The position numbers were made by a program, and so were the translations under genes. The notes beneath the pieces were generated by a model that saw only the letters and a list, made by a program, of their open reading frames with translations, did no database searches and had not been told where the DNA came from. A stretch of DNA of 64,000 bases, taken from the NCBI GenBank assembly GCA_973895155.1, contig OZ316896.1:12752549-12816548 (forward strand), read 5' to 3'. Positions within the stretch are counted from its first letter, which is position 1. Each line of letters begins with the position of its first letter. Below are positions 1-64,000 of the stretch, piece after piece. The stretch comes from Marsupella aquatica. Lineage: Eukaryota; Plantae; Marchantiophyta.

Positions 1-1323
1 ATTTTTCCTTAGTGTTTACTGTGCAACTGTCCAGCCGCTCTTCTGTACAAACAGTGAATTCCTTTCGACTCTTCAGCAAGCATGGTGACATACTTTCGAA
101 CCATCTTTGCAGCTAAAGAACAGTATTTTGCACAATGTCATCTATGCTTGCCTAGGGTACCTGACTCCAGTGGTGTAATGGATGTCGATGCTTTCGATGC
201 TTGTCTACACCCTACGAAGGCCCTTCACTTCATTTGTTGGAGACGGTGCTCTATTCTCTTAAAAGCCGTATTCTATATTTGGCAAGGTTTCGTGGAAAAG
301 TCACGCTGAAGATTGTCCGACTCCCATAGCCATCACTCGTCTACAGCTTACAATCACAATTCTGGAGCAAACTAAACACATGGCTTACGGAAGAACAGGA
401 AATTTAGTTCAAACCAGGAATGTGACTAAATATATTTGGACACTCGCTTCGCAAGTAATTCTTCCTAACAAGTGATTTATCCTCAAATATAGATTTTGAT
501 GTCAGGTGAAAGGAATCAATGTAGCGCTGCACGCAGTGCCTCGAGTAAGCTACAAAGATGGACCCGGACGGTCGTCGTCTATCCTACATGGAACCATACA
601 CAGAGCTTCACGTTGTCAGCACACCAGTATTTGAATGCAGCCACGCGTAGCAAGTTACCAAGCAGTTGCTACTTGGAAGTAGGGTGTCTGAACGCTGCAT
701 TCTCCGACAATCTCGACGACAGCTCCTCGAAGGGAGATATTACGCTACGATTCAGCAGGAAGAGAGATATCACAAGACATCGTGATCGGACCACACTTAC
801 ATCTAACGATTCCTTCCGTTTCAGGCTCATTGCTTATGATGATTTCTCGTTGAACGTTGAAAGTCCTTGGGTAAAGTCCACTTGCATGATGTTCTGTCAA
901 CTAAACTAAAAGTCTTCAGTTTAGATGACACCACTTTGCTTGGTGGCATTTCATCGGGACTCAATCCGAGGCTAATCCAGGAAACCTAGTGTATTGTTCA
1001 GATACCTTCCGCTGCTGTCCGTGGTCAGCCTCCACCTCCGGACATTGCCACGCCGTAGGAGGCGTGACGTCCGATGGCAGTTGCTCAGGTTTTGAGGAGA
1101 GCAACTGCCGACGGATTTGAAACACGCTTTCTTCACGATCAACGCTAACTTTGCAGACAGCTTCCTAAAAGATGCTGGCAGTACAAACGCAAGCGATTGA
1201 GTACTACCAGAGTCTTTTGGGAGGCTGTATACACAGCCGATCAGTCGGGGGAGCCTGCCTCCTCAGATTCTCCTCTCCAGGTGCAGCCAACAAAACGAAG
1301 CGGCCATATCGAGATATCGACAA

Positions 1324-1955
1324 CTTCAGAGCAGAAATTTCATTAAAACTCGGATCAGAAGAAGGGAACCCATCAAAACAGGGAACTGCCTGTTCACACA
1401 CACGGCACCAAGCAATCAAACTATCACAGCATCAAAGGTCGGGGGAGGGGCGGCGGGCCCATCGCGGAAAGGCATCGGGTGTTCCGTAGTAGCGATCATC
1501 GCGAAGGGATCTAGAGCGAGATAACTCGCAAGGACGAGGAGCTGCTGGAGCCGTGTCGACAGCTTCGGAGAGAGAAAGTTCCTTCGAACTTGGATCAGAA
1601 GAAGTGGAACCAAAGCACACACAGAGCTGCCGGTTCACACGGCACGACTCAATCGGCCAAACGGGGCACAGAAACGCGCTTCTAACAACAAGGACGAGAA
1701 CCTTGTGGAGCTCTACATCCACAGTTCGGAGGAGAAATTCCTCTCAGACTCGGACCCGAAGAAGTGAAACCAATGCAAGCAGAAGCTGTCTGTTCACATG
1801 GCACTAAGCCATCGACCGAAACACCAACGACGGCAATGGCGATCACGAGAAGCTGATGGAGCTCTATATACTCAACTTCGGAGGAGAAATTTCTTTGGGA
1901 CTGGGATCAGAAGAAGTGGAACCGAAGGCAACAGACGACTGTCAGTTCACACACC
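1324..1955 (+). repeat. Degenerate 4-copy repeat (spacing about 150-240 bp)
   Basis: Core cttcggaggagaaatttc...ggatcagaagaagtggaacc...gttcacac recurs at about 1324, 1563, 1725 and 1876. Confidence 0.75.
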
Positions 1956-2088
1956 TCTAAGGGGGGGACTTTACAGTTACTCGGGGGTAGCAGATCTTTT
2001 TTCTGTATGTGAGATGCAATCCGAGCTGTTCAAATAAGGGTTTCTATGCTGAGCTGCAATCCTAGCCATTCAAATAATTTAAATTAAA

Positions 2089-2325
2089 TTTTAAGTATTT
2101 CACCACTAAAGATATTCTAATTGACAATACTTCCATTGTTTTTTTATATTTATAAAATACCACCTTTTTTTTTGTATATATGAAAATGTCACAGTTTCAT
2201 ATATGGATGACAAGGTTACCAAGGTAACCAGGGAACTATAAACTAAAAATGGTGTCATTTTTCTAAATAGAAAAAAAATGGAAATATTGCAAATTCAAAA
2301 ATATTTAGTGGCAATGTACTTAAAA
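2089..2325. mobile_element. AT-rich foldback/MITE-like element
   Basis: Imperfect inverted ends: ttttaagtatttcaccactaaagatatt (2089-) versus aatatttagtggcaatgtacttaaaa (-2325). Complementarity continues inward. A ~48-bp direct repeat (ttcaaataagggtttctatg...cctagccattcaaata) flanks it at about 2029 and 2333. Confidence 0.55.
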
Positions 2326-3817
2326 GTTGTAATTCAAATAAGGGTTTCTATGTGTGAGATGCAATCCTAGCCATTCAAATAGGGAACAAGCAGGACTTCA
2401 CTATACATGAACTTGGGGGCTTGGGGGCACAAGCAGGCAAAACTAATCTACCAAACCTAGTCATGTAAGTAGTGTGAAGACAAAGGCCCTCTTGTGTACT
2501 ATTTTTATGGTACAGACCTCCATGTTGGACACTTGTGTTAGTGTGGACCACATTTTGGTGGTCTACGGGAGTTTTGGGCTTATAAAATTGATAATGATGA
2601 GTCTTAAAATAGTTTTTTAGTTTTTCACCTCCAAGAAACCACAAGTCTGGATGGACACATATGTTTGGCAAAATGCCCGGATGGACATAGACAACCTGGA
2701 TGAACACAACTTGAACTACATATTTTGCTTGTACTTTGCTAAGAAGCTATCTAATCCTATATAATGCACAGGTCTCTTGGGCAGATATTTAATCATGGGC
2801 TGAATGCTCTCGGGGCATTTCAGCTCGTGGTCCATGTCTGGGCCCACTTCATGTTTCAAGCCAGCCTTTTGCAGACCCTGCGTTAAATCTATGTCAGTTG
2901 TACAAGCAGAACATAAACCACGACACATGTCGTTCAAATCACTTGGTTTGTAGATCATAAATATAGTGTATTGGTTTATGTTCTGGTGTATGAACAACAT
3001 TAACTTGACATATATTTAACACACAATCTTTTGTAGCCAGTGCATCCATGATTGAGAATCAGCAGCCACTGTATTTGGGAACTGTATGACATTTGGGATC
3101 ATAAATATAGTGTATACGGATCAGAGACATTTTGCAGCTCATACAGTGCCAATTCCTTGTAGTGAAAACAATCACCCACAAATGGCAGTCACAAAATTTG
3201 AGATCTTGCAGCCAGTGTATCTTGTTCATGCAATCAAGCCTTCCATCAAAACACATTGAATACAATAGAGGAATGGGAGTAGGGCATCATCCTGCACCCA
3301 GTGGCTGATACCTTTTTGGCTGATACCTTTTTGGTGCTTCTTTTGGTGCTTCTTGTAGCCTACTGGTGCCCCTCATCGCCAACTCAATCCTGTCTTGGTG
3401 CTTGTCAATTCTCTAGTGGTAAATAGAGTAGCTGACTGGTGCTTCTCAGAGCCGTCTGGTGCTTCTCATAGCCAACTCCATTTTTCAACTTGGTGCTTCT
3501 CGAGAGTCCATTGTGCTTCTCATGGCTGACTGTAATGTCACGCCCCTTTGCAATCCTCGCCAAGTTGCGACCCTTGGCAGCCAGCTCATTGGGTGGCGGA
3601 ATGAAAACCATGGAGTAACCCAATGGAATTAGCTTTCCTTAATGGGAGACGGTAATCCATGCATGTTAGGGGTGTAATTGGTAATTGGTCTCATAGTGTC
3701 CCAAGGCTGTGTCCATCAAGGCTAGAACTAGAGAAGGAGGAGACAAAAAAACAAAACAAAGCCTTAATATTTCATATTAACACAATAAAAATTAATCTAA
3801 TAGAATTTACCCCTCCT

Positions 3818-3982
3818 AGCCCATAGAGGCATGACTTTGTGGTAACTCACTTGAGTAGAGACTGATAGGTCTTGGGTTCAACTGTTGTGGGCTGATTGTT
3901 CCCAACTATTGTGACGGACTCTTCCCTTTCTATGGGGTTTCACAAATTTCCCTTTGAAAAAAAATATGATAAAATAAAATAA
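3818..3982 (+). mobile_element. tRNA-derived SINE, copy 1
   Basis: The head agcccatagaggcatgactttgtggtaactcacttgagtagagactgataggtcttgggttcaac matches the copy at 39606. B-box-like GGTTCAAC, A-rich tail, and imperfect TSD aatttacccctcct (3804-3817) / aatttaccctccct (3983-3996). Confidence 0.7.
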
Positions 3983-6900
3983 AATTTACCCTCCCTATTC
4001 CATGATGAATACTCAACCAAAACCCCGACCAAGACCAAAATCTTCACTTTCGCTTTGATGGAAGTGTAGCTGACCTACTCCTCTAGCACATCCTCAAAAC
4101 TAAAAAATATTTGAATTTACGAGCATCGAGTTATTACAATTAAACTCAAATTTTGGGAAATGTGGTCCATGGGGGTTTCAAAAGACCAACCTTGTGGTCC
4201 ATGGGAACATCATTTTCTCATTACAAATAGTTGAGAAGTTAAAGAAATATTTAAACATTTTTGTAGAATATAGGTGAACTCAATTAATTGTAATTTATTG
4301 GGAGAGGAGTTAATAATGGTTATCAAGTTTTGAGATGGTCACTAATTAATGTGGGGACACAGCGCCAAGGCAAAATCTTTGTCGTGGTTGGCATGATTAA
4401 ATTATCTCGGCATTCATTTGTATTTTCTCAATCTGTGTCCTTCAATGAGTACACTTATGTGTGATTTGAAGCAAGTTTCTGTTGGCATACCAGTAAATGC
4501 CATCAGTTGATGCATTTCAAGGTAGGTTTAATTATAAGCACAAAGTTCAATCTGGACAAGATCAGATTTTATGTCAATAGGGGTTAATGTATGGAAATTG
4601 AGTGATTGTTAGGGAAACCACAACTCCTATCCTTCTGCTAATTTTTTTGTGGCTTTTATTGGTGACCGCTGTTAAAACTCTGAGTCAACTCCAATTTGGC
4701 CAAAACTGTTAGACCTACTTTAGGGGGGAAAGCTAAAGAGTTGCGACGCTTCATTCAACCAATCATGAAAAGAACAGATTCCGTTTCTTTGACCAAAACT
4801 GAGTTTTCTACTGGTCAGCCCTCGTTGCTCTCGGGAATCTGTGAACAGGCCCTTGTGGATCCCTTCATTTTGCCGATGTGTACATTTTTTGGGGTCAAAA
4901 CTTAGACCTCCTCTTGAGGTGTTCTTAAAGACTTGAGCAAGCAGCAGCTTCTATTCGGAGCATTGATTTATTTTCGCCAGACCTGACACATTTTGGCTCA
5001 GACATTTTAAATTTAGCATATAGAACTGGCCATCAGCTTTGCTTTGATGGAGTGACACTGGACTGCCCTCACCATCTTGTAAGCCCCCATAAGCAATCCA
5101 CCAAAGAGCAAGAGAACGCACGTCATGGCAAATTGGGTAGCAATGTTTGCCGGCATGACAAAATCATGATAAGTACCATGAAACCCTCACAAGAGGGTGC
5201 TATGGCTTATTACGGCTGTGGGTATTTTTTTAAGGTTTTTTCTGTTGAGCTTTATACTAACCTGTCCCCACAAACTACCAGTATTTAGTTATGGCGTCCC
5301 TAAACTAGTTTGTTTCCTAACCAGACCCCCATTTTGTGTATGAGAGCTAACTTGACTTTTGTTCTGGTTGGTGCAAGTCCTTGTGTTGTCACATGGTGCA
5401 ACGCCAATGGCTGTAGGCTTAAACCAATCTCCCTCTTGCCCCATACTACTGGCCAACCGTTTGAGGCTGACAAGTGAAGCCAAATCCTTCTTCAGTGTGG
5501 AAAAAATGAGGCCGAAAATGATGTATTATTTACAAAATTGTAATATTTTGTCACAAACTTATCTGTCTTGAACTTCCGCCAGCAGCATGGGGGAAGAGAG
5601 AGAGATTGGCGGGTTAAGCATGCAGCCATTGGCACCTCACTACGGGGCAGCGGGAGGCCCTGCACCATCAGAACGGAGGCCAAGTGAGCTCTGCTGAGTT
5701 GAGTCAACACTACCTTATATACCAAATAGGTGTCAGGTTCGCATTTAAATTAATTTAGGAGACACCTTACTAAGCTTCAGTAGTTTAGGGGATAGGTTAG
5801 TAAAAAGTAGTTGAGTTTTCTCTTACCTTAGGGTGACAAATGTCACCTTTTGAAAGAGGGGGGGGCAAATGCTAAGAATATTCAATATCAAATTTAACTA
5901 TATTAGTTTTCTGAACATTAGATATTGCTAGATTTAAGGATAAACATTAGATTCTAGCTTCTGGGATCTGTGGCTAGCCTGTGTAAAACTGGCTATTGTA
6001 ATGGACAACAAACAACCTAGTGAATTTTTGCCAAAAGTGTCAAAGCCTTTTGAGAGAGGTGGAATCTCTTGAGTTCTTGCCCCTGGCCCCCAGCATTATT
6101 AATAATGGGCTGGACGTGCGAACAGATGAAGGGTGCAAAAAATCTGATTTGAGATTAATTTTTATAATTGGCTTAGAAATATCAAGGAATGGTTTTATTC
6201 AAAGAACCCTTTCTAACTAATATAGGCTTATATAAATGTGACCCAAGTTAATATGCTTCAAGAGGTGATGTAATATGGATGTGACACGTGTCACAATAGG
6301 ATTGGTCCTTGTGGCCACCCTTTATGGGAACATGTGTATATGACATATAATTATGCTTGCAACATCTATGATTCAGAGTAGTTTAGGACTTTGGAGCTTT
6401 TGAACCCTGACTACCCTGCCCTGTGGTTCAGAAATGCCCCAAAGTTGAAGTTTGGGGTTAAAGGGTCACGAACACAAAAATGTATGTACCCAAAACCTTT
6501 CCAAAACACTCCCGTCAGTTTTAGAACCGTTTGCACATGATGAATTTATAACTTTTCAAGGCTTTCATAAATGGTGTAAAATGTAAAATTATAATATCTC
6601 AAAGGGGCAGATTTATTCTCCAAAATTAAGTTTTTAAGAATAACAAGAGAAATTTTTATAGGCTTCCAAAAATAATAAGGGGTACTAGGGAGGGGGGTGT
6701 ACGCACGTATACCTCTTTAGTTTACAAAGGTTGGGGGCCCAGGGGTTTTTGCCACCCAAAAAGTGCTGGTGCCATCCCTAGGGTGATTATGAGTCAGTAG
6801 TCCCCAATTGACTTGGTGGTGGAGGGCTGACATATTCACTCTTCCTGGGAGAGTGAGGCTTGCTGATTTAAGAGTCTATAGACAAATTCCTCTCGGTGAC

Positions 6901-7592
6901 CCTTTTATAGAGTTTTGACCAGGTGGTGGAGGGCTGAGGCATTAGGGCGTCTCAGACCTAGGAAAAGCAGACTTAACGATCGTCGTTAACCCTGCAGTTA
7001 AAGACATTCTCGTAACTCAAATGGTACGCCTAAAATGTTGTCGTTAACATTTGGCCGCAGAAATTGGCCGTTGCCCGTTCCCGCAACAGGGAATAGTAGT
7101 CTTTCCCTGTTTTTGCGGGACACTGCTCCCGACACTACTATTTTGAACCCGGCCCTCCACCATATCTCACTTTCATTCTGCGCTGGTTTTCTTCGAGCAT
7201 TGTCGAAAGTCACTGCCGGTAAAGCTTTGTTGGAGAGGTGGACGTCGGCATTGCTGCAGCTGTTTGCAATAGAGGTGGACGTCGCTTTGTTGGAGAGGTG
7301 GACATCGCTGCAACAGAGTGCTGAAGCTCTTTTGCGCCCACACTCAGTATTGACCCGGGAGATTGGAATGCGCATATAGGACTGCGGAGGGCGTCAGTGC
7401 ATAGACGATTGAGGAGATTGAGCTGGGGATTGAGCTTGAGGTTGCATTTGAAGCTTGAAGCAGGGCAAAAAATTAAGTGAGTTACCGTCCATCATTCTAG
7501 TGCCCTTCGGTTTACACTATTTGTGATATGAGAATCAGACGGACAAATTCATGTGATTGTTTTCGTAGTTTTGCAAGGCAAAGGATTTATTT

Positions 7593-8075
7593 TTGAGTGC
7601 AATGGTGTTGTACACATCGTTAGCTCAAGTTGAAGATTACAGAGTGAATGGACATACGATTGCTCAAGTGCCTACACTAGCCTACATTGCAAACTTTGTT
7701 GCTGAAAATCTTTATCCTAAAAAATTCATGTACATGTCATGTCCAGCACTAATGCCAACAGGACATCTATGTGGGAAGTCATTAGAGTTTGGTCACAACT
7801 GTCAGCATTCCTCGTTGTTTGGAAAACCAAAATTCAGATTTCATCTTATTTTGTTTGGTGCTGTCTATGGAGGGGTTCCGCCCATCCGTGCTAAAATATG
7901 GGATGCAACTGAGACTATCTTGGATTGCTCTCCATGTGAGTTTGCAAGTTGTTCAGAATCTGAGCAGATTGCCTACGTTCTGTCATTGACTCAAGTCACA
8001 CCTGTGGTTGAAGTTATCTTCAAAATTCCTGATCATGAAATCCATGTGAAGAGAATTCAATTAGTAATTCACTGA
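7593..8075 (+). pseudogene. RPA70 C-terminal-like (zinc-ribbon OB-fold) gene inside the transposon, truncated at about 8050
   Basis: FMYMSCP...CGKSL...NCQH...KFRFHLIL...IRAKIWDATETILDCSPCEF resembles the Rep_fac-A_C pattern (YxACxxCxKK..C..C..RYxL..D.T..F...AE.ILG). The last few codons overlap antisense retroelement sequence. Confidence 0.6.
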
Positions 8076-11000
8076 TCTCTTTCTCAAGCTTAGGTGCTAG
8101 GTCCCGCCCCAAGTTCAGTTCCCTTCCTTCTCCTAAGTCGAGCTTCCGGTATTGCCGTGCTTGGATCATATTAATCTGCTTCTTCAAATTTGGGTCCAGC
8201 CCGGCCTCCAGCCTCTCCAGTCTCATACCTCCATAGACTAGAATCTTGGCTGTACTAGCCGAGTCGGTTGACTTAATTTCTCCATTTTTATCCGCAGACT
8301 GTTCCCTTGTCGGTCTATTCGGTTTTGAATTGGTTGTCGGCTTCCCTTCCCGACTCGGCTCTGGGTTGTTTCTGCGTATTTCATCCATTCTTGCTTCTTG
8401 AGGGTCAGGCCGTTGTGCTCTTCCGGCTTCTAGTAGGGCCTCAATTTGTTCTGCCCTTGTGATTGGTTTGTAAGCCGATCCCCTTGTATTTAATTTGTTG
8501 CTGATGATCGATGGCGTTGTGGATCCCGTCGGCTCTGCCACAACGACTGAGGAAAATCCACTGTCCGTGCTGCAGCTCCCCACCTAGCCGTTTCATCCAA
8601 CTGGTCCACCTCTTTTACTTCCTCCAAAATTGAAGCTAAAAAGGTGGATTCTATTGTAAAGCAGTCCTCGGTCTCTTCTTCGCCCTCCTCCAAGCTACTC
8701 TCCATAGGCTCTTGCCATAGTCCGTTGGGGGGCACCTCTGATCCAAAGACACTTTCTTTGGTTAGGTCAGTGAGGCATTCTAGCCAACGTACTTCATCGA
8801 TTGACTCCAGTCCACTGTCGTACCCATCTACTTCCCTGATGCTTTTCCTACGGTCATCCTTAGTGTCCCAGGATATCATGATAGAAGGGGTCCCAAAAGA
8901 GAACTCCTTCTTACCCCAATCTTCTATTACCTTGGCTAGGTACAACCATGGCCTGCCAATTAATAGTCGGAATGACGTAGGGTTCACTGGTTTCATCACT
9001 ACATAGTTAATGCTAAAGAAGATACCTCCTATCTCAGTCTTGATGCCGGTTAACACCCCCGTGGGAATGACTTGATACCCATTGGCCATGTTTAACACTC
9101 TTCCAGTCATCTCCGGTGTTAGACCCCATCCTTTTGCTGTTGAATCAATCATAATATATACCCCGGATCCTCCATCAATGGGCACCCGCAGTAATATTTC
9201 TCCTTGAATCATTAATGGTAATGCTGGGGCTCCTTGATCTTCTCCTATCATCAACACGTCGGATCTGGTTGCTACCTTGGGTAATCTCGGCTTGCCGAGA
9301 ACTGCCTTCCTTAACTGTTTCTGAAAGTACGGGCTATTTTTCAACAGTTGACCTACTGTTGCCGAGACTCTAGATTCTAGTACATCTTTAGCCAGGTCAT
9401 ATGGGACTATCGGCTTCTCGTCTGGTGGTGTCTCCATCTTGGTTTCGGCCTGTTTCTTCACGCTAGTTTCCACAGCCGTTGGTTCTTCCAAAGCAAACAA
9501 TGCTTTTGCTCATTCCACATCCTTGGCTATGGCTTCGATATTCTCCAGGGTTTCTAATTCTCAGAGTTGTTCTTTAACACTAGCCGTAATAGAGGGGTAG
9601 AACAACTTAGGGTGATCTTGGTTGAAGTCGCTGTCCTGTGAAGGATTGGGGTCACTGGTGAGCTCATGGCTTACCTGTGTTGCCGGCGCCTTTCCTTCCC
9701 CTTCCGTTGATGTTGCCGAAGAGTTGATCCTTTCTTCCTTAACCTTCCCTTTATTTTTGGCCAGCCCATCCCACCTTTCCTTCCTTCTGGTGGATCGAGT
9801 AGAGACCCGGTAGCAATCCTGGTCCAAATCTTCTTCTGAGAATGTTGATAAGGCCTCGGCCTCATCATCAGATGGTCTGAACTCTGCCTCGGCATCCGTT
9901 TGCCATCCGAGTTCGATGTGGTTGATTTGAACTCCTCCTAGTGTAGTACCTGGCGGTAAAACCTTGACTGGCAAGAGCTTATGATTTGCGGCCAGGCCTG
10001 CCAACCAAGTAGGACATTGTCCTAGCATGTGACCCTCCTGTCGGCATCCCATACATAGCTGAGCTAGTTGCCCATCACCTTGTTTGCGTGCATTCAGGCA
10101 TTCTCTAGCAAAATGGCCAGGTTGACCACAATTATAGCATGCCGCAAATCTTTGCACATTCAGCCTAGGAGGTACTGACGGATTCTGAATAATCCGAGGA
10201 TACATCTCTCCTGGATTGTTCCTTAATCCTGACCAGAGAGATGCAGGTCGGTTGGATAGATCTCGTGCTCCAGTCTCATTGATGCCGAAAACACTATCAG
10301 CAACATCTCCTAGGAAGTACTCTACTTCTCCCTAACACGGTCTGACCTCGGCCACATGCCGAACATGACTGGTATTAAGTTTAGGACATGCATCTTTATG
10401 GTGTCCAGTTTTATAACATAAGGCACACCATACAGAGCTATCCTCCTGTACTACCTTCTTCTTTGGCTTTATCTCTGCTATGATAGCCTTAAGCTGCTCG
10501 GTAAGAGCTACGATGTTATCTGATTGGCATTTTAGCCTCTAGTTTGACTTTCAACTTCCCCCTCCTTCTACCCTTCATTTTCCTAGATTTTTCTTCTTCA
10601 AAACTAGAAGATGACTCACCCTTGCTACTTCCACTATCCGAGCTTGAGTTATCACTTCTTGACTTCTTAGAATGTTTCTTTTTCTTATCTTTTTTCTTAT
10701 GGGGTGATCCTTCCTCCGATGAGGAACTCTCAGACTTAAGCTATTTCTTCCGGCTTGTGATATCTGCATTAATGTATAATTGAATATCCTTAATTGCCTC
10801 GGCCAAGGTCTCTGGGTTCTCCTTCCTAATTGCAAAACTTATCTTTTGTGGCAAAGCATTCACCAACCATTGAAGTTGCATACCTTCAGATGCATTGGTT
10901 TTTGTACGTCTTACCAACTTTTGGAAGCGTTGCAAGAACTTCCTGAAGGATTTGTTCTCCTTGAACCGAAGTCATCCCAACTTCAGCACTGCTAACTCTG

Positions 11001-11295
11001 AAGTTCCAATGGGTCAAAACTCTTTGACAAATAGTGATCTGAAGGTATTCCAGCTGGCTTGATCTTCCACATCCAATGCTCTATACCAAGGCCTAGCCTC
11101 ACCCTTGAACAGGTTGGGAAGAATTTGCATTTTGATGGTTGATTCTCCATTTGCTACAGCGGTTCCTTCAAAGTCATCCAACCATTCGTCCGGATCCTCA
11201 TCTCCTCTCCCATGAAAGGCCTTGTAGTGAATGCGTGACCGTTGGCTCAGTCTGGTCCCTGGCCTCTTGTCTGGCCGTGCCTCTGGTTCCCCCAT
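8050..11295 (-). pseudogene. Disrupted gag-protease polyprotein
   Basis: Gag start FHGRGDEDPDEWLDDFE; three CCHC knuckles (CALCYKTGHHKDAC, CYNCGQPGHFAREC, CMGCRQEGHMLGQC); protease motif VPIDGGSGVYIM. Split into several ORFs by stops and frameshifts. Confidence 0.88.
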
Positions 11296-11520
11296 GTTGG
11301 TTGGGGACTCACTTCTCCTGACCGACTCTTCTTCTGGTATTTCTTCTTCGATGCCACTTTCAGTTACGGAGTTACCAGCTCTTTCTGCCCCTCTCAGTCG
11401 CTATGTATCATGCCACCCGACGAGCTCTCTCCCGTTGAATCGCTCTTTCCTCCCTCGGCGTAGGTTCAGTCATTACCTACGCTTCCTTCCTAACTTCATA
11501 TCTCACGGCGTAAGAAATGC

Positions 11521-11538
11521 CCCCTCCATCTAGCGCCA
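11521..11538 (-). other. Primer-binding site of the Gypsy element
   Basis: TGGCGCTAGATGGAGGGG on the - strand, 4 nt after ...GCACCACA (LTR end at 11543) and upstream of gag. Confidence 0.8.
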
Positions 11539-11542
11539 AAAA

Positions 11543-14500
11543 TGTGGTGCATCCCATGACTCCCCAAACCCAAGAAACCCCTCTGCACAAGCCGATTCCC
11601 GCAGATTTCATCCTTGGCGAGGCCGTTTCCACGGCTTAGCGGCATGGGACGCTGCTAATCCTCTACTACTACTACTATTAACATTTTACACACATATACT
11701 GGACAGATCCTTCATCAGGTCATGAGATACGTAGTCGGCCTAATCTAGGCCTTCCCTTGTCTTCCCCTCACTTTTCTTAGGTATATTTGGATTCCGCCGC
11801 CGGAATGATCCCCAATTGGCTTGGTTAAGCCGCTAAGACCTCTCTCAGCTTGACACATCCAACTCTCACTCCCTTGCTTGCTTCCCTTCTCTATATTAGT
11901 CGATGTGGGCACTCTTCACACAAGTTAATGCGACACACAAATAGCAAAATGACTCCTTCTGACTGAGTTATACCATGCACTTGCCATACAAACAATACAT
12001 CTCATACACAAGCTCTGCGAACTAAGCCGTGAGGCCAACTCTATTAAGCTCTTAGGCATGAGGAAACATGAATATACACAAGGATCACTGTATAACTAAC
12101 CGAGAGCTTCTCTTACTACTTTATCCCAGCCCTGCTGGTGCAACTAAAAACTTGCTAAAGAAGAGGCCCTTAACTCCCCGCAGCCCAGGTACTTATCCTG
12201 GTTGTGGATCCGCCTGATTCCTTGCAGCGTAAGCCTAATCTACATATCTGTAATCTACCTAACTGTAATCTATCTATGTACAGCGAGGCAGGAGCACAAG
12301 TATCGCCCTTACCCGTGGATCCGCAATCCCACTAATCTAAGTGTCAGGGCTGTCTCCTGGTCCTGATCCTAAGTCTAAACTTGGAGATCAGCGCCCGTCC
12401 TGCCCACTCACGCCTCCTACCTCCATGTTCGCCCTCCCTAAAAGGAATGGTGCCCTTGCACCGTCACGACACCGGTGGCGGATCCTCAATGGACGCCCCT
12501 AATGCTTCCTCCGCAACCACTACCGTTGGTCCGTCCTCTGACAGATTACCTGCCCCGGACCGAGTCAACTCTTCATCGGCCTGACTGGGTCCACCCTCGG
12601 CTTCGGCCTTGGCCACGGCCTCCGATACGGTTATGGCCTTCCCGACATGTTCTAGTGGAGGATCCAGTACCTCGGCTTCATTACTGGTTGTCCCGGCCTC
12701 GGCCTTGCCATCCCCACTTCCTAGGACCGATGGATCCACCGTAGTGTCGATGCCGGAGGTTGGTGCCGTGTTTACCTTCTCGGTCACAACGGCTTGAGAA
12801 GCCGTATAACTCCCAGACCTAGAAGGTTTTCGCTTCTTCTTCTTCCCTATTTCGACAGCTGGTTCCTTTCCCTTGCCACTTACCTCCGGCACCGGGGTGA
12901 GTGTCTCGGCTTGTCCTTCGGCCGGTACTACCCCTGGCAACTGGGTTGCCCCAATTGGAGTTGGACCTGATGAAGCCAAGCACTTAAATATTGCGGCTTG
13001 TTTCTTTAGCCGCTCTGTTTGGTTGTCGGCCCGCTGCTGTAAGTTCTCCATCTTCCTCGTGCTTTCCTCCAACTCCTCCTGGGTCTCGTCCAGGTCCTTG
13101 CGCGCCTCCTCCAGCTCCTTCTGGGCCTCTTCTAACTCAATCCGGGCTTCTTGCAATTCTTTCCCTAAGGTAGCCCTCTCTTCCTGCGTTGCTCTTAGCT
13201 CCTTGTCGAGCTCCTTCACGACTTCAGACTCCATCTTATCCATCTTGGCATAAGTTTGATCGAGCTGGTCATCTTTCTCCTGCAGGTCGGCCTTGAAGCT
13301 GGCCATCAGGGATGCAAGCTCCTGCTGTAGCGCAATGATCCCTTGATAGGCCTTCCTTAACTCGGCCTCCTTTTTCTCAAGGGCTCCGCGGATATCCTTG
13401 AGTTCCCCCTTTAATGCCCTCTCCCTTCTTTGGGTCTCTGCCATGGCCCGATTGTTGGTTGCTAAGTGGGCCTCCTCTGGGTCCCTTAGCTCCCGCTTCC
13501 ACTTCTCTCTTTCCTTGACTTCGCCGACCAACTCTCCTTGGGTCCGAGTCAGTTTATCTTTGATAATCTGATTGTCAGACTGAGCGGCATCTAATTGCCC
13601 TTGCATGATGTTTAGCTCATGCTGCTTAATCCGCAACTCATCTTGGGCTTTCCTGGCCGCCTGTAGGCCTTCTGCCTTGGCTTCCCTCTCCCTAAGCCGT
13701 CGGATGACCTCGTCCTTCTTGCTTCTCTCCAAAGCCACCGCTTCTTCTAATCGGCGCTTCTCCAACATTTCCCTTTGGAAAAAGGGTCTCTGCTCCAACT
13801 CCTCCCCAAAGATGCTGAGCGCAAGTTCCCCACACATCTCTCCGTACTCCATGGCTCTATCCTTAGGATAGGTGGAGTAAGTAGAAGTCATTGGCATCAA
13901 CCACCGTGGCCTCTGCTCCCAAGCCGCCTTGCGGATCTCTTCAATCGTGGCTATCTGAGGGTTGCTTCTTTTTTTGGCAAATCGCCTGATGTCCTCTGGC
14001 CAATCTCCTCCTGGTAAATCTTCTCCCTAGCCAGGGCTGCCCTCTCTTCCTCCTTGAGTCGCTCCTAAAACTCTTGTGCTATCTGTTTTATGCTGTCGAC
14101 ATCCGGTGGGGGAGACTTGGGGCTGCTCTGCTGGGTGGGGTCCACTCGTGGCTGCCGTGGATGTTTCTCCTAGCACGGTTGCCTTTGTCCACCCCTCCGT
14201 GCTACCCTTTAACTCCCAATGTATGTCGTTGCAGCGATTGATGGCTTCCCGGATGCCGACAATTCTGTTTTTGCAAAACAGAAGGTCATCAAGATGATTG
14301 GCAGTAGGAGTCCACAAAAACTTAGCCTTGATAAGTTCTCCTCCTAAGAAGGCAGACTTTTGCAGCTCCCACAGTCGAGCGAGCTCCTACCATTCTCAAG
14401 CTGCTCTCTCCGATTCTTCATCCTCGTAGGTCCCAATGTACTCAATTGCTTGTTTGAACAAGCATCCCCAAAAATGTGCAGCTTGATTGACGTTGCTCGT

Positions 14501-14929
14501 ACCCTCCTTGAGTTTGATTTCCGGTATCTACTCCTGCCCAGAGTGCTTGCCTAAGCAGCTGATAGCTGGCCTCCCGTAGTCGTCTGCCTAGTTCGCTTGC
14601 AAATGAACCATCATTCTTTGCGAGCGGTCCTTACCCCTCTCCCTGCCTGGTCTTCCCTCCCGTTGGTTACCCCTAGCCGCCGTCACTTAGCGCATCCTAA
14701 CCCTAATCGTGTTCTCACCCCCGACGACCTTACTTTCGGCCTCGGCCCAGGTTCCATAGTCACCCTTAATTGTTTATATTTTCCTTGTTTTGTTTACTAT
14801 ACTAATGTGTTTCCAGGGTACACTCCCGTTTTCCCCACTTAACTGGCCTAGTGATTCCTGGCTAGGCATCACAAGGGCTCACCTTGAGTGCCTAAGCCCC
14901 TCTCTTTGCACTTAGGTCGGAGTCGCACA
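11543..14929 (-). repeat. Putative long (3.4-kb) 5' LTR
   Basis: Termini TGTG...CACA. The 3' boundary is fixed by the PBS. The 5' boundary is inferred from the switch back to Harbinger-like sequence. There is no second copy to confirm it. Confidence 0.5.
12464..13900 (-). CDS. Retroelement accessory ORF: long coiled-coil plus low-complexity tail with a basic KKKKRK motif
   Basis: 478-aa E/K/L-rich heptad ORF. Disrupted upstream frames (14027-14317) suggest it was originally longer. Confidence 0.65.
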   Translation of the reverse strand: MMPMTSTYSTYPKDRAMEYGEMCGELALSIFGEELEQRPFFQREMLEKRRLEEAVALERSKKDEVIRRLREREAKAEGLQAARKAQDELRIKQHELNIMQGQLDAAQSDNQIIKDKLTRTQGELVGEVKEREKWKRELRDPEEAHLATNNRAMAETQRRERALKGELKDIRGALEKKEAELRKAYQGIIALQQELASLMASFKADLQEKDDQLDQTYAKMDKMESEVVKELDKELRATQEERATLGKELQEARIELEEAQKELEEARKDLDETQEELEESTRKMENLQQRADNQTERLKKQAAIFKCLASSGPTPIGATQLPGVVPAEGQAETLTPVPEVSGKGKEPAVEIGKKKKRKPSRSGSYTASQAVVTEKVNTAPTSGIDTTVDPSVLGSGDGKAEAGTTSNEAEVLDPPLEHVGKAITVSEAVAKAEAEGGPSQADEELTRSGAGNLSEDGPTVVVAEEALGASIEDPPPVS

Positions 14930-15100
14930 CCAGGTGAATATGGTAAACATGCTCAGCAATCCAGTCCTACTGTTGATAATACTTTGAGGCCCTCAATTCC
15001 CGATATCAGCCCAATAGATAGGCTGACTGTGTCTGGAAAAGCCATCGCAAAACTTCTTAGAAGGCTGCAGGAACAATTGAACTTAGATGACATCCAGTAA
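14930..15100 (+). pseudogene. Probable C-terminal remainder of the interrupted OB-fold gene
   Basis: An open frame starts right after the LTR boundary (PGEYGKHAQQSSP...KAIAKLLRRLQEQLNLDDIQ*), on the same strand as 7593-8075. Confidence 0.4.
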
Positions 15101-15296
15101 TTATGTTCGTGAATTAGAAGCATTACCTTGGTGCAGAGATTTACTTTATTGAGTACAAGTGATGTCTTCATTCGCAACAATTGTATGCCTGAAAGCAAAA
15201 TATTATGACATGTTGATGTCTCTTTGGACTGGATTATTGGGTACACTTGATCTTTTTGCTCACTGCTTCATGTTTATTGCAAATCTAGGGTTCACC

Positions 15297-16803
15297 ATGC
15301 CACGTGTTTTAGACAGACAAAGGGTGTTGAGGGAAGTGAAGGAGCAACTGTACATGTCCATTCTCATGGACAGCTCAAGTAGTGAGAGTGTTGAGTTTAG
15401 CAGTGACTCAAACTCCTCAACATTGGACCTGTTTAGTGATGCACAAGATACTGTCAGTAAATCAGACCAGGAATATGAAACCTCCCGTGACATTGAGGTT
15501 GGAGGTGACCCATTTGATTTTATGCCAAAGCCTACTGAAATCATGGAATTGTATTTTGTCATGGATAATACTCGGTATTTTGTGGATAAGCCTATGACTA
15601 TTAAGTCTAGGGACTTTGCTGAGAATCTTTTTGAAAACCTCCCACCTAAGCTGTTCAGGCAAATGACGTGCATGGACAAGGACTCTTTCTTTACGCTGGT
15701 GAATATGATTGAATCTCATCCGGTTTTTATAAATGATTCCCCTTATGAGCAGGCTCCAGTTTGCTTGCAGTTGGCAGTCACCTTGGACAGGCTTGGCCAT
15801 GATGGAAATGGGGCTTGCTTGAATCATATGATTCCCACTTGGGGTGTCAGTAATGGGTCGTTGTGCAATTTCACTATCCGATGTTTCAAGGCTTTGGAGG
15901 ACGCTTTGGCTGTGCATTTGCAGTGGCCAGACAAACAGGAACGAGCTCGGATTTCAAATGAATTTGTAGAGAAAGGGTTTCCTGGGTGTGTTGGCCTCAT
16001 CGATGGCACACTTATCCCACTCTCCCAACGCCCAAAGGATTCAGGAGAGTGTTACTTTGATAGAAAGTGTCGATACTCGATCAATGCTCAAGTAGTTTGT
16101 GATGAAAGGCACAAGATCTTGTACCTCTATACTGGTATGGACACTGCCCCTTTCTTATCACTAGCAGCATATATAGTCAAAATTTGCTATTTAGTTAAGT
16201 GGCCAAGCTTTGTCACTACTCACTTGGTGTTGTTGGTGAGCAGGAATGCCTGGATCAGTGTTTGATCTCACTTGCTTGAAACGGAGCAAGTTGTGGAGAA
16301 GATGCAGCGAGAATGGTCAGGACTTGTTTGAGGAGGGGCAATACTTGTTGGGTGATTTTGGATATCAGGCGTCTAAGTATTTTGTTGCAGCCTTCAAGAA
16401 ATATGATACGTTAGTGGACAAGGAGGACTTCAACTTCTGTGTGGCAAAAGCTAGAGTTACAAATGAGCATTGCATAGGTGTTTTAAAAAGTTGTTGGTTC
16501 TCTCTGAAAGAAATTAGAATTCAATTGAAAACCACCAAGGAACACTTGTGGATGGTTAGGTGGATAGGAATTTGTGCACGATTGCACAACTATGTGCTTA
16601 GCAAGAATGATCTCTGGAGTGAGGAGGATGAAGAAATAATCCTTGAAGGGTCCGAGCCTTTGGAGGAGGAAGGTCCTGAACAACAGAGGCCAAATCGTAG
16701 ACGTCGAATTGCAAATCCCAGTTCTCGCTTGCAGGCTGTCATGGCAACTGCCTTAGCATTTCACAGGCAGCCAGGGGGATGTCTGTGGCCTGTTGCAACA
16801 TAG
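15297..16803 (+). CDS. Harbinger/PIF DDE transposase (DDE_Tnp_4/HARBI1-like), 2 exons (15297-16134, 16244-16803), 465 aa
   Basis: Motifs LFRQMTCMDKDSF, QLAVTLDRLGHDGNG, GFPGCVGLIDGT, YSINAQVVCD, YLLGDFGY and NEHCIGVLK. Removing the GT-AG intron 16135-16243 restores YTGMPGSVFD in frame. Confidence 0.93.
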
Positions 16804-17201
16804 GATTTTAGAGTGGGTCATGAATAACATTCAAAGTTAGTGTGTAATGAAAGTGGAATTGTTTTTCATACTCCTGCTTGTGATGCATGCAAATTCTTAA
16901 TTGTTACATGAAATTTTAGTAAAGTGTTTGGTTTAAGACATTCAAGAAAATTTTGCTTGAGCATGTTATGTTTGGAGAAGAATGACAAGAAACACTCAAA
17001 CAGATTTTCTTTAGTGTAGAACGTGTTTTACAATTTAAACACTGTCAACTGTGCCTGCACTAAGCTCGGCACTAAGCTGCATTGACCTGTGCTACAACAA
17101 ACCTCTGAATGTTGCTTCATAAGTTCTGAACAAGTTGATTCATCCTTGGAGGTATACTTCTACATGCCTAAGCACAGATATCCCTAGTACATGCAAGTAC
17201 A

Positions 17202-18800
17202 CTAATCCTCAACGAGAGCCATGAGAGCTTTAATCTGCTCATTAGTCTTGTTACTTCGAGACAACTCAATCAACATCTGAGACCTTCTCTCTGCTCTTCC
17301 CATCTGCCACTGGTGGTAGCAATCAAGGCAGGCCTTCTTCTCAGCATTAGATGCACTTTCGTTCTCCATGTGCAGTTGATGCTTCCGCATTAACCTGTCT
17401 CGTTTTGCTGCTTCTGCTAATGAGTAAAGTCGAGCTTGCTTCTTCTCATCTAGCTCAATCATCTTCCACTTCTCCCAGGTTTGGAGGAGCTCCTTCTTGT
17501 AGTCAGCCTTCTGTAAGAGCCTCTCAGCATATATCTGTGCAACATTGGGCTTTGGAGGTGCAGGCTGCTTGTCGTCAACTTTCTTTGGTGGTGTCTTCTT
17601 AGTTGGTTGGTTCTCCTTGTTAGCCAATCCCACATTTGGTTGTCTGGGAGTTGCTTTAGTCCCCACAGGTGTGACAGGTGGTGTTCCCGTGTGTGCTGGC
17701 ATACCTCCAAAAGAACCACTAACACTGTCCTTGGGTGGACCAAAGTTGGGGAGAATTTCGCCCAGTCCCAGGAATCTGTGGACTGTTAGCACTACCAGGG
17801 AAATTAGAAGCTGAATCATGGGGGACATGCCCCGTGCCAATGTCCATGAGGTCCTCCTCCCAGAATTCAGGAGAATTGAATTCCAGTCCATCATCAACAC
17901 CTGCCGGTCCCTCTACATTCAATTCAGAACAAACATAAAATCAGGCAAATTCAGTCTATCAAATGAGATCCATTCAAGAAGAAGCAGCAAAACTTTTGTA
18001 GAAATCGTACCTGTGAGGATGATGGTAGGCGAGTGAGGAACAGGCGCAGCATCAGGAAGGTTGGATACATCTTCATGTGGATCATGACTAGTGAATTCAT
18101 CCTCGTCTATCCCGAAATCTCCAATACCTTGAGGTGCCACATTGGGCCGGCTTCCAAAGAGAGCATGCATCCTCTCGAAATGAGGACACATCCTCTCGAG
18201 CTTGTCCTCCAGAGTCAGGCCAGCCACAAAATCTTCCTCTGTTAGACCACCTCCGCTTGACATTTTCAATTCACAAGCTTCCTTGTACTTAGCAACATAC
18301 CTTGCAAATCGTTTGTTCAGATTAGGCCCGCTAATGTTCCTCGGGAAGTTATGTGCCTGCAAGACAACAAGCATTTGTTTAAAAATCGTAGCCCTGCTCA
18401 TCGGACGCCCCTGGATTTTTGTCTTTCCACCACCATGGATGAGGTTGAAGTTGTCCGGGTTCTCCAGCCAGTCAACAATCAATCCATAGTCAGAATGTTT
18501 CAGCCTGAACTTCTCTCCACCTCCAACACCACTTGTGCCAACAACACCTACAACATTTCCTGGGAGCCATGTCTGCAACGTTTGTTGTAGCTGCACCGAC
18601 AATGACAAAATCGATTCCGGAGAGAGCAGCGACTTCGACAGTGCAAGTATCGACTCTGGGTATTGACTCTCCAGACTGCAATTGAAGTTTAAGATTTTCT
18701 GGTAGAATGAGCAATGGGATACCCAATCTGCCCCATCCTCTTATCAGATCTTCCAACAGAGCCTCCTGTCCATGTTTGAATTTCCTGGGCGCCATTCGAA
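17202..18800 (-). pseudogene. Myb/SANT-like DNA-binding partner gene of the Harbinger (start uncertain; apparent frameshift near 17750)
   Basis: Domain LIVDWLENPDNF...RYVAKYKEA...SGGGLTEED...CPHFERMHALFGSRPNVAP; GT-AG intron 18010-17913; acidic/Pro-rich linker; C-terminal helical coiled-coil. Convergent with the transposase. Confidence 0.8.
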
Positions 18801-21800
18801 GGACCTCGCAAATCTGCATTGATGTTGATTGCAAAAACAACACTAAATTTTAGGAGGATTTCGAGTTCAAATGTCGGGAATTCCTCGCGAGCTATCGTGG
18901 ACGCTTTTTCTGCCTCGCCGTTGCGGACATTTTGGCAAAATTCATCCAGGTTTGAGCGGGCCAATTCCCGTAACATGGGCCTCAAGAGACGGATCAAACC
19001 CAGGCCCCCCTCTTTGTTCCAAACCCATTAGACATGGTCGAAACTGGAGTTAAAGCCAAAACTGCTTTCCCGTAACTTGGGTCACGGCCCTTAGGTCTGA
19101 GACGCCCTATTGACTATTCTCAGAAGGGTAGAGGCTCTGACTTGAATTTAGAGCCTTGAGACAAATTCCTCTTGCGCTCCCTTTTATAGGTTTTGACTTG
19201 GTAGTGGAGCGAGTGGTGAAGTGCTCAAGCATTCACTATTCTTAGGAAGAGAGGGTCTTGACTTTAGAGCCTCTAGGCAAATTCTTTTTGTTGATTTATG
19301 TAGTTTTTACTTCAGAGCTTTACCAAGCTCTTCAATTTATTGCTCTACAAGGTTTTAGTTCCTTGGTTATATTGGGGGACTTGCAGGCATTTTGGCTCTT
19401 TGGTCTCCTTTCCCTTCTTTGCTCCCCTTTATTGGGTGGGCCATTAAGGTACGGTGTCTACCTATCCTATGGCAAGCAATGGGCCCAAGGAAATGCTATT
19501 GTGGAATGTTTATTTTGTAAAAGTTTAGACCACACGTGAGGTGGTCCAAACATTTCCAAACTATGGCTCTCTCATAGAAGAGATATGCATTCACAACTTT
19601 TATTATAAGGACATTGCCACTAAAGTTGTGCTTAATTACAATACCGTCACTGCTTTTTATATCTGTAATACTGCCAAGCTAGACAAGGGTTGACCAGAGG
19701 TCAAATTCTATCCCGTATGATGCCTGCATTAGGTTAGGGTATGTTCAGTAGGCACTGTCCGTCACAAATAATTCTCAAGTTCTCAGAGGGGTTGGCTCAA
19801 GAGCAATCCCTTAGGGTCTATTACACACTTACAACCTTGACCTCTCTTGCTTATGGAGGAAGATGGAGTCCTGCAATTAACGCTAAGAGTACATGGACTT
19901 AGGGGACACTTCCCTTGTTCTTATCATTTCAAATATGACTGCCACCATATGATCAATGAATTGGGGGCCTTTTCTCTTTGCATAACACAAAAAATGAAAA
20001 TGTTTAATTGTGGGAAATGACCAAACTTTCTTTACTGACCTCATAGAAGTGCTTTTCAAATTCCCTGGCTCCATGTGTCATCACGTCAACATTTTTTTCA
20101 CAAACAGGGATGCCTATGTTTGCAGCAATACGCAAACACTACCATGTGTATTTGCCTTGGGGTCACCAAAAGTGGATAGACCCATGACATGCCCCTAATA
20201 ACAAACAAAAGGGTAGAAACATTATTTTGCACAAACAAACCATCAAATATATGAGATCGATGGATGAGATCAGATGTTAATGATGAATGGTGATGGTGCA
20301 CATTAAACTAACTGTACTTTAACTTTGTCAAATGTTCTTTTGAGTTTTCATGGTGTTGCTTCTGTGCTACTGGGGTACATCATCATCCTAAGTCGCATCA
20401 AAAGAGTTTTCCAGCCATAACTTTGTTGTCTTAAGTCCGTTTGGGATAAGATGGGGCCTAAGATTTTTATGGTGCTGCCTAGCTTGGCAACCTATTCACT
20501 ATATAGCTTGGAAGAAAAATAGACTTTCTAAGACTTTCCAATGACCCTCATCAAAATAATCACTCAGATGAAAAGGGAGAAGAAAAAGAAAACTTGGGAA
20601 AAGGGGACCGAGGAAAAAAGAAATGAAGCACTGCTAATGAAAATAAATGTTTTGGTGGATTCATTTGTATCCCCACATAATTAATTGAGGGTAGGTTGAA
20701 TGGATCACTATTGAAAAGCTGTGTAAGAGGCAAACACCAACACACATCTTTCATATAGTGCGATGTACTAACACCACACTGAGTTAATTAGTGCAAAATG
20801 AGTCATCACTGGACTCAATAAAGGATGAGAAAATACCTGGGTTGATTGTATATAATGAGCTCCATGTAAGTGTTATGACACCTTTTTCAATGGCAAACCC
20901 TTGCCACGGCCATTGTTAGCTGTTAAGTAATATGTTTAGATAATATTCAGTATTCCAAAAGTAATCACCACAAGTCCAACAAACGCTCCACAAACTACTT
21001 CATATTAATTTGTGGCCATTTTCTTTCAAAACCACCAGGATCCTATTTGCATGATCTATATGTGAAATGTTAGTACCTTAGTTATCTACACAATTCACTT
21101 TATTCAGTGTTACACACTAAAATCTACAAAAAATGTCCAACACACGGGATGGGTGAGAGTGCTCTCATCTCATTCAAATTGGGCTAGAAGGAGTATTATT
21201 TTACTCATTTCAGATATCAGAGTACTGTCACAGAACACACTATACAGATATGCTTGGACCTCACCCCCCAATTGGGGAACTCTCGGAATGACAGGATTGG
21301 ACGGCCATGAGGCTGGGAAGGGCTTGGGACGTAGTTCCATGTGGGTCCAAAAAGTCCCTCATGACGGTCTCACGTGTGTTCTGTGGGGCTAGGGCCACCA
21401 CAATGCAGTACCAATAGGGGGTCTCAATTATGAGACTGTGGGTTTCCAAAATGGGACCAGGCTAACGTCCGCTACATGGACTCCAGGCACCACATATGGA
21501 CCCTGGGGGGGGGGGGGGGGGGCATATTATTTGAAACCATCCGCGCCCAATCTATTCAGCCCACAAGCATCTTCTCTGTGTTTTCCCTGCGACATGTTTG
21601 CAAATAAACACTGAGCCAAAACAGTCATGGAACTCCTGTACCAGAAGTGTGACAACCACAGTTTTGGCTGTCCGCACACTGGTAGACATCTGTTTGGAGG
21701 CGTTACCGGGCAGCCCGTATGGGCCTCCGGGTCCAGAAGTGAGACCCCCTAATACAAGGTGCTTGCGACCATATGCGGTCCCTGCTTCTGAGACAATGCT

Positions 21801-23002
21801 CAATCGTTTTGAAACTCCCTTCCCTCTGCAGGCAAACTGTGTTGGTGGGGTCCTTGCAGCAAAGAACAGGGCACTAACAACATTAAGCTTCTTTCTTGCT
21901 TCCGTAATTCCTGTCAGGAAGAAGGTTACCGGTGTGTAACCTTTTCTACTAGGTACTACCATTTTCATAACCCTGTGCGTGGAAAGTCTTACCTGGTAGT
22001 CATTTTTCCGGGCAGGTATTCCATATGATAATGACTATTTGGGCTGGGGTTCTAGTCTGAACCTGTTCCACAAAGCTTAGAAAAACTTCCCGGCTGCCAC
22101 ATGAAGCCGTCACGAAGATTACCCTATACATCTTTCAGCGTCAGTGTTTTCTTTTTCTTCGGTCATCTCCTTCTACCGCCGGTCAGCATTTCCTCACTTT
22201 CTGGTCACAGGTTACTATCTACATAGTAACCCCAGACCAAACCATGATTACATCTTTTCAGTCTCAGTGTTTTCTTTTTCTTTGGTCATCTCCTTCAACT
22301 TCTTCGTCTTCTTCCTCTTCAGTCCTTTCCTGAGCTTCTTTTCTCCTCCTTTGTCCTCCCTCGTCTCCTTCAGTTTCTTCAGTTTCTTCGTTTTCTTCTT
22401 TCTTCCGTCCTCTCCTGTACTCCTTCTTCTTCCTAGTCCCTCGTCTCCTTCAGCTGTTTCTACAGTCTTCCCTCCGTCGATTGTCAGTCGTTTCTACAGT
22501 CGTCGCTCCGTCGATCGTCTACTCTTCAGCTTCAGCTGCCTCTTCTTTCTTCCGTCGACTCCATGAGCTTCAGCTTGAGCTCCTTCTTCTGCTTCTTCTT
22601 TCTGAGCTTCTTCAGCTTGAGCTCCTTCTTCTTCTTCGTCTTCTTTCTCTTTGCAGTCTTCCTTCCTGCGACTGTTGACTGTACTACTTCTAACTACTGT
22701 AGTATTTCGTTCAGCTTCATGTTCTTCTTGTTCTGTGTTGCGTCGAGTCTTTACTGCTTCGATTGTTAGACGAAGGAGAGTTTTTTCGATTCTCGGCAGC
22801 GTCTCGCGGAAGCTCGAGGGGAGTAAGAAGTCTGCTCGTTATCGTGTTGTGGTTGTTTGGGCGGAGCGAGGTGGAGGCGGGAGAGGACAGGAGTGGAGCT
22901 AAGGGACAAGGGTGGGAGAGCATCGAGCATAGCACAGAGGAGAGAGCGGAGCGGAGGTGGTGGAGGGGACAAGCAGTGGATGAGGGAGGGCAGGCGACGG
23001 GT

Positions 23003-25678
23003 ATGCAGCAACAAATGGCTTCGTATGCGGGCACTACAATAACGACTGAGCTCATTCAAAAGGTGATGCTGAGCCCGAGACTGAGTTTGTTTGCTTTTGT
23101 CGAGCTGGTGTACGGGCGAGTGTGTTTGTTGGAGAGAACGGTTTTGCGTGTAGGGCGTGGTTTTGTGTTTAAAAAATTGACGTTGTACCTGAAGGTGTTC
23201 AGCGGGCCTCACGTATGCGTATGCGTCTGTGGTTGTGTTGTGTGTTTTGTTTGGCAGTATTTGGACGAGAACAAACAACTCATCCTCGCTATTCTTGACA
23301 ACCAAAACCTGGGGAAACTCAATGAGTGTGCCACGTAAGTAATGCAACTGTTTCTAAATAGGCTTTTCGTGTCCTTGCTTTCAAAAAATTTCGTTGTCGC
23401 TGTCTGCACGAGTTTGTTGCTGGGGAGAGGAAAGGGGAAGTGTTCCCAGCGGCTTTATGGTTGATGCTTTTGTAGTGCGGGGAGGTTCTCTCGTATGGAA
23501 GCCTGCACTTCGCAGTTCGAATGGATGATTTGTTTTTAGTATTGCCCTCTTCGGTTGAGTTCCGTCTCTTTGGGCTTAGTCAGCGAATAGGGAGGAAGCA
23601 CTGTTGTCTTCTTCGTTTTGGTAGAAATTCATAATTGGGGGCAAGGTCTTAGAGACGTTCTCGAATGCGCAGGTATCAGGCAAAACTGCAGCAAAACCTT
23701 ATGTACTTGGCAGCCATTGCTGACGCACAGCCCCAAGGACCCCAGTCTTCATCGCAGGTACCCATCCTTAACTCTGTTGATTTCTCGGTTTTAAACATTT
23801 TAATAGTTGAACAAGTGAATGTATGATTGCTTGCTTTCCTGTTCTTCCTATCTTATTCTTCCACCTGTGGACCAGTCGGTTAAGAATCTCACTCATCTGG
23901 ATGAGAAAGTCTCACCCCTATTTCTTTCACAAATACTTACTCTAGGCAGACACGGTTCAGTGTCTTGATGACACCGAAGAGCAATCTAGTGTGGAAACAG
24001 TGTGACTCTGTTTTGGAAGCTTGACAATTGAGTCAAATACCTCACCTGGAGATGGTCTTTACGGGTTTGTCAGTTAAATAAACAAGTTTCCCACTTACCT
24101 GGACACGGTTTAAATCGACCAGGGTATCCGCCTAAACTTTTTTTAAATTCTGAGAAACAGTCCATGACATAGTCTGGAGGGTTGCTTTTTGGTCAAAATT
24201 TATGAATACAGGTTGATCATGGCGGGTCTTTCGAATCTGCTTGACCTTAGCAAGACTTTTGTACTGTTCAATGGAGTGAAGAGTAACATCTTCAACATTG
24301 ATCAAGTAGCTCAAGGTTGTCTACTCTCTGATCCTCTTCAACGTTCTGGCCAGTCAGCTGCTTATGGATGAGGAAGAAGTGGATCTGGGATTCAGGTGAG
24401 AAATATCACTATCCCAGCCCTTCTGGCCTGTAAGGAAGATTGTAAAGGGTTCTCATTTTCGGTAGTAAATAAACCTTGCTTGCCAGCTTTAGAGGCATAC
24501 TATTGAATGAGTAACTCCATGCGTGGATTGAAACTAAACCAATCAGCTGCATAGTCAGTTGCTAGAGGTTGAGAGTTAAGGAAGTCCTCTCGTCTACCAC
24601 TTGCTGCCAGACTAGGTATTCAAGGCTCTCAAGTCTATCAAATACAGCATTCTGATCCCACCTCTGCCCAGTTTTTAGGACCCTCTGGCTTTCCTTCGAA
24701 AGGTTTGCGTATATACACAGCTAGTATCTCGAAACTTCTGTGCACTGTAGTCTCCCCTCGTACCGCAGTCACTTGTCAACCAAAACTTTAGGTATGTCTC
24801 GAGCGATGGTTATAATCAACCTACCTTATGCCAGTATAAAGAGAACAGTTATTGAACCTTAGCTGTCCTCCTCTTGTGACGAGTTCCGGGTTTGTCAGGT
24901 CCCCAATTGCTGTCCAAAATATCTTTCTTGGCAGTGAGGGTTATCCATACCTCCATTGCGTGTCCGTCCCGCGTTGTAACTGGAAGTAAATGATTTTCTA
25001 GGTCGTTCATGATTCAGGAGTTTGCAGAAATTAGTTGAGGTCTTCACGTTTGAGATACATATTTTTTCGAACTTCCTTAGCTAGGATTATGTACATAGGT
25101 GTTCAGAAGTAATGCATTGATGATTTTCGAGTGTTCTCTTCGGGACTAAGGTGCTCTAATTCTGTTTGTAACGAAATGTGTCAATGAAACTGTCTCAGGC
25201 CACTGCTTCCAATGCGATGCCGGCAGCACAGCAGCAGTACATGCAGCAACAACAGCAGATGACTCACCAATCCATACTAGGACAACGGGGTGGGTCCGCG
25301 CAGTACCTCGGTCAAGGCCAAGGTTCTTCTCATCAGTCTGGGCAGCAGCAGCAGTCATTACATGGGCAGCAAGGGATGATCTCGGGTGGCAGTTCTGGAC
25401 TACATATCATGTCGGGTGAATCAGGGATGGGTGGGAATGGACCTCCTTCTGGTGGGTCTAGTTTTGGCGAGTATGGTCATGGAAAAGGTGGAGTTTCTAG
25501 AGAGGGAGCGTTACAGCAAGGTGTCGTACTACGGGGTGCCGGTGGAGGATCAGATATGCAAGGCCTGGGAGGCCATCAAGGTGGTAGGGAAGGAGGGAAC
25601 TCTGCATCTGGGCATGGTCACGGTGGAGATGATTCAGAAGCCTCCTACTTAAAGGGATCGGACGAAGATGGCAATTAG
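23003..25678 (+). CDS. GIF: GRF-interacting factor (SSXT/SNH-domain coactivator, AN3 family); exons 23003-23062, 23258-23334, 23673-23757, 25199-25678; 233 aa
   Basis: Spliced product ITTELIQKYLDENKQLILAILDNQNLGKLNECATYQAKLQQNLMYLAAIADAQPQ, then a Q/G-rich tail ending SYLKGSDEDGN. All introns are GT-AG and in frame. Confidence 0.96.
24140..24400 (+). mobile_element. Degenerate LINE reverse-transcriptase fragment in GIF intron 3
   Basis: VLFNGVKSNIFNIDQVAQGCLLSDPL resembles the non-LTR RT motif VxxNG..S..F...RGVxQGCPLSP. An upstream VHDIVW resembles AYDxVxW. Confidence 0.6.
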
Positions 25679-27254
25679 GCAAGAACGTCGAAAGGAGGAT
25701 TCTGGAGCAGACTGTAGTGATCACTGCATTGGAAAGTATTGTTTTCCAAAGCTCTAACTGGGTTTGCTCATTTGGTAAACTAGATAGGATCAGGCAAAAC
25801 GAGAGGAAGCCTCAAGAGGCAAATTTTTGTTCGGTGGTAGTTTTCAATGAACGTGCACCACGTTAGGTTTGCGGCTGTGATTTGTGTCCACGTGGCGCAG
25901 GTAGCCTACAGACTTCTGGATTGTTCCTGAATGGCAGCCAACAAAATGTCTGGTGGTTTTTGGACATAGTGGTTGGTGCCTTTCTGGGGTATCATTCGTT
26001 GCACACAGGAGTAGAACCAGGCAGGACAGTTAGTGGTGTATCTGTTGTACAAATCCTGTCACTGAACTCGGCTTAGACCGCAGGCTGCTATTTTTTAACT
26101 CGGTGAAGGTTTCGGGCCCCTATAGGTCTATTTTTTGATGTGATAGATTGGCCGAGCAATGTGACCACGATGTAATGGTTGTTCTGACATCCACTAGGAA
26201 AGACGTCAGGATTCTAATTTTCATTTGCCTCGTCGGTTTTGTGGGCGTTTTGCTCTTTCAACCTGTTTAGCAAACTTTTCATTATCAAACGATGTGCTCA
26301 ATGTAGTAAGAGATAAACAGCTCCACGGCAGCAGGACAAGTAGTTCGCGTCCTCTAGTATCGCGTTCTTGATTTTCGTATGAATTTGTGAGACCTCGGCA
26401 TACGAACTCGGTTTGCCCAAACCATATCCTTCTGTTTACTGTGTTTTACGAACGCTTAGATGTCAGACCAGCTCCAGGTCTCTGGATTCTGAAATACTTA
26501 CATTGACGCAGATGTAATCATTCCGATTGGCTTCAAAGCTGACTGCTGTGTGAGGCAAGGAGAAACCTCTTTCGTGGACTTGCTATTCAATCTCTGTGGT
26601 TCGTTTGTTTCACAGGGCTAGGCGAGCTCGATTTACAAACGCCTGAGAGTCAGTCAGTCCTATCGGTGGTACCACCATCAAAATGCTGGAGCTGGCCATC
26701 ATGAGTGAATAATTTCACTCACGGTCCACGATTGTGAGTGCAGGAACAGAATGATGATGCCCACTGAACGAAGCACGTGCTATTGTGGCGTACCTCCCGA
26801 AGATCGTCTCCAACGATTTTATCCCCACGTCCTCGAGTAATGATTGACGGACGATTAGAGAGAATGAGAGTGGCTAGAGTTCCGTTATCAAAGCCCCACT
26901 TTCGTTCTTTCGACCCAGAATTGACGCTCGTGAAGCGAATTTGTCCAAGGTTTAGGGTACCTTCTATTGCCTCAAGGTTTTGTACAGTACCTTCTATTGC
27001 AGTTTCCCCCTCTCACGCGTTGACAGTACAGTACAGTCTGCCGTGCATAAGTGCATCCTGACTAAGTGCATTTTGTGGCGAAGTGCAGGCTGGCCATTTA
27101 GTCCCCTAAATATTACACCTATTTCCATTGTCAATGCAACAAAAAATGTAAACAGATTGCAGACGTGCAGGTAGACCCTGCCGCCGTATAGTCCCCAGGC
27201 TGGCCTTTGTAGTCAACTTATAAGCCAGATGGTCCCGTAATATTGTCACCCCAG

Positions 27255-27570
27255 ATGGTCCCCTTTATGAAGATTATGGGTGCATGAGTTCTATTTGCAT
27301 AATGGTCCCCTTTATGAAGATTATGGGTGCGTGAGTTCTATTTGCATAATGGTCCCCTTTATGAAGATTATGGGTCCATGAGTTCTATTTGCATATGTAT
27401 CCATTGTCGTGCTGGACATAAGGTAGAGGATAATATTGTCAAGCCAGATGATCCCCTAATATTGTCATAATCCAAATGGTCCCCTTCATGAAGATTATGG
27501 GTACAGGAGTTCTATTTGCATAATGGTCCCCTATATGAAGATTATGGGTCCATGATTTCTATTGCGTATG
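27255..27570. repeat. 47-bp minisatellite (3 tandem units plus 2 further units)
   Basis: atggtcccctttatgaagattatgggtgcatgagttctatttgcata at 27255, 27302 and 27349, and again at about 27476 and 27523. Confidence 0.9.
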
Positions 27571-28199
27571 TATCCATGGTCACACAGGATCTAAGGTAGA
27601 GAATGTATTATTTATGTGTTTCTACATTCAACTTTTGGTCTAATAATGTTTTTGCTTTTTTCATGTATGTGGCTCTCAGAGTTTAAATTCCTTATGTTAA
27701 GTGCAATGCATTTGTTTTTTAATGGGATGAATAATATTGTGTACATCCTAATACTGTAAATAGGTGCAAGGCTGGCGTGGTAATCAACTTATAAGCTAGA
27801 TGGTCCCTTAATATTACGATAAGCCAAATGGTCCCCTAAAATTGTATAAGTCCTCATACTGTAAAAGTGCATGCTGGCCTTGTAGTCAACTTAAAAGCCA
27901 GATAGTCACTTAACACTATTATCATAAGCCAAATGGCTCCTTAATACTGTTATAAGCCAAATGGTCCCCTAATATTGTATCAGTGCAGGCTGGCCTTGTA
28001 CTCAATGTATAAGCCATTATGGACTCCTAGAATTTTGCAAGTTTCTTTGTAGATGCACAAAAAATGTACTTTACATAAGTGCACCTAGACCTCACTAATG
28101 ACAAATATGGGCTCATTGTATATGCATCAAAAAATGCACTTTGCATAATTGCAGGTCATAAATAGCATATATTTGCAAGAAATGATAACTAGATAACTA

Positions 28200-28543
28200 C
28201 ACTGTTCACCGTAATTAGTGTTAGTACAAAATTTGTGTTACTAACACTAATTTTGGTAAAAATGATTTTGAGTCCAAGTAAATACAGATTTTTGTCACTT
28301 TAGTTTAAATTGCTTGTAAAAAATGGATAATATTTAGTCCAAAGTAACACTAATTGTTGTGGATTTTTCAAAATAGTTTTTTCTCTCTCTATTTTGCCAC
28401 TCTTAAGACCATAGTAACACTAATTCATGTGGGCAAAAATAGTGTGAGCACAAAATTAGTGTGACTAACACTAATTCACGAGTAGACCCTGAAAATGGGC
28501 GCTCTCGAATTAGTGTTAGTCACACTAATTACGGTGAACAGTG
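28200..28543. mobile_element. Tc1/mariner(pogo)-type MITE
   Basis: Perfect 22-bp TIRs CACTGTTCACCGTAATTAGTGT / ACACTAATTACGGTGAACAGTG, TA on both flanks, and many internal taacactaatt motifs. Confidence 0.88.
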
Positions 28544-30570
28544 TAAATTTCTGTCAAATAACCACTTAAATGCAGTTATCGGCTCCTGCAAGGCATACAT
28601 CAAAAGCATTTATTGATAAATACACCAATGCATTAGTAAGAGGCACCAGACTACTGCAAAGAGTATTTTCATGCACTCATCCAGTTGACTAGTGCACTAT
28701 GCGAGCTCCGGGGTATTGCACTATACAAATGGATGAGTGCATGATATATTTTGTGTAATTGCCTGCTATGCTTATCCATAACTGCTTCTCATGTAATGCC
28801 TTGCTGCAACTGATAAATGCATATGTATCCTTATGGACAGAAATGCAATTATCTACTTATCATTTAGTGCCCATATTTGTTAATGTGTGTGGCCTAACAA
28901 CATAAGAGAAAGTGCATAAGCAATTCCCCATGCACATATCTGCATAAATGCTGTCCAGTGCACACCATGGATAAGTTTCAGGCTTGGAGTGTCATCCTGG
29001 GAGCCTACACTTAGAGACAATATGTGTATGCAGTTTCCACCCTTGACGTGCAGACTCCCAGGACAAAGCATCCGTTGTGCACTTAATGCAAGTTACTATG
29101 TCATAAGTGCAAAATATGAGATGTGCATTCATTTATGAGCCTCCAGTGCCTCATGTGCAATAGCCCTTTTGTCAATGCACATTCTTCTAACCTCAACCCC
29201 AATTGGTACATCTTTGCCCTAAACTTGATCCCTTACCCCAAAAGTGCAATTTTTACTGTGCAAAAAATGCCATGCACTTATCTGTAAGTGTATTTTGATA
29301 GGATTATAAGCTAACTGATAAGTGTTCATTTGAAGTTATGGGGTTAAGAATTATAAACTTGTGACTTAGCTAAAGTTTTTAAAGCCTGTCGACACTTAAA
29401 AAAATGGGATACCTTGCACTTAGGAAGGTTTGCACTTAAGGATTGTGCACGTCAAGAGATGACTGTGTATCACACTGCCAAAGAACAAAAAGCTCTGAAG
29501 CCGGATACAACTCCAAAGGACAGGAGAGCCAATAAAGGGGAGCTCCAAACCAAGAGACAGGATCCTAAAGGGAAGAGCCAGTAAGGTGTCTCAAACCATT
29601 AATTGTTTTGTGGAGTGACCAGAATGTTGTGGCGCAATAGGTAGCTATGAAGTCTGTGGTCTGCAGTGAGCGGGGCAGTGAGTGCACCAGGGACCGCATT
29701 GAGAATCTGTCAGTACAAATACATTGACACCCTTCAGAAAATTTGACCACTCAGATTTTAAATTTTGAGGATGTTGAGTTATCCCTCAAATCGAAAACTC
29801 TTGGGTAAAGCTTGCCTGAAGTTTGGGTGGATCAGGGTTGCAAACAGACTTGTCTCATAGTGACTGACCAAACAAGGGGAAATAGCACATTCAAGATGCG
29901 ATAAAAATTACAAGCTCAAAGGAGAATTGTTTTTAGAGGCCCTAAAACCAACAGCCTTGACTGTTCGTCAATCTAGAAACACCTGCTGTCTAATGAGGCA
30001 GTATGGACAGAAAAGCCTCCCCCTTTACACAAAGGACCTCACTTGCCCGTAAGAAAGAGTCCTGACAAAGATATGGTGACAAAGATATGGTGTAGAGCCC
30101 CAAAGACCTCCAATGCAAGTGGGTAGAATAGGTCTTTGGGGTTCCATGCAAATGATAAATAATTAAGAAAAGGTTTGTGTAAATAATGAATTGATGTTTT
30201 AAAATGATTATATGGTGCCTAGCGTTTTGATAAAATGATGTTTCCATGGACCAAGCCAGGGAACCATGCAACCCCATGGACCACAACTCCTCTTGCACCT
30301 TCACTCATTGACACCCTTTTTGACTCCAATGTTTTTCAAGAGCAAAGTTTGACCTTCACTATCTCCCTCGATATCCAATTGAATTGGCTCTTCTTGGGCT
30401 TGTTAGAAGTGGTTGGAAATGGGAATGATATTAGATTGAAAGCACATTAGCATATACAGAAATCATATGAGATGAAATGTTGCGAGAATTGTTTTCTGTT
30501 CAAACAAACCCCAAACACACATTTGGCTTCCGTCTTCCCCGGAACAATATCATGGCCTTGTATTTGAATA

Positions 30571-32605
30571 TGTAAGAAACCGTCAGCTCCGGACTAGACA
30601 ACAATGCGGAAACATGAGAGAGACACACTCAATCAGATGCTACACCGATGAAACACCCCAAGTGGAGAAACTTCTGAAGGCTCCATAGCAAATGAGAGTA
30701 CATGTGAAGAATGAGGGAGAGAGTGCTCTCCCTCCAGCCTATACCCCCCAAGGGGACCAAGATGAGTGGGCCTAAACTAAGCGGATCTTATCCTAATGTA
30801 ATCTAGGGTTAAAAACTAAACCCTAGTAAGGCCAAGCTAACTATGTCGGGAACTAGAGTCAATTCCTAACAATCTCCACCTTGACTCAAGTTCACACAAT
30901 GAGTCAGGTGATATACAATATGTAACTAAGTAACATATTTACATAGTCACTGGTTTGGCCCTAACATTAATAATATCCACACAATGACTAAAGCTACTGG
31001 TAGGTAAAACTTTGGTAAGCATGTCTGCCGCATTCTCCTCTGAAGCCACCTTCTCCAGAAACATCTGCTTCATCTCAATCACCTCACGGATGAAGTGATA
31101 ACGAATATCAATGTGCTTTGTCCTGGCATGGAACACAGGGTTCTTAGCCAGATGCAAAGCACTTTGACTGTCGCACAGCAGCACCGGTCTTTCAGGTGAA
31201 AGACCCAGATCACTCACCAATCTCCGTAGCCAGATCAGCTCCTTGGTTGCCTCACATGCAGCCATGTACTCAGCCTCAGTAGTAGACAACGCAACACAAG
31301 ATTGAGTTGCCGACTTCCAGCTGATACAACCTCCACCCAGCATAAACACATAGCCTGTAGTAGACTTTCTGTTATCCAAGTTACCAGCATAATCTGAATC
31401 TACAAAGCCTTCCAACTCTAATGTAGAGTCTGCTTTACCGTCAAATAAGATCCCACAATCTAAGGTACCTTTCAAATACCGCAAAACCCACTTCACTGCT
31501 TCCCAGTGAAGCTTACCAGGATTTGCCATAAATCTGCTCAAAATGCTAACAGCGTGAGCAATGTCAGGTCTAGTGCATGTCATTGCATACATCAAACTAC
31601 CCACAACACTATCATAGGGAACATGTTTCATCGCCAGTCTATCACTCTCACTAGAAGGGCAATCATTCTTTGAGAGTTTAAAGTGGGAGGCCAATGGAGT
31701 ACCAACTGGTTTTGCATTCTCCATTCCATACTTGGCAAGTATCTTCTCCAAATACTGCCTCTGAGACAACCATAATTGCCTTTGCTCCCTGTCACGATGA
31801 ATCTCCATCCCTAGTATCTTCTTGGCCTGACCCAAGTCCTTCATTGAAAACTCCTTACTCAGCATTGCTTTCAGATGGGCAACATCAAACTTATTCTCAG
31901 CCAGGATCAGCATGTCATCCACGTACAATGCCAGCACAATGTAACCAAAGCGTGAGTAATTCTCCACCTCTTTCATGTAAATACAACAATCATGTTCACT
32001 TCGTGTGAACCCCTGAGATAACATGAAGGAATCAAAACGCTTATTCCACTGTCTGGGACTCTGCTTCAATCCGTATAACGAGCGCAAGAGCTTACACACC
32101 AAGTGTCTGGTCTTCTCGTCAATAAAACCTGGAGGCTGAGTCATATAAATCTCCACATCAAGCAATCCATGCAGGAAAGCAGTAATTACATCCATCTGAT
32201 CTAACTCAAGATCATAGAATGCCACAATCGCAAGTAAAACACAGATAGTAGTGAGTTTGACAACTGGTGAGAAAATCTCCGTGTAGTCCACTCTGATACC
32301 ACTTGTAAGAAACCGTCAGCTCCGGACTAGACAGCAATGCGGAAACATGAGAGAGACACACTCAATCAGATGCTACACCGATGAAACACCCCAAGTGGAG
32401 AAACTTCTGAAGGCTCCATAGCAAATGAGAGTACATGTGAAGAATGAGGGAGAGAGTGCTCTCCCTCCAGCCTATACCCCCCCAAGGGGGCCAAGATGAG
32501 TGGGCCTAAACTAAGCGGATCTTATCCTAATGTAATCTAGGGTTAAAAACTAAACCCTAGTAAGGCCAAGCTAATTATGTCGGGAACTAGAGTCAATTCC
32601 TAACA
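30571..32605 (-). mobile_element. Ty1/Copia LTR retrotransposon, internally deleted
   Basis: LTRs 30571-30871 and 32304-32605 (TG...CA, about 4 differences). TSD GAATA on both sides. PBS TGGTATCAGAG (32301-32291). PPT AAGGTGGAGAT adjacent to the 3' LTR. Confidence 0.97.
30939..32291 (-). pseudogene. Copia RT (5'-truncated) plus RNase H
   Basis: DYTEIFSPVVK, QMDVITAFLHG, SLYGLKQSPRQW, LYVDDML, FVDSDYAG and RTKHIDIRYHFIRE. No gag, protease or integrase. Confidence 0.95.
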
Positions 32606-32791
32606 GAATAGTGGGCCATGGAGCGCTCTTTGAATAGTGCTCCTGGGGTGCTGTGTTCAGGTGTTGACTAAGTGTTCTCGTTTTTTGTCCCTGCATGGCA
32701 TGTGTTAAAAAATGGGTGTTGTGTCTAAATATTGGTTTTGTATTAGAATATTGACATTGTCATATGATTCATGAATTTTTTACTGTTTGTG

Positions 32792-33049
32792 CTCAATGTA
32801 GAACAGCTCAGGGTCAAACACAATTATAACATCCAATTCAAACACAAGGCCAATATTTGAACACAACACCCAAGCCTTGTGTTAAAAGAAGTTCTATTCC
32901 CGTTCAAATGTGTTTTCTGTCTCAATGTAGAACAGCTCAGGGTCAAACACAATTATAACATCCAATTCAAACACAAGGCCAATATTTGAACACAACACCC
33001 AAGCCTTGTGTTAAAAGAAGTTCTATTCCCGTTCAAATGTGTTTTCTGT
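32792..33049. repeat. 129-bp tandem duplication
   Basis: ctcaatgtagaacagctcaggg...tgtgttttctgt at 32792 and 32921. Confidence 0.92.
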
Positions 33050-36000
33050 CACGTGACCCAAAAGATTCCATTTTCAAACACAATGCCATGGCTGTGTGTT
33101 TGGGGAAAGAAGGTAGGTGTCAACAATAACCAGAAAGGCTGACTGCGAAAACTTGTTGGTTCGGAAATAATGAGGAGATGCTAGGCAGATTCCTTATTTA
33201 AGTCTCCAAGATTGTTTTTTGACCTTCAATCATTAGATATAATGAGAGCCATCAAAATTTGGCTATTAGCCCCTAGTAAGGGCTTGGTGTGAACTGGATA
33301 ATTGGCCAATTTTGGTACGATGACCACCTCCCCATCATCTTCGAGGGTAATGATGGAAGGCTTGTTGAATGCCATTGGTTTAGTGAGAATCTGGGTTTGG
33401 CACAGTAGCTTGGAAGTTTCTTCTAGGATTCCATAAAGATACAGACAATATTCTTTAAGGATTTTAGAATATTCTTGACAAATGCCTAGAGAGTTTCCTG
33501 GGCAGTAAGGTAGTTTCTCGTAAAAGAAAAATCAGAAGTATGTGCACCTGTACTAGGAAAGTACCCGCTAAAGTTCTGAGTAAGGTGTAGCATAAAAGAT
33601 TGAGAGAAACACAACTACAAACTATAAGTGTGTTTGGATTTTGAGAAATGGTAAAAAATCATGCGCTTCTTTTTTTCAAAAATTATGATTTTGCCAAAGA
33701 ATCCATAATCAGATCCAACATTGGATACTTTCAAACATAAAATGATGAATCCTGGAAAGTCTTAATTGAAAATACTTATTCATTCTCCAAGTGAATTTCT
33801 CCAAAACCAGAAAAAATGACACTTCATTGATGATGAATTTGGCAGTCAAATCGAATAAAATGGAGAAATGCATAAACCTGCGATCCTTCTCTTTGCGCCT
33901 GAACCTAACTTCCAAAATAAGAGCTACGCCACATCGAGATTTGGATTCAAATGACTATTTGACTTCAACACAACTAAACAACTTCCACATCTCATTTCAG
34001 ACATCCTCTGATTCAGAACGTAAAACTATACTAAACTTATCCTCGTGAAAAGATTAGACCACATAAAAGTTACCATGAACCACCAACCAAAAATACAGTA
34101 GGTTAACCTAACTCGGGCACCTCTAAAACCCAAAACCTCCATTTGAATCCCAAAGTGTTAATTCGAACTCTGTAAAAAACTTAAATCTCATTTTCAGACC
34201 CTTGACTCAAATCCAACTTAAACTCAAATTTTGAACCCTGGTATTTAAAGTATCACTTTGAAATCTCCAAGACACCCCAAGCTGCTTTTGGAGTTTAATC
34301 CAGTCATTCATTCTCGTATCTAATTTTTTTTCCTCCGACTTGCATCCAACCCAAACCAGCATTTGAATGTCTCACTTTCAACTCTGGCCACTCGAACCTC
34401 AATTGTTGGAGTTTAATCCAGTCATTAACATTTGGATCCAATTTTATCCTCGCACTCCCATCCAACTCAAATCCTTATTTAAATTCCAATATGAATCCCC
34501 TTATCGAGTTTGGTAAACAAAGTATTACAGTGAAACCTCAAAGTCACAGGTAAAGCTAGAATGGCTCTCAAGGAAGTCCTAACTCTCAAAGTGAGTTCAC
34601 AGAGGTAAATAGTAGCATGCATAACTGCGGGACTGAAGCGAGCAACTAGGCAGTTTCAAAATCAGTTTATAAACCGTAATTTGGTACCTTCATTTTCCAC
34701 CACAACTTGTTATCTCAACTCGTTTGTCCAGAGTTGCCTAAATTCTCTATTACTACATCTTCGTTGGTGCACTACAGTAGGTAGGCTGCCACACCACTCT
34801 TGATATAAAATATATTATTAAATAATGTCTCCTTCATTCTACTAGTTGCTCATGATGGATGCGTTCATAATCCTGATATGACTCAAATCGCTTGTGCTAC
34901 TAAGGAATTCTGATGAAAAGCTTCACTTCCAACTATTGCTCACTTGTGTCAGAGACATTCATACATTACGTTGGAGTTCACCATGAAGTGATGGATTTTC
35001 GTTACAGAGGATTAACCAGCATCTATTTAGGACTATCAGTCCATGGCGCATCTGCATCCAGATGTTTACAGGTCCTGTCTCACGTGGTTCAATCTCACTG
35101 ATTTCCAATTTTTTTAAGATGATCAGTGTCCAGCAACTAGTTTGTCCAGCATAATCAGGTTCTCAGAAAAAACAATTCCCAAGTGTACCCTTTGTCCCGA
35201 TGAGAAGGCTCTATACAAGAGAAATCTATACCGCCAGCAAAAGCTAAATATCATGACAGTCTTAACCTGAGACTCCTAAAAGAGAAGAAAATCCTTGATG
35301 TAAGAAACCTCACGACTTAACAAGTAGAGGACGGATTACCCATTCAGGAACTCTAGAATACGGAGTGAAAGCCAACCACGTGCATGGGAAAACCATGTAT
35401 AAATGGACAATGCTCAATTAACTGCTAACCGTAGCTGCGTCGACTTTTGCGTCGACTTGTGGATTCAAATATCCCTACGGGTTCATTCTTTCTTTCAGAC
35501 CTTAGCAGATACTGGGCACCAACTACTCAAAAAATTGGTAAATTTCTCAGATATTGAGAACTCACTCGGAGAGAATAACTTGAAACAACCCAAATTAAAG
35601 AGTAATCATTTGAGGAATGCAAGAAACCTCCAATCCTCTGATTCAATACGAATCTTTGAATGGACTCACAGAAAAATGTCTGTGAAGCATTGAAAAGAAG
35701 GAGAAAGATCGCTGGGGGAAGAGGGGGCGTGGGAGAGGTTCCATATGAATTTTCAGAAATAGACAGCACAGTACCAGGTCTACTTAGAAACAGATCTGGA
35801 ACTGTCAGGGAACATGCAGAGGTGAGATTGTTATCGAAGAGAAGTGGATTATGGACGGCTCCGCCCAAAGTGCAATTGAAATCACCTCGAAACAATCTTC
35901 CGTTGACCGACCCTTCCAATTTGAGATCCTTATGTTACATGTGACTCAAGGGTGCAAACTAGATGAGCACAACTTTGGTGGCAACAAATCTGTTTGGACA

Positions 36001-36459
36001 AGGTAAAGACTGTTTTTCTAGTTTACTAGCAAGAGGTGTGAATGAACCTAAATCTGCTTGACGTCTTTCCCCAATCTTGAAGGATTAGATGAATGCTTTC
36101 TACGACTAGGTGTGAGATATATAAGCCAACAGCATCTTCCTAGTTCAATGAAAATTGACTGGAGATAGATTACTAGGTGAATCGAGTGCCGCCTGGATTG
36201 GGAATGCCAGTGTTCGGATATGTCATTACTTCGTTTTTTAACTGATAACGTGATTCCCGGACAACTGATCTCACGTACAGGGAGGATCTTCTCAGAGAGG
36301 TTCCCTCGCACTTACTTCATATTTATGACGTTAGGGAGCTCTGCATCCCTTTGCCCTCCTGTCGAATTGGTGAACGGTGCCTGGTGAGCAGTTGCCAAAA
36401 CAGAAACAGCTGGAGTTGAGAAAAACATTTCGCAACCCTCCGAGTACATGGAGAATCAT

Positions 36460-37509
36460 TCAGACCTCCTTCACCTTAGTTTCGCCATTGCAGCAATAAA
36501 AATGGGGAAGCTTGATACGACCACAAACCCTGCAATCCCAGGTAACGCAGTCACCAGTGAGAAAACACACGTAAATTCGAAGGATGTAGAGAATCATGGC
36601 AATGGCAATGGACACGCTTATCCCTTTGACAACGTTTTCGTGAGGACTGCGAATGTAACTTTGTAGTCCGCAATGTAGGCTCCGGTTCATTGGTTCTTTT
36701 TATATTCTCTGCAACAAGTCAACCCTCGAAAATAAAATCTAGTCCATAGAGATCCCTCAAATGAGACCACGATCTCTCAACTTGGATCACTTGTGGTTAA
36801 ACAATTCTTTCTTGCAATGGTTAGGTTTTGAAAATGTAAGGAATTTTCCTACGTGATGCTAGTAGCATCTATAGACAACATTGAACTAGGACGTTGAATC
36901 AATGCCATGTACATTAATCAAACGCCAAATTGGACAGCAATGCTGGTTCTGTCATGCTAAGCAATGAGTTTTTACCCCATGCCTGTCAAGAAGGACAATT
37001 TCTCACGTGACCTAGGAAGCAGGGTAAAAGGAGAACCCTGGAAGAAAGCATGTAAAAACATACTTGCACTGAGCTACAACTGGCACTGGTTTCAGCGCCT
37101 TAGGTCCATTTCGTTTCCCTTTCCTCGATGGTGAAACCTGTGTATAGATGATCAACGCAAGTCTTTACAAAATAAGTCCGTTCACTCAGCAAGAGACTCT
37201 TGATACAGGAATTTAAGACCAAATGCGTTGATTTCTCAGCTCTCTAAGGAACCAGTTAGATTCTCATACCTTCCGTTTTGGAACAGCCATCAGCTGTATG
37301 AAAGGGATTCTGACCGCAGCTGCATTGTCTTCGGGAATGACTTGTCCAGGGTATTCAACCCGAGGGAACAGAATCGAATCGATTCGCTCCATCGAAGACT
37401 GACATTGTGGACTCCACGACAAAGAATGATGAGCTCTAAGAGCTTGGGAGAACAGCTTCGATCTCTGCGTCAACCTTGCTGCCAAGCAATGCCACGCGGC
37501 CATCGACAT
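36460..37509 (-). CDS. RPL32: Organellar (probably mitochondrial) ribosomal protein bL32; exons 37509-37270, 37137-37064, 36529-36460; 127 aa
   Basis: The spliced product has an Arg/Ser/Leu-rich presequence followed by LMAVPKRKVSPSRKGKRNGPKALKPVPVVAQCKVCGRIKLPHFYCC. Introns are GT-AG and in frame. Confidence 0.93.
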
Positions 37510-39494
37510 TCCCGAGCGAAGTGACGGTTCTCACTACTATAAGTGTCCTCCGTCCGCAGGGAGACTCGCACGGGACAGGGGAAGAAACCTGGCGGGATTC
37601 TTAATTTTTCTCAGTTGCTCGTTAGACCCGCAGAGACGTTCAAGTGAACTGCAGGAGCGATCATTGCAGAAATTTCAGTACGTCAAATACCAAATCACTT
37701 GATTCAAAGATCACTGAAGACTCGGAAATGTCGTGCACAGGCACAGAGTGTTTGAAAACCTATGATTTCTGGGCCGAGTTTCGACAAAATGCTTAAACCT
37801 AACAGACTACCAGCGAACAGAACCGAGACAGAGCGCGAGCAGATCGAGCTAAGTTTTTTTTGCGGGAGCTTGTGAAAATGCTTCGACCTGGTTGCGAACG
37901 ACTTGAACGAGACAGAATGTTAATTAATGGAGCTCAGATTGCTGCGCGAAGAAGCGGAGCTACGACAAAATATGCCTCGAACCTACGAATGTAGCTGCAA
38001 ACGAGGAATGAAACGAGCGATCCCGAAGGCTGAGTGAGAGACGAGCGAGCTCACAATGAGATTTAGCGCGGGTCTAAGCTCATCGACCTAAACGTTTGAA
38101 ATCTACGAGAGGAAGTACTCCCTCTATAAGTGCACATTCCATAAGTGCATGTGGATGGGTGCTCGGATGGGTGGTTTAGGGGGGAGGGGGGGCAGGGAGA
38201 GTGTTGATTATCTCCCCCGTCCCTCATTAGCTGCTTTGTGACCTTGGTTTAATCTCCTTCAAAGGTCCGCTATCCATTAGCTGGTTTCCCTAGGGTAATA
38301 TGTCCTCCTGACTACCCTAGAGTATTGCATACTCTGGAGATAATGTCTGGGATGTAGTTTTGGTACCAAGGTAAACCACAAAAACCATGATTACAATACA
38401 ATGTGTAAATGCTAAGGTAGTGCATCAACAATGTTGCACATAGTGCGCATTTTGTGCTTTGACTAAACTAGAATAGACTATGCAAAGTCAACAAAATTTG
38501 CCAATGTTAGGCTCATTGGAAAGTTATTTCTAGAATGTTTCTCTCCTTTAAGCACAAAAGGTTTCATAGAGAGTGAGAAATTTGAATTATTTTGCTGAGG
38601 ACATAGCTAAACTTTCAAGGAATTGTGAGATGACTCGGAAATATGTGAGCTCTTAATACTGATGAAAAGTAGCAATGTTAGGATGATTGAAAAGCCAAAA
38701 CTTTTCTATGAATTTTAAGCATGAGAAGGTTTTATCTAGAGGATGAGGGTGAAATTAAAAATCATTTTTTGATGATGACATTGCCAAACTTTCAAGGAAG
38801 AGTGCAGTGGGAAGTGAGTATATATGAGGAGTAGGGAGTAGGGACAAGAAATCCGCAAGTTGGTGAGAGCCATGAGAGTAGACTAGGGGCAATGGGCACT
38901 CCTCCCACAAACCTGTGGACTGGGAACTTGGGGTTCCCTTGACAGAGCCCTCTTTTTGGTGCTCCTCACTACCTGCCTGGTCAGTTCCTATCTATGTATG
39001 GACAGTTGCAGCTAGTACCACCTTCTTCTCCCTGCCAGTCCTCTGGTTGTTTTGCTCTGTGTGCTTATTCTGCGTCCTTGAGGGGGACCCCTGCTGTTCC
39101 AAACTTTTTTACTAACTTTTATGTGTCGAAAGGGTTTGCGGCCCAATTGCAACCAGGCGAGAGCTCAAGCTGGGAGCAGGGGACGATGCCTCCATGAGCC
39201 CAAGTCTCCCCTTCTCATCAGACGCATCCGTAGTGGACCCTGGGATTGGACTTACTCCTCATCCATGTGCACTCCTTGATGCATAGAACTTTGCTCTGAG
39301 ATGATAATCACAAGGGTCTCAAATTTGCGGTTTGCACAACTTGTAAAATTACTAAAGGATATGCCAGCAGGGACAGCTGTACAACCTCCATGATAGTGAC
39401 TCATTGTCAAGGCTGGAGAGATCCTCTCATGGAGATCCTCTCATGGAGGTTGTACAGCTCCATTGTCAAGGCTGGAGAGATGCTCCCATAGGAG

Positions 39495-39910
39495 GGCACT
39501 CATTAAGGAGTGCAAGTAAGGTTTACTGTAGATTTAAGTTGTGATTTAGTTCAGATGCCTAGTTAAACACTTATTGATGAGGAGTGCAAGTAAGGTTTAG
39601 CATAGATAGAGCCTAGAGAGGCATGGCTGTGGGGTAACTCACTTGAGTGAAGACTGATAGATCTTGGGTTCAACCACAACAGTTCCCTTCCACATGTTTC
39701 CCCTTATTTTATTTTTTTAAATTTGAAAAGGTTTAGCATAGTTATACTTTGTGATTTCAATTAGAGGTCGGGTTAGACACTCATTGATAAGGAGTGCAAC
39801 TAAAGTTAAGTGTAAATTTACTTTGTGATTTCATTTAGACACCGGATTAGGCATTCGTTTCTCAGGAGTGCAAATAGGGTTTAGTGTAGACTTACTTTGT
39901 GATTTCAGAA
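39495..39910. repeat. Degenerate ~80-bp tandem repeat interrupted by a SINE
   Basis: aggagtgcaa(g/c/a)ta..gttta..tgtgattt recurs at about 39506, 39580, 39790 and 39864. Confidence 0.7.
39606..39727 (+). mobile_element. tRNA-derived SINE, copy 2
   Basis: Homologous to 3818-. A-box-like TGGCTGTGGGG and B-box-like GGTTCAACC. Exact 14-bp direct repeat aaggtttagcatag at 39592-39605 and 39728-39741. Confidence 0.75.
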
Positions 39911-42900
39911 AATGTCAGAGTAAAAATTCAGGACATCATTGGAACATCAGAACATGGTCAAGGACAAATTCTTGGGACTTTTCAGGTAGCAAGACCTAGC
40001 AAAAACTGTGCCAAAGTATCATCGAGGACATTGATACAGATTTACAAATGATACTAATTCACTTTAAATTGTGCCAGCTGCATGTGGAGAAAGTAGCCCT
40101 GGAGAAGAACATTGTGCTTGCTCTACAGTAATTATAATTTGAGACAGGACTTATCATTCTGGGTCCTGCATGGTAAATAAACGTCTCAATTTTATTAAGG
40201 AGTCCAAAACAAAATGAATACTTGGTCTATGCCAAGCTCAAGCTTAAGTCAAATTGTGTACCCTAAATCTCACCCAGTCCTGCTTGATCGTTCTACTTGC
40301 CATTGTTTCTTGCTTGATGTATCAAAACTCAAATAGTGCCCATGACTCGACTTAATGTGCTGCCCCTGGCCATTGTGTTTGCGATGGATGGAAGAAAACA
40401 CTACTTTCTCAGTGTCAGGATATGTTAGTGTATTTGGAATAGAAGACCCGGGTGCCCTTTCCGTGCGGGGGACAATGGAAGTTGCATACCTTGAAGCCAC
40501 CATGGTCCCCAAAGTTGTGGGAGAACAAAATAGTCACTTTTGGGTCAGTTTATTTTATTTCATTAAGAACATTATTGAGATATGGTGACCTGGATCCACC
40601 AGTTTGAAAATGGACAGTTTCACTATTAATAATTAAAATGAAATGAGCACTCTGCAAAGAATTTTCTGCTGTCAGGGAAATTTTCATATCTGGAGTAGTT
40701 GATTGACTGTAAGCTTGCCAGGTAAAGTGGAAGGACAATTTATTTTAGATCATGGGTTTGTGAATGGTGAACATTCCACCACGTGAACAAGACGATAAAA
40801 GTAAATCATCGTTGACTTGTCAACAGTGTAAAAAACAAGCCTTTTTAAAATTCGGTTTTAGTTATATAATAGAGCGTATCTCGTTTAGAATATTCGATTT
40901 TTGATTATTTTGATGGACCCTTGCTTTCGGTATGCATGCAATATAATATTTTATCACAAGAGAGAGTAGTTAGACCTTCAAATTTTGTGGTTGTTTATTT
41001 CCTTAGCAGGGTACGCACGTGTACAGTATCAATTGTTACCAAGATAGAATTGTGGGTAAATTCACTTACACTACTAACGACCAATTTACTAAAAAAGGGC
41101 CAAGCAACGTACAAACGAGTAAAAGGTGCAGAGAGGACAATGCTAAAGGAGGAGCAGAACGTGGACCCGGCTAGGTTCCCCAACCCAGAAAAACGAAAAA
41201 AAACCAAAACAGAAAAGCTAACGAGTAAAGGTGTATAGTAATTATCGTGGTCTGAGAATAAAGAAAGCGTGTGTTAGTTGAGACTCTATTTTGTCAAGTT
41301 TCCTTTAATTCACCTGAACCTTATCATAGCAGTCTCCAGACATGAGACAAAAACAAGATCTGAATCTAGTCTAGTCTAGACAGGCTATAATACGAGAATT
41401 TGATGTGAGACATAATTATTCGCAAAGGGCTAAGATTGCTTTGACAGGCAAGATCTAGTAAAATATGCTATTCATTGGCAAGAACGTTGATGTTTATTGG
41501 ACGTTTGGGATTGATAAGACTGGCACCAAATAAAAATTTATTTCAACCAGCAAACGAGTGACAGGTCAAGAGAGGACAAACACAGGGAAAGGCAACGACG
41601 CAACGTAGTGATGTTTATGTATGGGCCACGTCGGCCTTATTTTCCGCATCGGGGAAAAACATCTAACAATTACTTTTGTGCAAGCTACTGTAGTTGCTCT
41701 GGGGCCCGAAAAACAGGTAACAAACAACCTACTGCCGATGTTTCCTAGTCCACACTAAAACTCAGTGGACTTCGGTTGTTATAACATGCTGAGGGTAATT
41801 TTGAGGGGTTTTGACTAATTGAACACAGAAACCTGGGCTACAGACCCTAGGGACCTTGTCATTGGAAATGCTTTGTGGGCACAATGAGAAATGAGAAAAT
41901 GTTTGCATTTGGTTAGTGAATACCTATTACTGAAGTCAATTATAGAAAACTTTCAAATATATGCTTGTTCTAACCTTTTGCACGATTACTATCCACCCAT
42001 TTCCCTCCAGTCTCCCTATTCTTGGTCGTAACATGTTAGACTAACAGTACAATGGATAGGTCAATAGCGAATCCCGGCATCATTTAGGATCATGTCACAC
42101 CTGTCAAGAAAATAAGTAATAACAACCCGAATAACAACCATCCACTCAGCCAAAAGGACAACCTTTGCAACAGCAACATGACTGCACATGCAACACAGCC
42201 TGAACAACAGCACTTCCACAATACGACATCAGTGATAACTGAATTGAAACAACAATGAAAATTGACTCCACAATCCCGGCCACAATGACAACATAGTTGC
42301 AATGCAGTGTATTGTACTGAAAGTTCACCTTGCCTCCATAACACTCCATTTCCTCAAAGACATACCCTTGTATCAATGACACAAAAGATGCTTTCAATAA
42401 CTTCCTTGTCTCAAGTGCTCTTTCTTTGTCTCACCTTGACATTTCTATGGGCATGAGGGTTGGGCTTATGATACCATAATGCGCAGGGATGATTGCTTCA
42501 ATTGGTAAGCACCTTCCAAACACAACAAGAACCCCCAACCAACTAAAAGGAGACTGGTTCAAATACAATGTTTTGCATGGGATTAGTATAAGACAAACCA
42601 CATTTAAGAGTGATCAAGTAATCTGGGCTGTGTCATTGGCTCAACACCTTTGACAATTCCAATGCAATAGAGATCCATTACACATAGAAATCCATTCGTC
42701 TTGAAGTCGTGTCTAGGTAAAGCCTTCTCACTAGGGCATTGTCCACAGTAGGGGCCCCAAACCAGATGGTTTTGATGAACATTTTTTCAGTCAGCTGTTT
42801 GCAGGTCCCTTTCCGTCCCCAACCCTGCCAAAACCCAGCTTTGGGAAAACTTAATCCAGGGGGTTTTGGGTTTGAGATGGGTCACATCAAGTGCTTAAAG

Positions 42901-45900
42901 GTCAACTAACCATCATCAATATTTTGAATGGGTGCGGAAAATTCTTAAGGGGCACTGATCCATGCCACAATTTTTGCAGAGTGGGTGGCAGAGCAATTTT
43001 TGTTGTTGGCGCCCACATTTTTGTTGTTGGCGCCCACGAAATCCCGAAAGCCCAACAAGCTTTGTATTGGACAAAATAAATAGTTGCTCTCATGAGTACA
43101 AAGTCAAAACTTTCTACCGCCTTGCTTTCAGCCTGACACTACTTGGGGTTTTAAATTGTATTTTTCTGAAACAGTGAGCATTCTCTTAGTCGCGAGTACC
43201 CTTGGACAGCCTGTTGAGGGCGTTCTCAGATTCCTTCCGCGAGATTGTGTCGTGGAAATAACTACTGCACAAACAGACAATTAGGGGAACAAGCAAAGAT
43301 CACTGGTGAATCGTCCATCACCCATTGGATGTCCGGAAAGGTAGGGTTAGTGACTATAATAAGTTGTCGTCCAAAATGAGAATTACAACTCGTCAATGAA
43401 GTGCAGCTAAAGAGAGTCTAGGAAGATAGTCTAGTTGGCTACAGTAGATTCTCTGAGAGGCTGAGTTCTTCAACTGATTTTGTCATGATGAATGCTATGC
43501 TAGTGTTTAGGCCTCTCAACATGCCCCGGTGAGTTCTCGTGACACCAACTTTGAGACCTCAGGTAAGTGCTCTTTCTGAGACTATGCTAGTATGCTGAGT
43601 TCCCTTTCACTCGTAAATCTGATCCATTCATAGGACAATTAGACATTGACAGCGAGAAAGACGGCACTTTCAAACTGTCATTTTGATGATTGTGACCATT
43701 TATTAACAAAAGTTTATTGCCGGAAGGTGTATTATTAAATATTTGATTTCATTCAATTGGGTGGGTCCACCGTGAACTGAGGGAGCACCTGGAATGTCTT
43801 TAAACATCACCTACTATGTAGTCATATACAGGATCCTAGGCCATTCCCCCCTTTTTTTAATGCCATTAATCCTTATAAGGAGTGTTCAACTTGGGGCCAA
43901 GAAGTCGTCTAGGATAGTGTGTATGTCAAGAGAGTGTAACCTTTTGTGAAGCAATCCATGTTCCACTTGCCTGCTTAGTTAGGACACTACTGTAGATGCG
44001 GATGATTAGCTCATCACACTGTTTTGCATGTGTCGACCCTGACCTCATCACCCTGTGACAGTGGTAGATCTTTCCCCCATTTTTTTTTTCTTTCTCGTTG
44101 TAGGGTTTTGGAGATTACCTTTGCAGAGTTCTTTCAAGTTTGGTGTTGCAGGCTTTGCCTCCTTTGCTTTTTCTTCATTGTCCTTTCTTTAGCCTTTTAT
44201 GTAAGGAGTCTTCTTGCTATCATTGCTTGTGGATACACTCTTTTATAGTTTGTTTGGGAGACCGTAGTATTAGCATACAAATTTGAAAATCGCTTCCTGA
44301 TAGTTTTGTTGCGGGTTTGAGTTAGCCAAGATGATCTGTAGTAACTTAGACGGAAGTATATATCTGAGAACTCTACTGTAGTGTAGCTTATGTCTTTGTG
44401 TACTTGTATCTTCTAGCCTGGCCAAAGACATGGCTCTTGAAATCTCCCTCTCCTCTCTAGTCTGTTCCTCCCGCAGCTCAGCCAAAGGCACGAGGCTGAT
44501 GAGTGCAGAGAGACTAGTGCAATGTGATGTGTCAAAGGCCCGTGGATGGTACTAGTGCGATGAGACCGGCCAATGAGGTAGAGAGAGCACTGCACACAAA
44601 TGCTGGTGTTCTATGAAATTCTCTGATGATGCAGAGCACTGCACACAATTCATGCCAAAGGCCTGATGTCCTAGCTTGTTGTTCATATTTTTTTCATGTG
44701 AGTTGAGTTGGTACGGTCACTGTTTAAAAACTTTGGGTAATCAAATTTAAATCTCTTAAAACGTGCCAGGACTATACAAAACAATGACATGTACCAAAGT
44801 ATTTGAAACCTGAGGTGGGTTATCTACACTCTTCAAGTCCCTCTGGTTGCACTCGTGACTTAGTTCTACCTGAAAAACATTTACGTGCACCTTTAAACTA
44901 TTTTCCACAATGGAAAGATGGTTGGTGCCCAGCTTTTCCACATGAATCCTTAGCCTTAGCATGCATGAATCAGGTGGCCCTATTCCCCTCTTATTGTTCG
45001 TAACCTTAGTTCACACTAGCACTAGATGGATGGTAATACTAGTAGGGGTTGAGGGTGGGGAGTTCATGTTGCTTGTCAATCACACAATCAATCTCAGAAG
45101 TTCCTAGATTTTAGGTGTATTGTTAGATCTTGTGCCCCGCTTATTGGACAAACGAAATTTGTGATTCAAAACATTTCACTGGTTTTTTTCAAACAAAACT
45201 TGACGTTTCTCCTTGTACTAGACGTCAGCCCAAATCTTGACCAGCAACTTGACACAACTGTGCCACGTAAAAAACACTCCCCTTCCAAGTCTCTTTCCCG
45301 CTCTTGGTCCGGTTGGAATCTCTATCTATCTTGACGGTCGGTGGCCAAATCGATCGTCCCTGCTTCAACTGCCAACCGTCAGTTTGGCAACGGGAGATTT
45401 GAGACACCTTCCTCGACGGCCGCGTCGGGCACCCGTCGCTTTGACTACGGGGAATTTAGGGGCGACCTCCCAACTGTAGCACAGGTCTACAGTAGTCGTA
45501 GAGGAAAGGAATAGTCTACGACTCTACGCCATCGAAGATACGGCCGGCCGGCCAACGCCGGCTACGCCTCAATCGCTGAAGCAAGCGCGCTGCGGGCCGG
45601 GCCCATTCAAGGGGGACCGCGATTGAGGGAACGAGGGCCAGGGGAAGTCAAGGCGACTGATGAAGTACTGTAGTGAGGGACTGTAGTAAGTAGTCAGTCC
45701 GTCGCGCGAAAGGCACGGGCGAAAGGGGGATGGTAGAAGAACACACCGCCGGTGCGCTACACTACAAGGGGAGGCTGGACTGTAGTAGAGGGTACGGTAC
45801 TGGACTGTACCGTAGTAGGAAGTGTCGTACTTCCCATCGGAGCCAGTCGGAGCCAGCCAGCCTGCGAGCCAGCCAGCGGCTAAGCAGAAAGCGGCACGCT

Positions 45901-48900
45901 TGCCGTCGGATGATCTACCACAGGACTGGACTTCGACGACGAACGCTGATCCGAACATCCGAAGCCTGATGAAAGGGAATATTGCAAAACGGTCCTGACC
46001 TAAGATTGCGGTCTCGTCGTCGCCACCATATTGTACTGTACACACTGTTCACCTTAATTCGTCTTATCTTCTAACTAATGTCTGGCCTTGATTAATATTA
46101 TCTTTAATTAATGTTGATACAGTCAACCGTGTTTAAGTGCATTATGTGTTTAAGTGCAACTATGTCATCCCTTAACATTACAACAATTTCTTCCGTAAAT
46201 ACACTAAATTGCAATTTGCATGAGTACAAATCCAATAGAATTGTGGAATACAAGGGTCGGGGTATGAGGAGTCCCATGTGTGTGTGACTCAACAACACAA
46301 TGGGGAGCACAAGCAATTTCTCATGCACTTATTAGGTAACAAGATTGAGCACATATGAAATTACATACATGATATCCCATGCACTTATAACATAACACAT
46401 TCCATTGAAAAGTGCTGGCTGATGGTGTCTCTCAGGACCTGCACTTAGACACTTATGTCCTGTAGTAGTTTTAATCTGACAGTGGGGCCAACTTAAGCAT
46501 AAAACAATTGGAGAGTTGGGCTAGCTTGAGCACATAATAACATTAAATATAATATTTGTTTAGTGCTAGCATGACTTTGGTTACAATTCTATGATGAATA
46601 ATAGTTTTTGTTTGTCAAGTTCTAATGACATCAGTGCCTATGCTCTTTCTATCTTTGAAGTGTGTCTCCATGTTTGACTTATTTTGCTTCTATGTCAGAT
46701 TAGGCTCCATATAAGATGCACAAAGATGTTTGTATTACCCCAAAGTTATTTAATGCTTGCACTATTAATGTCAGTTGTAATGAAAATAAAATTTTGAGAT
46801 ACTCAGATAATGCTACAATTATGAACGTGGGCGGGTGGACCTTCTCTTGGGCTGGAGTTTGGGCACTTGGAGATGTGGTCAATGACCCTTTAGGCAGAGC
46901 CCCTGTTTGCTGCCCATGTACCAGGCCTTGCTGCTGCCAGGGCGACCTGGCTCAACCAGGATGTCTATGCCGTGCATTATGTGGAGACCTGTTCTACATG
47001 CTTGCTTTGGAGGTTAGCAACTCTACACCCTCTCTAGTACCATTTCCTTTGGACATGATTTTTTTGTGTAGACCAGAGGCCTGACCCCAACAGTTTCTTT
47101 GTCATTGTCTTCTTTAGAAAGTGAGTGCATGTTGGACTAGAGATATATATTTCAATATATAACAACATTGAGAGGGCTCAGACATTAATATTCTTGAATT
47201 TAGAGACTCTACAGTCATATTACTCTTTGTGACCCTCGGATGTAATTTATTGTGGAACTTTAACATACTTTTTCTATGTAGTAGGGTTCTAGGTTGTTGT
47301 CTAGCCTTTATTGAATCTCCTCCTTTTGGAATCGTGTCTCCCGGATGGGAGCCTTTTGTTTGTTTTGCTATGTGATATATATAATAATGAAATGATGAGG
47401 TAGAGACATCATTCTCATACTTGGTTGCGTCCTTCAAACATCATTCTATTACCGGGTTGCTCTCGATTTACGGTACAGTACGTGATTTGGCTGGAAGCCT
47501 GATCGGGAGCCTGGCTAGCCACGCAGGACCGGCCAAGTGGCCATGTGAGCCGAAGCCGAGGAATGCAAAGGTAGAGAGGCCGCGACGGAGGCCGGAAGCC
47601 CGGAAGGGCAGGGGAGGGCCCAACCAGGAGGAGAAGGAAGCAACGCATTCGACTATTCGAGGGTGGGGCCGAAAGGTACGGTCAGGTGGGGCAGGAGCTT
47701 GCGTGCTGCAAGACGTGAGCTCGAAAACCGGTATGACGGGTGGGGTCGAGGAGTAATAGCTTCACAATAATAATAAATCAACGCACCACTCGCGCACCTG
47801 TACGAAAAGGGCACTTCATAATCCTCCTCCCCAGGGGATTTTAGAGTTTTTACTGAAGCAACTCCGAGGAGCCCGAGCGAATTTATCGGCGTTGTTGAGA
47901 GCCAGCCAGCCAGCGGGGTTCCCGTCCCATTCCCATTCCCGTCCCGTTACCGTCCCGTCCCGTCGCTTGCCCCTCTCTTGGTATCATTCGCGGGAGGGAA
48001 AGAAGAACACGGTCGACCGTTCGTTTCGTCTGCCGTTGGTTACAAGAAGAGAGCAGCCTGTGAACGTTAAACCGTTAAGAATCGTCTGAAATAATTCACG
48101 AATCTGAGAGTGGATTAATCCGGAACGGAGAGTTTCAGACTGCTCGCTGTGCCCCGATTTGATTTAACCGAGTTTCTTGGTTGCGTTCGACCAGTTAGTG
48201 GCACGCACGAGTGATCGGTCCGCTGGTGTTGTTTACAAAGAGGTTGTGGTGTCTGTGTTGTGTGGTGTGGTGTGGTGTGGTGTGGGGTGCTGTGCTCGGG
48301 GACGCCTTCGAGAGAGCCGGACTACACTACACGCCTATTGTGTACCGTGAGGGAGGGAGGGAGGTAGGGAGGGAGGGAGGGAACTAGGGAAGGAGTTCAA
48401 GGAGGGAAGGGAAGGTTGGGGAGGAGAGAGGGAGGGGGTGGGAGGGGAGGGGAGGGGAGGGCCGTAAAAAGGAAAGGAGGAGGTGCTAAAATGTGAAAAT
48501 TGAGGATCGAGGTGAGGGAGAGAGGGGAAAGAAGTGCCAGCGAGGAGGAAAGGGCCAAGATGAGCCAGGTCAGAAGGTGGTTTGAGTTTGTCGAGACGCA
48601 GGAGCCGTGCATATAGATTGGTAGAAGTCAACGTGACCTACGCAAGAGAATTAATGGCAGAATTGCACGTTTTGTCGATATTTTTGTTTGCTGGATGAGT
48701 GACGACGGATGCAAACATAGTTCTGTCCAATTACACCGCCAGTACAGCCTGCCACAGTAATTTGCTACCGCTGGTTCTGCCCGTCACTACTGTATGCCTC
48801 ATAAGATGGTGCCGAACCAGACAAGTATGCTCCTCTGTTCCCCGCTAAAAATCCCTGAAGCATGAATTGGCGGGGGAGGAGGAGGAGGGCATGATCAAAT

Positions 48901-50891
48901 CAAGTTACCTTTGTACCACTTGATTCCCTGACTGACTGATTCGCCACCCCATGTCGCCTCCCCTCTCCTAAATAGACGACTTGGATGGTGAGTAGGTGCT
49001 GCCCTACTGGACAAGAGGCGGACAGATAAGTCGTGCAACTAGCTGGGTTGGGGAATCTGGAAGTGATGGAGTGGAATCTACAGGACATGATTGTACTGTG
49101 TGGATGCATTGAGAGCGGGAGATTTACGTATATATAGGACCAGGGAGCGTTCCATCAGGTTGGAGATGCGTTCTCGAGCACAGCGTCAGAAATTGTGAAG
49201 CAGCAATTGCACAATCTCTGTGAAAAGTGGGATGGAAATTTGAGGGTCGCGTGACCTCTCATCTAGTTCCTCGTAACGTAGCCGAGCACGTTGAGCTTGA
49301 ATCTCAATCCCACTTTTCACATGCGATTGTGAGGTGTTTGACGGCCTTCTTGTTAAATAGGACACCAACAAGTGTTTCAGTTCTTCAGGGTGTTGTTGAT
49401 TGGCTTTGTCAGTCTGTTCTCGCCACTACGGGAAGAAGACAACAACATCCTACAGCAACTGTATACCCTCGACCTAGCATGGGGACTGTCGTGATGGTTC
49501 CTTTTGAGGTTGGAGGGAACGTGCGTGATGTATTGAGCGTTTCTTGCCATGTTCCCGACCTCTTAAGTCTTACGAAGATGGAGTGGGATAAAATTCAGTG
49601 CTGAGTACACTTCGTTCCGTGGGATCTGATTTCTTCACATTCTATGTCCTAGCAGTTTCCTTCCCTTTTGTTTTCCTTGCAAATTTGGTTATCTGCTTCA
49701 GATGCTGTCACTTCTCGGTCATTTGCTTTGCAGGTTAGGGAACGTGATCCAAGAGTCATAGTAATTCCACAATGCGTACTTCGCATTCGGTGTTGTTTTG
49801 TGCCTGGCAAGGTAAATGGAATGATATTTCTCATACTGTGAGTACTTAGATTCCCGCTTCGAGTGATGGTCGGTTCTCGGCGAATAGCCTTAGACACCAA
49901 TGAGTTGCAGTTTGGGGGGACAGGCTAACATGGACTTGTTGAACTCTTGAAGGGGCTATTCAATTGATATGACTTGTGTTTCTCGGATACTTGTCGATGA
50001 CAGTTTCGCACGCGTCCTACTGCTTAGTTCGAAGTGTAATTTTTTCTCCCCTGCCAGTAGATGGCGGATGTCACGGCCTTCCCCGGCCGTTGAGTCTTTC
50101 AGGAATCCGGAGAAGATCGTATATGGGGACAGGATAGTCCAGTCCATTTTCCATCAGGTGTCGATTTCTAGTGCTTCTGTTGTGATTGCACACTGGAAAG
50201 AATCCAGCGATCCTTTCTTGCCTTCTGCCTCGGCTTACAAGTCGCCTCAGTGATCGGATCTTGGACCGAACTTTCTCGTTGGAAATATCATTCGGCATGA
50301 TTATGCTTCACAGTACTTGATAGCTCGTTTGCTTTGACGGGATTTCTCCTTCGGTCATACGTGCATAAATCCAGTTGAATAATCCTTCGTTTCTTGGAGG
50401 GATTATGGAACTCCGGGACTTCGAACCATCCAGCAGATTCTGCACGGAAGCCCTTGATCGTCTCTTCTCTTTGAAAGGTGCCATGGTTCTATAATTGAGC
50501 CATGCACTGCCTCATCTTAACCGTCTGCGTTCGAGATTGTCTGGGCAACCTCGAGTATGGTAACTCACCGCAGAATCTGACAGTGCTCTTGTCCGTGAGT
50601 TAACGCATTGTGACCTCTATCTGCATCAGCATCAGCATCAGCATCCTCAAAGTGTGGTATCTAGACCGTGCCGAACGCGCCAGTGTTGCTATCTACTTGC
50701 TTGCCCACGATCAAAATGGCTGTTCTTAGTACCACAGGGGACACAAAAAGTTGAAGTTTGACTGTCCATAGGCATAGGATCGTGGTGGGGAATACGTGGT
50801 TTCGATGTTGCCAGTTGGTAGTTTCGGCATATTTCTGTAGTAAGAAATAACATTATCTTCCTTCAGTGGTTTGAACAACAATAATGCCCCT

Positions 50892-50973
50892 CGATGATTA
50901 TAGAAATGTAAGGTATCAGAAGTTTTGACTGACGATGATTATAGAAATTTAAGGTATCTGAAGTTTTGACTGA
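50892..50973. repeat. 41-bp tandem duplication
   Basis: cgatgattatagaaat(g/t)taaggtatc(a/t)gaagttttgactga, two copies. Confidence 0.85.
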
Positions 50974-51741
50974 ATGTTACATGTAAAGGCGATCCAACAG
51001 TCAATGGCACAAGTGAAGTAAACATTCATCACTGAAGACCTTTGTTTACTGGAACATAAGGCACTCACAATTGGCCGTCTACGAAGACTGTACATCGAAT
51101 GGAATGGACATTTATTGCGATGTGAGCTGCCCGCGTGGGCGTGACGACGGCTATCTCAGACCCTTCAACAGTTTCTTACTGTTCGAGAGCCATGCCCTTT
51201 ACATGGACTTTCAATGACCGTCTTCTGTCATTAGCTGCAAACCAGAGAAGAGCACTTTCAGGTCTCCACTCAGTTCGCCCACTGTCAGGATTTGTGGGAG
51301 GAGGATCGAGTTTTATATGAAAGGTGTGTGCTGTGCGTTTTATTATTTGCTGGCAAATAGTAGCGTTAAGAAGAGCACTAACTTGCAAGTGCAACCATAC
51401 GCAGACTGATGGAGAGAGAAAACCTGCAATGAGTAAATTCCTGAGGATCTCCTCTTCCACGAGTCTGCATTGATTTTCACCAAATACTGAGCCTTTTCAG
51501 TACTAGAAAGATGTGCGAGATGTAATGATGACATCGAATATTACAGTTAGTTCAATGGAAAGAGAAAAGCGTACTCACCGTACTCATCAATACAATTACA
51601 ATGAGCTTTCATGAGCCTTCAACTTAGCTGCTCTTGATTATGTACACCTTTGATTGCTCTACTGTACCAGAAGTGTGGAAGACTGTACACTCGAGTTTCA
51701 ACGTCAACAGACGTTTCCGTTGTTCTCCGCCACTACTTAAT

Positions 51742-51941
51742 CAAACTTTCAAGTGCACATCAGAAAAGGGACACCTGAATGTGATATATCCTTCCAATTT
51801 CTGTTCCAAACTTTCAAGTGCACATCAGAAAAGGGACACCTGAATGTGATATATCCTTCCAATTTCTGTTCCAAACTTTCAAGTGCACATCAGAAAAGGG
51901 ACACCTGTATGTGATACATCCTTCCAATTTCTGTTCCAAAC
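51742..51941. repeat. 65-bp tandem repeat, 3 copies
   Basis: aagtgcacatcagaaaagggacacctg.. at 51751, 51816 and 51881. Confidence 0.92.
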
Positions 51942-54073
51942 AGTCCTCGAGATTGTTAATCCGTGTTCTCTAGGTGTCTCGATCTACTTTGCCGCCCAGC
52001 CACCCAAGAGTCTACTTTCACTGGTTGGTTGTATAATAAAGCCTCCGATTTCTACAGAAAGAAACAGAGTCTCGTTTCTAAACAATTTAAAGAAGGATCC
52101 CTCTCCTTGATTTTTGGGGTTGGGTTTGCCTCTTATTAGTGTAGGCTTTTGTCTCCCTTCTGTGGACCACTTTTGCTTTACCTTCGTTGTACGTTGTTGC
52201 TCGATCTTGTTGTCTAAATTGTGGTTCTTGTTTCTTCTGTTTGGACAAGTGTTCTGTTTCCAATGAAGTAGCACTGTACGGAGATGGAGAGGATAATAGA
52301 TAAGAAAGCCACGCCAATCATGAAAATGGAGAGTAGACTACTTGCACCATCTAAATGGAGAGAATGATAGATGCTGAAAAAATAGGTTAAGAGGCTAATA
52401 ATTTTCGTATCTACATTGCATAGGAATATAGGTATGCTTGCTAAGAAGGTTTAGTAGTCTACTAGAAGCCTTTCCAGTGGAAGAATGTCAAGTTTTAAAG
52501 TTACTTGGGCACACGACGAGTAATGCATGAGCAGTGATAAACTAGGATCATACTGACTAGCTAGAAAGAAGGTATGAATGAGGCTTACTGGTTTGCTGTC
52601 TATTGATTCCACCAACGCAGGAGTTTTTGGGAGGTGAGTTTGTTATCTTCTTGGGGATATAGCCTTTTGTTGGCCACTTAAATCCTTAGCTCGTGAAGTA
52701 GTCTAATTTGGTTATTGCAACATGCTACAGAATGCATTTTTTCTTCTCCTTCACGTCAAACTCCACCAGATGATCCTCTTTGACACACCATATAGTGACA
52801 AAAGTAAATTGGCAACCTAACACCCATGAAGCTGATGGTTACTTCCAAAACTTCTAACCTCAGTTAGAGTGAGAACAAAACAAGGCTAGGGCCTTTTTAT
52901 TCATTTTTTGGAAGCATGTAGAAGTTAGTTAGTGCAAAACTAAGTAAAGGGTGTAAACTCAATCAACAAATCATCACATGTCAAAGAGGAGGGTTCCCCA
53001 TACCCGGACTCCCCGTGCCTGCCCCCTACTCACAAGCATACATCAAAATTTTCTGTTACCAGATAAACTATGGTCTATGGGTTCACTATATGGAGTAGGT
53101 CATGAATGATAGTAAGACTCCAGTTTCCTATTGGACTATATATAGATTGTAGTGAACACCCACTTGTTGATCATACCTGAGATCATACCTTCACCAAGTT
53201 TCTTGTATTGGTATTCCTACTTTGACCTTATTGTAATCTTCTTCTAGAACACCAGCAAATACAAGTACCAAGCTGATCTTGTCAGTCTCTACAGAGTCAA
53301 TAAGGAAAGCCAAGTTGATTAGTTAGGTTGTCTCAGTCCCATAAAATCTGGAGTTATGGAAAGCAACATAGGTATCAATATGACTATCTCCCCATGTGGG
53401 AAGGATATACATGGACCTCCAAATTCGGGGGTCTCATTATATGGAGGCCTCCCCATCACCTGCGACATTTTTAGATCTCCGGCCCCCTAAAATGTAAGAT
53501 TTTTAAATAATTTTAGACCCCTGTAAAGTTGGAATATTCCAAAAATTTGATGTAAAAGACCCTAATGTTCTTATAAGTATGAAATGTATTAAAAAGACCA
53601 TATTGCTCTTCTAAGAAAATTCTTAAGTCTTCCCTTAGAACCAATAAAATGGCCCTATCCTTCATCCCACCTGATATGTCATTTTTGCGGAAGTGAAACG
53701 CCCAAGCCTCCTAACTGGGCTCCAAACCCTGTTTACCTACCGCAACAACATCCATCAAACTATTGCTTCTATAGGATATTTTACCTAGAGTTTCCCTAGT
53801 TGTAGACAAGAACAGGCCAATCAAAGCTCAACCCCTACGAGTTGGTAAAGATAGGTAAGAGCCAATGGTTAAGTAACCCCCCCAATCCCCATATAGACTT
53901 TTGAGATGCGAGATGAACGCGAGACACGGTATTAAATTTTCATTGGTCACAGATTGTCTTTGCAGACTTAAGGTTGAATCCCTTTCAGATATGTCATTTC
54001 TACTTGTTCTTGAAGGAGAAGGTGATCAAAGGGTGGGAACTCCACTACATTTGAATACAAGAAGGGGTTTACT

Positions 54074-54325
54074 TTCTAATTAACCTTTGTAACCAGATTT
54101 AAAACTTGAACACAGAAAATCATTCAAAGTGCCTCAAGCAGTGTCTGTTATGTTGATTTGATTACCATCAACATATTGGAGATTTAGTCTAGTGCGGAGG
54201 GGAATTCTAATTGACCTTTGTAACTAGATTTAAAACTTGAACACAGAAAATCATTCAAAGTGCCTCGAGCAGTGTCTATTATGTTGATTTTCTCACCATC
54301 AACATATTGGAGATTTAGTATAGTA
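54074..54325. repeat. 131-bp tandem duplication
   Basis: ttctaatt(a/g)acctttgtaac..gatttaaaacttgaacacagaaaatc at 54074 and 54205. Confidence 0.88.
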
Positions 54326-54447
54326 CAGAGCCCGAATTGTTTTCTACATTATAGTCTTTGCCTATAGCATGCTTACTCCAAAATATGTACAAAGTTGGAA
54401 ATCTATGGGCTCCGTTAAAATCTTTGTCTATAGCATGCATGAGATTT

Positions 54448-54727
54448 CCAACAACTACAGTTAGTTTTCACTCCCAGATATGAATGGCTAGATATAGGCA
54501 ATATATAGACTACGTGTAGATATAGGAAATAAGTTATCTATGGAAATAAGTTGGAAATCTATGGGCTCCATTATAAGTTGGAAATATATAGACAGAGTTG
54601 GAATAGTGTAGAATAGTTGTCCCAGAATGATATGAATGGTTTTTTACTGAAGCTCACCAACAACTTACTACACTTAGTAGCATACACCCATTCATATCTG
54701 GGAGTGAAAACTAACTGTAGTTGTTGG
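54448..54727. repeat. Perfect 40-bp inverted repeat with a 200-bp spacer
   Basis: ccaacaactacagttagttttcactcccagatatgaatgg (54448-54487) and its exact reverse complement (54688-54727). Confidence 0.9.
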
Positions 54728-57700
54728 TACAGTTTATCACAAAACTTTGAACATTAGTAGCAAAATGAGTTCTTTCTCTAGACATGGTTCCATTACTCAA
54801 TATCAGGCATTTGTAAATTGTTTCACCAACAGTATGTACCTCAAGCATGGCAATCCTGGAGTCCTTTTCATTAGAAGACTTTAGATTGATTGGTCACAGA
54901 CTTTGTTCTTGCCTTTTAGTTTTATATTATCCTATTCCCCCAACTTGTAGAATTACTAGCCTGCCCCCCATTTCCCATACTAGCACCTGGTACCTGGCAC
55001 AATTTTCCCATACTAGCACCTCCAGCAGTACTACTTTAGTCCTGAACCAGGTTCCCCCATCTAAACTCATGGGAATGAGAGTGTTAACTACTGTTTACGA
55101 GTTCTAGAAGCAAAACTATCTTGTTTTGGTCCCGGTTTTGGTCCCGCGGTTGCCCTGGAGGTCGCATGGACAGATTACTTGCCATCTTGAGTTAGTATAG
55201 TTGGGTAAGTCATGCCACATGCACATTGGGGGCAAGCCTATAATTTATTAGTTGTGGGGGCAAGTTAGTAATATATTTTGACTATTTTGGGGGACCTAAC
55301 TAGTTTGTTTTGGGAAATATGGGGGCTGGAAACCATCAACCCTAACTAGCTATTTAAAAATGGATAGTTCCACTAGGCTTTGGAATGTATACCCAAGGTT
55401 GAAATATTGTGAGCACCTACTATTGCCCTTGTCAGCTGTTGAATTGAATATATCATGGACCCATCCACTTCCAAGCTCAAAACACAATGGACCTGCAAAC
55501 ACAATCATGACAACGAGCCAACCTATTACAAAGTTGAGCTCCACCAAGAGTGGGAGACAGATTGATCAGATACACAAACTAATGGAGTGTTTCTATCAGA
55601 ATCTAACATTCTGACAGGTTACTCCACAACAAAGCACTTTAGCCATGCTCAAAACTATGTTTTTAGGCCAGATCGGACTTACAACTACTATTGGGCTGTG
55701 CACAAACATAATCAAGGGACTCATCCTAGAAGAATATTCATTTAGTGATCCTGGATTTCATGTTAATGCTGTATTGTGAGCACCATATATTCCAAAATTC
55801 AATAGTCTTTTGTAAATGAGGTTTCATGAAAGAAACTAGCCCAATGCCCCTCTGTTGCATGATTAGCAAGGGTGAGGCCTACAGGGAGGGCGAGGCAGGG
55901 ACCATACAAGGTGGAGAGTGTGGGGAGGTCTTGGCAGATCCAACGGTGACAAAAGAAAACAGTTCTCAACAAACTCCCAGGATTTCTTCCCTTCCAGATG
56001 GCAATCATATACAGACTTTGGCCATAATGGGCGGGATTGGACATTACCGTGTAAACGGGGTTCATGAAAACATTGCCTTTGATGGAAAGAGGTATAACTC
56101 CCAATTGGTGAGATCAATCCAAGTATCGGAATTCGGAAATACTAGATTTGAGGTCTGTCCTGTGCCAATAAAAAGTTCAGAACCAGTCATTTCCAGTAGT
56201 CGATTCCAGAGTCATCTGAACGACGGGGTATAATCACTTGATCCTCTCTCTCTACCCACTCGGACTACAGTAGACACGTGCTTCGGGAGTAATAATTACA
56301 TGCTTGGCACTTTCTGCACAGCGATTTAAAGGTCTGAATTAAAGAACATGGTATAGAAAAAGCAAACATGTTTTTTGTAGTATTGCCGAAATAGAAATCC
56401 TCCTTTCATTGGGGTATTGCAGAAAACAAAGGGCGGTGAAAGAACGTCATCAATGCTCTTGCACATGGTTATAATCATGTGAACCGCGGATGGAGAGCAC
56501 CCTGTAGCTTCGTCCAATCGTTGCCAGCTATTTCAAGACAAGAATTATCGCACAAGGGTTACATCGACAGGAACGATGTAAGCCAGGCCCACCTCGAGTC
56601 CTCACTATCGTTCCATTCATCCACAGTACAAGGCAGTGTGTGCAATTCCTTTCGAAAAGGAGACAAGACCATAGCGTGATGAACCTTGTCGGAATGTCTG
56701 CAATTGCCGGATCCTTCTGTTCTCTCCACTTCCTTGTTTCTGATTCCAATAATGCAACTGTAGAATCAAGGCAGGACAGTATTTACCACAGCTCAATCGA
56801 TTTGGGGTTTTCAGACTAGGAGAATAGACAGGACCTTGTCACAATCTCCCGAAAGCCTGGATAGTGGCTGACGATTAGGCACGAATTCATTTTTGTATTT
56901 TCGTGACATGACCTAGAAGATGGCAGCTCTAACTGCTCTGATTTCGGTATCGTAACCGACCATTGACCCCGATTCTGGGTCTCTCAATGGTAAGGAGATT
57001 GCAGCATGTTGCATAGAAATGGGTCAAAGATCAGCGGTCGACTATAAATTGACGCGGTCAAAGTGTGGTCACATACAATGCCTGTTGATACTAGAAGAAA
57101 CAAAGTCGGGGGCAATGAAGGCCGGAGGAGTCAAGGTTGTTAGCTAGACCGTTCTCAGACTAAGTTCGTGTAATCTGAACAGATGTGGGAACCGTTCAGA
57201 GCACCGTAGTTCGTGTATGTGAAAAGGATCGAGCTATAAGAGCCACAACTGAATCATGTCGTCCAGAACATCCTCTGGTTTCCCAAGTTACAAAACCTAC
57301 AAAAGCGGTTGACGTCTTCGAGATGCGCTCACTTGTCAGTGATAATCTTGATAAAAGGTATAGTGCAGCATAGAGTCAGTGTACCCAAGTTGGTCCCACC
57401 TTCAAACTCGTTGAAGAGAACATGAACGGACTAAAAGATTAAGAGTGAAAGTGAACAATTAAGAAAGGATCAGATTATGAACCGTTTCAAGTAACTAAGT
57501 ATATTAATCGTGTTGGATAACCGTGTCGGAGGGACCCGGAACACCGTAGATAGACTATGCAAGGTAACGATCGTCTTCTTGGCGAAGGAATTTCCCACCC
57601 ACAGCCCTTGAATTGGAATTGGACTAAGTACATAAATTTATACGCGGGAGAAATCTGATCACCATTTGAGAAGGAAATGTGAGAAAACAGCTGTGGGAAT

Positions 57701-60700
57701 GAAACTTAGTATGTTCTTGTCTGGCCACAGTATATGCATTCGTAAACCAGATGCACATGAAATTCAACACAAGTACAGTAGTCGATCTTGCTAAGATGCA
57801 GTTCAGCTAAGGACTGGAACCCCAATTGCACATAAGAGGATACCAAGCAACAGGCCGCTGCCGAAAAGCTAGGTGGCCAAAATGTGGACTACTCTCATTT
57901 GGTCCATCTAGTACCTGGTTACTGGCTGGTCAATTGAATTTGTCATCCATTAGAAGTTTGGGCCATCTTTGCATTGTCAGAAATGAATTCTGGAAGATTA
58001 TACCAATCCTTGATAACGACCAATTGACATGATCCACAACAATATCTGCAGTAATGCTGCTCTTTAAATGTTTAGGTATCATGACCAGAAGATTCCTAGA
58101 CCAACATCATGTGTTCCGGAATTGTCTAAGTGACGTTTAGTTGGATGGGGCTCCTGACCCGAAAACAGAAGGAGGTAGATTTTGCATTTAGTGAAAGCTT
58201 AATATATGGGCATGATTGAGACACAATCAGTGTTATGATTGCCTGTAAGGTTTTCCCCATCTGCTCTGCTGGAGAGAATGCCTTCCAGTACTGATAGAGT
58301 TCCCATGGAGGACTCGTTGAGCAAGACTAGTGCGAATGACCCACCCACTCTCGCTCGCTTGAGCTCGGCTGATACGTAATCAAGCTCACGCCGCATGGAA
58401 TTCTGACATCCTCTTGCGCAAAGTATGGATTGCTTTTAAATCTCGTTCATGAGGGATTGATAATTATGCCATTTCTTTGGTGGGGGCAGCTGCACGCTTC
58501 TGTCACTACGGAAACGAACGAGATCGTAGCTGGACGATCGTAGCACGGTACTACAAAGGAAAGAAAGTAGACAAGGGATGGCAGTATGGCACCTCGCTGG
58601 ATCTCCTCCGTGCATCTCTGCAAAAGAGTGATACCGTACGCACGGTACCAAGCCCGGCGTGTCTTCAAGGCCCAGTAATTATGTGATACACTGTGGCTTT
58701 ACAAGCAGCTGCTGAAGTCTGACCTCTGACAGTACTCTATGCGTAGTAGTGTCCTTTTCAATCTCCAGGCTCGAAATTCCCTGGCGCGCGCAGGTGCACG
58801 CACTGCATAATCTTCGCATATAATTATCGCTTTATGCCTGAAGTGAAGCGTACAGTTTCCTTGACAAAGACATATCTAAAAGCTGTCCCCATTGTCCTTT
58901 GTCTGATGTCACTCCTTGTACTCCCATGCACCACAATGGGGCTGGACCGACCTACGAGACTTCTTCACACAAATACAACCGATTCGCCCATTCAACTGCC
59001 TATGACTTTTCGGCCATCCTTTTGACCGTGCATGCATTGACCCCGTGCTCGCTCGCTCGCTGATAAGCCTCACTTGGTCCTTATTTTACTCATTCCCGAG
59101 GGTTCAGTAGCGCACCTTAATAAACATTTATGTCCGTCCTGCCATTCAGTCGTCTCGGCATACATGCTGCTGCTGGGTACGGATTGCATTGCATTGCATT
59201 GGTTGCCTATGGAGCGTCCCGGCATCCTAAATACCGGTAGATATTATATGTGGACTCCTCACTACTAGAGTACGGTTCCTTTTGGTGCCTTCGTCCTCTG
59301 CATGCGACCCGCCTGATCAATGAATAAATGAATGACCAACCTTTCCGTCCCGGCCCCTCGGTTCATTCTAGTCGATGAGCTCATCGGCTCATTTTGTAGA
59401 AGTGTACAATTTACAGACTCGTTGGCACTATCCTGAGGACCCGTAAATAGAGAACATTCAAGCCCGCTGTAAGTAGAAAACTAGAAACTCACCTTGATAG
59501 AATCCCCAGTTTACACTGGCAGTGCAACTGACGTTATGCCCCGAGAGTCACGGCTAAGAAGTTTCATATTACACCATAGCCCCTGAAGAGAGGCTTTCTG
59601 TAGTGTTATGTAGTTAGATTCCCAGGAAACTAGGATCGATGGTTGAAGTGCCATTTACATGTTTACCTTGTTGCTTGCATGGGAGAAGGGAAGATGAGAA
59701 GATTTTGATCCCTACCAGAGATTTTGTTTCTGTTCTTGCATTCACCTGTGCTTATAGCATCCCCATGAGCCCTGCTACTCGAGACCCAGAATCGGGGTCA
59801 ATGGTCAGGCATCTCGAGCTGAGTTGGTAGATCTGATATTGAGAAAAGGCATCAGATCTGATCCAACTGTATCTATCGAAAGAGTTTTACAAATTTGATT
59901 TCTTGAATTGTGTCCCCTGAGTTGTCTTCAGATCATTTGCAAGAAGTTGGGGAAGTTAAGATCTTGGCAAGTCATCAACTATAAAATCACTGAATGATCC
60001 GCACTACAACAGTCCAGTAGGTAACTAAATACTAGCGTCTACAAGAACCTGCCAAAAAGTGGTCCATCTTTCCACTCAAAGTCTCTCTCACCACAATCTC
60101 AATCTCACGGCTTGCGAACGAGCGTCGTCACCATACTTTTAATTATTCCTGGGGCGTGAGTCAAGCCACACTGTAGGTGTGACTGGGAGTTTCTCAAGTC
60201 CACTAGACGACGGTATGAAAATTGTGTTCGGGGCTATTGTATCACAGATTGTAGCTACAGTAGCCTTCCACCGCACCCACTGCAATAATAAGTTGTATTT
60301 TTCCGCACACTTCCTTCCGTTGCATCATTGGGAATATAAGAAGGAAAAGTTCGCAGAGGAGGAAAAGTGACTAAAAGTGATGTCACGGATGTGGGGACAG
60401 TGAAATCCAGTAGTACATCATGTTTAGGATGGTCGGTACTTACAAGCTGGGCCCTGGAAGTAAGTTGTTATTTGTTTCGTTGTACTTCATGATTGCACGG
60501 AGACCGCCGCTGTTCGAATTGATTTGCGCCAATTCAATTTCTGAATGGAGCAATTCGAACAGGTTTTTCATGTTTCAGGGGTAAAGCGAAAGGTGAATAT
60601 ACTCACCCCAGAATGTAAACCGACCACGGTGATTTAACCGTATCATTAAGATGAACATTCTTGCTGAATTGAAGTAACAACACTAAAATAAGTACTTTAC

Positions 60701-63700
60701 TACTGATAGTCTTAATATTGAGTACAGTACTTTATAGCCATCCGATTGGTGTGCGTGGAGTTATCAATTACTGCTCAGCGTCTCCCTTTCCAGTGAGAGG
60801 CATCCCACTTACACCCAATCATAACTTTGTGTCCATGCATCTGTCACTCGGAGCCTAGGAAATTAGTTTGTTTTATAACAGGACGTTTCTGATGATTGCC
60901 TAAAGAAGCATACGCTTCAGAATTATTTTTTGTACAATCATGTTGTGCAGTACTTGGTGTGAAAGAAGAATGTGTAGTACTTTGGTTAGAGGTATTCTAT
61001 AATGTGAGCAAAGGGAATATTGTTAGCAAGATACTTGTGATTTTAAATTTTTTTTGCTTTTAATTTTTAATTTTTGGTGTATTTTTTATTATTCCAGATG
61101 GCTAGTGAGATGGCTAGCAAAAAGACTAGTCCCCAAAATGGATGTTATCAACCAGGTTATTGTTAGCGAGACAATTGTGTATACAAAAATTATGGGTCAT
61201 GTGAGTAAAAGTTTTGCTCATGCGAGGAATTTTTTTACTGGTTCCTTGCACTCTACAATGACCCTTTGGTTAGAGTCTTCCTATTGGAAGGCTTGATTGT
61301 CTATTCTACAATACTAGGCCAATGCTTGCCTCAAGACACTCAGTTTGACACCCAAAATGAAAAGTTTACCTGATGGACAGGATGAGTGAGGATATATTTT
61401 GCAATGGGAGTCTATGAATTAGCAATCTACTCTGTAAAAGCAAGCATCCACCATAATTTCCCTGGTAACAGAAAATCTTCATATGCTTGTGAGTAAGGGG
61501 CATGGGTAGTCTGGGTATGGGACGCCCTTCCTGTGCATACCCACAGGTATTCAGACTAGTTAAAATTTATCTAATAAAGTGTTATTGAAAACTAGAGATA
61601 GTGCCTATTGTCTAGAGTGAAGACTCTAGACCATGACTCTTGGGGCACAAGTATGGTTGGGGGTGGTGGGACTAGAGACCGGCTCAATGATTGTCCTAAT
61701 CTATTTATGAGCAACACTTGGGGACTCATGTTAGTAACAGCACAAATGCAGTTACTTTACCTAGTGTGAATAAACATTTCACATTTACACTCTTGGGAGT
61801 GCTTACATGGTTCATGGCTGTCAGCTTGAATGGGTGCTGGATGTGGTCGCTTCTGCATGTGTGAGTAAAGCTTGAAGCATAAATGGAAGTCCTGTTTCGA
61901 ATAGAAAACCATTATTTACTATGTTTTCCTGGTGCTCTTATCCAATACCGTATCGACTTCGTTCATGGTGAAGAAGAGGGACAGTGGAGGTACATTACAG
62001 GATAGACAAGACAAAATGTAATCATCAATTGATTAACCAACGCTCCAGAATGATTCCCTGAGTTTCTATTCCATCGACTGGCTCGATCACAGAGTACGGG
62101 CTCATTAGTTAGAAAAGGTCGGTACAGTACAATTCAATAGAATTATAGACAGCAAGCGAACCCATACTGTACTGTCTTGCTCACTCAGATCGACACTCAC
62201 CATATGGGAATTCCGGCTTACAAGATCGAGTACTTTACTGCTTTTGCGTCGATGTTAGCAAATAATAGAAGCTGGGACTGTGTTGATTCCCGCTTGTGAG
62301 ACTCGTTGAAATATGCATGGCATGCGTAATTGCGCGCTCGTGATTCCAAGCTTGCACAGCCAGGGCGAGTGAGTGATTCCCAGCTATGCCGGCACCGTAC
62401 CGGTGCGTAATTGATCGAAGAGAATCGGAGCGGCGGATGTTATTTTGTACTGTAGTCCTCTTTGCTCAGAATCCTCAGCACTGCTGCCTGAGCCTACTCG
62501 TTATAATTAAAGCAACATAAGCGTAACGTACGCTTTCTTCTTTCTTTCTTTCTCTCTCTCTTTCTTTCTTTTTGTCTTTCTTTAAACCACGACTACGGTT
62601 ATAAAAGACATGTATCACACTGCCAAGAACAAAATGAGGCAAACCAGGGGACTAGGCCTCCACCTTAGCAACCACCAACTCTGTGTATCACGGAGTGTTC
62701 TAATCAAACAATGTGGTAAGTACCTTGTCCGTGGCCAAAAAGCTCATTGGTTACACGAAGACTGAACAAAGTCACTGCCTCCTAGGTACCCTTCCATCCT
62801 CCCTATTCAAGTGGGCACGGACTACAAGCACATACCAGGCCTGCTGGCTAATTTGCCAGACTTGTACACATTTGTTATAAACATACCCTTTTTCCAGATA
62901 CATACTGTACACAAATGGTCACACCACTGACTTCACTTTGTTCAGCTCAACAAGATATACTACTGATTTTTGAAAAGCGTTTGACCCCCTACCAGTTTTT
63001 CTAGTCAAAATTTGGCCCAGATTTTTCCCTGAACCTTACTTTGAAAATGCTTTCCCGATACAAAAGGAAATAGACACTTTGATCCTTATTTAACAAAGAG
63101 GGTACTGCTCAAATCTAATGGTTCTCCTCAAATTCAGGGTTCACATAGCATGTGCACATGACATGTGCCAGAACTGTATAATAAAATTATTTCCCAGTGC
63201 ATCATAGGGCAGAAGAATACACTTACACTCCTTTCCCAAAATAAAATAAGGATGGCTGAATCCCCTCCCCCCCCCCCCCCCCCACCAACAAATTTGATGA
63301 CCAGCAGCTGGCCTGCGACGACGACTGTGGGTCATAAGAAACCATGTTCCATTTATCACCACGGTACCTTTTTGCAGAAACTACAGTACGTCGCTCTCTT
63401 CACACCCTTTTCAATTTTGGGGTCCAGACACTAAATGCATTGCTGCAAAGGCCCCGCTAAACGACGATTTCCATTACTTGCCTAATAGCATTATTTTCCA
63501 ACCTGGGATGCGTGGACCACTCTCTAACCAGTCGCCGGTTTATACAGACTTCAGTAGTGTGGTCAGTCTCCGAACCCGCAAGTACAACGGTGCCACTGAC
63601 ATGTCAGGAGGTCACTAAAGGACTGTCCCATGCTGTAGTTGTGTTTACAGTACAGATGTTTTTCATTTACGAGAGGGAAAATGGATAAGTAACGTTGTGA

Positions 63701-64000
63701 AATTTTCTACAATAACAATTTTTTTCTGGTTATATTTACATTCTTGTTGTTCTCTTTGATGTAATTGTTTACTCCATTAGCGCCTTTCCCACAACTATTA
63801 AGCGAAGCAACTCTAGCTAGTCTGGAAAGCTCCAATGGTCAATTTCTTGCCAGCTTTATTATTGGATGATTTTCCATCATCTGAACATAACCTCAGCACC
63901 CAGGCCTAGACTCTACTGAGGGGACTGAGGAGTGGGGCAACTACTGTAGGTGATTGTGAATTTTCATGGGAGAAAAATAAGAAACCCAAGCCAATTTCCA

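Follow-up and report, generated by a model that had tools for sequence, protein, structure and literature searches.

The window, the 64,000 nucleotides of Marsupella aquatica contig OZ316896.1 analysed here, holds a Harbinger-type transposon between two 17-bp terminal inverted repeats (TIRs), at 6944–6960 on the plus strand and 19092–19108 on the minus strand. The TIRs begin with AG, are identical at 17 of 17 bases, in line with the perfect TIRs claimed by an earlier sequence-only reading of this DNA, and have ATT on both flanks (6941–6943 and 19109–19111, plus strand). The element sits in a host tandem repeat whose two neighbouring units carry one ATT each at the equivalent position, which speaks for a genuine ATT duplication at this one insertion. 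Read one base inward, the ends give TTA on the left and TAT on the right instead of a TWA duplication, whereas ATT/ATT matches. The ATT duplication and the AG-starting TIRs thus fit the Pangu/Harbinger2 group and not the canonical TWA Harbinger, and on these sequence features the element appears better placed near Pangu/Harbinger2 than among canonical PIF/Harbinger elements.

The transposase lies where it had been placed before, at 15297–16803 on the plus strand. Its two exons (15297–16134 and 16244–16803, ~465 aa) are separated by a GT..AG intron at 16135–16243, match Pfam DDE_Tnp_4 in two frames (E 1.5e-5 and 9.5e-15), contain the catalytic D, D and E codons at 16002, 16354 and 16465, and share 45–64% identity with liverwort-type homologues. 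A partner gene occupies 17202–18794 on the minus strand, tail to tail with the transposase, in frames 18740–17919 and 17912–17202, with a likely intron at ~18010–17913; judging from the layout of these frames, the present copy has probably suffered frame changes near 18560 and 17760. This gene had been called Myb-like: the minus-strand partner stands, while the Myb label finds no support in Pfam (no family at E ≤ 10) or in PDB sequences (no meaningful match). The DDE_Tnp_4 domain with its D, D, E triad, short TIRs with a 3-bp duplication and a separate partner gene place the element in the PHIS/PIF-Harbinger superfamily. The left non-coding end (6961–7601, plus strand) is CpG-rich (o/e 0.90) and likely comprises the promoter and a 5' leader; its splicing may use GTGAGT at 7477, which resembles a donor, and the acceptor-like AG that directly precedes 7569. 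Rfam has no match across 6500–19600.

A truncated Gypsy-type LTR retrotransposon, which is not part of the transposon family, is nested at 8058–14873 on the minus strand, with ends set by sequence. It retains one LTR of ~3.3 kb (14873 to ~11544), a primer site near 11539, and gag with a zinc knuckle (Pfam Retrotrans_gag, weakly, and zf-CCHC), and is cut off in pol. Uninterrupted copies, proposed earlier as a check, exist: contigs from three of four sequencing runs, from two studies (X1, X2 and X4), skip the Gypsy and join 8057 directly to 14874, and in the X4 contigs the Gypsy-free third gene runs on into the transposase leader. In the X3 run, ~57% of which was read, there is neither the joint nor any cover at 14870–15211. 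The sister copies encode the family-typical Pro37, where the present copy has Leu. Without the Gypsy the element measures 5,359 bp, with 10 bases missing at the junction in the third gene, much as the earlier estimate of about 5.3 kb plus a junction loss. Given the Gypsy insertion, a premature stop and the likely frame changes, the present copy is a broken member of a 5.4-kb Pangu-like Harbinger family, likely from a liverwort.

The third gene is encoded on the plus strand in two parts, 7602–8057 and 14874–15103. The sequence-only reading had it run from 7593 to about 8050 and possibly resume at 14930–15100; the two-part frame and its continuity across the Gypsy hold, with the start at the ATG at 7602, colinearity to 8057 and resumption at 14874. 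Rejoined, it forms a frame of 231 codons, interrupted in the present copy by a premature stop at 14885–14887, otherwise open to 15100 and closed by a natural stop at 15101–15103. Part 1 encodes a predicted RPA70 DBD-C-like OB fold, as judged from homologues, an AlphaFold2 model and conservation counts. Part 2, delimited by the joint, the limits of the X4 contigs and a match to the C-terminus of homologue P0001 (56% identity over 68 aa), encodes the end of the last strand, a Ser/Pro/Thr-rich linker and an amphipathic C-terminal helix. A diverged sister transposase family (~86% alike, deep cover) aligns only from 15255 onward, and the block common to the diverged sister families, 15255–15296 on the plus strand just before the transposase start, contains a branch-like CTCAC at 15259 and an acceptor-like AG near 15287; from these signals, a 5'-leader intron likely ends in this block.

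Searched alone, the third ORF matches no Pfam family, no PDB sequence and nothing in the word-based search, and yields no usable Atlas match. Its homologues nevertheless form 70 clusters at E ≤ 1e-3 (24–75% identity, median 209 aa, mostly stand-alone), while a word search with the homologue profile returned only two members, both already known. In nearly all matches the OB domain begins by residue 36 and no other OB domain is present; DBD-F, A and B, which lie upstream of DBD-C in RPA70, are absent, as the median length and five Calypogeia gene models (207–271 aa, domain first) attest. The five Calypogeia paralogues, from a single liverwort genome, are 25–41% identical to one another. A quick OB tree of 55 rows, leaving aside fragments below 140 aa and P0062, served only to pick proteins. 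The zinc ligands C47, C57, C67 and H69 are kept in 55, 52, 53 and 55 of 57 homologues, Tyr44 in 55 and Trp/Phe100 in 52 of the same 57; position 96, a Trp in RPA, is Arg in 32. Tyr44 and Trp/Phe100 align with the Tyr and Phe of yeast RPA1, and their spacing suggests the corresponding Ustilago maydis residues. In 33 of 39 homologues, the C-terminal helix exceeds the linker in amphipathicity.

A single-sequence model of the third ORF was useless (pLDDT 36.6), but an AlphaFold2 model built with the 57 homologues reaches pLDDT 94.9 and pTM 0.86. Both structure searches return RPA70 DBD-C as its best match: Foldseek ranks RPA70 chains first (E 1.2e-4 and 5.3e-4), and VIA-align gives Z 13.3 with 140 of 157 residues aligned at rmsd 3.1 to U. 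maydis RPA DBD-C (4gnx_C), tied with Teb1 OB-C and human RPA. The homologue profile has a sole PDB match, yeast RPA1 DBD-C (E 0.14), and the Atlas names Rep_fac-A_C for the stored homologue P0004. Folded together without the alignment, three copies of homologue P0003 scored 0.00. The product is thus predicted by modelling to be a stand-alone RPA70 zinc-ribbon OB domain, as the sequence-only reading had supposed. That reading had named two outcomes that would count against it, no OB-fold match and sister copies lacking the ORF; what emerged instead is an OB match, joined copies and a deeply conserved family. The zinc ribbon it proposed is borne out by the model, between strands 1 and 2, but its site is a Cys3His variant (Cys-X9-Cys-X9-Cys-X-His in the present copy) and not the Cys4 of RPA DBD-C; C3H forms do occur in archaeal RPA (PMC8329085). 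With RPA1/RPA70 DBD-C (4gnx_C, 1l1o, 6i52_C), Teb1 OB-C, Pfam Rep_fac-A_C and CDC24_OB3 the protein shares the predicted fold, including the zinc-ribbon insert and helical cap, and, by the mapping suggested above, the stacking Tyr and Trp/Phe positions. It differs from RPA DBD-C in standing alone, in carrying its helix behind a linker, and in a sequence identity of 9–13%, below the Pfam cut-offs.

The third gene apparently adjoins a related transposase in other families as well, including two further families at 40% identity. Three exact contig-size matches link 19 OB and 13 transposase Logan records, with contigs of 5,965 and 3,608 bp among them, where chance gives three matches in 2 of 200,000 trials and two or more in 369 of 200,000; this count covers Logan alone, and none of the JGI (8 OB, 3 transposase) or ENA (1) records has a common size. 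Among contigs of at least 1,700 bp, 3/11 OB and 3/7 transposase contigs are matched in size. The linkage to homologous transposases raised by the sequence-only reading is thus suggested by these matches. In Calypogeia, none of five OB accessions is next to any of the eight transposase accessions found (nearest 377 apart). Transposase scans found one distant locus (32%) each in metagenomes and in prokaryote genomes, neither with an OB match, and none in viral contigs.

Several known systems resemble parts of this element. As described by Han et al. (2015, PMC4482050), Pangu/Harbinger2 transposons have an ANT duplication, TIRs of 11–40 bp starting with AG (the form seen here) or GG and a DDE_Tnp_4 transposase, and their second ORF mostly lacks a detectable motif and is arranged tail to tail, all as here; the tail-to-tail layout is also reported in Ectocarpus (PMC12477816). 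The hosts named in PMC4482050 are animals, fungi, an oomycete and algae, whereas the present host is a land plant and the element carries a third conserved gene. The earlier view that Harbingers normally encode only a transposase and a Myb/SANT protein agrees with the two ORFs of most autonomous Pangu/Harbinger2 elements (PMC4482050), a typical rather than a defining trait. Third genes are known, though, from HarbingerS, described as related to Harbinger2/Pangu, and PHISTA, which likewise combine a Harbinger-type transposase and a partner with one extra gene (PMC12730594). Those extra genes (SET domain and TET/JBP, respectively) encode chromatin- or DNA-modifying enzymes, in contrast to the non-enzymatic OB-fold domain found here.

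Helitrons move via a single-stranded circle and carry multi-OB RPA70-like genes; the present element, by contrast, has TIRs, a 3-bp duplication and a DDE enzyme, and no obligate long single-stranded stage. The RPA-like genes of plant Helitrons (PMC9033089) are also transposon-borne and encode an RPA-derived ssDNA-binding protein, as predicted here. Both Harbingers with a third gene (SET or TET) and RPA genes in Helitrons are therefore on record, while the pairing of an RPA-like or OB gene with a Harbinger is absent from the literature searched, which lies outside Repbase and most subscription papers, where such families may be listed. In the available part of the supplement to PMC12973397, “fac-A” and DUF223 do not appear and REPA_OB_2 appears twice, both times under MULE.

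We tentatively favor, at somewhat less than an even chance, a role for the third-gene protein as a predicted ssDNA-binding helper that couples excision to repair or replication by the host and so gets the donor site copied back. Its OB groove would bind ssDNA, the stacking positions being kept, and its conserved C-terminal helix, held off the barrel by a flexible linker, could dock on host RPA2/RPA3 or on the element’s own proteins. Such binding and docking would make it likelier that the excision break is repaired with the sister chromatid as template, a route to copy gain for a cut-and-paste element in a haploid plant; third gene and transposase could be driven by one promoter via alternative 3' splice sites. 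Homology-dependent repair is reported to let Harbinger-type elements transpose replicatively (PMC10288884). Against this helper role, Harbinger excision leaves short staggered ends that are mainly end-joined (PMC4561436), too short for RPA-type binding unless resected. The protein is a lone DBD-C without the DBD-A/B of RPA1, and the OB part of the present copy is not basic (12 K/R, 13 D/E). Two-gene relatives transpose without such a protein, and the known Harbinger third genes, as chromatin enzymes, favor an anti-silencing role.

The main rival, unlikely in our estimate, takes up that last point: the protein would act as a decoy whose C-terminal helix replaces RPA1 in the RPA2/RPA3 three-helix bundle, loosening replication-coupled transcriptional silencing. 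RPA subunits trimerise by C-terminal helices (PMC8329085), and the family keeps such a helix; Arabidopsis RPA2A/ROR1 is required for transcriptional silencing (PMC3950690); and in the other three-gene Harbingers the extra gene encodes a SET or TET enzyme (PMC12730594). The helix, however, lies ~30–60 linker residues from the barrel, unlike in RPA1, and a full-length profile detects no similarity between the two helices; the ssDNA-stacking positions, unneeded by a pure decoy, are kept, and broad anti-silencing is considered rare among plants (PMC12973397). It is less probable still that the protein is a transpososome subunit or targeting factor, docking on transposase or partner and either directing the complex to single-stranded sites such as forks and R-loops or holding opened ends. 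The third gene and the transposase lie on the same strand, 193 bp apart, with a gap free of the five TATA or poly(A)-like hexamers searched for, consistent with shared expression, and accessory-transposase contacts are documented in MULE, Harbinger and CACTA elements (PMC12973397). Yet beyond one 10-mer present three times in the left end, the non-coding DNA of the element contains no repeated motif array, VANC-like or other, and hence no sign of sequence-specific self-recognition.

That the gene is a passenger, RPA-derived cargo from the host or a Helitron that several kinds of transposon carry with no specific role here, seems improbable. Plant Helitrons carry RPA-like genes as standard (PMC9033089), TET genes pass from one superfamily to another (PMC12730594), most of the OB contigs looked up lack a size match to a transposase contig, and the linkage evidence leaves out a second homologue clade. 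But conservation of zinc and core residues at 25–41% identity requires long selection, the domain stands at the protein start without further OB domains, and linkage is suggested in two further families. A Helitron fragment inserted here was considered and rejected: the CTRR sites downstream, at 15189, 15229 and 15285, are preceded only by weak folds (−0.5 to −4.0 kcal/mol) with no Helitron-type hairpin, and RepHel has no match among the 11 frames scanned with Pfam. A one-off chimera, in which TIRs at this locus alone enclosed a host gene or part of one, would suit the decay of the present copy, but is very hard to credit, being largely refuted by the joined Gypsy-free copies, which continue into the transposase leader, and by their Pro37.

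Until now, RPA-like genes were associated with Helitrons, whose rolling-circle movement includes a single-stranded stage. The presence of a conserved RPA-like gene among DDE cut-and-paste elements suggests action on a step of host repair or replication. How non-replicative transposons gain copies through that step is unexplained, and a small, predicted well-folded protein is now at hand for testing it. In a broader reading, which we consider speculative and rather doubtful, a liverwort transposon lineage would have turned the RPA1 C-terminal domain into an element-specific alternative RPA. This accessory protein, sharing the transposase’s promoter, would join host RPA2/RPA3 and steer repair or silencing to the element’s benefit, so that a transposon would encode a mimic of a core replication complex. 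Harbinger-type enzymes serve plant genome engineering, where a protein able to alter how excision sites are repaired would have practical value. With this element, the ANT-type Harbingers reach into land plants, and a protein family of at least 70 clusters, so far unannotated, comes to light.

The element at 6944-19108 is bounded by 17-bp inverted repeats (6944-6960 and 19092-19108) that are perfect, as the sequence-only reading had claimed, and by sequence comparison ATT flanks both. It is inserted in a host tandem repeat with a unit of about 111 bp (family D13), and the repeat units on either side, which carry a single ATT at the equivalent position, provide an empty-site control and thus support reading the flanking ATT as a duplication. 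A different target duplication, TTA on the left and TAT on the right, was rejected because the two do not match. The host repeat is degenerate and spans about 6800-6943 and 19112-19300 around the element. The ATT duplication and the AG-starting TIRs fit the definition of the Pangu group, ANT duplications plus TIRs beginning AG (Han et al., PMC4482050), a group named Harbinger2 in Repbase (PMC12730594); this likeness concerns the element ends. Without the nested Gypsy the element measures 5,359 bp, in line with the earlier estimate of about 5.3 kb, and its three genes are equally CpG-poor (observed/expected 0.32-0.40, against 0.90-0.96 at the element ends).

Two transposase frames match DDE_Tnp_4 in Pfam; with an intron at 16135-16243 removed they read through as one product of about 465 aa with D, D and E in place, similar in size to the homologue P0099 (462 aa). 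The 23 transposase homologues include proteins from Calypogeia and Riccia, with a best identity of 62%, which makes a liverwort host likely. The partner gene lies on the minus strand, tail to tail with the transposase, and its reading frames point to two probable frame changes in the window copy. It has no match in Pfam or among PDB sequences, leaving the Myb-like label given to it earlier unconfirmed; a Myb domain appears in two Pangu rows of Table S3 and is absent from the others among the rows seen (PMC4482050). The third gene and the transposase are 193 bp apart, with no TATA or poly(A)-like hexamers in the spacer; the sole GTRAGY donor in the left end of the element is at 7477, and acceptor-like sites precede both genes, the transposase one within a block kept in diverged sisters. 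Expression of both from one promoter through two acceptors is plausible from these signals.

The third gene (7602-8057 and 14874-15103, plus strand) is whole in sister copies. In contigs from three of the four sequencing runs compared (X1, X2 and X4, from two studies; the source of the window may itself be among them), position 8057 is followed by 10 other letters and then by 14874, which identifies 8058-14873 as a later Gypsy insertion, one that lost its own 3' part plus 10 bases of the third gene. Once joined, the frame runs for 231 codons and stops at 15101-15103. The suggestion that the frame resumes after the Gypsy proved right: over 68 aa, the tail at 14888-15100 shares 56% identity with the C-terminal end of the homologue P0001. 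In X4, an interrupted contig (14870-14915, no differences) and a joined contig ending at 14915 both continue into a contig starting at 14886, which, with 31-letter words, would place the last difference between the two forms at 14885. P0001 has Arg at the position of the window stop codon 14885-14887, a stop likely private to the broken copy, and residue 37, Leu in the window copy, is the family-typical Pro in the sisters. The X4 depths (joined form 37.7, interrupted form 20, unique flank 16.6) are a rough hint of few copies, depth not being a copy number.

An exhaustive protein search recovers 70 clusters of third-gene homologues at E<=1e-3 and 34 at 1e-10; P0070, the weakest of the 70, consists of a repeat and is probably noise. 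The homologues have a median size of 209 aa (three exceed 300 aa), and none, including five annotated Calypogeia gene models, carries upstream OB domains. Sequence profiles match faintly: among 57 aligned homologues, Pfam finds CDC24_OB3 in nine and Rep_fac-A_C in four, all weak (best E 0.008), and the sole PDB match of the family profile is yeast RPA1 DBD-C (E 0.14). An AlphaFold2 model built with the alignment (pLDDT 94.9) places RPA70 chains at the top in Foldseek, and in VIA-align U. maydis RPA (Z 13.3), Teb1 OB-C (13.2) and human RPA (13.0), aligned over 136-140 residues, score above other OB proteins. Independently, Atlas suggests Rep_fac-A_C for the homologue P0004, both from features (0.78, no more than a lead) and from structure (TM 0.54). 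The third gene is thus a family with a predicted RPA70 DBD-C fold, which bears out the earlier proposal of an RPA70 C-terminal OB fold. A putative zinc site comprises Cys47 (55/57 homologues), Cys57 (52/57), Cys67 (53/57) and His69 (55/57). Tyr44 (55/57) and Trp/Phe100 (52/57) coincide in the alignment with aromatic residues in yeast RPA1 and, by spacing, would correspond to ssDNA-contact positions listed for U. maydis (PMC8329085); position 96 is mostly Arg. C-terminal to the barrel, both homologue clades have a Ser/Pro/Thr-rich linker and then an amphipathic helix, whose amphipathicity exceeds that of the linker in 33 of 39 homologues.

Harbingers with extra genes, SET and TET, are already known (PMC12730594), as are RPA genes in Helitrons (PMC9033089). 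Neither the literature searched nor the portion consulted of a supplement covering 1,007 plant genomes (PMC12973397), a scope outside Repbase, contains an RPA-C gene in a Harbinger. The three-gene Harbinger with an RPA-C-like gene is real, and new relative to these precedents.

Our tentative preference is for the third-gene product as an ssDNA-binding helper: its OB groove would occupy resected or fork-associated ssDNA and its C-terminal helix would dock on host RPA2/RPA3 or on element proteins, favouring templated repair at the donor site and hence, we propose, copy gain, which has been reported as possible through homology-dependent repair (PMC10288884). Low affinity, however, is expected of a lone OB domain, and Harbinger excision leaves short ends (PMC4561436). 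The same helix would also suit a decoy acting against silencing, in which RPA2A has a role (PMC3950690), a reading we consider unlikely; a targeting or structural role is less probable still.

That the third gene is roaming cargo seems the least likely of these four readings. Helitron ends were searched for around it and not found. Linkage to transposases elsewhere was surveyed by looking up the sources of 23 of the 70 cluster representatives. The OB homologues P0003, P0094 and P0007 come from Logan contigs of 5,965, 2,983 and 3,608 bp, and the transposases P0100, P0073 and P0085 from Logan contigs of exactly these sizes, from which we infer that the two genes are neighbours in other families. 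In 200,000 simulations of 19 OB and 13 transposase contigs, three matches arose twice and two or more 369 times; the latter is the fair figure because the first two matched pairs are one family. The matched proteins share 40% (OB) and 46-60% (transposase) identity with those of the window, so the pairing looks old. Against linkage, eight of 11 long OB contigs have no size match to a transposase contig, none of five Calypogeia OB accessions adjoins any of the eight transposase accessions found in a shallow search, and a sister family with deep coverage, whose transposase is about 86% alike, loses its similarity to the element upstream of 15255. One genome holds five OB paralogues at 25-41% identity, the pattern a transposon-borne gene would show. 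By analogy with TET genes, which move among transposon kinds (PMC12730594), the OB gene may ride other transposons too.

The approximately 86% sister family is alike over 15334-16807 and from 17190 onward, its transposase-partner spacer being shorter (joint 16807-17190), and is deep in X1 and X2, not in X3 and X4. Over the transposase leader and start (15250-15330), X1 depth reaches 26,770 and short contigs are numerous, which may reflect a non-autonomous derivative or the abundant sister family. At two distant loci, L001:3877-4143 and L002:8001-8267, the transposase core is weakly matched, at 32%, by long frames of prokaryotic origin.

The nested Gypsy (minus strand) has an apparent LTR of about 3.3 kb (14873-11544), with a TG start at 14873 and CA plus a primer site near 11544-11535; contig depth is greater over it than over the internal part, and no second LTR lies within the window. 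Inside it, a long coiled-coil reading frame with stops spans 14386-12464 (minus strand); a coding LTR would be unusual. Elsewhere, a 2.85-kb stretch at 56958-59806, which has perfect inverted ends of 26 bp and contains no frame above 91 aa, is likely a non-autonomous DNA transposon, and a MITE-like element of 280 bp (54448-54727) has perfect 40-bp inverted ends. A Copia-type reverse transcriptase frame at 30571-32605 (RVT_2, E 4.7e-51) is flanked by two 300-bp repeats, 98.7% identical and only 1.7 kb apart. A host gene at about 22700-25680 encodes an SSXT domain (Pfam, E 3.9e-6) and a Gln/Gly-rich end, and is presumably GIF/AN3-like.
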